This document shows, one piece after another, positions 1 to 64,000 of a DNA stretch of 64,000 nt. The notes beneath the pieces are model-generated. The model was not told the origin of the DNA, searched no databases, and was given only the letters and a program-made list of their open reading frames with translations. How positions within the stretch are numbered: the stretch's first letter is position 1; every line of letters starts with the position of its first letter. The position numbers and the translations under genes were made by a program. Source of the stretch: Marsupella aquatica (lineage: Eukaryota > Plantae > Marchantiophyta); the NCBI GenBank assembly GCA_973895155.1, contig OZ316895.1, positions 13,627,186 through 13,691,185 on the forward strand, given 5' to 3'.

Positions 1-2460
1 ACCTCCTATCTCTGTCTTGATGCCGGTTAACACTCCCGTCGGAATGACCTGATATCCATTGGCCATGTTCAACACTCTTCCAGTCATCTCCGGTGTTAGA
101 CCCCACCCTTTTACTGTTGAATCAATCATAATACATACCCCTGATCCTCCATCGATGGGTATCCGTAGTAATAATTCTCCTTGAATCATTAATGGTAATG
201 CTGGGGCTCCTTGATCTTCTTCTATCATTAGTACGTCGGATCTGGTTGCTACCTTGGGTAATCTCGGCTTGCCGAGAATAGCCTTCCTTAATTGCTTCCG
301 GAAATACGGGCTATTTTTCAATAGTTGACCTACTGTTGCCGAGACTCTAGATTCTAGTACATCTTTAGCCAGGTCATAGGGAACAATCGGCTTCTCTTCT
401 GGTGGTGTTTCCGTCTTGGATTCGGCCAGTTTTGCCACGCTAGTCTCCACAGCTGTTGGGTCTTCCGAAGCAAACAATGCTTTTGCTCGTTTTACATCCT
501 TGGCAATGGCTTCGGTATTCTCCAGGGTTTCTAATTCTCTTAGTTGTTCCTTAACACTAGCCGTAACAGAGGGGTAGAACAACTTAGGATGATCTCGATT
601 GAAGTCGCTATCTTGTGAAGGATTGGTTTCACGGGTGGGCTCATGGCTTACCTGTATTGCCGGAGCCCTCCCTTCTCCTTCTGTTGATGTTGACGAAGAG
701 TCGATCCTTTCCTCCGTAACCTTCCCTTTATTTTTGGCCAGCCCATCCCACCTTTCCTTCCTTCTGGTAGATCGAGTAGAGACCCGGTAGCAATCATGAT
801 CTAAATCCTCCTCTGAGAAGGTTGATAGGGCTTCGGCCTCATCAGCAGATGGTACGAACTCTGCCTCGGCATCCTCTTGCCATCCTAGTTCGATGTGGTT
901 GATTTGAACTCCTCCGGGGGTAGTACCTGGCGGTAAGATCTTGATCGGCAAAAGCTTATGATTTGCGGCCAGGCCTGCCAACCAAGTAGGACATTGCCCT
1001 AGCATATGACCTTCCTGTCGGCATCCCATACATAGCTGAGCTGGTTGTCCATCACCCTGTTTGCGTGCATTCGGGCATTCTCTAGCAAAATGGCCAGGTT
1101 GACCACAATTATAGCACGCCGCAAATCTTTGCACATTCGGCCTAGGAGGTACTGACGGGTTCTGAATAATCCGAGGATACATCTCTCCTGGATTGTTCCT
1201 TAACCCTGACCACAGAGATGTAGGTCTGTTGGATAGGTCTCGTGCTCCAGTCTCACTGATGCCGAAAACACTATCAGCGGCATCTCCTAAAAAGTACTCT
1301 ACTTCTCCCTGACATGGTCTGATCTCGGCCACATGCCGAACATGATTAGTATTAAGCTTAGGACACGCATCTTTATGGTGTCCGGTTTTATAACATAAGG
1401 CACACCATACAGAGCTATCCTCCTGTACTACCTTCTTCTTTGGTTTTACCTCTGCAATGATAGCCTTAAGTTGCTCGGTAAGGGCTACGATGTTATCTGG
1501 TGGCTTAGCCTCCATCTTGACTTTCGTCTTCCCTCTCCTTCTGCCCTTCCTTTTCCTAGTTTTTTCTTCTTCAGAACTAGAAGATGACTCACTCTTGCTA
1601 CTCCCACTATCCGAGCTTGACTTATCACTTCTAGACTTCTTGGGATGTTTCTTCTTCTTATCTTTTTTCTTATGGGGTGATCCCTCCTCTGATGAGGAAC
1701 TCTCAGACTTAAGCTGTTTCTTTCGGCTTGTGATATCTGCATTAATGTATAATTGAATATCCTTAATTGCTTCGGCTAAAGTCTCCGGGTTCTCCTTCCT
1801 AATTGCAAAACTCATCTTCTATGGCAAAGCATTCACCAACCATTGAAGTTGCATACCTTCAGATGCATTGGTCTTTGTACGTCTTACCAGTTTCTGAAAG
1901 CGTTGCAAGAACTTCCTGAAGGATTTGTTCTCCTTGAACCAAAGTTGTCCCAACTTCAGCACTGCTAGTTCTGAAGTTCCAATGGGTCGAAACTCCTTAA
2001 CAAAGAGTGTTTTGAAGATATCCCAGATGACTTGATCTTCCACATCTAATGCTCTGTACCAAGGCCTAGCCTCACCCTTGAACAGGCCGGGAAGAATCTG
2101 CATCTTGATGGCCGATTCTCCATTTGCTGCAGCGGTTCCCTCGAAATCATCCAACCATTCGTCCGGATCCTCATCTCCTCTCCCATGAAATGCCTTGTAA
2201 TGTATGCGCGACCGCTGGCTCAATCTGGTCCCTGGCCTCTCGTCTGGCCGTGCCTCTGGTTCCCCCATGTCGGTTGGAGACTCACTTCTCCTTACCGACT
2301 CTTCTTCTGGTATGTCTTCTTCGACGCCACTTCCAGTTTCGGAGCTACCAGCTCTTTCTGCCCCTCTCAGTCGCTGTGTATCATGCCACCCGGCGAGCTG
2401 CTGCAGTCGAGCTCTCTCCCGTTGAATCACTCTTTCTTCCCTCGGCGTAAGGTCAGTCAT
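1..2460 (-). pseudogene. gag: gag-protease of the next tandem unit (truncated by window edge)
   Basis: Matches 10889-13348, with the same in-frame TAG at 1819-1821 and one visible substitution (1941). Confidence 0.92.
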
Positions 2461-2507
2461 TACCTACGCTTCCGTTCTAACTTCATATCTCACGGCTTAA
2501 GAAATGC

Positions 2508-2525
2508 CCCCTCCATCTAGCGCCA
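2508..2525 (-). promoter_or_regulatory. Primer-binding site (second unit)
   Basis: Identical to 13396-13413 and directly follows the middle LTR. Confidence 0.8.
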
Positions 2526-2529
2526 AAAA

Positions 2530-5500
2530 TGTGGTGCGTCCCATGGCTCCCTAAACCCAAGAAACCCCCCAGCTCAAGCCGATTCCCGCAGGTTTCGTGC
2601 TTGGCGAGGCCGTTTCCGCGGCTTAGCGGCATGGGACGCTGCTAACCTTCTACTACTACTATTAACATTTTACACACATATACTGGACAGATCCTTCATC
2701 GGGTCATGAGATACGTAGCCGGCCTAATATAGGCCTTCCCCTGTCTTCCCCTGTCTTCCCCTCCGTCTTGTTAGGTATGTTTGGATTCCGCCGCCGGAAT
2801 GATCCCCAATAGGCTTGGTTAAGCCGCTAAGACCTCTCTTAGCTCGACACATCCAACTCTCACTCCCCTGCTTACTTTCCTTCCTTCTGTTGATGTGGGC
2901 ACTCTTCACACAAGTTAATGCGACACACAAATAGCAAAATGACTCATTCTGACTGAGTCATACCATGCACTTGCCATACAAACAGTACATCTCATACACA
3001 AGTTCTGCGAACTAAGCCGTGAGGCCAACTCTATTCAGCTCTTAGGCATGAGGAAACATGAATATACACAAGGGTCACTGTATGACTAACCGAGAGCTTC
3101 TCGTACTACTTGATCCCAGCCCGGCTGGTGCAAACTAAAAACTTGCTAAAGAAGAGGCCCTGAGCTCCCCGCTGCCCAGGTACTTATCCTGGTAGTGGAT
3201 CCGCCATTCTTTGCATCGTAAGCCTAATCTACTTAACAGTAATCTACTTGCCCGAATCTACCTACGTACAGCAAGGCAGGAGCACAAGTGTTGCTCCTAC
3301 CAGTGGGACCGCAATCCCACTAAGCTAAGTGTCAGGGCCGCTCCTGGTTCTGATCCTAATCCTAAACGTGGAGATCCGCGCCCGCCCTGCCCACTCACGC
3401 CTCCTCCCTCCACGTCCGCCCTCCCTAAAAGGAACGGCGCCCTTGCACCGTCACGACACCGGTGGTGGATCCTTAATGGACGCCCCCAACGCTTCCTCCT
3501 CAGCCACTGCCGTAGGCTCATTCCCTGATAGATTACCTGCCCTTGACTGAGTCAACTCTCCATCGGCCTGACTGGGTCCACCATCGGCGTCAGCATCGGC
3601 TCGAGAATCGGTTACGGCCTCAACCTCGGCTACGGTCTCCCCGGCCTGCTCAAGAGGCGGATCTGGAATACTGGCCTCCTTACTGAGTAGTTCGGCTTGG
3701 GCCGCACCATCCCTACCTGTGATCATAGCGGGATCTATTGCCGTATTCATGTCGGAGGATGGTGCTGGTTCTACCTCTTTGGTCACCACGGCTTGTGGAG
3801 TCGGATTACTCCTTGACCCTGAAGGTTTCCGCTTTTTCTTCTTTTCTGGTTCGGCAGCTGGTCCCTTCCCCTTCCCACTTACCTCCGGCACTGGTGCAGT
3901 TGGCACGGCTTTTTCTTCGGCCAGTACCACTCCTGGTAACTTGGTTGCCCCAATTGGAGTTGGGCCTGATGAAGACAAGCACCTAAATATTGCGGCTTGT
4001 TTCTTCAGCCGCTCCGTTTGGTTGTCGGCCCGCCGCTGGAGGTTCTCCATCTTCCTCGTGATTTCCTCCAACTCCTCTTGGGTCTCATCCAGGTCCTTGC
4101 GTGCCTCCTCTAGTTCCTTCTGGGCTTCCTCCCGTTCTTGTTTCAAGGTAGTCCTCTCCTCCTGGGTTGCTTTTAGCTCCTTGTCGAGCTCTGCAATGAT
4201 GACAGACTCCATCTGGTTCATCTTGGCGTAAGTCTGTTCGAGCATCTCATCCTTCTCCCTTAGGTCGGCCTTGAAGCTGGCCGTCAGGGACGCAAGCTCC
4301 TGCTGCAGCGCCATAATCCCTTGATAGGATTTCCCTAACTCGGCCTCCTTCTGCTCAAGGGCTCCGCGGATTTTCTCGAGCTCCCCTTTCAACGCCCATT
4401 CCTTTCTTTGGGTCTCCGCCATGGCCCGGCTGTTGGCTGTTATGTGGGCCTCCTCTGTATTCTTCAGCTCTTGCTTCCACTTCTCCCTCTCTTTGATCGT
4501 GTCGGCCAACTCTTCCTGCGTCTGAGTCAGTTTATCCTTGATATTCTGATTATCAGCCTGCGCGGTGTCCAACTGCCCCTGCATGATGTTCAGCTCATGT
4601 CGTTTAATCCGCAGTTCATCTTGGGCTTTCTTGGCCGCCCTTAGATCTTCAATCTCGGCTTCCATCCTCCTAAGCCGCCGAATGACCTCGTCCTTCTTGC
4701 TTCTCTCTAAAGCCACCGCTTCTTCTAATTGGTGCTTCTCCAACTGCTCCCTATGGAAAAAGGGTCCTACTTCCAACTCCTCTCCAAAGATGCCGAGCGC
4801 AAGTTCCCCACACATCTCACCATACTCCATGGCTCTATTCTTAGCGTAGGTGGAGTAAGTAGAAGTGATCGGCATCGCCCATCGCGGCCTCTGCTCCCAA
4901 GCCGTCCTGCGGATCTCTTCAATCGTGGCTAGAGGTTTGCTTCCTTTTTTGGCTAGCCGCCTGATGTCCTCCGGCCAATCTCCTCCTGGTAAATCCTTTT
5001 CCTTAGCCAGGGCGGCCTCCTCCTCCTGCTTGATTCGCTCCTGAAATTCCTGCACCATCTGTTTTATGCCGTCGAAGCTCGGGGGAGCAACATCTGGTGG
5101 GGGAGACTCAGGGCTACTCTGCTGGTTGGGGTCCCCTCGCACTACCCTTGGAAGTGTGGGGACAAACCGGCCACAGGTCCTTACTCCTGGAACGTGATGG
5201 TCCGACCCATAGCCGGAATTATCATGGCTGCAGTCCTCCACTGCCTCCTCTACCTCTTGGACGTCCGGCTTCTCCCTCTCCTCTTCGTCGGTAGGAGCTT
5301 CAGGCAATTCTGCCTCAGATTCGGAGCTTGAGGTTCCCACGTACATTCGAACACCTGGCTTGGATTCCGGCCTGATTCTCTCCTTGTCTCCAGCAAAGGG
5401 GTTTTCTCTTGTGAGCCGGTATAGGCCTACCTCTGTAGTAGTGTCCTGCATTGTTGCCGTTGCCGTTGTTGTTGCCGATGCCGATTTCTTTTCTTTCTCC

Positions 5501-7198
5501 AGTAGTTTCAGCAGACTCTGCATGCCTGGTTGCTGCATCGGCAAGTCTTCCTTCCTGGGCCTAAACACCTGCTCGATCGTAGGACTAACAGGTGGTTGAG
5601 GCTTCTCAGCCAATGGCCTCGGCGTTGGAGCTTCCTCGGGTGCCCTTACCTGCAGGGGAAGTACCGGGGCAAAAGTCTGACCTCTGGCATACCGGCACAA
5701 CAGCGGCATGTGATAGCCCAGCCACGACACGCTCCCCATGCCGATTACCTGCTGCTCCTCCTTTAAGATCTTCTTCAATTGGTTGAGGAGGTACCCGTTG
5801 TAGTCCCAGCTTGGGTCTGGCCTTTCTGCCAGATAGACCTGTGCCTTGCCGATCTCTGCCCTCGGCAAGTTACAATGCATGGTCACCCGCAAGAAGTCGA
5901 TCATCTCTCCTATGTGCGGGTTGGTGCAGGTGTTCCGGAAGAAGCCATTCTTCGTTGATGGCCCGGGGAACGACCGGAACTCCTTGTCAGGCAAGGTCTT
6001 CCTGGTATCAACTTTGGTCTTATTGCCTATCGGCAGGCCAAACACTTCGGCAATTACCTTGGGAGTAAGATAGAAATCCTTCCCATATATCCTCGTGCAA
6101 TTGGTCTCGGGTTCCCATGACCCCACGAATTCTAATAGGTCTGACTCCGGTACCTCCGGCTTCAGCCATGGTAATCTTACAAAGGCCTCCAAGCCGGATC
6201 CGACCATGAAGCCTTGGTATCTCTTGGTCTGCATGGCCGTAAAGCATGCATCCTCCTCCCGTGCAAAATGTAGTTGCACCTCCACCGGTAGGGTTGCCGC
6301 CCAGCCTTTCCAGGTGTCATCCCTGGTTGGAATGGCCTTGATGGGATCGACCTCCTCCTCTTTGGCTTCTCCCTGCCTCCTGCTCTGCTGCTCGGCTGGC
6401 TTCTTTGGTGCCGCCGACCTCGTTCTTTTTGCCGGGGTGGCTTCATCGTTGACGGCTCCCTTCCTCTTCATCTCTGCTGCCGTGGAGGTTTCTCCTAGCA
6501 CCGTTGCCTGGGTCCACCTTTCCGTGCTACCCTTTAATTCCCAGTGTATGTCGTTGTAGTTCTTGATGGCCTCTCGGATGCCGACGACACTGTCTTTGCA
6601 AAACAGAAGATCGTCGAGTTGATTGGAAGTAGGCGTCCACAGGAACTCGTCCTTGATGAGTTCGCCTCCTAAGAAAGCCGTCTTCTGCAGCTCCCACAAT
6701 CGAGCGAGCTCCTGCCGTTCTCGAGCTGCCCTTTCTGATTCCTCGTCCTCGTAAGTCTTGATGTACTCAGTTGCCCGTTCGAACAGGCATCCCCAGAAAT
6801 GTGCCGCTTGATTGACGTTGCTCATACCCTCCTTAGGTCGATCGTCGGTATCTACTCTCTTCCCGAGTGCTTGCCTAAGCAGCTGACAGTAGTTGGCCTC
6901 CCGTAGTCGTCTGCCTAGTTCGTGCTCGCAAATGAGCCACCATCTCCTGCAAGCGCTCCTTACCCCTCCCCTCTGCCGGTCCTTCTTCCCGTTGATCCTT
7001 CCTAGCCGCCGACACTTAACGCGCCCTAACCCTAATCGGGTTTTCACCCTCAGCCTTACCTCCGGCCTCTGCCCGGGTTCCATGGTTGCCCCTAATTGTT
7101 TATATTTTCCTTGTTTTGTCCCTATACTAAGGTGTTCCTAGGGTGCCTTCCTGCTTTACCCACTTAACCAGCCGAGTGATTCCTGTCTAGGCATCACA
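2530..7198 (-). repeat. Shared middle LTR (4,669 bp)
   Basis: Preceded on the minus strand by the purine tract AAGTGGGGAG-CTA and followed by TTTT, PBS and a second gag. About 21 substitutions versus the 5' LTR by eye. Confidence 0.9.
3451..7083 (-). CDS. LTR-encoded accessory protein, 1,210 aa (1,124 aa from ATG 6825)
   Basis: Uninterrupted ORF. LLEFVGSW...LTPKVIAEVFGLP resembles the Athila ORF2/plant transposon protein domain (by recall); ~250-aa E/K/Q/L coiled coil; basic NLS-like KKKKRK; no obvious TM helix. Confidence 0.85.
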   Translation of the reverse strand: MEPGQRPEVRLRVKTRLGLGRVKCRRLGRINGKKDRQRGGVRSACRRWWLICEHELGRRLREANYCQLLRQALGKRVDTDDRPKEGMSNVNQAAHFWGCLFERATEYIKTYEDEESERAARERQELARLWELQKTAFLGGELIKDEFLWTPTSNQLDDLLFCKDSVVGIREAIKNYNDIHWELKGSTERWTQATVLGETSTAAEMKRKGAVNDEATPAKRTRSAAPKKPAEQQSRRQGEAKEEEVDPIKAIPTRDDTWKGWAATLPVEVQLHFAREEDACFTAMQTKRYQGFMVGSGLEAFVRLPWLKPEVPESDLLEFVGSWEPETNCTRIYGKDFYLTPKVIAEVFGLPIGNKTKVDTRKTLPDKEFRSFPGPSTKNGFFRNTCTNPHIGEMIDFLRVTMHCNLPRAEIGKAQVYLAERPDPSWDYNGYLLNQLKKILKEEQQVIGMGSVSWLGYHMPLLCRYARGQTFAPVLPLQVRAPEEAPTPRPLAEKPQPPVSPTIEQVFRPRKEDLPMQQPGMQSLLKLLEKEKKSASATTTATATMQDTTTEVGLYRLTRENPFAGDKERIRPESKPGVRMYVGTSSSESEAELPEAPTDEEEREKPDVQEVEEAVEDCSHDNSGYGSDHHVPGVRTCGRFVPTLPRVVRGDPNQQSSPESPPPDVAPPSFDGIKQMVQEFQERIKQEEEAALAKEKDLPGGDWPEDIRRLAKKGSKPLATIEEIRRTAWEQRPRWAMPITSTYSTYAKNRAMEYGEMCGELALGIFGEELEVGPFFHREQLEKHQLEEAVALERSKKDEVIRRLRRMEAEIEDLRAAKKAQDELRIKRHELNIMQGQLDTAQADNQNIKDKLTQTQEELADTIKEREKWKQELKNTEEAHITANSRAMAETQRKEWALKGELEKIRGALEQKEAELGKSYQGIMALQQELASLTASFKADLREKDEMLEQTYAKMNQMESVIIAELDKELKATQEERTTLKQEREEAQKELEEARKDLDETQEELEEITRKMENLQRRADNQTERLKKQAAIFRCLSSSGPTPIGATKLPGVVLAEEKAVPTAPVPEVSGKGKGPAAEPEKKKKRKPSGSRSNPTPQAVVTKEVEPAPSSDMNTAIDPAMITGRDGAAQAELLSKEASIPDPPLEQAGETVAEVEAVTDSRADADADGGPSQADGELTQSRAGNLSGNEPTAVAEEEALGASIKDPPPVS

Positions 7199-7212
7199 TA
7201 GCTCCCCACTTA
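7199..7212 (-). promoter_or_regulatory. Polypurine tract
   Basis: TAAGTGGGGAGCTA immediately before the LTR TG, inside the last integrase codons. Confidence 0.7.
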
Positions 7213-10200
7213 ATTGTGAAGCGTCCTCGCGAACAACTTCATCTTCGTCCATATAGTATTTCTTGAGGCGGTCATAATGGATGCGAACTGGATATACCTC
7301 TCCCGTAATGTTGGCCAATTGTACGGAGCCATTGGGGAACATCATGGTTACTCTAAAGGGTCCTAACCAGCGAGTGTAAAGCTTTCCTGGAAACCTACTA
7401 TACCTACTGTCATAAAGTAGCACAAGATCACCGGTATGAATACTAACTACTTTTAACCTTTTATCATACTGCTGCTTCATGATATTCTGTCTATATTCTA
7501 CTCTCTCGGCTGAAATCATTCTCGCTTCCTCTAAAGCTTCTAACCTATATTCTCGCTCCTTTAGGCTCTCCTCCGCTGAGGCTCTTTCCTCAATTGTAAC
7601 TTGAAATGTCGGTATCTCAAGTTGCATGGGTACCAGGGCTTCTTGTCCAAAGGTTAAGAAGAAGGGTGTATGACCGGTAGTGGATTTATAGGCAAGATTG
7701 TAAGCAAAAACAGCAGCAAACAATTTATCATCCCAATCGAGTTTGTTCTGAGCTACTGTCTTGTTCAATATCTTTCCTATAATTCCGTTTGCTCGTTCTG
7801 TCAACCCGTTTGCCTTTGGATGGTAGGGAGTAGTAGGCCTATGTTTAACTAAATACTGCTCATTTAAACGACTAATTATATCATTCAAAAAATGGGTTCC
7901 TCTATCACTAACTAATTCTAGGGGTGCTCCATACCTGGTGAAGATCTGCTCATACATGAATCTAGCCGTAGTAATTGCATCATCCTTCGTTGTTGGTCTG
8001 GCCTCTACCCATTTAGTTGCATAATCCGTAGCCAGGATTATGTACTTGTTCCGTCGAGGGTGGGTCAGTGGTTTCAGAGGTCCAATGTAATCAATACCCC
8101 ACTTCTCGAATGGTGCCAGAGGTAGAATAGGGTGCAGTGGATGCCTGGTGGACGCCCTTGGTCCTCCCGCTCATTGACAAGGATCGCATTGTTTGATAAA
8201 CTGATAGACATCTTTGTGCAAGGTGGGCCACTAGTAACCGGCATTTAATATCTTCTTAGACGTGGTTATTGGGGCAAAATGTCCTCCGGCCTCCTCTCCA
8301 TGCATGGCCCGTAGGACTCGTTTTACCTCTCTCTTTTCCAAACATCTTTGAATCGTGCCGTTGATTCCATGCTTGTGCAGTATGCCTTTAATGCACTGAT
8401 ACTGTCTGACCTTCCGCACAAAGACTGCGGCTTGCTCTCGGCTTAATCCTGGTTGTAATCTGGAAGTGCTGAGAAATTGTAAAATCTCAGGGTACCATGT
8501 ACCAGCTATTTCCACAACGAATAGCTCCTCGTCGGGGAATCGATCATCGATGCAATCCGTGGCAGGTTTACCTGTGATCCTTGAAAAGAAGTCGGCATTG
8601 GCATGTAACTTTCCCGGCTTGATCCTCAGCTCATAGTCACTGTAATAGCAAAATCCATCTTGCTACTCTGCCTGTAAGGTCCGGCTTATTGACTAGGTAC
8701 TTCAAACTTTCGTGATCAGTATGAAAGATTACCTTGTACCCTAGTAAATAATGCCTAAACTTTTTACAAGAATAAATGACTCCTAATGCTTCTCTTTCCG
8801 TGGTAGAGTAGTTCCGTTCGGCATCGGCAAGCTGACGGCTTGCGAAGTATATGGGATGGTCCCTTCCTTTCTCATCCAACTGACTTAGTACTGAGCCAAT
8901 ACAGAAGCCCGAGACATCTACAAAAACATGAAAATCTTTGTTCCAGTCCGGTGCTATCATGACTGGGGCCTCTACTAACATCTGCTTTAATTCTACCACC
9001 GCTGTGACTCGTTCGGGTGTGGGTTCGAAGTCTGCTCCTGCCTTGAGCATATTGGTTAATGGTAAAGCTAGCTTGGCAAAATCCTTGATGAACCGGCGAT
9101 AGTAACCAATGCATCCCAAGAAGGATCTTACATCCTTTATGTTCTTAGGTTGCATGATATCTAGCCATACTGCTAGCTTACCTTTGTCAATCTCAATGCC
9201 CTTCCTTGATACCTTGTGACCTAGTAGCACCCCCTCGGTTACTGAAAAAAAACATTTATCTGGGTGTAACTTGAGACCCACCTCTCTACATCTCATGAAG
9301 GTTTTCCTGAGGTATTTAGCATGTTTCGATGCCTTCCCGAATACTGCAAAGTCATCAATGAAGATTTCCATGAACTTTCTCAAGTAATCATGAAAAATGT
9401 TCACCATTAATCGTTGGAACATAGCTGGTGCATTGCAGAGTCCAAACGGCATACGATTGAAGACATAGATCCCCCATTCCGTGATGAAGGCCGTCTTGAT
9501 TTGGTCTTCCTGCCGAATCCTGATTTGGTTATAACCAGAGTATCCATCCATGAATGAATATAGTTCATGACTGACTACCATGTCTAGTACCATATCAGTA
9601 AATGGTAAAGGAAAATGGTCTTTTAATGTTGCTTCATTCAGCTTCCTGTAATCCTGACAAACCCGGATCTTGGGTTTACCATCGGGTCCAGCTTTCTTGG
9701 GAACTATCACAATTGGAGACACCCAGTCTGAATGCAGGACTGGAGTGATGAATCCAGCTTCCACTAGTTTGTCGATTTCTGTTTTGACCAGCAGGGAATA
9801 CTTCGGGTTCATCCTTCGAATTGGTTGTCGAAATGATTTGGCTCCTAACATGAGATCAATTCGATGTTCCCCTAGTGTTGGATCTACTCCCTTTAGATCT
9901 TGGTGACTCCATGCAAACACATCCTGAAATTCAATCAATAAGTCACTGATCTCTTTCTCGAGCTCAGGTGCTAGGTTTCTCCCTAAGTTCAGTTCTCTTC
10001 CCTCTCCTAAGTCGAGCTTCCGATATTGCCGTGCTTGGATCATATTAATCTGCTTCTTCAAATTTGGGTCCAGTTCGGCTTCCAGTCTCTCTAATCTCAT
10101 ACCTCCATAAACTGGGATCTCGGCTGGACTAGCCGAGTCGGTCCCTTCCTTGGTGTCCATAGATTGTCCCCTTACCGGTCTATTCGGTTTTGAATTAGTG

Positions 10201-10354
10201 GTCGGCTCCCCTTCCTGCCTTGGCTCTGGATCGTGTCTGTCCATCTCATCCACCTCTTGCTCCTGAGAGTTAGGCCGCTGTGCTCTCTCGGCTTCTAATA
10301 GGGCCTCGATTTGTTCTGCCCTCATAATCGGCTTGTATGCCGATCCCTTGGTAT

Positions 10355-13348
10355 TTAATTCCTTGCCGATGATCGATGGCGTTGTGGACCCCGTCGGCTC
10401 TGCCACAACGCCTGCAGAAAATCCACTGTCCCTGCTACTGCTCCCCACTTAGCCGTTTCATCCAATTGGTCTACATCCTTTACTTCCTCCGGAATTGCAG
10501 CTAAAAAGGTGGATTCTATTGTAAAGCAGTCCTCGACCTCTTCGTCTTCTTCTTCCAAGTCACCTTCCATTGGTTCTTGCCATAATCCGCTGGGGGCTAC
10601 CTCTGGTCCAAAGACACCTTCTTCGGTTAGGTTAGTGAGGCATTCTAACCAACGTACTTCATCGGCTGACTCCAGTCCACTGTCGTACCCATCTACTTCC
10701 CTTATGCTTTTCCTACGGTCATCCTTAGTGTCCCAGGATACCGTGATAGAGGGGGTCCCGAAAGTGAACTGCTTTTTACCCCAATCTTCTATTACCTCGG
10801 CTAGGTACAGCCATGGCCTACCAATCAATAGCCGGAATGACGTAGGATTTACCGGCTTCATTACTACATAGTTAATGCTAAAGAAGATACCTCCTATCTC
10901 TGTCTTGATGCCGGTTAACACTCCCGTCGGAATGACCTGATATCCATTGGCCATGTTCAACACTCTTCCAGTCATCTCCGGTGTTAGACCCCACCCTTTT
11001 ACTGTTGAATCAATCATAATACATACCCCTGATCCTCCATCGATGGGTATCCGTAGTAATAATTCTCCTTGAATCATTAATGGTAATGCTGGGGCTCCTT
11101 GATCTTCTTCTATCATTAGTACGTCGGATCTGGTTGCTACCTTGGGTAATCTCGGCTTGCCGAGAATAGCCTTCCTTAATTGCTTCCGGAAATACGGGCT
11201 ATTTTTCAATAGTTGACCTACTGTTGCCGAGACTCTAGATTCTAGTACATCTTTAGCCAGGTCATAGGGAACAATCGGCTTCTCTTCTGGTGGTGTTTCC
11301 GTCTTGGATTCGGCCAGTTTTGCCACGCTAGTCTCCACAGCTGTTGGGTCTTCCGAAGCAAACAATGCTTTTGCTCGTTTTACATCCTTGGCAATGGCTT
11401 CGGTATTCTCCAGGGTTTCTAATTCTCTTAGTTGTTCCTTAACACTAGCCGTAACAGAGGGGTAGAACAACTTAGGATGATCTCGATTGAAGTCGCTATC
11501 TTGTGAAGGATTGGTTTCACGGGTGGGCTCATGGCTTACCTGTATTGCCGGAGCCCTCCCTTCTCCTTCTGTTGATGTTGACGAAGAGTCGATCCTTTCC
11601 TCCGTAACCTTCCCTTTATTTTTGGCCAGCCCATCCCACCTTTCCTTCCTTCTGGTAGATCGAGTAGAGACCCGGTAGCAATCATGATCTAAATCCTCCT
11701 CTGAGAAGGTTGATAGGGCTTCGGCCTCATCAGCAGATGGTACGAACTCTGCCTCGGCATCCTCTTGCCATCCTAGTTCGATGTGGTTGATTTGAACTCC
11801 TCCGGGGGTAGTACCTGGCGGTAAGATCTTGATCGGCAAAAGCTTATGATTTGCGGCCAGGCCTGCCAACCAAGTAGGACATTGCCCTAGCATATGACCT
11901 TCCTGTCGGCATCCCATACATAGCTGAGCTGGTTGTCCATCACCCTGTTTGCGTGCATTCGGGCATTCTCTAGCAAAATGGCCAGGTTGACCACAATTAT
12001 AGCACGCCGCAAATCTTTGCACATTCGGCCTAGGAGGTACTGACGGGTTCTGAATAATCCGAGGATACATCTCTCCTGGATTGTTCCTTAACCCTGACCA
12101 CAGAGATGTAGGTCTGTTGGATAGGTCTCGTGCTCCAGTCTCACTGATGCCGAAAACACTATCAGCGGCATCTCCTAAAAAGTACTCTACTTCTCCCTGA
12201 CATGGTCTGATCTCGGCCACATGCCGAACATGATTAGTATTAAGCTTAGGACACGCATCTTTATGGTGTCCGGTTTTATAACATAAGGCACACCATACAG
12301 AGCTATCCTCCTGTACTACCTTCTTCTTTGGTTTTACCTCTGCAATGATAGCCTTAAGTTGCTCGGTAAGGGCTACGATGTTATCTGGTGGCTTAGCCTC
12401 CATCTTGACTTTCGTCTTCCCTCTCCTTCTGCCCTTCCTTTTCCTAGTTTTTTCTTCTTCAGAACTAGAAGATGACTCACTCTTGCTACTCCCACTATCC
12501 GAGCTTGACTTATCACTTCTAGACTTCTTGGGATGTTTCTTCTTCTTATCTTTTTTCTTATGGGGTGATCCCTCCTCTGATGAGGAACTCTCAGACTTAA
12601 GCTGTTTCTTTCGGCTTGTGATATCTGCATTAATGTATAATTGAATATCCTTAATTGCTTCGGCTAAAGTCTCCGGGTTCTCCTTCCTAATTGCAAAACT
12701 CATCTTCTATGGCAAAGCATTCACCAACCATTGAAGTTGCATACCTTCAGATGCATTGGTCTTTGTACGTCTTACCAGTTTCTGAAAGCGTTGCAAGAAC
12801 TTCCTGAAGGATTTGTTCTCCTTGAACCGAAGTTGTCCCAACTTCAGCACTGCTAGTTCTGAAGTTCCAATGGGTCGAAACTCCTTAACAAAGAGTGTTT
12901 TGAAGATATCCCAGATGACTTGATCTTCCACATCTAATGCTCTGTACCAAGGCCTAGCCTCACCCTTGAACAGGCCGGGAAGAATCTGCATCTTGATGGC
13001 CGATTCTCCATTTGCTGCAGCGGTTCCCTCGAAATCATCCAACCATTCGTCCGGATCCTCATCTCCTCTCCCATGAAATGCCTTGTAATGTATGCGCGAC
13101 CGCTGGCTCAATCTGGTCCCTGGCCTCTCGTCTGGCCGTGCCTCTGGTTCCCCCATGTCGGTTGGAGACTCACTTCTCCTTACCGACTCTTCTTCTGGTA
13201 TGTCTTCTTCGACGCCACTTCCAGTTTCGGAGCTACCAGCTCTTTCTGCCCCTCTCAGTCGCTGTGTATCATGCCACCCGGCGAGCTGCTGCAGTCGAGC
13301 TCTCTCCCGTTGAATCACTCTTTCTTCCCTCGGCGTAAGGTCAGTCAT
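10355..13348 (-). pseudogene. gag: gag-protease ORF with one in-frame TAG (12707-12709)
   Basis: Capsid-like FHGRGDEDPDEWL...FKGEARPWY, three CX2CX4HX4C knuckles, aspartic protease IDGGSGVCI and LLIGRPWL. The 213 aa and 782 aa ORFs are in one frame, separated by TAG-AAG. Confidence 0.9.
10365..10424 (-). promoter_or_regulatory. Putative -1 programmed ribosomal frameshift signal
   Basis: G GAT TTT (10424-10418), 5-nt spacer, perfect 10-bp stem GGCGTTGTGG/CCACAACGCC, loop GCCGA complementary to downstream TCGGC. pol is in the -1 frame. Confidence 0.8.
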
Positions 13349-13395
13349 TACCTACGCTTCCGTTCTAACTTCATATCTCACGGCTTAAGAAATGC

Positions 13396-13413
13396 CCCCT
13401 CCATCTAGCGCCA
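13396..13413 (-). promoter_or_regulatory. Primer-binding site
   Basis: TGGCGCTAGATGGAGGGG, 4 nt after the LTR CA end. The CA-TTTT-TGGCGC spacing is typical of Athila/Tat. Cognate tRNA not assigned. Confidence 0.8.
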
Positions 13414-13417
13414 AAAA

Positions 13418-16400
13418 TGTGGTGCGTCCCATGGCTCCCTAAACCCAAGAAACCCCCCAGCTCAAGCCGATTCCCGCAGGTTTCGTGCTTGGCGAGGCCG
13501 TTTCCGCGGCTTAGCGGCATGGGACGCTGCTAACCTTCTACTACTACTATTAACATTTTACACACATATACTGGACAGATCCTTCATCGGGTCATGAGAT
13601 ACGTAGCCGGCCTAATATAGGCCTTCCCCTGTCTTCCCCTGTCTTCCCCTCCGTCTTGTTAGGTATGTTTGGATTCCGCCGCCGGAATGATCCCCAATAG
13701 GCTTGGTTAAGCCGCTAAGACCTCTCTTAGCTCGACACATCCAACTCTCACTCCCCTGCTTACTTTCCTTCCTTCTGTTGATGTGGGCACTCTTCACACA
13801 AGTTAATGCGACACACAAATAGCAAAATGACTCATTCTGACTGAGTCATACCATGCACTTGCCATACAAACAGTACATCTCATACACAAGTTCTGCGAAC
13901 TAAGCCGTGAGGCCAACTCTATTCAGCTCTTAGGCATGAGGAAACATGAATATACACAAGGGTCACTGTATGACTAACCGAGAGCTTCTCGTACTACTTG
14001 ATCCCAGCCCGGCTGGTGCAAACTAAAAACTTGCTAAAGAAGAGGCCCTGAGCTCCCCGCTGCCCAGGTACTTATCCTGGTAGTGGATCCGCCATTCTTT
14101 GCATCGTAAGCCTAATCTACTTAACAGTAATCTACTTGCCCGAATCTACCTACGTACAGCAAGGCAGGAGCACAAGTGTTGCTCCTACCAGTGGGACCGC
14201 AATCCCACTAAGCTAAGTGTCAGGGCCGCTCCTGGTTCTGATCCTAATCCTAAACGTGGAGATCCGCGCCCGCCCTGCCCACTCACGCCTCCTCCCTCCA
14301 CGTCCGCCCTCCCTAAAAGGAACGGCGCCCTTGCACCGTCACGACACCGGTGGTGGATCCTTAATGGACGCCCCCAACGCTTCCTCCTCAGCCACTGCCG
14401 TAGGCTCATTCCCTGATAGATTACCTGCCCTTGACTGAGTCAACTCTCCATCGGCCTGACTGGGTCCACCATCGGCGTCAGCATCGGCTCGAGAATCGGT
14501 TACGGCCTCAGCCTCGGCTACGGTCTCCCCGGCCTGCTCAAGAGGCGGATCTGGAATACTGGCCTCCTTACTGAGTAGTTCGGCTTGGGCCGCACCATCC
14601 CTACCTGTGATCATAGCGGGATCTATTGCCGTATTCATGTCGGAGGATGGTGCTGGTTCTACCTCTTTGGTCACCACGGCTTGTGGAGTCGGATTACTCC
14701 TTGACCCTGAAGGTTTCCGCTTTTTCTTCTTTTCTGGTTCGGCAGCTGGTCCCTTCCCCTTCCCACTTACCTCCGGCACTGGTGCAGTTGGCACGGCTTT
14801 TTCTTCGGCCAGTACCACTCCTGGTAACTTGGTTGCCCCAATTGGAGTTGGGCCTGATGAAGACAAGCACCTAAATATTGCGGCTTGTTTCTTCAGCCGC
14901 TCCGTTTGGTTGTCGGCCCGCCGCTGGAGGTTCTCCATCTTCCTCGTGATTTCCTCCAACTCCTCTTGGGTCTCATCCAGGTCCTTGCGTGCCTCCTCTA
15001 GTTCCTTCTGGGCTTCCTCCCGTTCTTGTTTCAAGGTAGTCCTCTCCTCCTGGGTTGCTTTTAGCTCCTTGTCGAGCTCTGCAATGATGACAGACTCCAT
15101 CTGGTTCATCTTGGCGTAAGTCTGTTCGAGCATCTCGTCCTTCTCCCTTAGGTCGGCCTTGAAGCTGGCCGTCAGGGACGCAAGCTCCTGCTGCAGCGCC
15201 ATAATCCCTTGATAGGATTTCCCTAACTCGGCCTCCTTCTGCTCAAGGGCTCCGCGGATTTTCTCGAGCTCCCCTTTCAACGCCCATTCCTTTCTTTGGG
15301 TCTCCGCCATGGCCCGGCTGTTGGCTGTTATGTGGGCCTCCTCTGTATTCTTCAGCTCTTGCTTCCACTTCTCCCTCTCTTTGATCGTGTCGGCCAACTC
15401 TTCCTGCGTCTGAGTCAGTTTATCCTTGATATTCTGATTATCAGCCTGCGCGGTGTCCAACTGCCCCTGCATGATGTTCAGCTCATGTCGTTTAATCCGC
15501 AGTTCATCTTGGGCTTTCTTGGCCGCCCTTAGATCTTCAATCTCGGCTTCCATCCTCCTAAGCCGCCGAATGACCTCGTCCTTCTTGCTTCTCTCTAAAG
15601 CCACCGCTTCTTCTAATTGGTGCTTCTCCAACTGCTCCCTATGGAAAAAGGGTCCTACTTCCAACTCCTCTCCAAAGATGCCGAGCGCAAGTTCCCCACA
15701 CATCTCACCATACTCCATGGCTCTATTCTTAGCGTAGGTGGAGTAAGTAGAAGTGATCGGCATCGCCCATCGCGGCCTCTGCTCCCAAGCCGTCCTACGG
15801 ATCTCTTCAATCGTGGCTAGAGGTTTGCTTCCTTTTTTGGCTAGCCGCCTGATGTCCTCCGGCCAATCTCCTCCTGGTAAATCCTTTTCCTTAGCCAGGG
15901 CGGCCTCCTCCTCCTGCTTGATTCGCTCCTGAAATTCCTGCACCATCTGTTTTATGCCGTCGAAGCTCGGGGGAGCAACATCTGGTGGGGGAGACTCAGG
16001 GCTACTCTGCTGGTTGGGGTCCCCTCGCACTACCCTTGGAAGTGTGGGGACAAACCGGCCACAGGTCCTTACTCCTGGAACATGATGGTCCGACCCATAG
16101 CCGGAATTATCATGGCTGCAGTCCTCCACTGTCTCCTCTACCTCTTGGACGTCCGGCTTCTCCCTCTCCTCTTCGTCGGTAGGAGCTTCAGGCAATTCTG
16201 CCTCAGATTCGGAGCTTGAGGTTCCTACGTACATTCGAACACCTGGCTTGGATTCCGGCCTGATTCTCTCCTTGTCTCCAGCAAAGGGGTTTTCTCTTGT
16301 GAGCCGGTATAGGCCTACCTCTGTAGTAGTGTCCTGCATTGTTGCCGTTGCCGTTGTTGTTGCCGATGCCGATTTCTTTTCTTTCTCCAGTAGTTTCAGC

Positions 16401-18086
16401 AGACTCTGCATGCCTGGTTGCTGCATCGGCAAGTCTTCCTTCCTGGGCCTAAACACCTGCTCGATCGTAGGACTAACAGGTGGTTGAGGCTTCTCAGCCA
16501 ACGGCCTCGGCGTTGGAGCTTCCTCGGGTGCCCTTACCTGCAGGGGAAGTACCGGGGCAAAAGTCTGACCTCTGGCATACCGGCACAACAGCGGCATGTG
16601 ATAGCCCAGCCGCGACACGCTCCCCATGCCGATTACCTGCTGCTCCTCCTTTAAGATCTTCTTCAATTGGTTGAGGAGGTACCCGTTGTAGTCCCGGCTT
16701 GGGTCTGGCCTTTCTGCCAGATAGACCTGTGCCTTGCCGATCTCTGCCCTCGGCAAGTTACAATGCATGGTCACCCGCAAGAAGTCGATCATCTCTCCTA
16801 TGTGCGGGTTGGTGCAGGTGTTCCGGAAGAAGCCATTCTTCGTTGATGGCCCGGGGAACGACCGGAACTCCTTGTCAGGCAAGGTCTTCCTGGTATCAAC
16901 TTTGGTCTTATTGCCTATCGGCAGGCCAAACACTTCGGCAATTACCTTGGGAGTAAGATAGAAATCCTTCCCATATATCCTCGTGCAATTGGTCTCGGGT
17001 TCCCATGACCCCACGAATTCTAATAGGTCTGACTCCGGTACCTCCGGCTTCAGCCATGGTAATCTTACAAAGGCCTCCAAGCCGGATCCGGCCATGAAGC
17101 CTTGGTATCTCTTGGTCTGCATGGCCGTAAAGCATGCATCCTCCTCCCGTGCAAAATGTAGTTGCACCTCCACCGGTAGGGTTGCCGCCCAGCCTTTCCA
17201 GGTGTCATCCCTGGTTGGAATGGCCTTGATGGGATCGACCTCCTCCTCTTCGGCTTCTCCCTGCCTCCTGCTCTGCTGCTCGGCTGGCTTCTTTGGTGCC
17301 GCCGACCTCGTTCTTTTTGCCGGGGTGGCTTCATCGTTGACGGCTCCCTTCCTCTTCATCTCTGCTGCCGTGGAGGTTTCTCCTAGCACCGTTGCCTGGG
17401 TCCACCTTTCCGTGCTACCCTTTAATTCCCAGTGTATGTCGTTGCAGTTCTTGATGGCCTCTCGGATGCCGACGACGCTGTCTTTGCAAAACAGAAGATC
17501 GTCGAGTTGATTGGAAGTAGGCGTCCACAGGAACTCGTCCTTGATGAGTTCGCCTCCTAAGAAAGTCGTCTTCTGTAGCTCCCACAATCGAGCGAGCTCC
17601 TGCCGTTCTCGAGCTGCCCTTTCTGATTCCTCATCCTCGTAAGTCTTGATGTACTCAGTTGCCCGTTCGAACAGGCATCCCCAGAAATGTGCCGCTTGAT
17701 TGACGTTGCTCATACCCTCCTTAGGTCGATTGTCGGTATCTACTCTCTCCCCGAGTGCTTGCCTAAGCAGCTGACAGTAGTTGGCCTCCCGTAGTCGTCT
17801 GCCTAGTTCGTGCTAGCAAATGAGCCACCATCTCCTGCAAGCGCTCCTTACCCCTCCCCTCTGCCGGTCCTTCTTCCCGTTGATCCTTCCTAGCCGCCGA
17901 CGCTTAACGCGCCCTAACCCTAATCGGGTTTTCACCCTCAGCCTTACCTCCGGCCTCTGCCCGGGTTCCATGGTTGCCCCTAATTGTTTATATTTTCCTT
18001 GTTTTGTCCCTATACTAAGGTGTTCCTAGGGTGCCTTCCTGCTTTACCCACTTAACCGGCCGAGTGATTCCTGTCTAGGCATCACA
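13418..18086 (-). repeat. 5' LTR (4,669 bp)
   Basis: Minus strand starts TGTGATGC and ends GCACCACA (7/8 terminal inverted repeat), followed by TTTT and a PBS. Identity with the other copy stops exactly at 18086. Confidence 0.9.
14339..17713 (-). CDS. LTR-encoded accessory protein, 1,124 aa (5' LTR copy)
   Basis: Near-identical to 3451-6825. The upstream 86-codon extension is broken by a TAG near 17814. Confidence 0.85.
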   Translation of the reverse strand: MSNVNQAAHFWGCLFERATEYIKTYEDEESERAARERQELARLWELQKTTFLGGELIKDEFLWTPTSNQLDDLLFCKDSVVGIREAIKNCNDIHWELKGSTERWTQATVLGETSTAAEMKRKGAVNDEATPAKRTRSAAPKKPAEQQSRRQGEAEEEEVDPIKAIPTRDDTWKGWAATLPVEVQLHFAREEDACFTAMQTKRYQGFMAGSGLEAFVRLPWLKPEVPESDLLEFVGSWEPETNCTRIYGKDFYLTPKVIAEVFGLPIGNKTKVDTRKTLPDKEFRSFPGPSTKNGFFRNTCTNPHIGEMIDFLRVTMHCNLPRAEIGKAQVYLAERPDPSRDYNGYLLNQLKKILKEEQQVIGMGSVSRLGYHMPLLCRYARGQTFAPVLPLQVRAPEEAPTPRPLAEKPQPPVSPTIEQVFRPRKEDLPMQQPGMQSLLKLLEKEKKSASATTTATATMQDTTTEVGLYRLTRENPFAGDKERIRPESKPGVRMYVGTSSSESEAELPEAPTDEEEREKPDVQEVEETVEDCSHDNSGYGSDHHVPGVRTCGRFVPTLPRVVRGDPNQQSSPESPPPDVAPPSFDGIKQMVQEFQERIKQEEEAALAKEKDLPGGDWPEDIRRLAKKGSKPLATIEEIRRTAWEQRPRWAMPITSTYSTYAKNRAMEYGEMCGELALGIFGEELEVGPFFHREQLEKHQLEEAVALERSKKDEVIRRLRRMEAEIEDLRAAKKAQDELRIKRHELNIMQGQLDTAQADNQNIKDKLTQTQEELADTIKEREKWKQELKNTEEAHITANSRAMAETQRKEWALKGELEKIRGALEQKEAELGKSYQGIMALQQELASLTASFKADLREKDEMLEQTYAKMNQMESVIIAELDKELKATQEERTTLKQEREEAQKELEEARKDLDETQEELEEITRKMENLQRRADNQTERLKKQAAIFRCLSSSGPTPIGATKLPGVVLAEEKAVPTAPVPEVSGKGKGPAAEPEKKKKRKPSGSRSNPTPQAVVTKEVEPAPSSDMNTAIDPAMITGRDGAAQAELLSKEASIPDPPLEQAGETVAEAEAVTDSRADADADGGPSQADGELTQSRAGNLSGNEPTAVAEEEALGASIKDPPPVS

Positions 18087-18111
18087 GCGGCGCTAGATTC
18101 TTGGTCAAGCA

Positions 18112-21100
18112 ATGGACCTGAATTGTTTGACTTGGATTATCAGCTTGGGAGTAGCTGAACAGTTGTGGATGCGCTCTGCTGGAATTACTGATTGTCCCTT
18201 GGTGAGCTTGCGGTCCACTGAGACAGTATTGACCACAGCTGGGGGCGAGCAGACAGTCCATGGACCTATGGCAGGATTGGCCAAGGCTGGACAGATTGTT
18301 GAGCAGGAAGGGACTGCTCAATCTACTGCTAAATAGCAATCATCGACTATCTCTTCTACCCTACAAAGAGATATTAGGGATTTGGTGGAGAGTTGGGAAC
18401 CACAGCTTGGCCCTAAGTTGACAGGGAAGGAGAAACGTCGCATGCATCGATTCTTGAAGAGTTACTGGAATTGTTTTGCATTTAGCATGAAAGATTTGGG
18501 GACATTAAAGGGTCCTGGTATTCAGATTGAATTGGCTAGTGATGCGTCAATCTTTCGTAGGCCATACCATTACAGTGACATGGAGAGAGCTCTGATTCAA
18601 AGCAGAACTCAAGATTTGTTGGAGGCTGGATTGGTGGAGATTTCATATGGGGAGTATGCATCTACCACAGTGATGCCAGCCAAGAAGGATGTGCATGGCA
18701 ATTACATAGATAGGCGCATGTGTGGTGATTACAGACCCATTAATCGCCAGATAAAATCTGATAGATATGCTATGCCCACACCTGAGGAGATCTTTGATGC
18801 TGTGGGCATGCAAAGGTTTTCAGTTCATTGGATCTGAGGGCAGGGTACCATCAGCTTCCAATTAGGCATGCTGACAGGTCCAAGATAGCATTCTGGGGGA
18901 TTGATTCTTTATGGCAAAGATCGTTTGTATCAATGGTTATTCTTACCATTTGGGTTGAAGAATGCACCAGCTGAGTTCTAGAGAGTCATGGATCGAATCC
19001 TTGCAGGTTTGGATTTTGTCAGATGTTATATTGATGATATTTTGGTCTATTCTTCTACTGTGGAAGAACATCAACAGCACTTGCAGATTGTGTTGGAGAG
19101 ATTGAGAGCACATGGGTTGAAGCTCCATCCTAGCAAGTGTAAGTTCTTCCAAGACCAGATTGAGTATTTGGGCCACACTATATACCCAGGGGGATTGGGT
19201 GTACAACAGACTAAAGTGGAGGCCATTACACAGATTCCTTGTCCTACTGAGGAGTAGAGTTCGTGCATTCTTGGGATTGGCAAGCTACTACAGGAGGTAT
19301 GTTAAAGGATTTAGCCAGCTTGCTAAACCTTTGACCATACTCACTAAGTTGGATCAGGAATGGATTTGGGGTGATGACCAGGAGCATGCCTTTCAGGAGT
19401 TGAAGCAAAGGTTGGCATCATCCCCTATTTTGAGAAGACCCATTTCAGGCACACCATTTTAGCTACACATTGATTGGAGTGGAGTAGGACTTGGAGCAAT
19501 GCTGACTCAGAAAGATGATGAAGGGCATGAGTTTGTTGTGGCATATGCCAGTAGATCAAACAATTCAGCAGAGGCTAAGTATAGCTCTTATGAGGGAGAG
19601 TGTTTGGCAGAAGTGTGGGCTGTGGCACACTTCCGCTGTTACTTGTTTGGTAATCCCTTCACTTTGATCACTTATCATCAGCCTTTCAAGTGGTTAATGG
19701 AGTCTGACAAGCTTACGGGGAAGCTTGCAAGATGGGCATTGTTGTTATAGGAATATAATTTCCAGGTTGTACATAGACCTAGAAAGGTGAACTTGGATGC
19801 AGATGGGTTGAGCCGCAACCCATGTACCAGTCAGTAGGATGAGACTGGAGCCAGATGGCATGATGAGTCAGATAAGGAGATGGTGCCAGGATGACATGCA
19901 TCTGCCTTTCTTTGTTGGGTGCCAGCATACAGTGGATCTGTGGACTCTATCTCATTGGATGGAGTGGATGATGAGTCTTCAGATGTGGATGTTGGTGAGG
20001 TAACTTCTGGACAACAAGATATTCACAATGATGTGAGAGTGTTGGAATATCTACACAATGGTTCTATTGTTGGCAGTGTTGATGCCAAAGAACATGACAG
20101 GGTTCTGCAAAGAGCCAAGAGATTTCGATGGGAAGGAAACCATCTTCTGAGAGTACTGCATGATGGCAGGGTGTTGGTGGTACCAAAACCATCACAACGA
20201 GTACATTTGGTGCGACATGTGCACGAGGAGTTGGGTCACTTTGGTGTGAAGCGCACTTACAGCTTGCTACAGACAGTATTGGTGGCGTGGTATGCACACT
20301 CATGTCTAGTAGTTGATAGCAAAGTGTGTGGTATGTGATAGAGTGAGAGCATCATTTAATGCTCCCACTCCCCAGTTGCACCCGTTGCCGATCATGGGTT
20401 TGGGATATCGTTGGAGTTTGGATTTTGCTGGTCCATTACCTCTTACCCAACGTCATAATCGGTATGTTTTGGTCATGGTGGAGCACTTCTCCAAGTGGAT
20501 TGAGCTAGTGGCGTTGCCCGATAAAGCTAGTGGAGGAGTTGCTGCTACATTTTTGGATCGTGTACTCAATCATTTTGGAGCACCAACTGAGATGTTGACT
20601 GATCAGGGAATTGAGTTCCGTGGAGAGTTTGAGAGTTTGTGTGAACAAGCTCTGATTGATCATCGTACTACCTCTCGTGATCATCCTGAGGCAGATGGAT
20701 TAGCTGAGAGAGTTGTGCAAACTGTGAAGAGAGGATTGCGTAAGTATGGCTTGCAGGTTGATCATCTGGGAGATTGGGATCTCCAGCTACCTTGGTTAGC
20801 TATGGGCTACCGTTTCAATCGGCAAGCATCACTTGCATCCTTCTCACCTTACTTTTTGCTCTATGGTAGAGAGCCAAATTTGCCAGCAGCTATTCGTCGT
20901 GATGCTGCACCAGTTGTGAACTTGGATGATCCTGATGTTTGGATCAAGGCGTGTTCAGAGAGAGCACGGGTATTTCAGAGAGTGATGCCCATGGCTTTTG
21001 ACAGCCTTGCCATTGCCCAACATCGTGATACTTTGAGGTATGCCACTATTTGTGGAGGAGGTTACCGTGCAAGTATTCGACGATTTCATCCTGGTGATTA

Positions 21101-21458
21101 TGTTTATTTGCAGCAGACAGCACCCACAACACTTGATGTGACCGCAGGTCGGACAATCTTACGTGTGCGTGAAGTGTTGCCTTCTGGTGTCCTGATGTTG
21201 GAGGGACGCGATGGTATGGTTTGGAAGGATCATGTGCGCAACTGTGCACCATGTCACCTTCCCAACATTGATGGTACAGTAGATCCAAGTTTGGCACATG
21301 TTTGTGCTGGCTTGAAATGTATGTTGTGTGGATCTACTCAGGGAGCAGCTACTATGTTGATTTGTGATAAATGTTCTAGAGGATGGCACATGTCATGTTT
21401 GACACCACCATTGCAGGTGATTCCTAGTGGATCATGGTTGTGTCCTCAGTGTCGGTGA
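18112..21458 (+). pseudogene. pol: pol remnant (RT-RH-INT-PHD) with multiple stops and frameshifts
   Basis: Fragments 18382-18837, 18988-19257, ~19260-19462, 19499-19750, 19919-20280, 20313-21458. C-terminal C4HC3 PHD at 21318-21452. Confidence 0.9.
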
Positions 21459-21631
21459 AGCCGACTAATTATCATGTGTTCTCTTGGCAGATATGGATTG
21501 CAGATAGGTGATCGATGGGGCTCACTTGCACCCGGCCTCCTGATCTTCACACCTGAAAAGGTGTATATCAACCTTGTAGAACTCATGACTAGCTAGAGTT
21601 AGGGGACCTTACTCCCAGCTAGGGGGGCGAT

Positions 21632-22234
21632 TGTGGGTTTTGGACATGTGTGGACATGAGTTCCACTTGTATTCCATTCTCTTGTGTTTGTGATGTGGCA
21701 GTGTGACTATGTTTGGATGTATGTGACAAGGGATGTATGTTGTGTAGCGATGTGTATGCGCACAACAGCTGTCACATCATTCTAGGTAGTGTTAGAGTAT
21801 ATCGTACTATCTAGATCCGTATGTTTGGTATGTGTGCTATATGAGCCGATAAGGTTCCGTTAGGTTTGTGTGAGAGGGTACTTCTCACTTGTGAGGCATT
21901 GAAAGATCATCTTTCAATGTTGAGCCTTGGAGAGAGAGGAGCTTGAGTGGCTATGGTGGCTGTGAGCTCCGCTTGTGTAACATGGATTCCTTGAGTAGTG
22001 CAAGGTGCGTTGGCTTGACATACATGTGTGATCGGATCGGTGGGGGATCGATGGGGTATTGTTGACCGGGATCGTTGTGCCGATTGTATGGAGATTATTG
22101 TGGGTTTTGGACATGTGTGGACATGAGTTCCACTTGTATTCCATTCTCTTGTGTTTGTGATGTGACAGTGTGACTATGTCTGGATGTATGTGACAAGCGA
22201 TGTATGTTGTGTAGCGATGTGTATGCGCACGACA
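21632..22234 (+). repeat. 3' LTR with ~136-bp direct repeats at both ends
   Basis: TG start after the PPT; 21632-21769 recurs at 22099-22236; ends ...CACGACA. Right boundary uncertain. Confidence 0.65.
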
Positions 22235-24399
22235 GCCTGGAGTGTTAGCTCCCCTCTCTGCAAAGGACATAGAGAGACACTTGGGATTTGATGTCTATCA
22301 CACCAAGGTCTTCATCCCCATAAAGACAGGGTCTGAGTTCTTGGGAATAGTTTCCATCTCTGGCCATTGTGCCTGGCCGTGACCTGGGGGGGTCAGTCTT
22401 GGCCGCCTGAACATAGTTCAACAACTGGTTGTGTGAAGAAGAAGAGTCGTTGTGGTGCTTTTGATTGGCAATGTTGGGTGGATTTACACTTTCAAGGGTC
22501 ATTTGCTTACTTGAAACAATCCTTGAAACTCAACCTCAAGGACAAGACAAATGCTTACCTGTTTGGTGTGGTACACAGAGGGGAAAGGATCAACCTTTCT
22601 GTTTTTGTTTTTACTTATATTTACTCCTTAGAAGACACAGAAAACCATCCCATTAAAGGATGCCATTAACCAGTGTCTGCCCCCTCTCCAAAGAAAAAGG
22701 AAAAAGATTTTTGAAAAGCACACAGTAAATGCTAAATGTTTTTAGTAAACTTAGGAAGTGAGTGAAATTTTCTTTTAAAGTACAGCAAATTAGTGTGAAT
22801 TACTCCATAGTGTCTTACAGTTTTCTGTAATCATATTTTCTTTCTATTCCAATGTTTCAGATCCTACCTTACCCATTCTGGCCAATCTTCTCTTTACAAA
22901 AGTTATATGGTCAGGAAGAATCATGATTGGTTACTAATTGTCATATGGGCAGGAGGAAATCATGGTCTTTCCCTGAAAAAATGTTTTTACTATATGGTTA
23001 GATCCCTCAAACCACTTCCTGGCATGCCCTTTGTGGATGTGTGGAATTGTTGGGACAAGTGACTGAAGGCAACAAGCATGTGGTCTATACAGTAAAGTGT
23101 AGAGGATCCTAACCCCTTAAAATTGCAAACAAAAAATACACGATGCATTTTGAAACTTTCCCAAATTAAACCATAGTTCGTTAACTCAGGTTAATTTTTA
23201 AGTCTCGGGCTAGTGTTTCCTTGTTCCCCTTTCCTCCCCCACGCCTGCAACCTTTCCTGGCGATAGCATCTCAACGAGGAAAAGACAGAGCAATGAGCAT
23301 CCCAACAAAGAAAAGACAGAGCAGCTGGCGAATAAGAAAGGGCAGCAAGGGAGCGTGGAGTAACAAAAGGAGATCAGCTAGCACGAGCATGCACCCCGAT
23401 TACGACTATGGATCCGAGCACAGGCAAGATGGAGTCATTTACCTTGTATGTCTGTCTCAATTCGTTGGGTAGCTGGATAAAATGTGATGAAATTCGTTGG
23501 GTAGTTGTAAGACGTTCAGTCCTGAGGACTTCTGGTTTGGTGGTTGGTTTGGAGTTTGGAGTTTGGACCGTGATGATCGTTATCTGTTTCTTCTTGCTGC
23601 CATTTTAGTGTTCGCACTACAGGAAGAGCATTTGATTTCGCTGCGGTAATGTTATCACTGAGTGAATCTTTTGGACGCCATGGCAGACAGGTAAAGTAGA
23701 GTGTGGGACAAAAAGAGATTGCGATATCTGTCTTCGATTTCCGACACGCTGCGAATGTGATAACCTCGTTCAGGTATGGAACATCCTCACTAAGTCGCCC
23801 CACACCCAGTCCACAAGAATAATCTACTCTGGTGGGAACTCACTTTAGAAACCTTTCGATGAACAGTCTCCTCCGGTGTGAGCTCACTTGAGAAAGCTTT
23901 CCGTGCAGGATTAATGTGCATGTAGATTAATGCGAATTGGGTTTCCAAGCGTACCAGCTTGTTTGCTCATTTGGTGAGGCGAACCTCACGACAGTGTCAT
24001 TTAAGCTCGCGTTTGAGTAGGATGTCGCAGATAGGAAGAAAGTCTACAGTTTAGCTATCTCGGTGCATACGGTGAGACTTGTAACGCTTTTCTGCATTCT
24101 CTGTTGAGCATACTTCCTTGGCGCCTGTATATGGTTGAGTACTGCGGAGTAGAGAAGATATGCGGAGAGAGCTTTCCGGGATGCCTCACAAACGACCATC
24201 CTTCGTAGCCAATATTCAGACTGGGGCCATGCCGACAAATAGCCTCACAATTTCAAATAGCTGCACGGTGTCGACTTTTGCATGATACTTCTTCCGATTT
24301 TCAGCTGAGATTCGTTGGCTGCCGCATTGCAGATCATTTGACGAAGACAGAGAAACTACGAATTGGAGCCTAGCGTCGTCAGCACCAGAGATTAAAATC

Positions 24400-27300
24400 A
24401 TGGCATGCGTGTCGATGATGAGGCTCCGCCATGGGCCCGACTCACAACAAGCCCAATACGGTGCTTCACCATCTCCTGCCGCTCCTGTTCCCGCTCTACC
24501 GCTAATTCTCTGCTACAGTTGACATTCAATGAGCTTCTGCTTTGCCAAGGTTTTGTTGGCAAATAATTCCGACAATGTGAGAACGGGACTTAATGAGGAA
24601 TCTTGATTAGTCTCTGCAGATAATAGCAGAAGGAAAATACAGCCAATGAGATGCCAAATTAATGGAGCTGAGAGTGGGGGTCTATATTATGTATCAAATG
24701 TCATCGAGCAGAAGCCAGATCCCATAAACTGGCTCCGCCTTCTTCTGGGTAAGACTGCAAAATTGATGCATCAGCTGTGGACTACTGCATTGCCTTGTAC
24801 CTCAGTAGCTTATACATCGGAAAATTTCTGAGTACACTGACGTGTGCGCAGAGGGAGCAGTGGCCGGAGCAACGGCAGGTGTGGTTGTAGAAACTGTTCT
24901 TTATCCGATTGACACTATCAAGACTCGTCTTCAGGTGTGATTTCTGTCCATGCCCATTCTCCCATGATTCTGCCTGATATACACTTACAGGGCTGATGGA
25001 TTGTCTGAAACTAATGAGACCATGAACCCTGTATCATTTTTGGTGCTGCCCGAAAGGATGGATTAAACGATAAATTCTTCCAATGCATGCTTATTTTCCT
25101 TCAATGAAAATGGTTTGAATGGGAGCATCCTCCAAATTTTGAAGCGTCGCAATTGTCAAAAGCAAATATGAAATGGTCTGAAGTGGAAGAATCTGGCAAT
25201 GCAGTAGAGTACCTATATGCGAACAAAAATCAAACAGATTTAGTTTCAAGGAGGTTGATTGGCTGAAAAAATTCTGACCTCGGTTTTCTTTTCAAACAAT
25301 GGGTTTCCTCAGGCTGCACAAGCTGGAGGGAAGATTGTGTGGAAAGGGCTGTACTCTGGGCTAGCTGGAAATCTATTTGGTGTCTTGCCGTACGTACCCT
25401 CCTCCCTTTGGCCCGCATGTTGAACAGCTCCTCGTGGTTCGAGATTGTTGAATTAGGTTCTTACTAGATCTATATCTAGACGCTAGGCACAGAAGGTGTT
25501 GTTTTCATGTGATGCTCTTCGCCAATGTCTTACATTTCCCTCAATCTCTGCTTTTAGGGCATCTGCAGTATTTGTTGGTGTTTATGAGCCTGTGAAGCAC
25601 AAGCTAATTCAAACCTTCCCAGACCACCTGAGCGCGTTTGCCCATCTGGTAAATCCAAATACTCGTCCTACTTTTGCTCTTATTTCCTAAAGTATCATTT
25701 GGTCGGGTTCTTAGCTGGTGCATTTCTGGAGACAGACAGCAGGAGCCGTTGGAGGTATAGCAGCATCACTCATTCGTGTGCCAACTGAGGTAGGTTGATC
25801 TTATAAGACTAAAATGTCTTATACCGCCAGTGTGGCTTCCTTCAAAACTTGTTCTGGATATGAATCTTGATTCTTGATTCCTGGCTGCGATAGATTTGGA
25901 GAGGTTACACATGAAAAGTCCTTTCAATCGTTTCGCTCAGTTGTTCCGATCTTTGTTAAGGTGTACGAAAAGAAAACTTGGCCCTCTTTTCCAATCGCAG
26001 GTTGTGAAGCAGAGGATGCAAACACTGCAATTCTCTTCTGCTCCAAGTGCAGTACGAGTTATTGTAGGAAAGGAAGGTTTTTCCGGGCTATACGCGGTAA
26101 AGCTTTTTGATTATTGATTTTTGCTGGATCTTCCCTTGCCTGCACTTCCGAGAAATTTGCTTTCCGTTTCAGTGTGATTCAAGTGGTGGCCTTGCCACTG
26201 GTAATCGAGCCCTCTATATGGTCGAGCAGGAGTATGTCAAATACGGGTAACTTCCCGCAGAAGATATCAAATACAGGCAACTTTCGGCAGAAGATATAAA
26301 TGAAAAGAAAATTTAAGATTCCTGAAATTTGAATGGATTGGCAGGGCTTCGGTGCATTTTTATTACGAGACCTCCCATTTGATGCCATTCAGTTTTGCAT
26401 ATACGAGCAGCTCAGAATTGTATACAAACGATCGGTAAGTCGTCCCCTCTTTATGATATTGATGTCTGGTGTTTGTTCTTTGGGATAGATTGATAATAAG
26501 TGAACTTCTTCTTGGAGAGCAAATGTCAAAACCCCAGACTGTTCACCTTTTAGAGTAGATAGGTGCATCCGGTACTCAATGCCCTTGCTTGCAGATTTCT
26601 TACTCTTTGTGGTGGATGAGATTCTTTATTAGCTTTTAACATGTGAGACACCGATGTGCGGTCGCTGTATTGATTTTTAGTTATAACCTACATTATGCAA
26701 GAGACAGGTGTAAATGCTCAGCATGCATGTACAAGTGCAAATTTTCACCGGTTTCATTGAAAACTTGAAGCTACACCTCTAAATGATCTTAAGTGATGTC
26801 TACAGGTGGAAAGGGATCTATATGACCCAGAGAATGCCATCATGGGTGCTATTTCAGGTGCTCATCTCATCCTTGAATTGGGTGTAACAATCCAGTGCTT
26901 GTTTAGAGCTTGTGACGCCCCTTGTGTCTGATGCTGATATTCGTATCGATCTTCTTTGTCAGTTTTGACTGGGTTTGACACTTTGTCCTAAGTTGAATTG
27001 CACGTCCCACCAGGTGCTATCACTGGGGCTGTAACTACACCACTGGATGTCATCAAAACTCGGCTGATGGTGCAGGTAGTATTCATGGAATCCCACATTG
27101 CCATCTCCGTACCTCTTGGTTGCTGCTCACGATTTTAAGGAATTCGTTTTTGTTTCTTAGTTTGATCCAGTTTGGCTTGCCAGGATACGGCCATACGGAA
27201 TTTCCCATGATTAAATTTATTGCGGACAGTTATTTTTAACATTGTTAGTGATTTGGCGGAGTTAGAACAAGCTCAGTTGTGAAATTGACATGCAGGGATC

Positions 27301-27661
27301 AAAAGGGTATTACAAAGGTGTGATTGACTGCGTTTCCAAAATTATAAAGGAGGAGGGCTCTGGAACGTTACTAAAGGTTGGATGACTCATATTTTCAACA
27401 GTCCTCAATTTTTGAACTCGATGAAGTAGGACTTTTGTTATGAAGTGGCAAAGAGCTTACATTGTAGGAACCTCATCTAAAACTGGGTTGACTTTTTCTG
27501 ACGCACTGCTTCCTGTGCATTGATAGGGTATCGGGCCAAGGGTAATGTGGATTAGTATTGGTGGGTCCATTTTCTTCACAGCATTGGAGAGAACTAAGGG
27601 CCAGCTTGCGCAGATGAATTGGTCAAAGGTTGATGACTTTCCAAATGCGAGGACAGCATAG
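24400..27661 (+). CDS. SAMC: S-adenosylmethionine carrier (mitochondrial carrier family), ~12 exons; start uncertain (24400 or 24646)
   Basis: Spliced exons give GAVAGATAGVVVETVLYPIDTIKTRLQ, IRVPTEVVKQRMQ, LLRDLPFDAIQFCIYEQL, TTPLDVIKTRLMVQ, GIGPRVMWISIGGSIFF. Three PX[D/E]XXK motifs; GT-AG introns. Confidence 0.92.
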
Positions 27662-30600
27662 GTCATAGGAGAGCAGTAACAACGTCATTCTCTGTAACGT
27701 ACAGAACTTAGGGTAATTAGTTAAAACCTTTACTCTTTTCTAGTGTGAAATTTGATCAGAAATTGTAGAAAAATGTAAGGGAACGCTAAGATTCATTGAT
27801 AGCTACACTGATTATTCTAGATTTAACATTCATTCAGCGACCTGTTGGCTCTCCATTGATAGGTAGGGTGATGAATGTCTTCTGCTGTCCACACATAAGA
27901 TACAGATTGGTGGCAACATTTGTCACCTTTTCAGATCACTGCATTGGTTTTCAAAGACACGAAGCATCAGTGAAAACTGGGCTCCGCGTCAGGGCTTACA
28001 CTAGGTTTGGTTCCCATCACCCTCTGGTGGGTACATTTTGCTAGTGTGTGCTTTTTCCATCTGTCAATAATTATTTTAACTGGCAACATCTATTTTCTTG
28101 GGATCCAAGAGAGAGAGTCTGCTGTTGTGATTTCAGATCAAATGGCTTACCTTCCGATTCCATTCTCCACACGAAATAGGAACGTACCACGTTTTCTACT
28201 TCCAAGAAGTCGAAGAATTCTCTCCAGGCTTCAGGGTTTCAGCCGCACACAAGAGGGAACAAAAATTGACGAAAAAACAAGAAAGGGATGCTGCGGGCTG
28301 AAATGGCTGAGAAGGAAGGCACATACACAAACAGAATTAAGCCCACTATCGCTCGATCTTAAACAGTGATGGCTGGAAACCAGAGAATATGTTATTGTTT
28401 GTTCTTTGAATTTATTTTTTCCCTTTTCTTGTTCTGCTTTATTTGCACTTTTCAAGGAAATTTGTTCTATTCCTTCCTTTTTCTTGCAATTGCTCGACTA
28501 TCGAAATTATTAGAAACTGACGGCTTAACCAGGCGAGCAAATGAACGACTAGGGCACTCAGGGAGTTCGTGAGGCTCCCCTGAAAATGTTCATGGCCAAT
28601 CTGCGCTACTTTTTGGGGGTAAAACTCGGATTGGGGCAAGTTTGACTTTTACGAAAGTGACTGAAAACAGAAAGTGGACGTAAATAGGGCCATACAAAAG
28701 CTAATGGTGTGAAAGCATAGAAAGTGTTGGATGTGGACTAGGGCCAGAAAAGCTGTGGTGGATGTGAATAGAGCCTTGTAATAGCTGGTGGTGTGAAAAA
28801 ATCTGAAGAGGACAGTAGAGATTCATTTTCTGACCCCCTAAACTTTGGTATCTCAGCCGAAACTGTAAGCTGTTGGTAGCAATGGTGCAAAGGCTTTCTG
28901 GTCGTCAAACATGCCGGCAAAAGCTCTATCATAGTCCTCTTTGTTGTAGGTGGTTCTTGGTACTCTTTTAGTTGCTTCTTTTTCTTAGTATGATCCCCTC
29001 GGGAACCTTTTCCACTGTTTTCTCTAGTTGTACATTGCTGGTGCTCTGTCAGTAAATTTATTTCTTTCTCTCTGGACTTTGTTTTCCTTGGTGTTGCCAT
29101 CGATCGTCGTCCATAAGTCGAAGGCAGGCTGTCCCAGCTCGAACACAAGAGCACCAGTTGTCATCTTTGGATCATCCATACTGAACAAACTTTTGAGATT
29201 CTCTATGAACTAGTGGTTGTTTGTTCACACGGCGGTGCCACTGATCAGTGAAAGACCTGAGTCTGAAACGGGTGCATTGCGCTTAGCTTCATTCAGCATT
29301 CAAGAGCCCGTCTTGGATATACGTCGCAACTGCACTCTGTATCATGAATTTCAATTTTTCATTCCTGTCTCTTCCCCTACTTTTGCTTTCAGTCGCTTGT
29401 AAGGCAACCACGTCGCGCACAAACGTTGCCAGTCTTGTGGCGAAAGAGACATTGGCAAATGAGAAATTGATTCGGTAATCCATGTCCTGGCCTCATCGGA
29501 TGATGACTGGTTGGAACGTACGAGCACCCTGAGAGTGGCAAATACGGATTGGATTGTAAATTCCGCTCTCTCAACCCTTGGGTCCACCAACTCAGGGCCC
29601 TCCATGCTCAGTACCAGCAATCCAAGCACCATGCCCCACGGATCGATTCCCAAGTACTAGAGTAAGGGTCATACGCCTCTGAGAACAGACACCCGAATGA
29701 TTCGATCATAACGATCCATGCAATAGTCCCACAAACATTTTAAATAAGCTTCCCACCAGTTGTGATGAACGGCATATTCTTTACAAATTCTTCAGTTTTC
29801 CCAGTGCCTCTGCCCAACCAGATCCAACACGATTCGTCACGAGAAGCATGATTGATCATTATCATCCTGCTTCCCTTCCAAGAATACACTTTACCGTCCA
29901 GTGAAATGAGTTGGCAATAATACCCTGGGGACTCCTGATTGTCAGTCGCTCCTGAGCTCGTTTCTTTGATCAGCAAGAACATCTGTAGCCTTGAATGAAA
30001 GTGAATTAGCAACCAGATAAGTTAAGATAGAACAATCGTTGCACCTGGGATTGTCATGAAAGGGACAGTAACTTAATTACCATCCAATTGTATCCAAATC
30101 AATCTAGTCATGCTTGTGGTGATTGAAAGAGAGTCCATAAGCTCCGGACAGATGATTTAAAAGACTTGTTAGGCATTATGCCTCGTTCAATTCCAAAATC
30201 TGGAGCCCCTGAGGCTAGAAAGAAAACGCTTTCCAACTGTTGAACGAAGATCATTCCATCTGCAGCGCCTTTGAGTTCCGAAGAAGATTGCTCCCTTCTC
30301 AAGCACAAAGATCCAATTGAAAGACCATGAAGCTACAGGCAGCTTCTTGGAGCACCTCGGCCGAGATTCTCCTTGCTCAACTGATCTATTGCTTGGGCAA
30401 TCTCCCGTTCCCCCATTAGTGCCACCCATGTTCGTTGCACTTGAAATTTTTTCTGTCCAGAATCTCTCTCGCAGTCTCACCTTTGCCGAGTCGTTCCAGT
30501 AGTGCTGCTACTCTCTGGCCAGTGACATACTCCCTGGCACAACCACTTGCTTGTCTCTAATTGTTTCCCGGTCCTGACTCGTTGCTATAGACCGTATCCG

Positions 30601-31242
30601 AGCCATCGATTCCCTAGCCCTACACTGTGCTTGTGCCAACTCATCAAAATTGGAAACTTGTGAGTTTTGTACCGCTGTCATGCGGTTCAGGCTGTCATTT
30701 CTCAATTTTGCCAAAGCCTTCAGGACTTCTCGGTCCTGTGGAGTTACCAACCAAATTTGTTCCGAGTTTGCATCTAGGCTTCGCTGAAGATGAGCATTAC
30801 CGTCATCTGGTGGTTGATCGTGTTCGAATGGACGAAAGCTCCATATTGAAGACCCATCTTCAATCTATCCACTCGACGCCTCCGGTACAGTGGATAGATG
30901 TTGCGGACTCCAATCGCGTCACCTTCTTTTTGTTGACGATTGCTTCGAGTGTCGATGCAGAGGTCTTCCTCTGTTGCAGGACGTGCATTTGCAGCTTCTA
31001 GATGTTGAGGATTGCTTCGATTTTCTCTGTTTGGGGAGAACTCGCTCAGGTTCAGGTGCAATATTCGCGCCTTCTTGCTGAGGACTAGTTCGAATTTCCT
31101 ACGCCATGCGCAGATCATTCAAGCCGCGTTAGATTTCTTGTTTGAGAATGCGGATGGTGCCGATCGAAGAGCTCTGTGAAGCTATTAGAGGAGCCACTGT
31201 GGAGTCGAAATGGAGGCTTTTCAGATCACTCCAACTTTTTTG

Positions 31243-31850
31243 GAAACAAGCCAACCTTAAACCCTCATTCATTGCAAGTCATCCTTTGTGCTTGTATAAT
31301 TTTTTGGAGACCAGCCAATCTTAAACCCTCGTTCACTGTTCCCTTTGTATTTGTATAATATTAAGGGACAAGCGAACTTTGAAGCCTCGTTCGAACCCTC
31401 ATTCATTGTGAGTCTTCCTTTGTATTTGTTTGATTTTTTGGGCACAAGCCAACTTTTAACCCTCTTTCAAATCTGTATTCGTTGTCAGTCTTCCACTGTA
31501 TTATTTGATTTTTTACAGACAAGCCAATCTTAAACCCTCGGTCACTGTTCTCTTTGTATTTGCATAATTTTAAGGGACAAGCCAACTTTTAAGCCTCGTT
31601 CAAACCCTCGTTCATTGTGAGTCTTCCTTTGTATTTGTTTGATTTTTTGGGGACAAGCCAACTTTTAACCCTCGTTCATTGTGAGTCTTCCTTTGTATTT
31701 GTTTGATTTTTTGGGGACAAGCCAACTTTTAACCCTCGTTCAAACCTTTATTCGTTGTGAGTCTTCCATTGTATTATTTGATTTTTAGAGACAAGCCAAC
31801 CTCAAATCCTCATTTAAACCCTCATCTCATCGTGAATCTTCCATTGTATA
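31243..31850. repeat. Minisatellite, ~10 units of ~58-72 bp
   Basis: Recurring GACAAGCCAACTTTTAACCCTCGTTCATTGTGAGTCTTCCTTTGTATTTG. Confidence 0.9.
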
Positions 31851-33139
31851 TATTTACACCCTTTGTCTTTAACTGAAGGCTATGACCATGATCCCCTCGC
31901 CAGCCTGGCCCAAGATTCTCTGATTTAACTCTCTTCAGTACTAGCACAGATCAAGGTTGCAACTCTGCCTAAGCATATTGAGGTTGAATACTAACAATAG
32001 GATTTGGGCTTGGCCCATTTTGGTAACCCATTTTGGTAACCCCCTTGGGCTCGTGGCCCTTGGGGATTACACCCCATAACCCATGGGTGACCCTACCACT
32101 TCTGGCAGAGTGTGGGGATTGAGAACAAAAAGAGCCCCACCAAGGCCCAGGACTTGTGTCAGTTCCAAAACAGAGGAAAAGGGTTTGTTCAACGGAAAGT
32201 TAGGCTAGGCCCTTTCTATTAGAGCTTGGACCTTGTCTTGAAATGTTGTTGTGTTCAAAACTTATCTATGAGAAAGCCCTTTCAATCACAAGCAACCCCC
32301 CCCCATCTCTCCAAAATAAATAGAATTCAAAGCTAGAGAAAGATATGTTGCCTAGGCTTTGACATGTCTCAAGGGAAAGACATTCAAACGGGGCAGCATT
32401 GTTAAAAAATTGCTAGCAGAATTTGCTATTTTCCACTCTTGCCCAAATATTTTATTTCATTAATGAACCTGACTTGGCCTTGAACAAGCCATTGAAACAA
32501 TTTTAGGCAGAGTCCAAGGCCATTAAGAACGTTAGAAATTATGTGTAGATAGTAACAATTTTATAGAATCATGACATGATGATGATTACATGTTAAAATG
32601 ATCAGTTTCTTACTCATAGTAAACACCCCTGAACACCACTGTATCTACGTCCTTATAAAATTAAAATGCAAATGATGTCACAATAGCTTCAGTTGACGTC
32701 TAATTGTAAAACCAATAACAATAAACTCAAATATAAGTGAATGTGATGTAATATTACATCTAACACACAAGCGTTTATTTAGTAGACTTGCTAGTGAAAT
32801 ATGAATGAGAATATGCCTTCAATTAATTTGCATGTGATAGTAATTTTGAAGCGGCATGAATAGTGTCTTCTAAATTAAACCTCATCAGTTTTTTTAGACT
32901 AGGCAGGAATATATATAAGTGCCTTGGATATATAGCTGGATTGAACAATGCATCCCAAATTTGGCCTGGCATTTTTAGGAGGAAGAGTGTTGTAAAGGAC
33001 AATGTGTTGAGTTGACCAGATAAGCAGCCCTCTCTTGTTGGATGGGGCCATTATCTGGAACTTGCAAGTGCTCATTTAACTTTCTTGATCACTGCAACTA
33101 CTTGCCATCATGCTTGGTAATGTTGGTGCCAGGGCACTA

Positions 33140-34767
33140 CACTCTTTACAGTATTTAGTCTCACGAAACAATTAGTGTCACTAACAATTAGTGTCACACA
33201 CACTAATTAGGGGTATCCCTTGATTTTCAGCCAACTGACACTATTTACCGTCACCTTCAATTTTGAAAAAAATATATATTTAAAAATATTGATAATTAGA
33301 GATAACAATATAATTGGTGGTAACCCTAAACTAGACTCACTCCAAAGTTATCGAGACTTTCAATGACATCTCTGTGTGCATATGTTTTTAGAAAATTTCC
33401 TTTGTATTTTAGCTGGTCAGTCTTTGTGAAAGGAGAGTAATAGAACGATAACATGGCGGGATATGGATTGCCCATCATAGCTGGATTTGCTAGAGTAAGG
33501 GAAAGAGAATCAAGATTATGTCAACATGTCACTGGTAATTAATGTGCGTCTCCTTTGGCTTTTCCTTGCTGCACTTCAAGACCCACAAAATGTTTTTAAG
33601 TGTATCGAAAGAGTCTGTTCTTTTCTTGAAGCAACTTGTGAAATGTCCGTTCTGTACTTTACGTCTCATTATGATGAGAATTCTCAATCCCGTTACCATC
33701 AGAAGCGTTTTACGATGCGCTTTCCAACGAGCCCAACATCGCCCATTTTTGTTTAGGATCAATGCATGGAGAAATTTCCAAAGTCAGCTGTCTTCTCTGT
33801 GTATGCACATTTTTGGCAATTAGCGATGATCGACCTTTGATTTCTTCTTGATTATTAGATGCTAGGTGTCAATCCTGGTACCATTAGAAGCTCCTTGATA
33901 TGTGCTTTCCAATGAACCCAACATTGCCCATTTTTGATTAGTATCAGTGCATGTAGATTTTTCCAAAGTCTAATGTTTTCTGTGTGTATTTACATTTTTG
34001 GCAATCAGCGGCAATCGACCTTTGATTTCTCCTTGATTATTGAATGATAGGTGTCAATCCTGGTACCATTAGAAGCTCCTTGACATGTGCTTTCCAACAA
34101 GCCAAACATCGCCCATTTTCGTTTAGGATCAATGCATGGAGATTTTTCCAAAGTTGACTGTTTTCTGTGTGTATTCACATTTTTGCAATCAACGACGATC
34201 GACCTTTGATTTCTCCTTGATTATGGAATGATAGGTGTCAATCCTGGTACCATTAGAAGCTCCTTGAGATGTGCTTTCCAATGAGCCCAGCATCGCCCAT
34301 TTTCGATTAGGATCAATGCATGTAGAAATATCCGAAGTTGACTGTTTTCTGTGTGTATTCACACCTTCATTACTGGATGATAGTTGTTGATCCTGGTATC
34401 CTTAGAAGCTCTTGACATATGCTTTCCAATGAGCCTAGCATCCCCTATTTTCATAGAGCGACACAAATGACATATATGAATTCCAGAGTGGGCTCCAATG
34501 GGCGAGTTATAAGTTTCTGAAGTTTGCTCAGTAGTAAATTTTGTAAAGTGTAATCAAATATTGTGCACATTTTTCATTTTTTTAAAAGCAAATTTTGACT
34601 ATAGTCTATTCAATTTTTTTAACTTAAGTGTACATGTGACACTATTTGACTTGTGACCACAATTAGTGTCATACCATATTAGTGTCACACACCCTAATTA
34701 CCGTCACTTACCTCAAATATAACCTCATAGTAATTAGAGTGTGTGAGACTAAATACTGTAAAGAGTG
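33140..34767. mobile_element. Non-autonomous Tc1/mariner-like DNA transposon
   Basis: Perfect 25-bp TIRs CACTCTTTACAGTATTTAGTCTCAC (33140-33164, 34743-34767), TA on both flanks, subterminal AATTAGTGTCA repeats, no transposase ORF. Confidence 0.88.
33685..34452. repeat. ~185-bp tandem array (~4 units) inside the TIR element
   Basis: GCTTTCCAA anchor at 33719, 33904, 34089, 34273, 34421 (periods 185, 185, 184, 148). Confidence 0.9.
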
Positions 34768-37700
34768 TACTTGCAAACATTGCTTTCTAGATTTGAGGGC
34801 CTTGCCACAGCCGCAATGGTGCATGAGGCAGTTGATGTAGTTTAAGTTTGGAAATGCACTTACTAGCATCTTTGCCTAGTTTTCTTAGGTTAAATTTGAG
34901 GTCTAGCTCACTTTGCCTCAAGCATTCCTTGCCAGAATGCTTCACATTTTGCATCTTTGACTAGTCAAGGTTGATGTTGCTTGAGATTGCTTAGCTCTAT
35001 TTGCCATAACTCATCATTCACAAAATTATGATTTTTTCTTGTCCTTCTCTTGGTTTAAGCGGGGCACTAGTACATTCAAGTTAGTTGGCAAAGACAACAA
35101 CTTGGTCTCCTCGCCTTGGAGATTCTGTAGACAACATTCACAAGGTTTGCAAAAATACCGTGCATATATATAATTTTATTTATCCTATTCCGTTTCTTCT
35201 ACTCCTTCCCAAAAACTAGTAACCTTCTGGTTAATTGGAATCGGAAGCCCAGATGGACCGAGACCTTGTCCCTGCCCATCCCCGTGCACTGTGTAAAGTG
35301 ATCACTGATTTTATACCCCCCCAAAAAGGAACCGGTTGTGGATCATAGTTGACAACTTTGACTACCCCATGGAGAAAGTAGTCAAGACATCAAGTCATGT
35401 TTTTTTTGAAAATGGCCTCTAATCAGTTTAATGTTGTATGAATGGCTCAACAATGTTGCCTGGAGAAGAATACAACTTCTTTGTTGTCAAGCTCCAATCT
35501 CAGCTCAATTGAAAGCAAGCAAAATGAATCAATGAGATGGAAGGTGTGATAAAAACATTTGAGAAACTCCATTGCTCCCATATCATGGATTCAAGCCCCT
35601 CACTTAAGAACATTCACGAGTACATAACACATTTTGAAAGTGTGGATGACTTCCTAGACAGGGTTCTCAAAGTAGTCTACAATTTGTGACACAAACTTAC
35701 CTTTGAATTTGGTAGATGGGTCAATCTATTTGAAGGACTTCTGGATCTCAGTTTAAGCTGAAAATTTTCCAGCATGGTTTCCCATGTCTAATCTATTGCC
35801 AGACTTTGAGACTTCTTTGAGATCACTTGCTCCATTTTGGATTAACACACAGATGGTCAAATAGGATAAATCGTGATTTCACTTTACATTTGGAAATTTT
35901 TATGCGAGTCAATTGAATTCGGGTGTTCCTCAGTAATGGCATGACGGCTGTTATGCTTAAGGTCATTGAGTTGTCACGCTACCAAGGAGACCAGTTGGGT
36001 ACGTAACTGGAACCGTCTGCAAACGGTAAGACAATCATTTACAGATCACATTTCACTCAAAAATGTAAACAATATTATCTGAGCCAGTTTAAATTTCTAA
36101 GCAAGTCCATCCAAGCTTTGGCAGTCCATATGGGTTTCATAGACAATGTGGAGGTCCATCCGGGCTTTAGTTTTGGTTAATTGGGAAGACAAACAACTTG
36201 GCCTCGTCTTCTTGGATATTTTTAAGATAGATTGCATGAGCTTGCACTTTACAATCGTCCTAATTGTAAGTGGGCAAGTGCTAATCAACGGATACAAAAT
36301 ACTCTAAAATATCTAATGGCCAGTTTTGATTCCCGCTGGATTTCATAACGGGACAAAGAACTAAAAAGGCGGGATCCCTTATTATAGTTGTAGATTTTTG
36401 CAATGATGCTTATGGAAGTACCTAGGTCAGTGTCAGGGGTAAACTTAGTGTATTTTTTAGGATACCACATATGATCACTGACCGAATAAAATACCTTGAT
36501 TTATAAAAAGAATACTCTAAAAGTGTTGCAATTTAAGGTTCAAATGACATCCTTTATTAAAATTATAGAATAAAAAAATTGCACACTTTATTATGTAAAC
36601 ACACTTTATTTTACTTAATATTATTTATGATAAAAATAATCTAGAAATAATCCACCAAATTTTCTCCCCCTTTTCCCCTTTTCCCCATCTGCCCTTTTTC
36701 TCTCTCCTCTCCTTTTCTCCCAATCCTCTCCCCTTTTTCTTCCTGACCCACCCTTCCGTAACAATTTAGGAACCCCCTACTTGACACATAAGGGAGGAGG
36801 GGATGGTCCAAAAGCTTTGCCTCCCTCCATGACGGGTGGGAGGCAGAGGCCATTGCAAAGGCCTAGCCTGCCTCACCTTGGGGCACGATGGGGCTGGGCA
36901 CAACAAGCAAGGCCCTCTTGGCAAAGGCACGACAATTGGTGTCAACAAGGTTGGGTGAGCAGTGAGGGGTTGGTCAATCTAATTGTTATCAAAAACTCAT
37001 ATTGCATCACAATGTTAGGATTGAGTCCTGTCCAAAATTTGTTTTGTAAGCAGACCGGAAGGGTCAGGTGGGAATACATATTATAATGTTTGATCAAGAT
37101 AATTTATATTTATTATATAAAAATTACTATAACATGTTATTTTAGTCAATGCTGTGCATTGCAGCCATGCTATAATCATTGTTTACAATTGTTGTTGTGA
37201 CCAGTTGTTGTTGGCGCAACAATGTCTACCTGTTACAAAAAATGTCAAGGTGAGACAAAAAAATGTGGTGACACAAGAAAGTGTTGCATTTTGGTATTGT
37301 CGTCTGTGCAAGGATGTTGTGGTGCGTAAGTGTGGTCATTTTGGCTGAGTGTTAGTTGTTGCGGAGATGTTATCATTTGGTTGATGTTGTTCGGGAGGAT
37401 CAAGAGTGTAGGAGGACGAGGGGATGCAAAAATGGGGACGGTGGCTGGGCATCATGGGTTCAGGCTTGGTTGCCCCTGTGCTATAATGTGGAGGGAGAAC
37501 ATTTTTGGTTTTATCTACCTTTTTTCTTTTCCCCCTTCTATTTGCCCTCCAGCTCCCTCCCTCTCTCACTTCCTCCCCCCTTTCTTCCCTCTAACATGAC
37601 TAAAAAAATTAAAATTATCCCAAAGAAACAATAAAATTCCCCTCCTCCTTAGCTAAAAGCAAAAAAGCTCTCACACCAATGTCTTTCCCATGCAGTGACT

Positions 37701-37941
37701 ATAATTATGCTAGAAAGTACTGCACAAACATATAAGTTGTTACTTATCTCTATTGCACAAAAAAGTATAATCCATTGGATATACCAAGTAGTCCATTGCC
37801 CTTTGAGTCATCCAAGGGATGTCAAAAGCATAATCATGTATAATGTACCTTATCTTGTATGTACCATGCTGCAGAAACAAATATATCCATTGGGTGTCTC
37901 CATTGAGTCATCCAAGGGTGTCCAAATAAGTGTATTGGCTG

Positions 37942-38104
37942 TTCCCTCATGGACCATGGGTTAACTAAAGCAGTATATTGCAGACGCATTCTACTGTAGC
38001 GCTCTGAAGTATTGAAAGCTATCCCTCATGGACCATGGGTTAACTAAAACAGTATATTGCAGACGCATTCTACTGTAGCGCTCTGAAGTATTATTGAAAG
38101 CTAT
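37942..38104. repeat. ~79-bp tandem duplication
   Basis: TCCCTCATGGACCATGGGTTAACTAAA...GCTCTGAAGTATT twice. Confidence 0.85.
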
Positions 38105-38514
38105 CTTGATATGGTAGAAGTCTATGGTGAGATGGGCATTTGAGACATAAAAGTGTCTCTTACAAAGGGAAGATACTATTTGAGTTTAAAGTAATGTTTG
38201 AAAATGTTGTTTGTCAAACATTGTGGTCCATCCAAGCTTCTTTTCCATTTCTTGTCTGACATCATCAAACACTTGGATAATTGGTTAATTGGGCAGTCAG
38301 AGTTGTTTGTCAAACGTGGTGATCCCTCTGAGCTCTATTCACTGACATGACATCATCAGACACTTGGGCAGTGCGTTCATGGGAGCTTCAAATTTCTGAA
38401 AACGGTTGAAGCACCTCTTCCTTCCTATTCTTTTACGAAATAATAATAAATAATAATATAATTACCATGGCAAAATGATCATTTGTAAAGAAGTTACCAA
38501 ATGATTTGTTCCAT

Positions 38515-38800
38515 GAAAAAAACCTAATATATCTTATTATTACAGCAAATCATTATTATTAGAACGCTTACCCATTGATTTCTTTCAGGGATAAAAATCA
38601 ATATATATATACACCCTATCAAATGATTATTATTAGAGAACTTACCCAATGATTCTTTCATTAAAAAACCCTAATATATCTTATTATTACAGCAAATCAT
38701 GCTATTTATAACACTTACCCAATGATTTCTCTAACAAAAAAAATTAAATATGTATATACACCCCATCAAATGATTATTATTAGAAAACTTACCCAACAGA
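38515..38800. repeat. AT-rich ~148-bp tandem duplication with subrepeats
   Basis: CCTAATATATCTTATTATTACAGCAAATCAT twice; CTTACCCA motif four times. Confidence 0.75.
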
Positions 38801-39962
38801 AAGAAACTAAAGCTTGGATGAACCTCCACTTTGTTTGTGAAACCCAGGTGGACTGGCAAAGCTCGGATGGATTTTCTCAGAACATTTAAACTGACTCAGA
38901 TAACATTGTTTACACTTTTGACTGAAATATGACCTATAAATGGTCCCCTTACCATTTGCAGCGGGTTTCAATTGCATTACCAAATAGTTTACTTGATAAC
39001 TTGATGACTTGACTTCCTTGAATCTAAAAGACATCAAAAAGTCATGTCATTACTCAGCATCACCATGGGCTGTGACTACTTTCTCCCTAAGGTAATCAAA
39101 GTTGTCAACTATTATTTGCAACCGGTTTATTTTTGGCGACAATTGTTTTACACACTCCATGGGGATGGGTAGAGACAGTATACTGTACATCCAAGTTTTT
39201 GGTTTATATTTGGTGTAAAAGTGACAATTGTTTTACACACTCCATGGGGTTGGGTAGAGACAGTACACTGTACATCCAAGTTTTGTTTCCAATAGGAAAC
39301 GAGAACGAAAAGGGAACTTACCCAATGATAGAAAAGTTCGGAACTGTGGTCGAAGAGTAGGAAAACGAAACGAAGCCGAGGGAAACGAAGAAGGGGGAAG
39401 AAGGGGGCGCAGCAGAATGATGGCACGTCACGCTTCTACAGTAGTGTTATTTACACTGCTGGCGAAGAGGCGGGTGTTTGAATCTCGACCACCGTGGCGG
39501 AGTACCGTTGGATGAGGGAACGGAAGGCTCTCTGGCCGCACGATCTTATTCTCCGTAAACTCGGGTTAGGCTGCTTTCGTGCAAGGGGGGAGGGATGGGT
39601 TGGCCGCCAGCCCTCCGCTGGGTTGCTGCTGCGAGCCTTCTGGGTCCAGAGCTTGTTGGGTCGCTTCCTCCTTCATAGTTCGAGCTTTTGCCGAAGAAAA
39701 GCAGGTGCGTGTTGAGGAAGTGGAGGAAGTGGAGGAGGTAGAGCACGGAGCTGAGCAGAGCAGAGCAGAGCAGAAAAGAACGGAGAGAGCAGCAGATGAG
39801 CGGAGTACGAAGAGGAGGAGGAAAGAGGAGGAGGAGGAGGAGAGAAAGACGTCGATAGTAGAGGAGGAAGCGGTAGGGCGGAAGATTTTGAATTGAGGAA
39901 AATAGATAGATAGTGGAAGGAGGAGGTGCTCGGAGGAGATCATCGAAGAGTAGCGCAGCGCC

Positions 39963-42900
39963 ATGGAGGGCACTCCGGCGGCGACTGCTGTTGGTGCAGC
40001 TCCTGCTGCTGCTGCTGGCACAGGCGGTGACGCAGCAGGAGTGGGAGGAGGAGCGGCGGGAGGAGATGTCCCTGGAGGAAGTGTTTTAGGAGGAGGAACG
40101 GAGGATGTAGTCCACAAGGCGCGAAGTTTGATGCGGAGGATAGTGGCAAGCAGGCCGTCGCCGGAGCCTTGTTTGCTTCACTCTCTGGCTGCCATCCTGG
40201 AGCAGGAGGAATTCAGGTAGATGTCTCTGGATTTACTTAGATCCGTTTTGTTTAGAATTCCGAAGGGGCAGTAGAGGTAGTGAGCACGCTCGTGTGGCTT
40301 CTGCTCGACGGGACGACGAAGCGGATGTAGCAGGAGTCGTCATAGCTGTGTATTTGGCAAGGTCTGAATCCGTCTGCGCGATTCTGACCTAATGTCGTCG
40401 TTTTCGGCAAGATTTCAAGTTTTAGGTCTGATCTCGCTGCATCGAAATTGCGATTGAACTGCCGGTCCCCTGACACACCCGAGTCTTGTGCTCCTTCGCT
40501 TATTGATATTTGAAGGTTGCTTCTCTTTTCCGAGCTTAGAAATCAGCAGATTCACGCAAGAAATTCATATTTACCTCGTTCAATTTTTGACCTGATTTCG
40601 GTGTATTGTTTGGAACTGTAGATACGAACAGCTAGCGGGGCATCCTTACTCAAATAACTCGCGTTCGTCTCATCCCATCGGCCGTTTAGTGAATTTAATA
40701 AGGGTATATATATACTCGCTTCTCATAATCCTTTGCTGGATTTTCATAGTTGAAGACTATTTTGAGGCACAGTTTGAGCTATCTGGATGCATAGATGACA
40801 TGATCGATGCTGCGGATGTCCATCTGTGGATAGAGTGTGACTTAAAGAAATGCAATACAAGTCAGCTGTGATCGTTCTCATGGCTTTGATTCGTTTCCGT
40901 GCAGGAGGACGATGATTTTTTTGAGTTGGTATCCGCTAAGCTTCTAGTGGAATCTGGACACACGATTCGTGTGCGTGCAGCAGCAGCTCGGTTATTGCTG
41001 GCGTGTTTATCGTGTTTGATGGTACGATCTTATGCCCTCTTTCGCAAGACCACTTTTAGGTCAAAAGTCGTTATTTGATCTTCAGAATTTTTGCGAGGGG
41101 CGACTTAGTGCACTTGTAATTTATTCGGATAGATTCATTAGTGCTAACCTGGAGCCACTTGCACTGTGCAGTATCCGCATAGTTTTCTAGACCAAGACCA
41201 AGTTATCGTTAATGTTAAAAAATGGGTCATTGAAGATGTGACTACGGCGTCGTATGGAAATCCACCGGGCAGTACTGGTGGTAGGGTCAACAGCACTGGA
41301 TTCACCGCTATGGATCGAGAGATGTTGAGGACTTATGCCACTGGTCTTTTGTCATTTGCACTGCAAGGGTATGTGGCTAAGTTTTGCCCCTGAATTTCGA
41401 CGCTGACTGACGAAAGTTTGGAAGAAGTTGACTTGAACGTCCTCGCATTTTGGTGGTTGCTTATGAATTGTTCGCTGACTTGTAGAGTTTGTTGTCGCAG
41501 GACTGGGAGTGATGTCGTGGAAGATGTTTTGACCACTGGAATCGTAGGGAAGCTGATGCATTTTCTACGAATTCGGGTGCTGGGTGACAGCAGTAGTGCA
41601 GGTGATGGTGGGGCAGCTGTAGAAAATAGGTCTAGCACTGGTGCGGGATCAAGCAGGGTCAGGGATGAGTCTCGCGGAAGGTTTAGGGTCCTCACAGATT
41701 CGTCACGGATGGATGATGTCCGTGTCCCAGACAGAACAGGTGTTGATCAGGCGAATGAGGCGACTGAACGTGGTGTTGAAGGAAAGGCAAAGAGGAAAGA
41801 TGACGAAGGTGTCCTTGACGACAAGGAGGGCAGAAATTCTGTAGAGCCTATGGATAGTCTGCATTCCTATGATGCAGATGAAGATGGCGAGGAGTCGGTT
41901 GGTGAAGACAAGAAACGCCGCAAAGAGAGGCGTGACGTGAAGGGTAGGGTTGGCGCAGGGGATTGGTTAGGGCACAGTCGTTCAAGTCGTGAGGATGATT
42001 TGGAGGAGACTGGTCGAGCAGAACCTTCCAGACGTAGGAACGATATTCGAGATAAGGGAGGTAGCAAGGGAAGAGGTAAAGGTAGGACAGCTGAAGGAGT
42101 GTCGGAAGGTGAAAAAAGTCAAGGTCAAGTTCCTGCTAGAATTGGGAGCCTGATGGATACCCCTCGGAGTCGGAAATCTCTCCAAGATAGGGTGAACGGG
42201 AAATCTGAGAATGTCGCCGAGTCTGCAAAAGGATTGGATTTTAGTAAAAGCTCAGGTGGGAAGGATGCGGATGTAGCCCCTGAAATTGAACCGGAGGAAG
42301 TCATCATTGCTCCTCGTGTAATGATTGGCAACGTGGATATTGGAGTAATAATGAAAAAGGCGTCAAGAGCAGCAGAGGCGGAAGCAAGTGCCGCAAATGC
42401 ACCTTTGGAGGCTTTGAAAGCAGCTGGAGATGCTGCTGCAGAGCTTGTGAGACAAGCGGCCACAGAGGTTCCGTAATAGATCCTTTCTCGATTTTTGGCC
42501 ATTCATCGATGGAGGCACTTATTTTCGGTTTGAATATTTGCCTAGTGTATGAAAACAATGGCGTAACTCTTCATAAGGAAGGATGAACTAATTTATGTTG
42601 CATCTACAGGAGCTGGCGAAAGGATCAGATGACACCGCCGTTCTGGCAGCTGCCAAGGCTGCAGCAGCAACGGTTGTCGATGCAGCTGAAGCTGTTCACG
42701 TTAATGATACTAGGTGTGATTTTGTTCTCTCCCCCTGTTACTTTACTTTGAGTTGCACTCAACAGGACTTTGGTTCCTTTCCGATGTTGAGATATTATTG
42801 TAACTCATTTGTTATCTCTCCAGGGATAAGTTGTTGGATACATCCGCAAAGAGTTTGGACGAAATCCCGGAGTTGAAAGACCACCATTGTGAACTTGGAG

Positions 42901-45900
42901 AAATTGGGGTGTGTGGAGTGGAGGCAGAATCACTTGCGAGCTTGCGCGAGCGTTACTGTGTACAATGCCTGGAAAAAATGGGAGAGTACTTAGAAGTACT
43001 AGGGCCCGTGCTGCATGAGCGGGGAGTAGATGTGTGTCTTGCTTTGCTGCAGCGACTATCTAAAGATAGCACGTCAGTGAAAGATATGACCATGCTGTCA
43101 GATGTTCTGAAGCTTATCTGCGCACTTGCTGCGCATCGAAAGTTTGCGTCCCTTTTTGTGGATCGAGGTGGAGTTCAACAACTGCTTGCAGCACCCAGAG
43201 TCCTGCAGACACTCACTGGAATCTCGTTATGTCTCTTCGCCTTAGCTTCACTGCAGGTGCTTCCCTTTCCATCAATTTCTACCCTTTCTTTGTGGTGGTC
43301 GTTTGATCCTTATCCCTAGCTGAAGCATGATGGATGATGCGGAGTTTTTTGTGTTAGTTGTATTTACCCTGCAATGATTGCGCAAACTGAGGATTCTGCA
43401 TCCATTGTCTGCTTATACTGGTTGATGTGCACTAAATTCGGTAAGTGTCTGGCAGGGTGTTATGGAGCGAGTGTGTACTCTGCCTCCGGCAATTTTGCAA
43501 GAGATTGTCAGTCTTGGACTACAACTTCTTGCATGTTCTCAGGATCCAGCACGAAGGAATGCTGCACTTTTTTTTGGTGCTGCATTTGTTTTCCGAGTCA
43601 TCGTGGATGCTTTTGATGTTCAAGATGGACTCCATAAAGTGTTGAATCTCCTACGCAATGCTGCTCATTTGCGATCTGGAGGTGGTTCAGCTGGGCCTTC
43701 TGCTGCGTCGGTCCTTTCTCGCATTGATCGTGGATTGGCAGCTGAAGTTCTCACTTCATCTGGGAAACAAATTGCTTACCATACATGCGTGGCATTGCGT
43801 CAGTACTTTCGAGCACACCTTCTAGTGCTTGTGGACTCTCTAAGGCCTTTGAAGGGTCACCGTGGTGGGTCACGTAATGCCTCTGGCGGAAGAGCTGCTT
43901 ACAAGCCTGCTGATATTAGTAATGAGGCAATGGATGCTATTATCGTACAGTTGCAGCGGGATAGGAAGCTGGGCCCAGCCTTTGTAAGATCGCATTGGAC
44001 TCAATTGGAAAAATTCATGAATTATGGTGGTCATACAATTTTACTGGAGTTGACGCAGGTATGAGCTCTGTCAAGTTCCTCAAAATTTTCCGTCCCTGTT
44101 TTTGTGGGATTGATTGTTTAACATGCGCTTGTTTTTAGTTGAATGGGATGCTTATATGGTCTTGTTTTGCGTCCAGGCTACGCCCAACGAGCGATATTTC
44201 CATGAGATTTCGCAGCATGCACTCGGGGTGTTGCAGATTGTAACTTTGATGCCATTTACTCGCAAGCCTGTTGTGGGTTCAACACTCAGTAATGAACGCA
44301 CTGGTATGGCGGTCATTCTAGATGCTGCCAGTGGGGCTGGTTTAGGGTATGATCCCGAGGTATGTATTTTCCCCATGAGAGGAAGCAAAGTTATCGCAAC
44401 TCTATGATGTATGTTTAGCTTTAGTTTTTATAGCTGTAGGACTCCATCTGAAAATATTTGTATCTCTGCAATATAGTACTGGTTGCCTTAAGGCGTATCG
44501 GATCTTGTTTATGCAGGTGATTCAGGCAGCATTGCTGGTTCTTGTAAACTTGGTCTGCCCGCCTCCCTCTCTATGTAGTCGTCCAGTTTTACCTAGCAGT
44601 ACTGCAGCAGCTACCTCTCAGGCATCGCATGCACCTAGTATTCAACTAGGTACTCCTGTCAGTGGTGTTCCCGGTGCTTCAAGCAGTTCTACTCCTGTAC
44701 CTCTTGCGGAAGGTCGCTACGGGAAACCAGAAGGCACCCTTGAAAGAAATGGAGGTGATCGGACTGCAAGCACGGTCAATGTCCCTTTACCTGGAACAAG
44801 TACTTCGGGTCCTTCTACGTCAGCTGTCGTGGGAGACCGTCGAATATCTTTAGGACCAGGAGCAGGGGGCTCTGGACTTGCAGCTTACATGGAGCAGGGC
44901 TATCGCTATGCGCGGGAGGCTGTGCGGGCCAATAATGGGATCAAAGTCTTGTTGCACCTTCTGTATCCGAGACAGCTCTTCCCTCCTGGCTCCCTTGACT
45001 GCATCCGAGCTCTTGCTTGCCGGGTCCTTCTTGGTCTGGCTCGTGACAATGCCATTGCTCATATTCTCACCAAACTTCAGGCAAGTTGATACTATTGTAT
45101 TCTCGTGCAGTCCATAGGGTCCGCTGTATGACATTAAATTTGGAGGGTATTGTCAGTTATTGGTTTCATCTTGGTCGCTGCTGCTTAGACCACAGCATAA
45201 CTTTTTGGTTCTTGATGTGCAGGTGGGGAAGTTGTTACCTGAACTCTTATCGCATGGTACTCAGGCAGGCCGCCAAGCAGGTGCAAGTGGTATAGGTGGA
45301 GAGCAAGGCAGGTGGCAGGCAGAATTAAGCCGAGTTGCCCTCGAACTTATTGCGGTAGGTGCTGGATTTTCAATTTAAATGGCAAGGTTGCGTATGTCTG
45401 ACGTATACCTGTCAAGGTCGTTGCATAGAGATGTTAGATATTCTTGAAGTAATCGGGTAAGACAAAGCCACATTTCTCCTTCGACACGAAGCGAACTTCG
45501 CTCCCTATGACGATAATTAAGATTGAGTTCCTTTTCTGAATGTCAGCGGGGACAAAGTTTTCTAAGAATTGTGATCCTGGGCTGGTTTCAGATTGTCACA
45601 AATGCTGGACGGGCAAGTACAGTTGCAGCTAGTGAAGCAGCGGCTCCCACACTACGGCGAATTGAAAGAGCTGCCATTGCAGCGGCTACGCCAATTAGCT
45701 ATCATTCCGGGTATTTATCTGAAACATTTGCTGTTTGTCATTCTGAACCTTGTATAGGTAGCTGGCAGAGTTTAATATACTGGAATGGAAGGGTTAGCTC
45801 AGACTGGCTGAGTCTTGGTGATGATTGCACGGAATCATCCCCTTGTTTTGCTATGGGCGCAGGGAGCTGTTGCAGTTAATTCACGAGCATTTGGTTGCCT

Positions 45901-48730
45901 CGGGCCTTCCATCTGCTGCATCTGCACTTCTAAAAGAAGCACAACTCAAGCCTTTACCCTCAACCCTTCCCCAAAGTCATGTTGGACACAATCCAGTTCC
46001 TGCTAGTAGCCCACCAGAGGATCACCAATGGCCTGGTGGACGCGTGCCTGGGGGTTTTCTTAATGCATCTTCTAAAACCGCACGAGACGAAGAAGATGGG
46101 AGCAACTGGCAGCAAAGTTATGGCTCTTTGCGGAAGAAAGCTCCAGCCTTCTCGTTGGCATTGACAGGAGGTGCCAAAACTCCGCAGACAGGCCCCGGAT
46201 TCCTGAAGAAAAGCCAGTCATTCAAAGAGCCCAGACACATAGGTGGACGTGGGTTTGAATCGCAGGAGAGTCTCTTGAATGGATCTGGACCTCCAAAAAT
46301 TGTTAACAATGAGATTCCAGAAGCTTCTTTTAAAACTCCTACATCAGCTCGAACTTTACTTCCCTTGAAGCGTAAAGCCGCAGACAAGGATTTGGTCCCA
46401 CTTTCTCCGAACAAGAGGGTTGCTCAGTTTGAGTCTGGGTTTTCTGCTCCAATGTTCACTCCGCCGAATTCTCGCCTGAAAAGTAGTCTAGTGGTCGATG
46501 CTGGTTTCCACCCATCCCCAAGTACGACTGCCTTGGGACAAAATGACATGATAGCAAAGAGTGACGAAGCCCTTGAGAAGACTGATGCTACTGGCCCTCT
46601 GCACGTCGAACCTTCAAACAGTGCTGACGTTCAATTGTCACCTTGTCCTTCATTCTACACTCGTTACCAAGGCACTCCCTTGCCATTGCAAGTTCCGCTG
46701 TCTGGCTTGTCTGCTGAGTCGCGTGTCTGCCCAACAGAGCATGCAACACTTGACTCTTTGGTTGTGCAATACCTTAAGCATCAGCACAGACAATGCCCGG
46801 CTCCAATTACAACTCTTCCTCCTCTCTCATTATTGCACCCTCATATGTGTCCAGAGCCGAGCAGGACTTTGGACGCGCCCTTGAACACTACCGTCAGGCT
46901 TGCCTCCAGAGAAATGAGAGCTCCGTTCGGTGGTGCACATGGGCGACGCCATGACCGTCATTTTGTTTACAGTCGCTTCCGTCCTTGGCGGACTTGTCGA
47001 GATGACGCTGTGATTCTTACTGCCACCACGTTCCTAGGACATGCTTCTTGTTTAGCTGCAGGCAGTCATGCAGGGGATATCCGCTTGTTTGACTCGGGTA
47101 CCGGGAACATTTTGGAAGTTCACATTTGCCATCCTTCCCCCATTACGCTCTTGCAGTCTGCTCCCAGGGAAATAGGCTTTGGCGGAGAAGGGCTGACGAC
47201 AAGCACTGGACAACTGTTATTGTCCTCAGCTAGTTATGATGCTCGCCTTTGGGACTCTTCTATGATGGTCAATGGAGCATTGCACACATTTGACGGCTGC
47301 AGGGCTGCTCGTTTCAACCACAGTGGCAGTAGGTTTGGAGCTGTTGGATTGGAGTCATCTCAGAAAGAGGTCTTGCTGTATGATGTGAGCACCTGCAAAC
47401 TGGAGCAAAGGTTGTCAGATAGTTCTTCATTGACTTCAGGACAGCCTCGTGGTCATACTCAGGCCATGGTCCACTTTAGTCCTTCTGATGTCTTGGTTCT
47501 TTGGAGTGGTGTGCTCTGGGATCACCGGATACCCCGTGCAATCCATCGCTTTGATCAGTTCAGTGACTATGGTGGCGGTGGCTTTCACCCTGCTGGGAAC
47601 GAGGTAAGCCCTTCCACCCGTTCTGTAAGATGTGTCAAGTGGAGGGCGACTTACAACCTGTTGTCAAGTGCAGTATGAAGCGTCAAAATCTAAGTTTCAC
47701 GTTCATATTTTGCAGCAGAGATACTTGGTGACGAGGGTGGTGGTTTCTGTCTCTTGGGTTCCATCGTTCTAGTTAAATCAGTGCTGCTTGAGTGTGGTCT
47801 GATGAGAATCAATCATTGGACAGACTTGGATGGATTTTTTGTTTTCCTGTGTTGTTCACATTTCAAACATGTAAAACTCGTGGTTTCTTTCCAGATCTCG
47901 TCTTAATTTTCAAGTTGATGCTGCATGTAGCCGAGCTATTCTGTATAGGACAGTATGCTGAAGGAGATCTGTCAGTAATGCTTTGATTTACGTACTTGTT
48001 GCAGATTATCATCAACTCTGAGGTCTGGGACATGCGAACGTTTAAGCTGTTACGTAGTGTACCTTCCTTGGACCAGACAACCATCACTTTCAATGCTACA
48101 GGTGATGTGATTTATGCGACGCTTCGTCGGAACTCGGATGAAATAATGGCAGCCCTGAACCCTCGTCGCGTACGTCATCCACTGTTTGCGGCATTCAGGA
48201 CAATGGATGCTGTTGATTACTCAGACATCGCAACAACACCCGTCGATCGCTGTGTGCTAGATTTGGCAACCGAGCCAACAGATTCCTTCATAGCTGTGGT
48301 CTCAATGGATAGCAATGAGGAGATGGATTCATTTGCAAGACTTTATGAAGTTGGAAGACGTCGTCCAACAGATGATGATTCTGATCCAGATGATGCGTCA
48401 GAAGAGGAACAGAGCGATGAAGAGGATGATGATGACGACGACGAGGATGATTTACGGGTTGGTGATGACTCTGACTTGGATCTAACTGGTAATGACGACG
48501 ACGATCAAAGTCTGGATGACGACGATGATGACATGGACGATGACGCAGACTTGGATTTTGGCGACACAAGTGATGATGATGGTAGTGATGATGGACTTGG
48601 TGGGAGTATCATGGAACTCCTTTCAGACGGAGAGGATGGTCCAACGAGAAGGACTTTCAGCAGTGATGACGGGTCGGGAGAAGAGTACGGGGATGATGTT
48701 TTCGATGAAATTTTACACGGTTTTCTATAA
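39963..48730 (+). CDS. DCAF1: DDB1- and CUL4-associated factor 1 (VprBP homolog), ~14 exons
   Basis: ARM-like region (ICALAAHRKFASLFVDRGG), LisH (ELLQLIHEHLVASGL...LLKEA), LDSLVVQYLKHQHRQCPAP, WD40 with WDHR/WDMR, D/E-rich tail. Approximate exons 39963-40216, 40622-40703, 40904-41021, 41172-41368, 41500-42467, 42610-42713, 42824-43256, 43456-44058, 44177-44359, 44517-45080, 45223-45354, 45592-45710, 45862-47603, 48005-48730. Confidence 0.96.
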
Positions 48731-51482
48731 AAGGAATCCGGTCCAGGGAGGTGGGTCAAACTTGGTCCGGACTGCTCACTATGTACGTGCTGCAGGAAGG
48801 TCGTGGCCAAGCCCACAGTCCGAACTCGACGGCTGTAATTTAGGTGCGTTATTTCGGTGGACAATCTGTGGTTGGATTTTCTGTTTCCATCACGGTTGCC
48901 AGTCGAGTTGTAATTGGTCTAGTAGTTTTGTCTAGAAAGTAATTTTCTTTGAAGGTGTTCCTCAAACCGTCTTAGACGGCACAGAAATGGTGTTTCTGCT
49001 GTTCGTGACCGCCTTTGTGTGGTAGTCGATGGTCAATGATTGGCTGTTCTTGTTGATGTGGGCTTGTGTGTCGGTTTGAAATGTTGATGGGTTCTCTTTG
49101 ACCATCGTTTCCTGATGATGTAGTGATGCTTTAACGCGGAAACTGTGGTCTGGGCATCTACTAACAAGTACTGTTTACTGGTGCGTCGTTCTGTTCCAAT
49201 GCAGATATTGGAGTTTTACCTCGTCTATGAACAAGCCTTTCCAGTTACATCAAGGGTTGAGTTCTATCTGATAGTTGTTTTGAAATTTTGAGACCCTCCG
49301 GGACGTCTAAGAAGGTCCTCATGGGGTACAATCCACTTGAAACCTGGGGTTGATACAGACCAATTGAATTGGTTAATAAGTTTTCCCCCTTCCTACGGCA
49401 AAAGGCACTTTTGTCGGTCATTTGTAAGAAAATAAAAAATGTAATGTTGAACTGAGTCTCACGTTGTCTACGGAGACTATCCCGTCTTTATTATCTAGTT
49501 GAGGATTCACATTATCCTCTTGGCTCTTCAGGTATGTCTCGTTTCTACACTGAATTCTTCCAGATCTTTAGTCTGGGTTGGATCATGTGAGTATCGGGCA
49601 GATTAATAAATTTTGTCAGCAGAGGATCGAATTGATGGTTCTGCTGTTCTTGAGCGCGGTTGAATGAAATCTCCCTACTACGTACGCTCTGAGTATTATC
49701 CCATTCCATGAAAAGCGTAAGCATTTTCCAGAATGACTGCATGATTTGAAAGCGCCACTGTGGAGAAGATGACCGTATCTAAATCAGGTGTAGTCCACTT
49801 CAGTCGATTAAGGTAGTTTGTCCACATTGAAACACAACTGAGGTCGAGGAACCCACGTCGGTTAATTGCTGTAACATATATGGCGTGGAGGAAATAAAGC
49901 TGGATTCCCATCAGGAAGGAATTTGGTTCTTGACCAACAGCATGGACGCTTTCTTAGATGATCCGACTGTTTGGCAATGTACAGGACTTCACTTTAAATG
50001 CGTTGTGCAGTTTCAACTTATGTTTCGTTTTGGTCTGAGGAATTAGTTAGTAAATCTGTAGACACAGCCAGAAATTTTGTAAGATTCTTAAACAGAGGGT
50101 CTCATGACTTCACACAATGTGAGTTTTCTTGTTGATTGTTCTAGTGACCTTCTGGATCCTGCGGACACCACACTCTCCATTGTGGTTAAAGTGTATTGGA
50201 TAGATGAAGGGTCTTGACATTCCAGGGCGAGGTTCGTCCACGAGACGGGCTTAAGTCATCCTGCTGGTCTGGTGGAGAAATCTGGTTCTGTTCAGCTCTC
50301 CAAATTCTGAAGGACAAGAGTCAGTTTAACCGGTGGATCCTGAGTCTGCAGGTTGTTCTCTTGGTCGACAACATTTTCCTGTCTTTTAAAGTATTCATTT
50401 CTGTTCGTATATTTCTGACATCTAGACCACTACTGTACCTCCTCTAGTGTCTCGCCTTCGAGGATAATGTGAGACGGTTAGGTTGTCTACATGGAATGGC
50501 ATCCTGTGACTTCTATCGTTGGGGGGTGGGGGGTTAAAGTGGGTTTTATCTATTTCTGGTAAGATCCCCTATATTGTAAGAAGGGATTACTCACGTATCC
50601 ACTTCTCCTATCTCGTCAATATATGGTACAGATTTTGAGTTGGTATGACGCCCTGGAACAAATGTCAAATTGTCTTGGTAAGTCCACATCTCAAAACGAA
50701 GAGGAAGTCATTATTACTTACAACCCTTTCGGAAGCTTTAGGTAGGATCTCAATGACAACTTCCCGGCCATGAGTCATTCTGATTGTATTACAGTTAAGA
50801 CGAGCTGAACCTGTATTAATGCATGACATTGTGAAGCACACCTCTCAGGAATTGGAGTGGAATTTAGGATTTGCAATGTCAATGCCATCAACTGATATTC
50901 CACTAGGGAAGACTACTGTAATTCAAACCATCTCCGTGACATCCAAAATGTTTTTCTCTGCACGACGGTGGAAGACGTAAAGACATGATTTGCAGGGTTA
51001 AGATATAGAGACAGCAGATGCAGAAATCTGAGATTGCCGACACCAAAAACCATTCCCATGATTGTGCACTTCTCTCAACTTCTCAAGACGTGATGCTTCT
51101 AATAATGAGCTGGCGGGAACTTCTTGTTCTGCACTGGAATTGCCCTGCTTCCACTCCTGTCTTCCAACCGTCATCCATTTTGATGTTTGGACAGGATGAC
51201 ATCTCCGATTTACTTTGAAGTGTGGCCTGAGAACCAGCAGCAACACCAGATGAGGTTATTTAATATGATTTTGCTCTGCATCCATTCCACATTTCCGAGG
51301 AAGGGCCTCGTTTCCAACGTTCTACTCGTGGTGCCGGCAATTGAGCGTCCGTGAAGTATGGCAGGAGACTCAGCAAAAGAGAGTTACCGTCCCAGACTCC
51401 GAGTCCTGTGAAGTTGGACGTATGGACGACCAAAGCTGGCGTCACTTATCTAGTAAGCTCAGCGAGCCCGAGCTGCCCACGC

Positions 51483-51564
51483 TGATTGTTTTCGGGCCAC
51501 AAAAATGCATTTGCGTGAAATCATGATTGTTTTCGGGCCACAAAAATGCATTTGCATGAAATCA
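51483..51564. repeat. ~40-bp tandem duplication
   Basis: TGATTGTTTTCGGGCCACAAAAATGCATTTGC twice. Confidence 0.85.
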
Positions 51565-52057
51565 ATGCTCTCTGCACCTCAGGAAAGACTGAGGTACTAA
51601 TTCTCATTGGATTGGGGTGAGACAAAAGTGCGGCACCAATCTGAGGGTTGTGGCCGCCACTTCATCGTTGCATAGTAAAACCCTTGAGGAGGGCATTGTG
51701 CTGGATAACTCCACAGTTGCTAGTGTGACAAAAGAATCTCTGCTATTCCCTTTCATCTTTTCCCCTAACTTGAAGCCCGGACATGAACCATGGGACCCTT
51801 GTGGACTATACACTGTGTGACAGTAAAGGATACTCACTAAAGAGGAGTTACAGGTCCATTTGGGGTGACTCGGGATGTATGAGATTCAGTCAGTGGTCAG
51901 TAGTACCTGCATCAGTCCATCTTGCTCTGTACCAGTGGCAGAGGTCTCACACTTTCCCATCGCAACTAATCATAACCTCAACGCTCCCCATCGCAGCTAA
52001 TCGTAAGAAAATTGTGGTCCGTCGCAATTGCACCTTATCGCAAGCCATAGGACACCA

Positions 52058-52145
52058 CTAAAATTCACTCACATGATACTACAACAGCTGTAATACCCCC
52101 TTCTAAAATTCACTCACATGATACTACAACAGCTGTAATACCCCC
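52058..52145. repeat. 45-bp tandem duplication
   Basis: CTAAAATTCACTCACATGATACTACAACAGCTGTAATACCCCC twice. Confidence 0.85.
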
Positions 52146-52364
52146 TACAGCCGGTTTGTGAGGAGTTACAGGTCACCCTTGATACGGAAGATTAGTGTAA
52201 AATGTGTCACCAAGCCCAGAAGTTTTGCAAAGGTCCATCCGAGTTTTAAATGTCCAGAGGAGCATTTAATCAAACTTGAAGGTCCATCTGGGCTTCAATC
52301 CCCCTCCCTGTTTTTGGTATGCATTTTATTTTCAAGTTTGTTCTCATAGTTTTGTCGTTCCGGT

Positions 52365-52561
52365 CTAAAGGTTTCACTCTAGAAATCTAGATCCCAATTC
52401 TAGCTCCTGTTTGTGAATAGTTATATAGATTGTTGCTGGTCTAGAGACTTCACTCTAGAAATCTAGATCTCAACTCTAACTTATGTGTGCAAATAGTTAT
52501 AGAGTGAAGTCTAGATCTCAACTCTAGCTTATGTGTGCAAATAGTTATATAGATTGTTGCT
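52365..52561. repeat. Short degenerate tandem and inverted repeat cluster
   Basis: TCTAGATC...AATAGTTATA units three times, with ACTTCACTCTA/TAGAGTGAAGT inverted. Confidence 0.7.
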
Positions 52562-53312
52562 CTTTGAAGGGACATTGTCTTTGTGAGAGGGCTTTAGTAC
52601 ATGGAAATGGCCTGGCCTGGTTCTTGGTTCTTGCCACATTTCACTCATCTGGGTAATGTATACTAGATGAGAAATAAAGTTTGCCGCAGTTCATCATGGT
52701 TGCAAAACTCTATTCGAGCCCTTTGGCAAATGTGGAGGTTCATCCTGGCTTCAATTTCTAGTATATTGGCATTGCCTAATTACCTTGAACAAAAAATGAT
52801 TAATATTTCATGTTGTACCCAGATGACACCTTGTATTTATGGTGGCTTTGTCCTTCAAGTAAACACAATTAATGTTAAGGCAGTAATAATGAATCCCAGC
52901 TGAGCAGATACCTATACTTGTTGAGCCCGGCCTTACATGTCACAGGAGAATCTTGTTTCCCATAAAGCAATCTGACAGGCTATTGAATGCACATTGATGC
53001 CAAAATACTCTCCCAAAAAAACCTTTTGTGGGCTGGAGGAAATATTCCAAACAACTTCTGCAAGGCAAGGCTAGGGTGTCCCATAATGCCCACATATTGT
53101 CCAAACCTATGGAAGGATGTCTGTAATCTGGTGCCAAGAGCTTCTTTGACATGTCCTACTAGTTCACTGATCTGGAAGCTAGCAATTCTGATTCATCTGC
53201 ATATAATTTGTGATCTAGATCTGCCATTAATGAGCTACTATATAGTGAAGTCATAGGCCCTAATTTCTCTGATAAAAGAAGAATTTGATATGTAAACTAT
53301 GCTTGTGAATAG

Positions 53313-53656
53313 TGTTGAGCGTAGACGACATTTGTAACGGCAAGCTCATGAACCATCCAACGCACAATAGTCGACACAGAGAGATACGTGGTTCACCTCC
53401 ACATGAGACTACGTCCACGGGAACACACAAGAGCTTTACTGCACTCTAGGCCGACCGGCCATACCAAGCATCCATAGCACAAGCTCTCCCTATCTCTCAA
53501 CTAGCTCCGTAACAATGAGCCTAAGTTCCACCAGGGTCTGGCATCAGCCCTGGCTTTATGCACAACAGCACTAGTGCTAACATTAGCTAAGTCCTAACCC
53601 GAGTTAGACTAATTGTGGTTAGCTCATGAGTCACAAGACTAGAGCAATATCTAACA
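53313..53656 (-). repeat. copia 3' LTR
   Basis: Seven transitions versus 59803-60146 by eye (~98% identical). Confidence 0.95.
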
Positions 53657-53863
53657 AACTCCCCCTTGACCCTTGTCTTGGGGACTGGACTAAATGCTAC
53701 CATATGGAATCCTCAACAGGAAGTTCTAGACAATCACCAAACCAGGTCTCCCCCTAAAAACCACAAGGGTTAACTAAGGGTTAACTAGAACTAAGCCGTA
53801 GCCTAACAGGAATGAGTAATCCATATACAAATAGTCACACATTGCTAAATAACTCTACTTGCA

Positions 53864-56800
53864 CTACAATTGCAAAACTTGCAAAGTAGCACGGTGTCTT
53901 GAGAAACTCTCCAAAGGAATCACTTTGGTAAAGGCATCAGCGGGATTGAGCTTTCCATCAATCTTAACTAGCTCAAAAGTTTTATCAGACACTGCTTGCC
54001 TGATAAAATGGTACCTAATATCAATGTGTTTCACCCTGCTATCCATCACCTGGTTAGCAGCCAAGTGAAGAGCACTCTAACTATCACAGTTTAGAGTCAT
54101 TTTGCCATGCTCTAAACCCATCTCCGCGATCAACTTGTCCAACCAAATTGCTTCCTTTGCTGCTTCTGCTGCTGCAACATACTCTGCTTCTGTAGTAGAT
54201 TGAGATATACACTTCTGCAAGGTAGATTTCCAACTGATACATCCTCCTCCAAGAGTGTATACGAATCCAGTTGTAGACCTCCTTGTGTCCAGACAGCCTT
54301 CATAGTCAAAATCTACATAGCCAACTAACTTTCTATCTGATCTGTTATCAAATAGTAATCCATAGTCCTGTGTTCCCTTCACATACCTGAGAATCCATTT
54401 CACAGCTTCCTAGTGTACCTTTCCTGGATTTGACATGAATCTGCTAACCTTGCCCATCGCTAGGGCCAAGTCAGGCCTAGTACAAGTCATCAAATACATT
54501 AGACTGCCTACTGCCTTCTCATAAGGAATCTTAGCCATCAGACCTTTCTCCACAGCATCTGTAGGAGAGAAAGCCGATGATAACTTGAAATGTGAAGCTA
54601 AAAGAATACTCACTGGCTTACAATTCTCCATGTTGAATCGTGCAAGTACTTTCCTCGCATACTGGCCTTGACTCAAGCACAACTGTCCAGTCCCAGAGTT
54701 CCTAAAAATCTCCATCCCTAAGATCCTCTTGGCCTTACCAAGATCCTTCATCCTGAATTCAACACTCAATTTCGCCTTGAGACTATCAACCTCAAATTGA
54801 TCTTTAGCCACAATCAACATGTCATCCACATAGATCACCATAATGATGAAACCAAATATATCATTCTTGACTGATTTTGTATACACACAAGGATCATAAA
54901 CCATCCTTGTAAAACCTTGAGCAAACATGAAATCATCAAACCGCTTGTTCCACTGTTTGGGAGATTGCTTCAATCCATACAAGGACTTGAGCAATCTGCA
55001 AACTAAGTTTTCTTGGCCCTTCTTCATAAAGCCTAGTGGCTGTCTCATGAAGATCATCTCTTCCAAGTTGCCATAGAGAAAAGCAGTAACAACATCCATC
55101 TGATCCATCACCAGACCAAAAAACACAACAAGCTAACACAAGATCCAAATTATGGAATACTTAGCCACCGTGAAAAGACCTCATTGTAATCCACTCCTTT
55201 CTCCTGAGTGAACCCCTTGGCAACAAGCCTTGCCTTGTAGATCTTATCTCCACCCTCCGAAGGACTGTCCTTCAACTTGTAAATCCACTTGCTGACCTCT
55301 TGGAAGCTCCACCAGCTCCCATGTCTTGTTGTCACTCAAAGATTGCAACTCCCTCTGCATTGTTGCATTCCACTCATGCTTATGCTCTGAAGCACAAGTC
55401 TCACTATACGAAGAAGGCTCTCCTTCTTCCAAGATCAAAGTCATGTCATCATCATCAGGTGCAATGTCAATATCATCTAGCTTAGATGAGTTTGCCCATT
55501 GACCATACCTGGTAGGAGCTCTAGTAGAACGACTGGAAGTTCTTCTAGTAGATGACTCAGGCTAATCTGCTGCTGCTGCTGGTTGAATTTGAGGTACCCC
55601 AACAACAATCTGCTCCTCTTGTTCCATCACAGGAACCAGATCCAAGCCCGGAGCTTCTCGATCTCTCCTGTCATGAACAACATCATGACTAATCTCCCCC
55701 TCAACCCCGTCCGGGATGGGAGATTTCCCTTTGTCAGTATGGGAGTCCTGAGAACTCTCCCCCTCCTTTGATGATCTGGACTCATTAAAGGACACATCTC
55801 TACTAACAATTAGCTTACAGGTTACTGGATCTCATAACCTATAACCCTTCACACCTTTCTAATAGCCAAGGAAAATGCACTTCTTCAACTTGGACTCCAG
55901 CTTGGATCGAAGCTGGGAAGGTGTAAGCACATAAGCATCACATCCAAAAATCCTCAGATGTGAATAATCTGCTGGACGCCCATACCTCATTTCAAATGGC
56001 GTCTTGAATGCAATAGAACTGGATGGAGAAAAATTTACCAAATAAGCTGCAATGTTGACAGCTTCAGCCCAAAACTCATGTGGTAAGCATGATTGACTCA
56101 ACATACTCCTCGAGCGGTCCAATAGTGTTTGGTTGAGTCTCTCAGAAACACCATTCTGCTGAGGAGTATAACTTGTTGTGAGATGGCGGGTAATCCCCTA
56201 CTCCTTACAATACATTCCAAATTCCCGGGAACTGTATTCATCGCCGTTATCCGATCGAAGATATCTCACCTTGTTACCAGTCTGATTCTCAACTTGGGCT
56301 TTCCACTCCTTAAAAATGGCAAAAACATCAGACTTACTGTGTAAAAAGTAGATCCACACATACCTTGAGTAATCGTCTATGAACGAGACATAGTAAAATC
56401 GTCCAGAATGTGAGGGAGTAGGGGCTGGACCCCACACATCACTATGTACATACTCAAGTACCTCCTTGCTGGTGTGAGCTCCAACTCCAAAGGGTTTCCT
56501 GTGCTGCTTCCCAAGCACACAGTGCTCACAAAATTCCAACTTACAAGACTGCAAATTAGAAAGTAATCCTTTTTTCCGAAGAATAGCCAAACCTTTTTCA
56601 CTCATGTGGCCCAAACGAAAGTGCCACAGCCGGGCGGTCTCCTCATGAGATAAGGTTACATTGGCTTCATCACAAACTACACTGTCCTCCAAAATGTATA
56701 GATTGCTATGTCTCTTTCCCTTCAATACAACTTTAGTACCAGTTGAAACCTGAAGGACACCATTAGCAGAGCTCCACTGATGGCCATTTGCTTCTGAAAC

Positions 56801-58137
56801 TCCAAGTGAAATGAGATTTTTCATCATGCTGGGAATATGTCTCACATTCCTCACCGTTCTCACAACACCATCAAACATCTGAAATCTAACAGATCCAAGT
56901 CCAACAACTTGACATGGGATTCCATTTCCCATCAACACTGACCCGTTAAACCGTGTAAGAACTGAAAAATCTCTCCTAGAGCAAATGTGAAAAGTACATG
57001 CACTATGTAGAATCCAGTCATCACTACCTGGATTTGACACTACGTTGAGAGCATAACCTTGGCATCACAATATGTCATCATCATCGAGTAAATCTACCTC
57101 ATGCGAACTCGATGCCGCGTTAGTAGATGCAGTAGGAACCTTTACCTCGACCTTTACTCGACAATACATTTTCATGTGGCCAGGCTTGCCACAATTCCAA
57201 CATGAAAGAGGCTTCCTCTCTTGCGATTTCCCTCTGGATTTAGATCTCCCCCGTGATGTAGATCTAAACCTGTTCTGCACATGCGTGCGCTACGCTGCTC
57301 TCCCACGATTCACATTCAGCGCAGTGCCAGAAGAAGATGCTGTCTGTGATTGACCCAACTTCTTTTGAGCATCATCAGACAGTAAAGAGCTCACCACCTC
57401 ATTATACGAAATGGACTTCAGATTTCTATACAAGAGCACCTGTTTCAAGCCCTGATATGACGGCGGTAAGGAGCTTAGCAGAAGCAAGGCCTTATCCTCA
57501 TCTTCAACTCATTTTCCCAGGTTTGACAGATCCACCGCTCGACTGTCAAACTCATCCAAATGATCCTACATTTTGCTCCCTTGAGCCTGAGGCTCATCAA
57601 GAGAGACTTCTTGTACAGCTGGTCTGACGCATCTTCCCGGTAGTACTTCTCTCTTAGAGCCTTGAATAGTGATGCGCAATCCGCATAATCATCCAGTTGC
57701 TTGATGATGTGCGGCTTGAGATATAGCATCACTGCGTTGACAACAATCACTTGCTCCTGTCTCCACTATCTCACAGAAATCTCCTCCTCTCCATCATACT
57801 GCTCTCGCGATGAAAGCAGATGAGCTAAGCCCATGGCCCGTAGAACACCCTTCACTTGCTTCTCCCACAGCAAGTAGTCAGTACGACCATTGTACTTCTC
57901 CACCTCAAACTTCACTCCTCCAAATCTAGCCCTCTCCCTCTTCTTCCCCACTACCGACAACTCTGGTAGTAGAACAGCTTCCTCCATTGCACGTCGCACC
58001 GGTGATTGTACCGGTGTCACTAGTTCCTCCTCAAACGGTAGCAACTCCTCCTCAGACTCTCTATCTGACCGTCGTGATCTTGAAGCTCCACCAACACCAA
58101 TTCTTCCAGTATCCTCCGAGTCACTCATATGAAACAA
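53864..58137 (-). pseudogene. copia gag-pol with many stops and frameshifts
   Basis: KFEVEKYNG, CWNCGKPGHMKMYC, WILHSAC (protease Asp lost), HFRLGH...CEHC, HSDVWGP, YKARLVAKGF, YVDDML, STTEAEY, KHIDIRYHFIR. Confidence 0.95.
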
Positions 58138-59802
58138 TCACGAAAAACCATTTTTTTTCGAAAATTCTCACCAAACTCAAAACTCAACACCGTCGCGTAG
58201 CCCACAAAGCTAGGAGTCCAATACTGAAAGCCGAAATCAAAATCAAAATTTGACGAAAAAGTTATTCAAATTTTGGTCGGGGTGGGTAAAACCTTGGGAA
58301 ACTCCCCCGTTTTGACTACCTTGGAGAATAACCGAAATACCAAGTATAACCCGTCGTTGGAATCGCGATGTGATCGGTGCGCCGCGTTGCTAACTCCAGT
58401 GGCAACGTCCTCACCAAAAAAGAACCAAAAAAGTTACCATTCGGCGAACAGAATCTTTGTCGGACGGCCAAAAAACAGCTCTATGTTTTTTGGGAATATT
58501 CCCGCACAGTCCGACAGGACTCACAGGGGGCCGTTCCCCTGGTGGAGCAGTTAAAACGGAGGGCGGCAGGTCCTGTTTCCAAGTAAAACAAGAAAAAAGG
58601 AAAAAAGGTTAAAAATGGGCCCTAAAGGGGGTCCATAGTGTCCCTTAAAAACAAAATACACCCCGTATGGGGTCGGGGATCCAAATGATGATTATAGGGC
58701 GCGTACCCGAGCGGCTGCGTACGCAGCCGCATACACCTGAAAAAAGGGGGCCGGGCCGAGAATAAGCACCGGCGTGCAGGGCAGGGCAAAGGGGTCGCAA
58801 GGCAGGGCGCTCGTGGAGGCGCGAAGGGCCGCGAAGAGTTGGCCGAAGGGAGGAATGCCCGAAAATTTTTCCCCCCTTTAAGTGTAAACACAAAAAAATT
58901 GCACTATAGTTCGCAGTCGTGTTCGTTCAAACCGGGCGTTGGGTCAGGACGGCTACCATTGCGCCGGCCGGCGCTGCGTAGCCGGTAGCGACACTTGAGA
59001 GCACGGGAATTGAATGGCGGGGTATGAGGCGGCCGAGTGTGTATACACACTTTGTGTGTATTCACACGAAAAGTTCACACTATAGTAACCTTAAAAACAA
59101 AATACCACCCAAAGCAAAAAATGACACTCTTGCCTTGCCGTTTGCTTGAGGAGAGTGACCACCGCCGATAGGTAAAGTTGATGAATTGTGCTGGTACAGT
59201 CTGCAGCCCCAGCTCAGTAAAAAATTTCCGCCGCATCGTGTTCACTCCACGTCAAGTGCCAATCCCGGGCTCAAAACGTCCGCCTCGCCGCGATCAAACC
59301 GTTGAGCCGTAGCACTTTGCGTTTCTTCCACCGAGTTGGACGTCACAAAGAGAAACCCGGTTCAGATGAGAACAAGTTCCATAGCTTGTGAAAAAACCTG
59401 AATGCCTTTGTCACTCCTCACGTCGCAGTCGGTAACAACTCGACACCAATCCAGCTACCGAAACGACCAGCTCGCTTCAACCTTCAACTTGAGCTATAAT
59501 GTGCAATCCCCCGAACACCGCACAGCTCACACTGTTGAAAATTTTGAACTATGGTCTCTCCCCCGAAAAGCCATCAAACACGAATAAAACCTGAACGACA
59601 CAAACTTCGATTCCTCCGCACCAAGGATACCGATCAGCGAGTTCTAACCACTGTTAGAACGCCCTCTCACTAACCTATTTGCTCAGCCCACACATTCAAG
59701 TTTCATGCGACAAAACTTCGAATATACCATCGATAGTGAACGTTGGAAAAAAACCTGTCACAAAAAAACCTCGTCACCTCCCAGACATGCTCTGATACCA
59801 CT

Positions 59803-60146
59803 TGTTGAGCATAGACGACATTTGTAACAGCAAGCCCATGAACCATCCAACGCACAATAGTCGACACAGAGAGATACGTGGTTCACCTCCACATGAGGCT
59901 ACGTCCACGGGAACACACAAGAGCTTTACTGCACTCTAGGCCGACCGGCCATACCAAGCATCCACAGCACAAGCTCTCCCTATCTCTCAACTAGCTCCGT
60001 AACAATGAGCCTAAGTTCCACCAGGGTCTGGCATCAGCCCTGGCTTTATGCACAACAGCACTAGCGCTAACATTAGCTAAGTCCTAACCCGAGTTAGACT
60101 AACTGTGGTTAGCTCATGAGTCACAAGACTAGAGCAATATCTAACA
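59803..60146 (-). repeat. copia 5' LTR
   Basis: Adjacent to the iMet PBS and the TSD. Confidence 0.95.
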
Positions 60147-61119
60147 AATAGGGACAGACATGTGGAATCTGGCTATAGTTGGGAGTTGAGGAGTTGTTGC
60201 CACTCTAGAACAATCTCACCAATCTGGTATCAAGCCTAGCCAGTAGTGCGCCAGTAGTGCGTATAGCGAGACCAGTCTGCTAGACCTATTTTGAAACCCC
60301 ACAGCCAGGCATTTGTTGCTCCTGAAGCCGGCCCCCATAAGCTCCACAAGCTAGCAGAACACAGCCCTTCAAGGCCTCTTGACTCTCTAACTTTCAACCA
60401 AATGTCTTTGAGGTTCTGGCAAATGCATCCGGCCATCTCACTTTCAATCCAACCATGGCTGACAATTTTTGGTGTGTGAAAGGCAGGATAGGTGAGGACT
60501 CAAATTGGACTGACCTTTCATTAACCCAGATCTGAGGGTGCCTCATCAGCTCACTAGACTCAGGGATTGCTGGGCTCTTTGGTGTGCACTGGTGAGAGTG
60601 CTCTTACCCCTTGGGCATCCTTACAAATAATCACACATCAAAATGTGGTATATATGGTGTATATTCATTGATTTAAAAACAACAACTAGGTTTATCATGG
60701 TATGGAGTAATATCGTACACTCTATATATCATATATCTTGATCTGCAATTACCAGAGGCCCCTTGGGGAGGACGCAGTGGTACGACACTTTCCTACTGGC
60801 CCCTGCAGATGCATGAATCTTCCTGTATCCGCCCAATCCTGAGCTCCGCTTACAAATATCCTCGACATGACATGACATGTCATGTCACGAAGACACACCT
60901 TCACGTAAACCCTCACAGCGCTGTACTGTAGGTCCTTCTGCGAGGGCACTGGCAGCGGGCAGCGGGCAGCCACCCCTTGCCCCCAAGCGGGGCAAAAAAT
61001 CTCATACGGTACGGTCGTAGCAGCGAGCGGGCCGACTGGAAAAACATGAAGCTCTCCTGCCCGCCGGCAGACCAAAGTGCTTGTACGGTACGGTCGAAAC
61101 AACGAGCGGGCCGACCGAA

Positions 61120-61230
61120 AAACACGTCCCTGCCCCGGAGCGAAAAACATGTCGTGCCCGCGACCGAAAAAGATTACTGGTGTCCTGCCCGCGACCGAAA
61201 AAGATTACTAGTGTCCTGCCCGTGAGCGAA
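61120..61230. repeat. ~31-bp GC-rich tandem repeats upstream of ferrochelatase
   Basis: GTGTCCTGCCCGCGACCGAAAAAGATTACT two to three times, plus degenerate copies. Confidence 0.75.
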
Positions 61231-61820
61231 AGAATGGAAACGAGAGAAACCTCACGACCGACGAATTGACGGACGGAAAATCGATGGACGGAGACCTCGA
61301 TGCCCTTCTTTCGCTCGCGGTCAGCTCACTCCAACTCGACTCTGCTGCACTACTCTACTACGACTGCGATGGAGAAACGAGAGGACGACGGACGACAATA
61401 ACCAACCATTCGTCGGTAGATAGAGCAGAGCTTTTCCGCCCCATCCGTTTCTGTCCAAAGCAAAGACATGGAGGGCTGGCACGGTCCGCACGGAAGTCCG
61501 GAACCACACTACTCTACTTACTTACTACTACTACTCCGACGGCTGCTCTTTTCGCTTCGCGACTAAATCCCGTCGACAAATCTGGGGACTGGTGGACTCT
61601 TGCGCCATCACTCACATCGGCGCACAATTCTCGACCCAAGTGAGGCAATAGGATCCATCCATCGTCTCGAACAGACTTGTGGGCGATTTGTCGATCGGTC
61701 CATCGAGGAGGAATGTGTGTGAGAGGGAGAGTGACTTGAGGAGGGATTGTCGTCGAGCAGGAGAAGGAAAGGGAAGGAAAGGATAGGACAGGGAAATAGG
61801 GCGGAGACTGATCTGGAGCA

Positions 61821-64000
61821 ATGCAATGCCTTCGGGCGAGTTTTAGGATAGATTGCGCTACTGCGAGCTGCTCCACCAACTCCACCGACCTAATTTTGCA
61901 CCACCATTCACCGCAACAACAGCTCTCCGGAGGTCGGGGAGGAGAGAGCCGTTCTTACTCCTCCTCCCCTTCGGCGAGCGATTCGGTCGTGGTTGTGACC
62001 CGGCGCCACTCCAATGCGTCGTCTTTCACAGGGTGAGTATTTTTGCGACCTATTCTGGATTTTGTCGGCAGCTATGTGTTCACGACTTTCTCGCACCTGC
62101 ACTCCATTATCTTCTTTCTGTATTGTAAGTGTCACCTGAAGGACATACCAGGAGAATTCCTGTCTTGTGAATTTGTTTCGATTCGGTCCGTCGAAGTCCC
62201 CACTTGTCACTTGTCTGCTGCTGCCCGTCTTGTTCCTCGCCTACCAGAGGCATAAGGACTGTCTCCCGCTTCGTCAGGTTTCATGTCATTAGTGTTCTAC
62301 GTGATGTTTCCAATTTTGACCTAATGAAATGCCGTGCCTCGCATCAGTTCGTCCTCTCAGCAGCAGGGGGATCGCCGTGTAATTCTCTGTCGCAGCGGCG
62401 TCGAGGAGGGCATTAAGGGCCATGGGGGGTTTTGGAATAGTCAAAACAATTCCCTTAGAGACCTGTCTTGCTTCGGAAGATCCCGTAGATCGAGTAGGCA
62501 AAATTATTTGTCGGCGCGGCTTAGAAGGGTTACGAGCAAGGAGGGAAGGAGGTTTTCAATTCCTCGAGCTACTGTAGCATCAGAGGAAGAAGTGGGAGAA
62601 GGCATTGAGGACGCATCGGAGAAATATGTACAGGAGGAGCGAGTAGGAGTGCTGTTACTGAATTTGGGTGGCCCAGAGACACTCGACGATGTTCAACCTT
62701 TTCTGTACAACCTCTTCGCGGACCCTGTAAGTCTAAGACCTTGTGCTCCTGTCTCAGTTTTCGTCGTGTGACAATGACCAATTCTTGTCCAGCTATTGAC
62801 TCTTGTTGTTCGATCCTCGTGCAGGACATTATTCGCCTGCCGCGATTGTTCAGGTTTTTGCAGCAGCCTTTGGCTGAGTTTATATCAAAATTGAGGGCAC
62901 CTAAAAGTACGGAAGCTTATAAATCTATTGGAGGAGGTTCTCCTTTAAGAAGGATTACCGATGAACAGGTTGGCCTTTCCAGGTTTAAGCTTCAGCACTG
63001 GAAAGCAGTAATATTGCTACCGAACTGGTTTGGAGAAATAAGCTTTATGGAAAGACTCAAAAAATTATATAAACTCTACGAAGAAAGCTTCAGGAACAGT
63101 GCTATGGCCAGGACCTTAGTTAGTATTTCTTATTACAAAATATGCATGATGTCTGATAACAGCCACCTTGTGCTTTTGGCCTCAAACCTTGTTAGGAATA
63201 ATAATGATAATTGAGGGGATCTCTTCAGGAGGCGCTAAAACCAAGTAGTTAATTGAGAAAAACAAAAAATTGAGAAGCACTTCCTTAGTTTCTACAATTG
63301 TTTACAGGCCGCCGCCCTTCAAGGAGCTCTGGCAGAGAAGAACTTACCTGCCAAAGTATATGTGGGAATGCGGTACTGGCATCCTTTCACGGAAGAAGCT
63401 ATTTATCAGGTGGGTTTCAGTGAGGCAGATTATGGGAAACGAGTATTGTGGAAAATCAGGGTTATCTGTTCCGTAATTATAATTGGGTGAAACTTCTAAT
63501 CGTGAAACAGCATCGTGGAAATGGGGGGTTATCTGTGCTGTAGTTTCTACTGTTGTTATGATCGATTTGTTGCAGTATCTTTTGTATCTTTCACAATCAG
63601 TACATTGATCTTTCGTGGGGACTGACAAGTTCTTTGCTTTCTCAATATTTTGGGGTATCTCAGATAAAGCAAGATGGAATTACAAGACTCGTGGTTCTCC
63701 CTCTCTATCCTCAATTTTCTATTTCAACCAGTGGATCTAGTCTTCGACTTCTGGAAGGCATATTTAGGTTTGTTACTGAAGCCAAATTCTCTCTGGTCAA
63801 TTCCAGTTTTAGACGAACAGGTTTTGTGTAGGTGTGTAGTTGAGTGTCCTGGTCAATGAGTTGAGAGATTATTTGAATCGAGGTTCCATTACGATACGAC
63901 TATAAAAAGAACTGTATGTGTCTCAGGATGGATGAGTACTTGGTGAACATGCAGCACACTGTGATCCCGTCCTGGTATCAGCGAGAAGGTTATGTTCAAG
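61821..64000 (+). CDS. hemH: Ferrochelatase, probably plastid-targeted; 5' part only
   Basis: [33 protein letters not shown]...[40 protein letters not shown]. Ser-rich N-terminus. Approximate exons 61821-62032, 62348-62726, 62825-62968, 63308-63409, 63664-63767, 63927 onward. Confidence 0.95.

Follow-up and report, generated by a model that had tools for sequence, protein, structure and literature searches.

A probable 4,669-bp LTR with a long extra open reading frame in a Ty3/gypsy element of the liverwort Marsupella aquatica

Introduction

Plant LTRs are usually taken as non-coding, and the extra open reading frames (ORFs) of plant elements are described as internal. Reverse transcription gives both ends of a retrovirus a copy of any accessory gene that lies in its LTR; HIV nef and foamy-virus bel2 are located there. 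MMTV sag is likewise reported as an accessory gene within the LTR (PMC9412291).

Among plant elements, the Athila lineage (Athila4, Calypso, Cyclops, Bagy2, Diaspora) has a single sense extra ORF between pol and the polypurine tract (PPT), and for Athila, Calypso and Bagy2 this ORF is reported as internal and 3' of pol (PMC7264820, PMC1142308). The primer binding site (PBS) of Diaspora and Calypso is offset from the LTR by 5 bp (PMC1142308), and the REXdb supplement assigns the Athila PBS to tRNA-Asp in 72% and to tRNA-Asn in 12%. The REXdb methods count ORFs up- and downstream of pol, without saying whether these lie in an LTR. Ogre, Retand, Grande, RIRE2 and Retrosat2 are large non-chromovirus or long-LTR elements whose extra ORFs bear PMD or TRP28 domains and SMC-like helical regions; with Ogre LTRs of 1.9-6.5 kb, giant LTR size alone is already known (PMC6431247). 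Their ORFs are described as internal as well, either between LTR and gag or in antisense between pol and LTR. Tandem arrays with common LTRs, in which LTR and internal region alternate after one insertion, are also on record (PMC11899658). None of these three traits, the long LTR, the tandem array or the extra ORF, is new in itself; for an extra ORF inside an LTR, we found no description for plants in the literature searched. Tat Z1/Z2, clades of non-flowering plants that occur in Marchantia, are non-chromovirus elements without an additional RNase H, which we set beside our element by description only; its own lack of an additional RNase H would suit them, and the available passages of PMC10508981 make no mention of LTR-borne ORFs in them.

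Where, then, does the extra ORF of a liverwort element lie? We analyzed a 64,000-nt stretch of M. aquatica DNA (contig OZ316895.1; hereafter the window, in whose positions all coordinates are given). It holds a Ty3/gypsy element, likely of an Athila-related bryophyte lineage, that reads on the minus strand and forms a tandem array with a repeat unit of 10,888 bp. The array itself is nothing new and serves here as evidence for the limits of the LTR. With the Athila lineage the element shares the domain order, the absence of an extra RNase H and a chromodomain, an offset of 4-7 nt between PBS and LTR end, and a sense extra ORF 3' of pol, whose central domain may resemble Transposase_32/ATHILA proteins. 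Unlike in Athila, the PPT precedes the ORF, which is found in both LTRs, the encoded protein has no membrane segment, and the RT falls with liverwort sequences. Ogre and Retand possess the extra RNase H that the window element lacks, and the ORFs of their group are not placed in the LTR. The layout resembles that of MMTV sag, but ours is a plant gypsy element without env and without sequence kinship to sag (no such match in Pfam or PDB). The sag gene is, moreover, several times shorter than the window ORF.

Results

A direct repeat of 4,669 bp (TG...CA) flanks the gag-pol internal region on both sides, as LTRs do. Its copies, both on the minus strand, occupy 2530..7198 (the middle LTR of the array, which probably combines parts of the original 3' and 5' LTRs) and 13418..18086 (the 5'-terminal LTR, adjoining an interrupted host element at 18087). 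Positions 1-7198 and 10889-18086 are 99.69% identical, with 22 substitutions and no gaps, and this identity ends at 7198/18086. Read on the minus strand, the LTR starts with TGTGATGC at 7198. Abutting it on the upstream side are the PPT AAGTGGGGAG, which is short (9 purines in 10 nt), and a CTA spacer (7199..7211, minus strand). The LTR ends with GCACCACA at 2530, followed by TTTT and then TGGCGCTAGATGGAGGGGG, the PBS (2507..2525, second copy 13395-13413, minus strand), located 4 nt past the LTR end. We take this PBS to be of the tRNA-Asn type; no tRNA gene was found within the window. The terminal inverted repeat of the LTR matches at 7/8. A second TG site in the 10,888-bp unit (5702/16590) also scores 7/8, inside the ORF and without a purine tract, so that the inverted repeat by itself is not unique. 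The boundaries proposed in a first-pass annotation of this DNA, namely PPT-TG at 7198, CA-TTTT-PBS at 2530, the 7/8 inverted repeat and the end of identity at 18086, were all recovered. The same applies to the integrase stop codon that it had placed inside the LTR start: the frame ends at 7189-7187, which is 10-12 nt into the LTR.

The internal region (7199..13417, minus strand; 6,219 bp) comprises PBS, gag, protease region, RT, RNase H, integrase and PPT, with a short linker between RNase H and integrase. Its gag-pol is interrupted in gag by a stop that both internal copies share, near 8640 by a frame break, and in the integrase region by two stops. Pfam searches on window pieces found neither an extra RNase H nor a chromodomain in the internal region. 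The start of a second internal copy (1..2529, minus strand) shows 1 difference in 2,529 bp and continues beyond the window edge. The nearest named RTs are from liverworts. In quick trees without an outgroup or labelled REXdb references, the window RT joins the Calypogeia RTs (99) and stays separate from those of angiosperms; its identity to the angiosperm clade is 44-51%.

The extra ORF of the middle LTR (3451..7083, minus strand) encodes 1,210 aa from the ATG at 7083 or 1,124 aa from the ATG at 6825, within a frame of 1,228 codons from stop to stop (3451-7137). Codon 71 of the long form is a stop in the 18086 copy, where the 1,124-aa form alone is open (14339..17713, minus strand). The two forms take up 78% and 72% of the LTR, in agreement with the initial claim that an ORF of 1,124-1,210 aa fills more than 70% of the interval in both copies. 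Shuffling the LTR 300 times gave frames of at most 366 aa, and the chi2 for codon-position bias was 176 in the ORF versus 1.3 in the non-coding part of the LTR. Between the two window copies, the ORF differs at 20 positions (8 silent, 11 replacement, 1 stop; neutral expectation 34% silent); in this comparison it has been under no selection since insertion. Among 12 family-copy indels listed, ten are of 1-2 bp in the non-coding 3' part, one is a +3 change in the ORF and one falls in pol. Frameshifting indels among those listed thus number 0 in the 3.7 kb of the ORF versus 10 in the 0.9 kb beside it.

Depth was taken as summed contig depth in the public runs X1 and X2, which is not a copy number; X4 and X6, whose RT/integrase bins are flooded by related families, were for that reason kept out of the depth ratio. 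The median depth of 12 LTR bins relative to that of 16 internal bins was 3.66 (X1) and 3.71 (X2). Each LTR bin was deeper than each internal bin, and the ORF bins were about level with the non-coding 3' bins in both runs. The first-pass annotation had named a short LTR inside 2530-3450 as the finding that would count against it; depth falls about 3.7-fold at the LTR start (~7200) instead, with no step near 3400-3450 in X1 or X2. LTR ends were also seen to join different genomic flanks, in few cases among the matches listed. At least three X1 joints re-enter exactly at 2530 from other positions, and an X6 contig of 376 bases follows the element as far as 7198/18086 and continues with 106 letters that fit neither the internal region nor the host. 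At least three X1 contigs of the host family cross 18087 without the element. The loose ends listed for X1 and X2 (24 of 1,607 and 24 of 94) include no pile of different flanks at 7198.

The differences between the window copies are unevenly spread, with 3 in 1-4908 versus 19 in 4909-7198 and a changepoint at about 4908; none of 5,000 permutations gave one as strong. The best interval for this change in substitution density, 4250..4909 (no strand), presumably marks where the two original LTRs crossed over. Unequal exchange between LTRs that had already aged would account for the changepoint at 4908 and for its direction, which is that expected for a 3'/5' hybrid middle LTR. The tandem array most likely arose by such a crossover between the LTRs of one insertion.

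Do other elements show this layout? Two of ten metagenome loci, L001 and L002, have both a PBS and DNA beyond the integrase stop; the other eight are short or distant (27-29% RT) and uninformative. Two short contigs of a cyanobacterial bin have a purine tract after integrase, with too little DNA to reveal an ORF. The RTs of L001 and L002 are 59% identical to that of the window element. In both loci the order is pol stop, purine tract, TG and then an ORF, whose ATG lies 514 nt (L001) or 660 nt (L002) past the TG. This TG matches the element's own LTR end at 9/9 (L001) and 8/9 (L002) and is the sole such site in 7,517 and 8,242 bp; for L001, two candidate LTR ends were tried and one matched. As these loci hold no second LTR copy across the ORF, its placement in their LTRs rests on PPT, TG and inverted repeat. 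The pol of L001 is unbroken, in the order RT-RH-INT and without a chromodomain or additional RNase H (Pfam). The PBS of both loci is presumably of the tRNA-Asp type. The L001 ORF scored 35.4 against the profile of the central domain described below; the highest score among 60 shuffles was 22.8, and that among 11 natural negatives 21.5. Compared directly by BLASTP, the window and L001 ORFs gave no significant match (E 0.42), and the L001 ORF has no counterpart of the N-terminal 270 residues of the window ORF. Judged from sequence, L001 and L002 likely have in common an LTR-borne ORF that is distantly homologous to ours. The PPT and TG before the homologous ORF in these two relatives, the depth step at ~7200 and the changepoint uphold the original view of the 4.67-kb interval as an LTR bearing an ORF.

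What does the extra ORF encode? Its conserved central domain (aa 271-495; 5653..6327, minus strand) has homologs in Calypogeia fissa and other assemblies, at 24-48% identity, and is Transposase_32/Athila-ORF-like by language-model features only. In the ESM Atlas it scores 0.89 and 0.87 to the named families Transposase_32/ATHILA, values below 0.9 that constitute a lead without alignment. The L001 ORF reaches 0.91, with 23 of 30 matches to Transposase_32, again a lead without alignment; both ORFs point to Transposase_32 and to one common ATHILA cluster. In Pfam, with Transposase_32 (PF20167) and ATHILA ORF-1 (PF03078) included, neither the window ORF nor any of its 21 phmmer hits nor the L001 ORF had a match. 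The phmmer match P0130 is a bacterial repeat protein and was excluded from the alignments; P0149, which aligned at 0%, was removed from alignment A2.

A charged, Pro/Gly-poor stretch (aa 801-1050; 3988..4737, minus strand) is a predicted coiled coil, with weak ATG16 and Relaxase_C matches below cut-off and no clear peak in a crude heptad test. It is followed by a basic, NLS-like cluster, KKKKRK, at aa 1099. The highest 19-residue hydropathy is 0.91, and no membrane segment of the kind that marks env-like proteins was found. Structure models were poor (pLDDT 36.9 from the single sequence, 55.4 from 16 sequences). Foldseek gave no match at E 0.001, VIA-align none at Z >=5, and a PDB sequence search with the extra ORF was empty; such blanks do not amount to a new fold. 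These structure and PDB searches identified no DNA-binding fold. There was likewise no match in a word-indexed protein search with ORF residues 60-520, in alignments to proteins of 1,379-3,935 aa, a length range poorly suited to the ORF, or among viral contigs with four queries.

Discussion

We hold with good confidence that a Ty3/gypsy element, likely from an Athila-related bryophyte lineage, has the 4,669-bp repeat as its LTR, and that the ORF in this LTR, likely in U3, encodes a predicted nuclear accessory protein that regulates the element. In the standard scheme of reverse transcription, plus-strand synthesis would begin at the purine tract beside the integrase end. Since this tract lies 5' of the extra ORF on the genomic RNA, the ORF would be copied into both LTRs: the genomic RNA (~11 kb) would contain the gene once, at the 3' position where Athila extra ORFs normally lie, whereas two copies would be present in the 15,557-bp DNA, and plus strong-stop DNA would measure about 4.7 kb. 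Motifs suggest two transcripts. TATAAA at 7099..7104 (minus strand), the sole TATA[AT]A on the minus strand of the LTR, is a candidate promoter near the 5' edge for an extra-ORF mRNA that would end in the 3' part of the LTR. TATATTAG at 2724..2731 (minus strand), ~200 nt before the LTR end, is a candidate second promoter, for the genomic RNA; L002 has TATAAAAG ~150 nt before its own LTR end. With promoter, ORF and terminator all inside the LTR, a solo LTR would keep all three. No isolated solo LTR was encountered, and the depth ratio above 2 is our basis for proposing that solo LTRs may be intact, expressed cassettes. The weakest step concerns the protein, which is predicted to bind DNA or chromatin at its own LTRs and to promote transcription or counter silencing in trans; we find this plausible, if a shade short of probable.

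Could the true LTR instead be short (~870-920 bp, starting near 3397), with the ORF an ordinary internal 3' extra ORF and 18086 a point of truncation or recombination? This would match the layout of Athila, Calypso and Bagy2 (PMC7264820, PMC1142308), a pure purine run (12/12) does precede a TG at 3397, just past the ORF stop, and no TSD was seen in the window, the far end of the array lying beyond it. That TG, however, matches the LTR end at only 4/8, and neither X1 nor X2 has a depth step there. The break would have to fall exactly on a TG after a purine tract, both here and in the independent X6 contig, the older divergence of the ORF region is simply explained only by two long-lived LTR copies, and the boundary in L001 and L002 precedes the ORF. 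We therefore regard a short LTR as highly improbable. A long LTR could also hold the ORF in R/U5, with a single 5'-edge promoter and an RNA in which the extra ORF comes first and gag-pol behind. The only canonical TATAAA of the LTR, at 7104, is indeed 95 nt from its start, splice-donor-like GTAAG at 7059 and 6963 could allow the ORF to be bypassed, and Ogre and Retrosat2 have extra ORFs upstream of gag. Such an arrangement would, however, need a 4.5-kb minus strong-stop DNA and read-through of the terminator in the 5' LTR, and L002 pairs its canonical site near the LTR end with a TATA-like site ~230 nt before the extra ORF, while L001 has a TATA-like site ~185 nt before its own; we consider it unlikely.

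With the ORF placed in a long LTR, its protein might still serve the particle or the RNA, in packaging, nuclear import or cell-to-cell movement or as a chaperone, rather than act on chromatin. Such roles have been suggested for the sense 3' extra ORFs that plant elements carry (PMC7264820), the long charged helical stretch would suit a scaffold, and a DNA-binding fold was not identified. The lack of a membrane segment, the NLS-like basic cluster and the nuclear location or predicted DNA binding of related extra-ORF proteins (PMC7264820, PMC11963269) speak against it, and leave it conceivable but doubtful. Nor does the ORF look like a functionless passenger, open merely through the youth of the family. 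The lack of selection between the window copies would agree with this, but the listed frameshifting indels spare the ORF while ten lie in the adjoining 0.9 kb, and homologous domains occur in other genomes, in the same position in L001 and L002; we think a passenger very unlikely.

One may speculate, with considerable reserve, that an old Athila-related bryophyte lineage keeps an accessory gene in U3, that its solo LTRs, maybe outnumbering whole elements, amount to thousands of stand-alone, expressed trans-activator or anti-silencing genes, and that flowering-plant Athila has this gene too, as its internal 'env-like' ORF, the purine tract having shifted to the opposite flank. A single such shift would suffice to move a gene between internal region and LTR, and an LTR gene of more than 1,100 codons would parallel the U3 genes of retroviruses. 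Solo-LTR formation, the host's usual deletion route, would leave the accessory gene whole, and such solo LTRs would be wrongly annotated as host genes by gene callers or by annotation pipelines that set short LTR limits. What Athila-type extra ORFs do is a question of long standing; a self-contained cassette with its own promoter would offer a simple unit for work in liverwort models.

The array itself lies in the pol region of an older, decayed gypsy element (18087..22236, plus strand). A PBS-like sequence at the 18087 flank was rejected, as it is pol sequence of this host element, which carries a PHD finger after its integrase.

The terminal repeat and its boundaries

Self-comparison of the window shows that 10889–18086 is a second copy of 1–7198, with 22 substitutions, no gaps and a period of 10,888 bp; the first-pass annotation had correctly ended the repeat at 18086. 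On the minus strand the tandem array reads LTR (18086–13418), primer binding site (PBS), gag, pol, purine tract, LTR (7198–2530), PBS and gag, up to the window edge. Each LTR opens with TGTGATGC and closes with GCACCACA, an inverted repeat of 7/8 letters; the boundaries proposed earlier, one at the TG after the purine tract and the other before the PBS, are confirmed. A second TG site at 7/8 within the repeat unit lies inside the extra open reading frame (ORF), without a purine tract. The integrase frame runs into the LTR, as had been claimed, and stops 10–12 nt inside it. The overlap is peculiar to the window element's own family: in L001 and L002, two metagenome loci that are distant relatives, pol stops 60–90 nt upstream of the LTR. 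In the window copy, gag-pol is disrupted at several places.

Does the LTR hold a genuine gene? The ORF measures 1,210 aa from the ATG at 7083 or 1,124 aa from the ATG at 6825. A frame of 1,124–1,210 aa had been noted in both copies; in the LTR ending at 18086, a stop at codon 71 leaves the shorter form alone open. The longest frame in 300 shuffled LTRs is 366 codons. Codon positions are strongly biased in the ORF (chi2 176) and unbiased in the 921 bp behind it (1.3). Since 8/20 ORF differences between the window copies are silent, the ORF evolves neutrally between them, as expected after insertion. Family-wide, the frameshifting indels among those listed (12 of 15 rows) avoid the ORF.

Two smaller features deserve mention. 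An uninterrupted purine run followed by TG lies directly past the ORF stop (3397–3434, minus strand) and may be what remains of an earlier purine tract, dating back to a stage with a short LTR. Motifs resembling telomere repeats, which we take to be telo-boxes, occur near both LTR ends (7020–7035 and 2550–2560), not far from the candidate promoters.

Origin of the array

Differences between the two copies are unevenly spread, with 3 in 1–4908 (0.06%) and 19 in 4909–7198 (0.83%), and the strength of the changepoint at 4908 was matched in 0 of 5,000 permutations. What could produce such a step? A single insertion would age to 0.8% LTR–LTR divergence and then duplicate by unequal crossover; the middle LTR would then take its 5' part from the old 3' LTR and its 3' part from a fresh copy of the 5' LTR, and the internal regions would be almost identical. 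The substitution pattern agrees with this expectation, and tandem LTR-retrotransposon arrays are already known and thought to derive from single insertions (PMC11899658). The same pattern could alternatively stem from gene conversion, with another member of the family as donor. The older 0.83% divergence sits within the ORF; under unequal crossover, both original LTRs therefore held it.

Contig depth and break points

Contigs from four public sequencing runs (X1, X2, X4 and X6) were aligned along 2300–13000. The ratio of LTR to internal median summed depth is 3.66 in X1 and 3.71 in X2 (12 LTR bins against 16 internal bins, leaving out two boundary bins), where summed contig depth is not equal to copy number. 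In both runs all LTR bins are deeper than any internal bin, and bins of the ORF are about as deep as the non-coding 3' bins. X4 and X6 were excluded from the ratio because related families overwhelm the RT and integrase bins of these two runs. Numerous solo LTRs would give a ratio above 2, although such a value is no proof of them.

Some break points fall on the same boundaries. Among the joints listed for X1, at least three re-enter at exactly 2530 (from 3384, 5135 and 5702), as would be expected of copies nested in other copies. One X6 contig matches as far as 7198/18086; its next 106 letters correspond neither to the internal region nor to the host element, the older gypsy copy interrupted by the array. 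In X4, the similarity to related families includes the integrase end and is lost at 7192–7194. Three contigs from X1 carry the host element uninterrupted across 18087, the insertion being absent. On the other side, stacked differing flanks at 7198 were seen for neither X1 nor X2 among the ends listed (24/1,607 and 24/94). One X1 contig omits 152 bases at 4191–4344 and inserts 5 letters, a net loss of 147 bases or 49 codons that falls within a predicted coiled coil.

Distant relatives apparently share the arrangement

When metagenomes were searched with a related RT, 10 loci were found, two of which, L001 and L002, span both the PBS and DNA beyond the integrase stop. Past the pol stop, both have a purine tract and then TGTGGGAGC. 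The latter agrees with the LTR end that precedes the PBS of the same locus, in 9/9 letters for L001 (two ends were tried, and the second matched) and in 8/9 for L002; neither contig has another such site. The start of a sense ORF lies 514 nt (L001) or 660 nt (L002) past the TG. The DNA following the TG is unlike that preceding the PBS, so the LTRs exceed ~1.5 kb in L001 and ~2.2 kb in L002. With one LTR copy per contig across the ORF, we infer that the ORF lies in the LTR. A profile built on the central domain of the window ORF (aa 271–495) finds the L001 ORF (probability 78.5, E 1.7e-5), which scores 35.4 with a trimmed profile, compared to at most 22.8 for 60 shuffles and 21.5 for 11 natural negatives; direct BLASTP of the window ORF against the L001 ORF was not significant. 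The changepoint, depth, break points and these two loci support the earlier view of the 4.67-kb interval as a gene-carrying LTR. We consider this layout very probable, and it is apparently common to a distant family. A scan of genome contigs also found two gypsy integrase contigs, 52–53% identical to L001, in a cyanobacterial genome bin; they are probably host-plant DNA.

Lineage

Among named RTs, the closest are those of two liverworts, Calypogeia fissa (62–72%) and Riccia sorocarpa (at most 61%); matches from angiosperms lie at 38–49%. The host plant is probably a liverwort as well. Quick RT trees (112 of 120 hits in one, 40 rows in the other), built with neither an outgroup nor labelled references, join the window element to Calypogeia (SH-aLRT 99), and a wider group adds L001, L002 and one Riccia RT, with the angiosperm clade separate. 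Pfam found neither an extra RNase H nor a chromodomain in the window pieces or L001 pol. The PBS is presumably Asn-like in the window and Asp-like in L001 and L002. In the REXdb supplement, Athila PBSs are 72% Asp and 12% Asn. We call the element Athila-related; it could conceivably belong to Tat Z1/Z2 (PMC10508981).

Predicted protein and proposed mechanism

Pfam found no family above its cut-off in the extra ORF. A phmmer search of 1.84 billion representatives returned 21 hits at E ≤0.001, which span the N-terminal and central domains; one, a bacterial repeat protein, was spurious, and named Calypogeia fissa proteins made up 2 of the 10 hits looked up. A long charged tail recurs in several homologs. 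The ESM Atlas connects the central domain with Transposase_32 (0.89) and, at 0.87, with an ATHILA cluster (17% of members); the L001 ORF finds the same cluster (0.91), and 23/30 of its hits are Transposase_32; we treat these likenesses as leads. The protein has a single strong basic cluster, at aa 1099, and no membrane segment was found; the quality of the structure models was too low to assign a fold.

How would a gene come to lie in an LTR? Plus-strand priming directly behind the integrase would place the ORF within the terminal repeat, and because of it the ORF would be doubled at every transposition. The LTR may have two promoters, judging from a TATAAA at 7104 and a second, TATA-like motif at 2731; L002 has TATA motifs at both corresponding places and L001 before its ORF. 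Such a layout would put the ORF in U3 and leave R and U5 short. Transcription that starts ~30 nt past the TATA at 7104 would leave out the ATG at 7083. This would agree with the fact that only the 1,124-aa form is intact in both copies; on the way to the ATG at 6825 there is a short out-of-frame ATG near 6940. By analogy with Grande gene23, TRP28 proteins and gypsy-borne PMD domains, the product is tentatively predicted to be a nuclear regulator of its own element, at somewhat less than even odds. The gene23 protein is nuclear and TRP28 proteins are predicted to bind DNA (PMC7264820 and PMC11963269), and gypsy elements carry PMD domains (PMC5418596).

Comparison with known elements

The length of the LTR has precedents: LTRs of up to ~5 kb are known (PMC6317226), and those of Ogre measure 1.9–6.5 kb (PMC6431247). 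A review places plant extra ORFs in the internal region (PMC7264820); in Athila relatives the extra ORF lies between pol and the polypurine tract (PMC1142308), and ORF0 of Retrosat2 is 'upstream of' gag-pol (PMC3485330). The literature searched, mostly open-access, yielded no example of an ORF located within the LTR of a plant retrotransposon; the only direct phrase match was an MMTV review, and the available portions of PMC12885004, PMC11656987 and PMC7466625 held nothing further. The element thus combines known parts in an arrangement that we have not found described for plant elements. REXdb scores each ORF by its position relative to pol, upstream or downstream. LTR-borne ORFs may sit unnoticed there, because exclusion of LTRs is unstated and the 5' and 3' ORF shares of TatII are similar (23 and 26%, in columns that look shifted in some rows).

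Other features of the window

The host element (18087–22236, plus strand) is a decayed gypsy copy with a PHD finger after the integrase (Pfam E 7e-11), a domain that finds no mention in the REXdb main text. It contains a 140-bp repeat (21630–21769 and 22097–22236) and is high-copy in X1 and X2. Tandem arrays occupy 31236–31855 (period ~64–75/209 bp), 33684–34452 (~185 bp), 37943–38092 (~79 bp) and 38443–38796 (~74/147 bp). Exons at 41394–48730 (plus strand) belong to a host gene whose product has a LisH motif and an acidic C-terminal end, and which looks like DCAF1/VprBP. A Copia-type element with RVT_2 and GAG-pre-integrase domains (53313–60148, minus strand) is flanked by 346-bp repeats of 98% identity, and a host ferrochelatase exon lies at 62609–63214 (plus strand).
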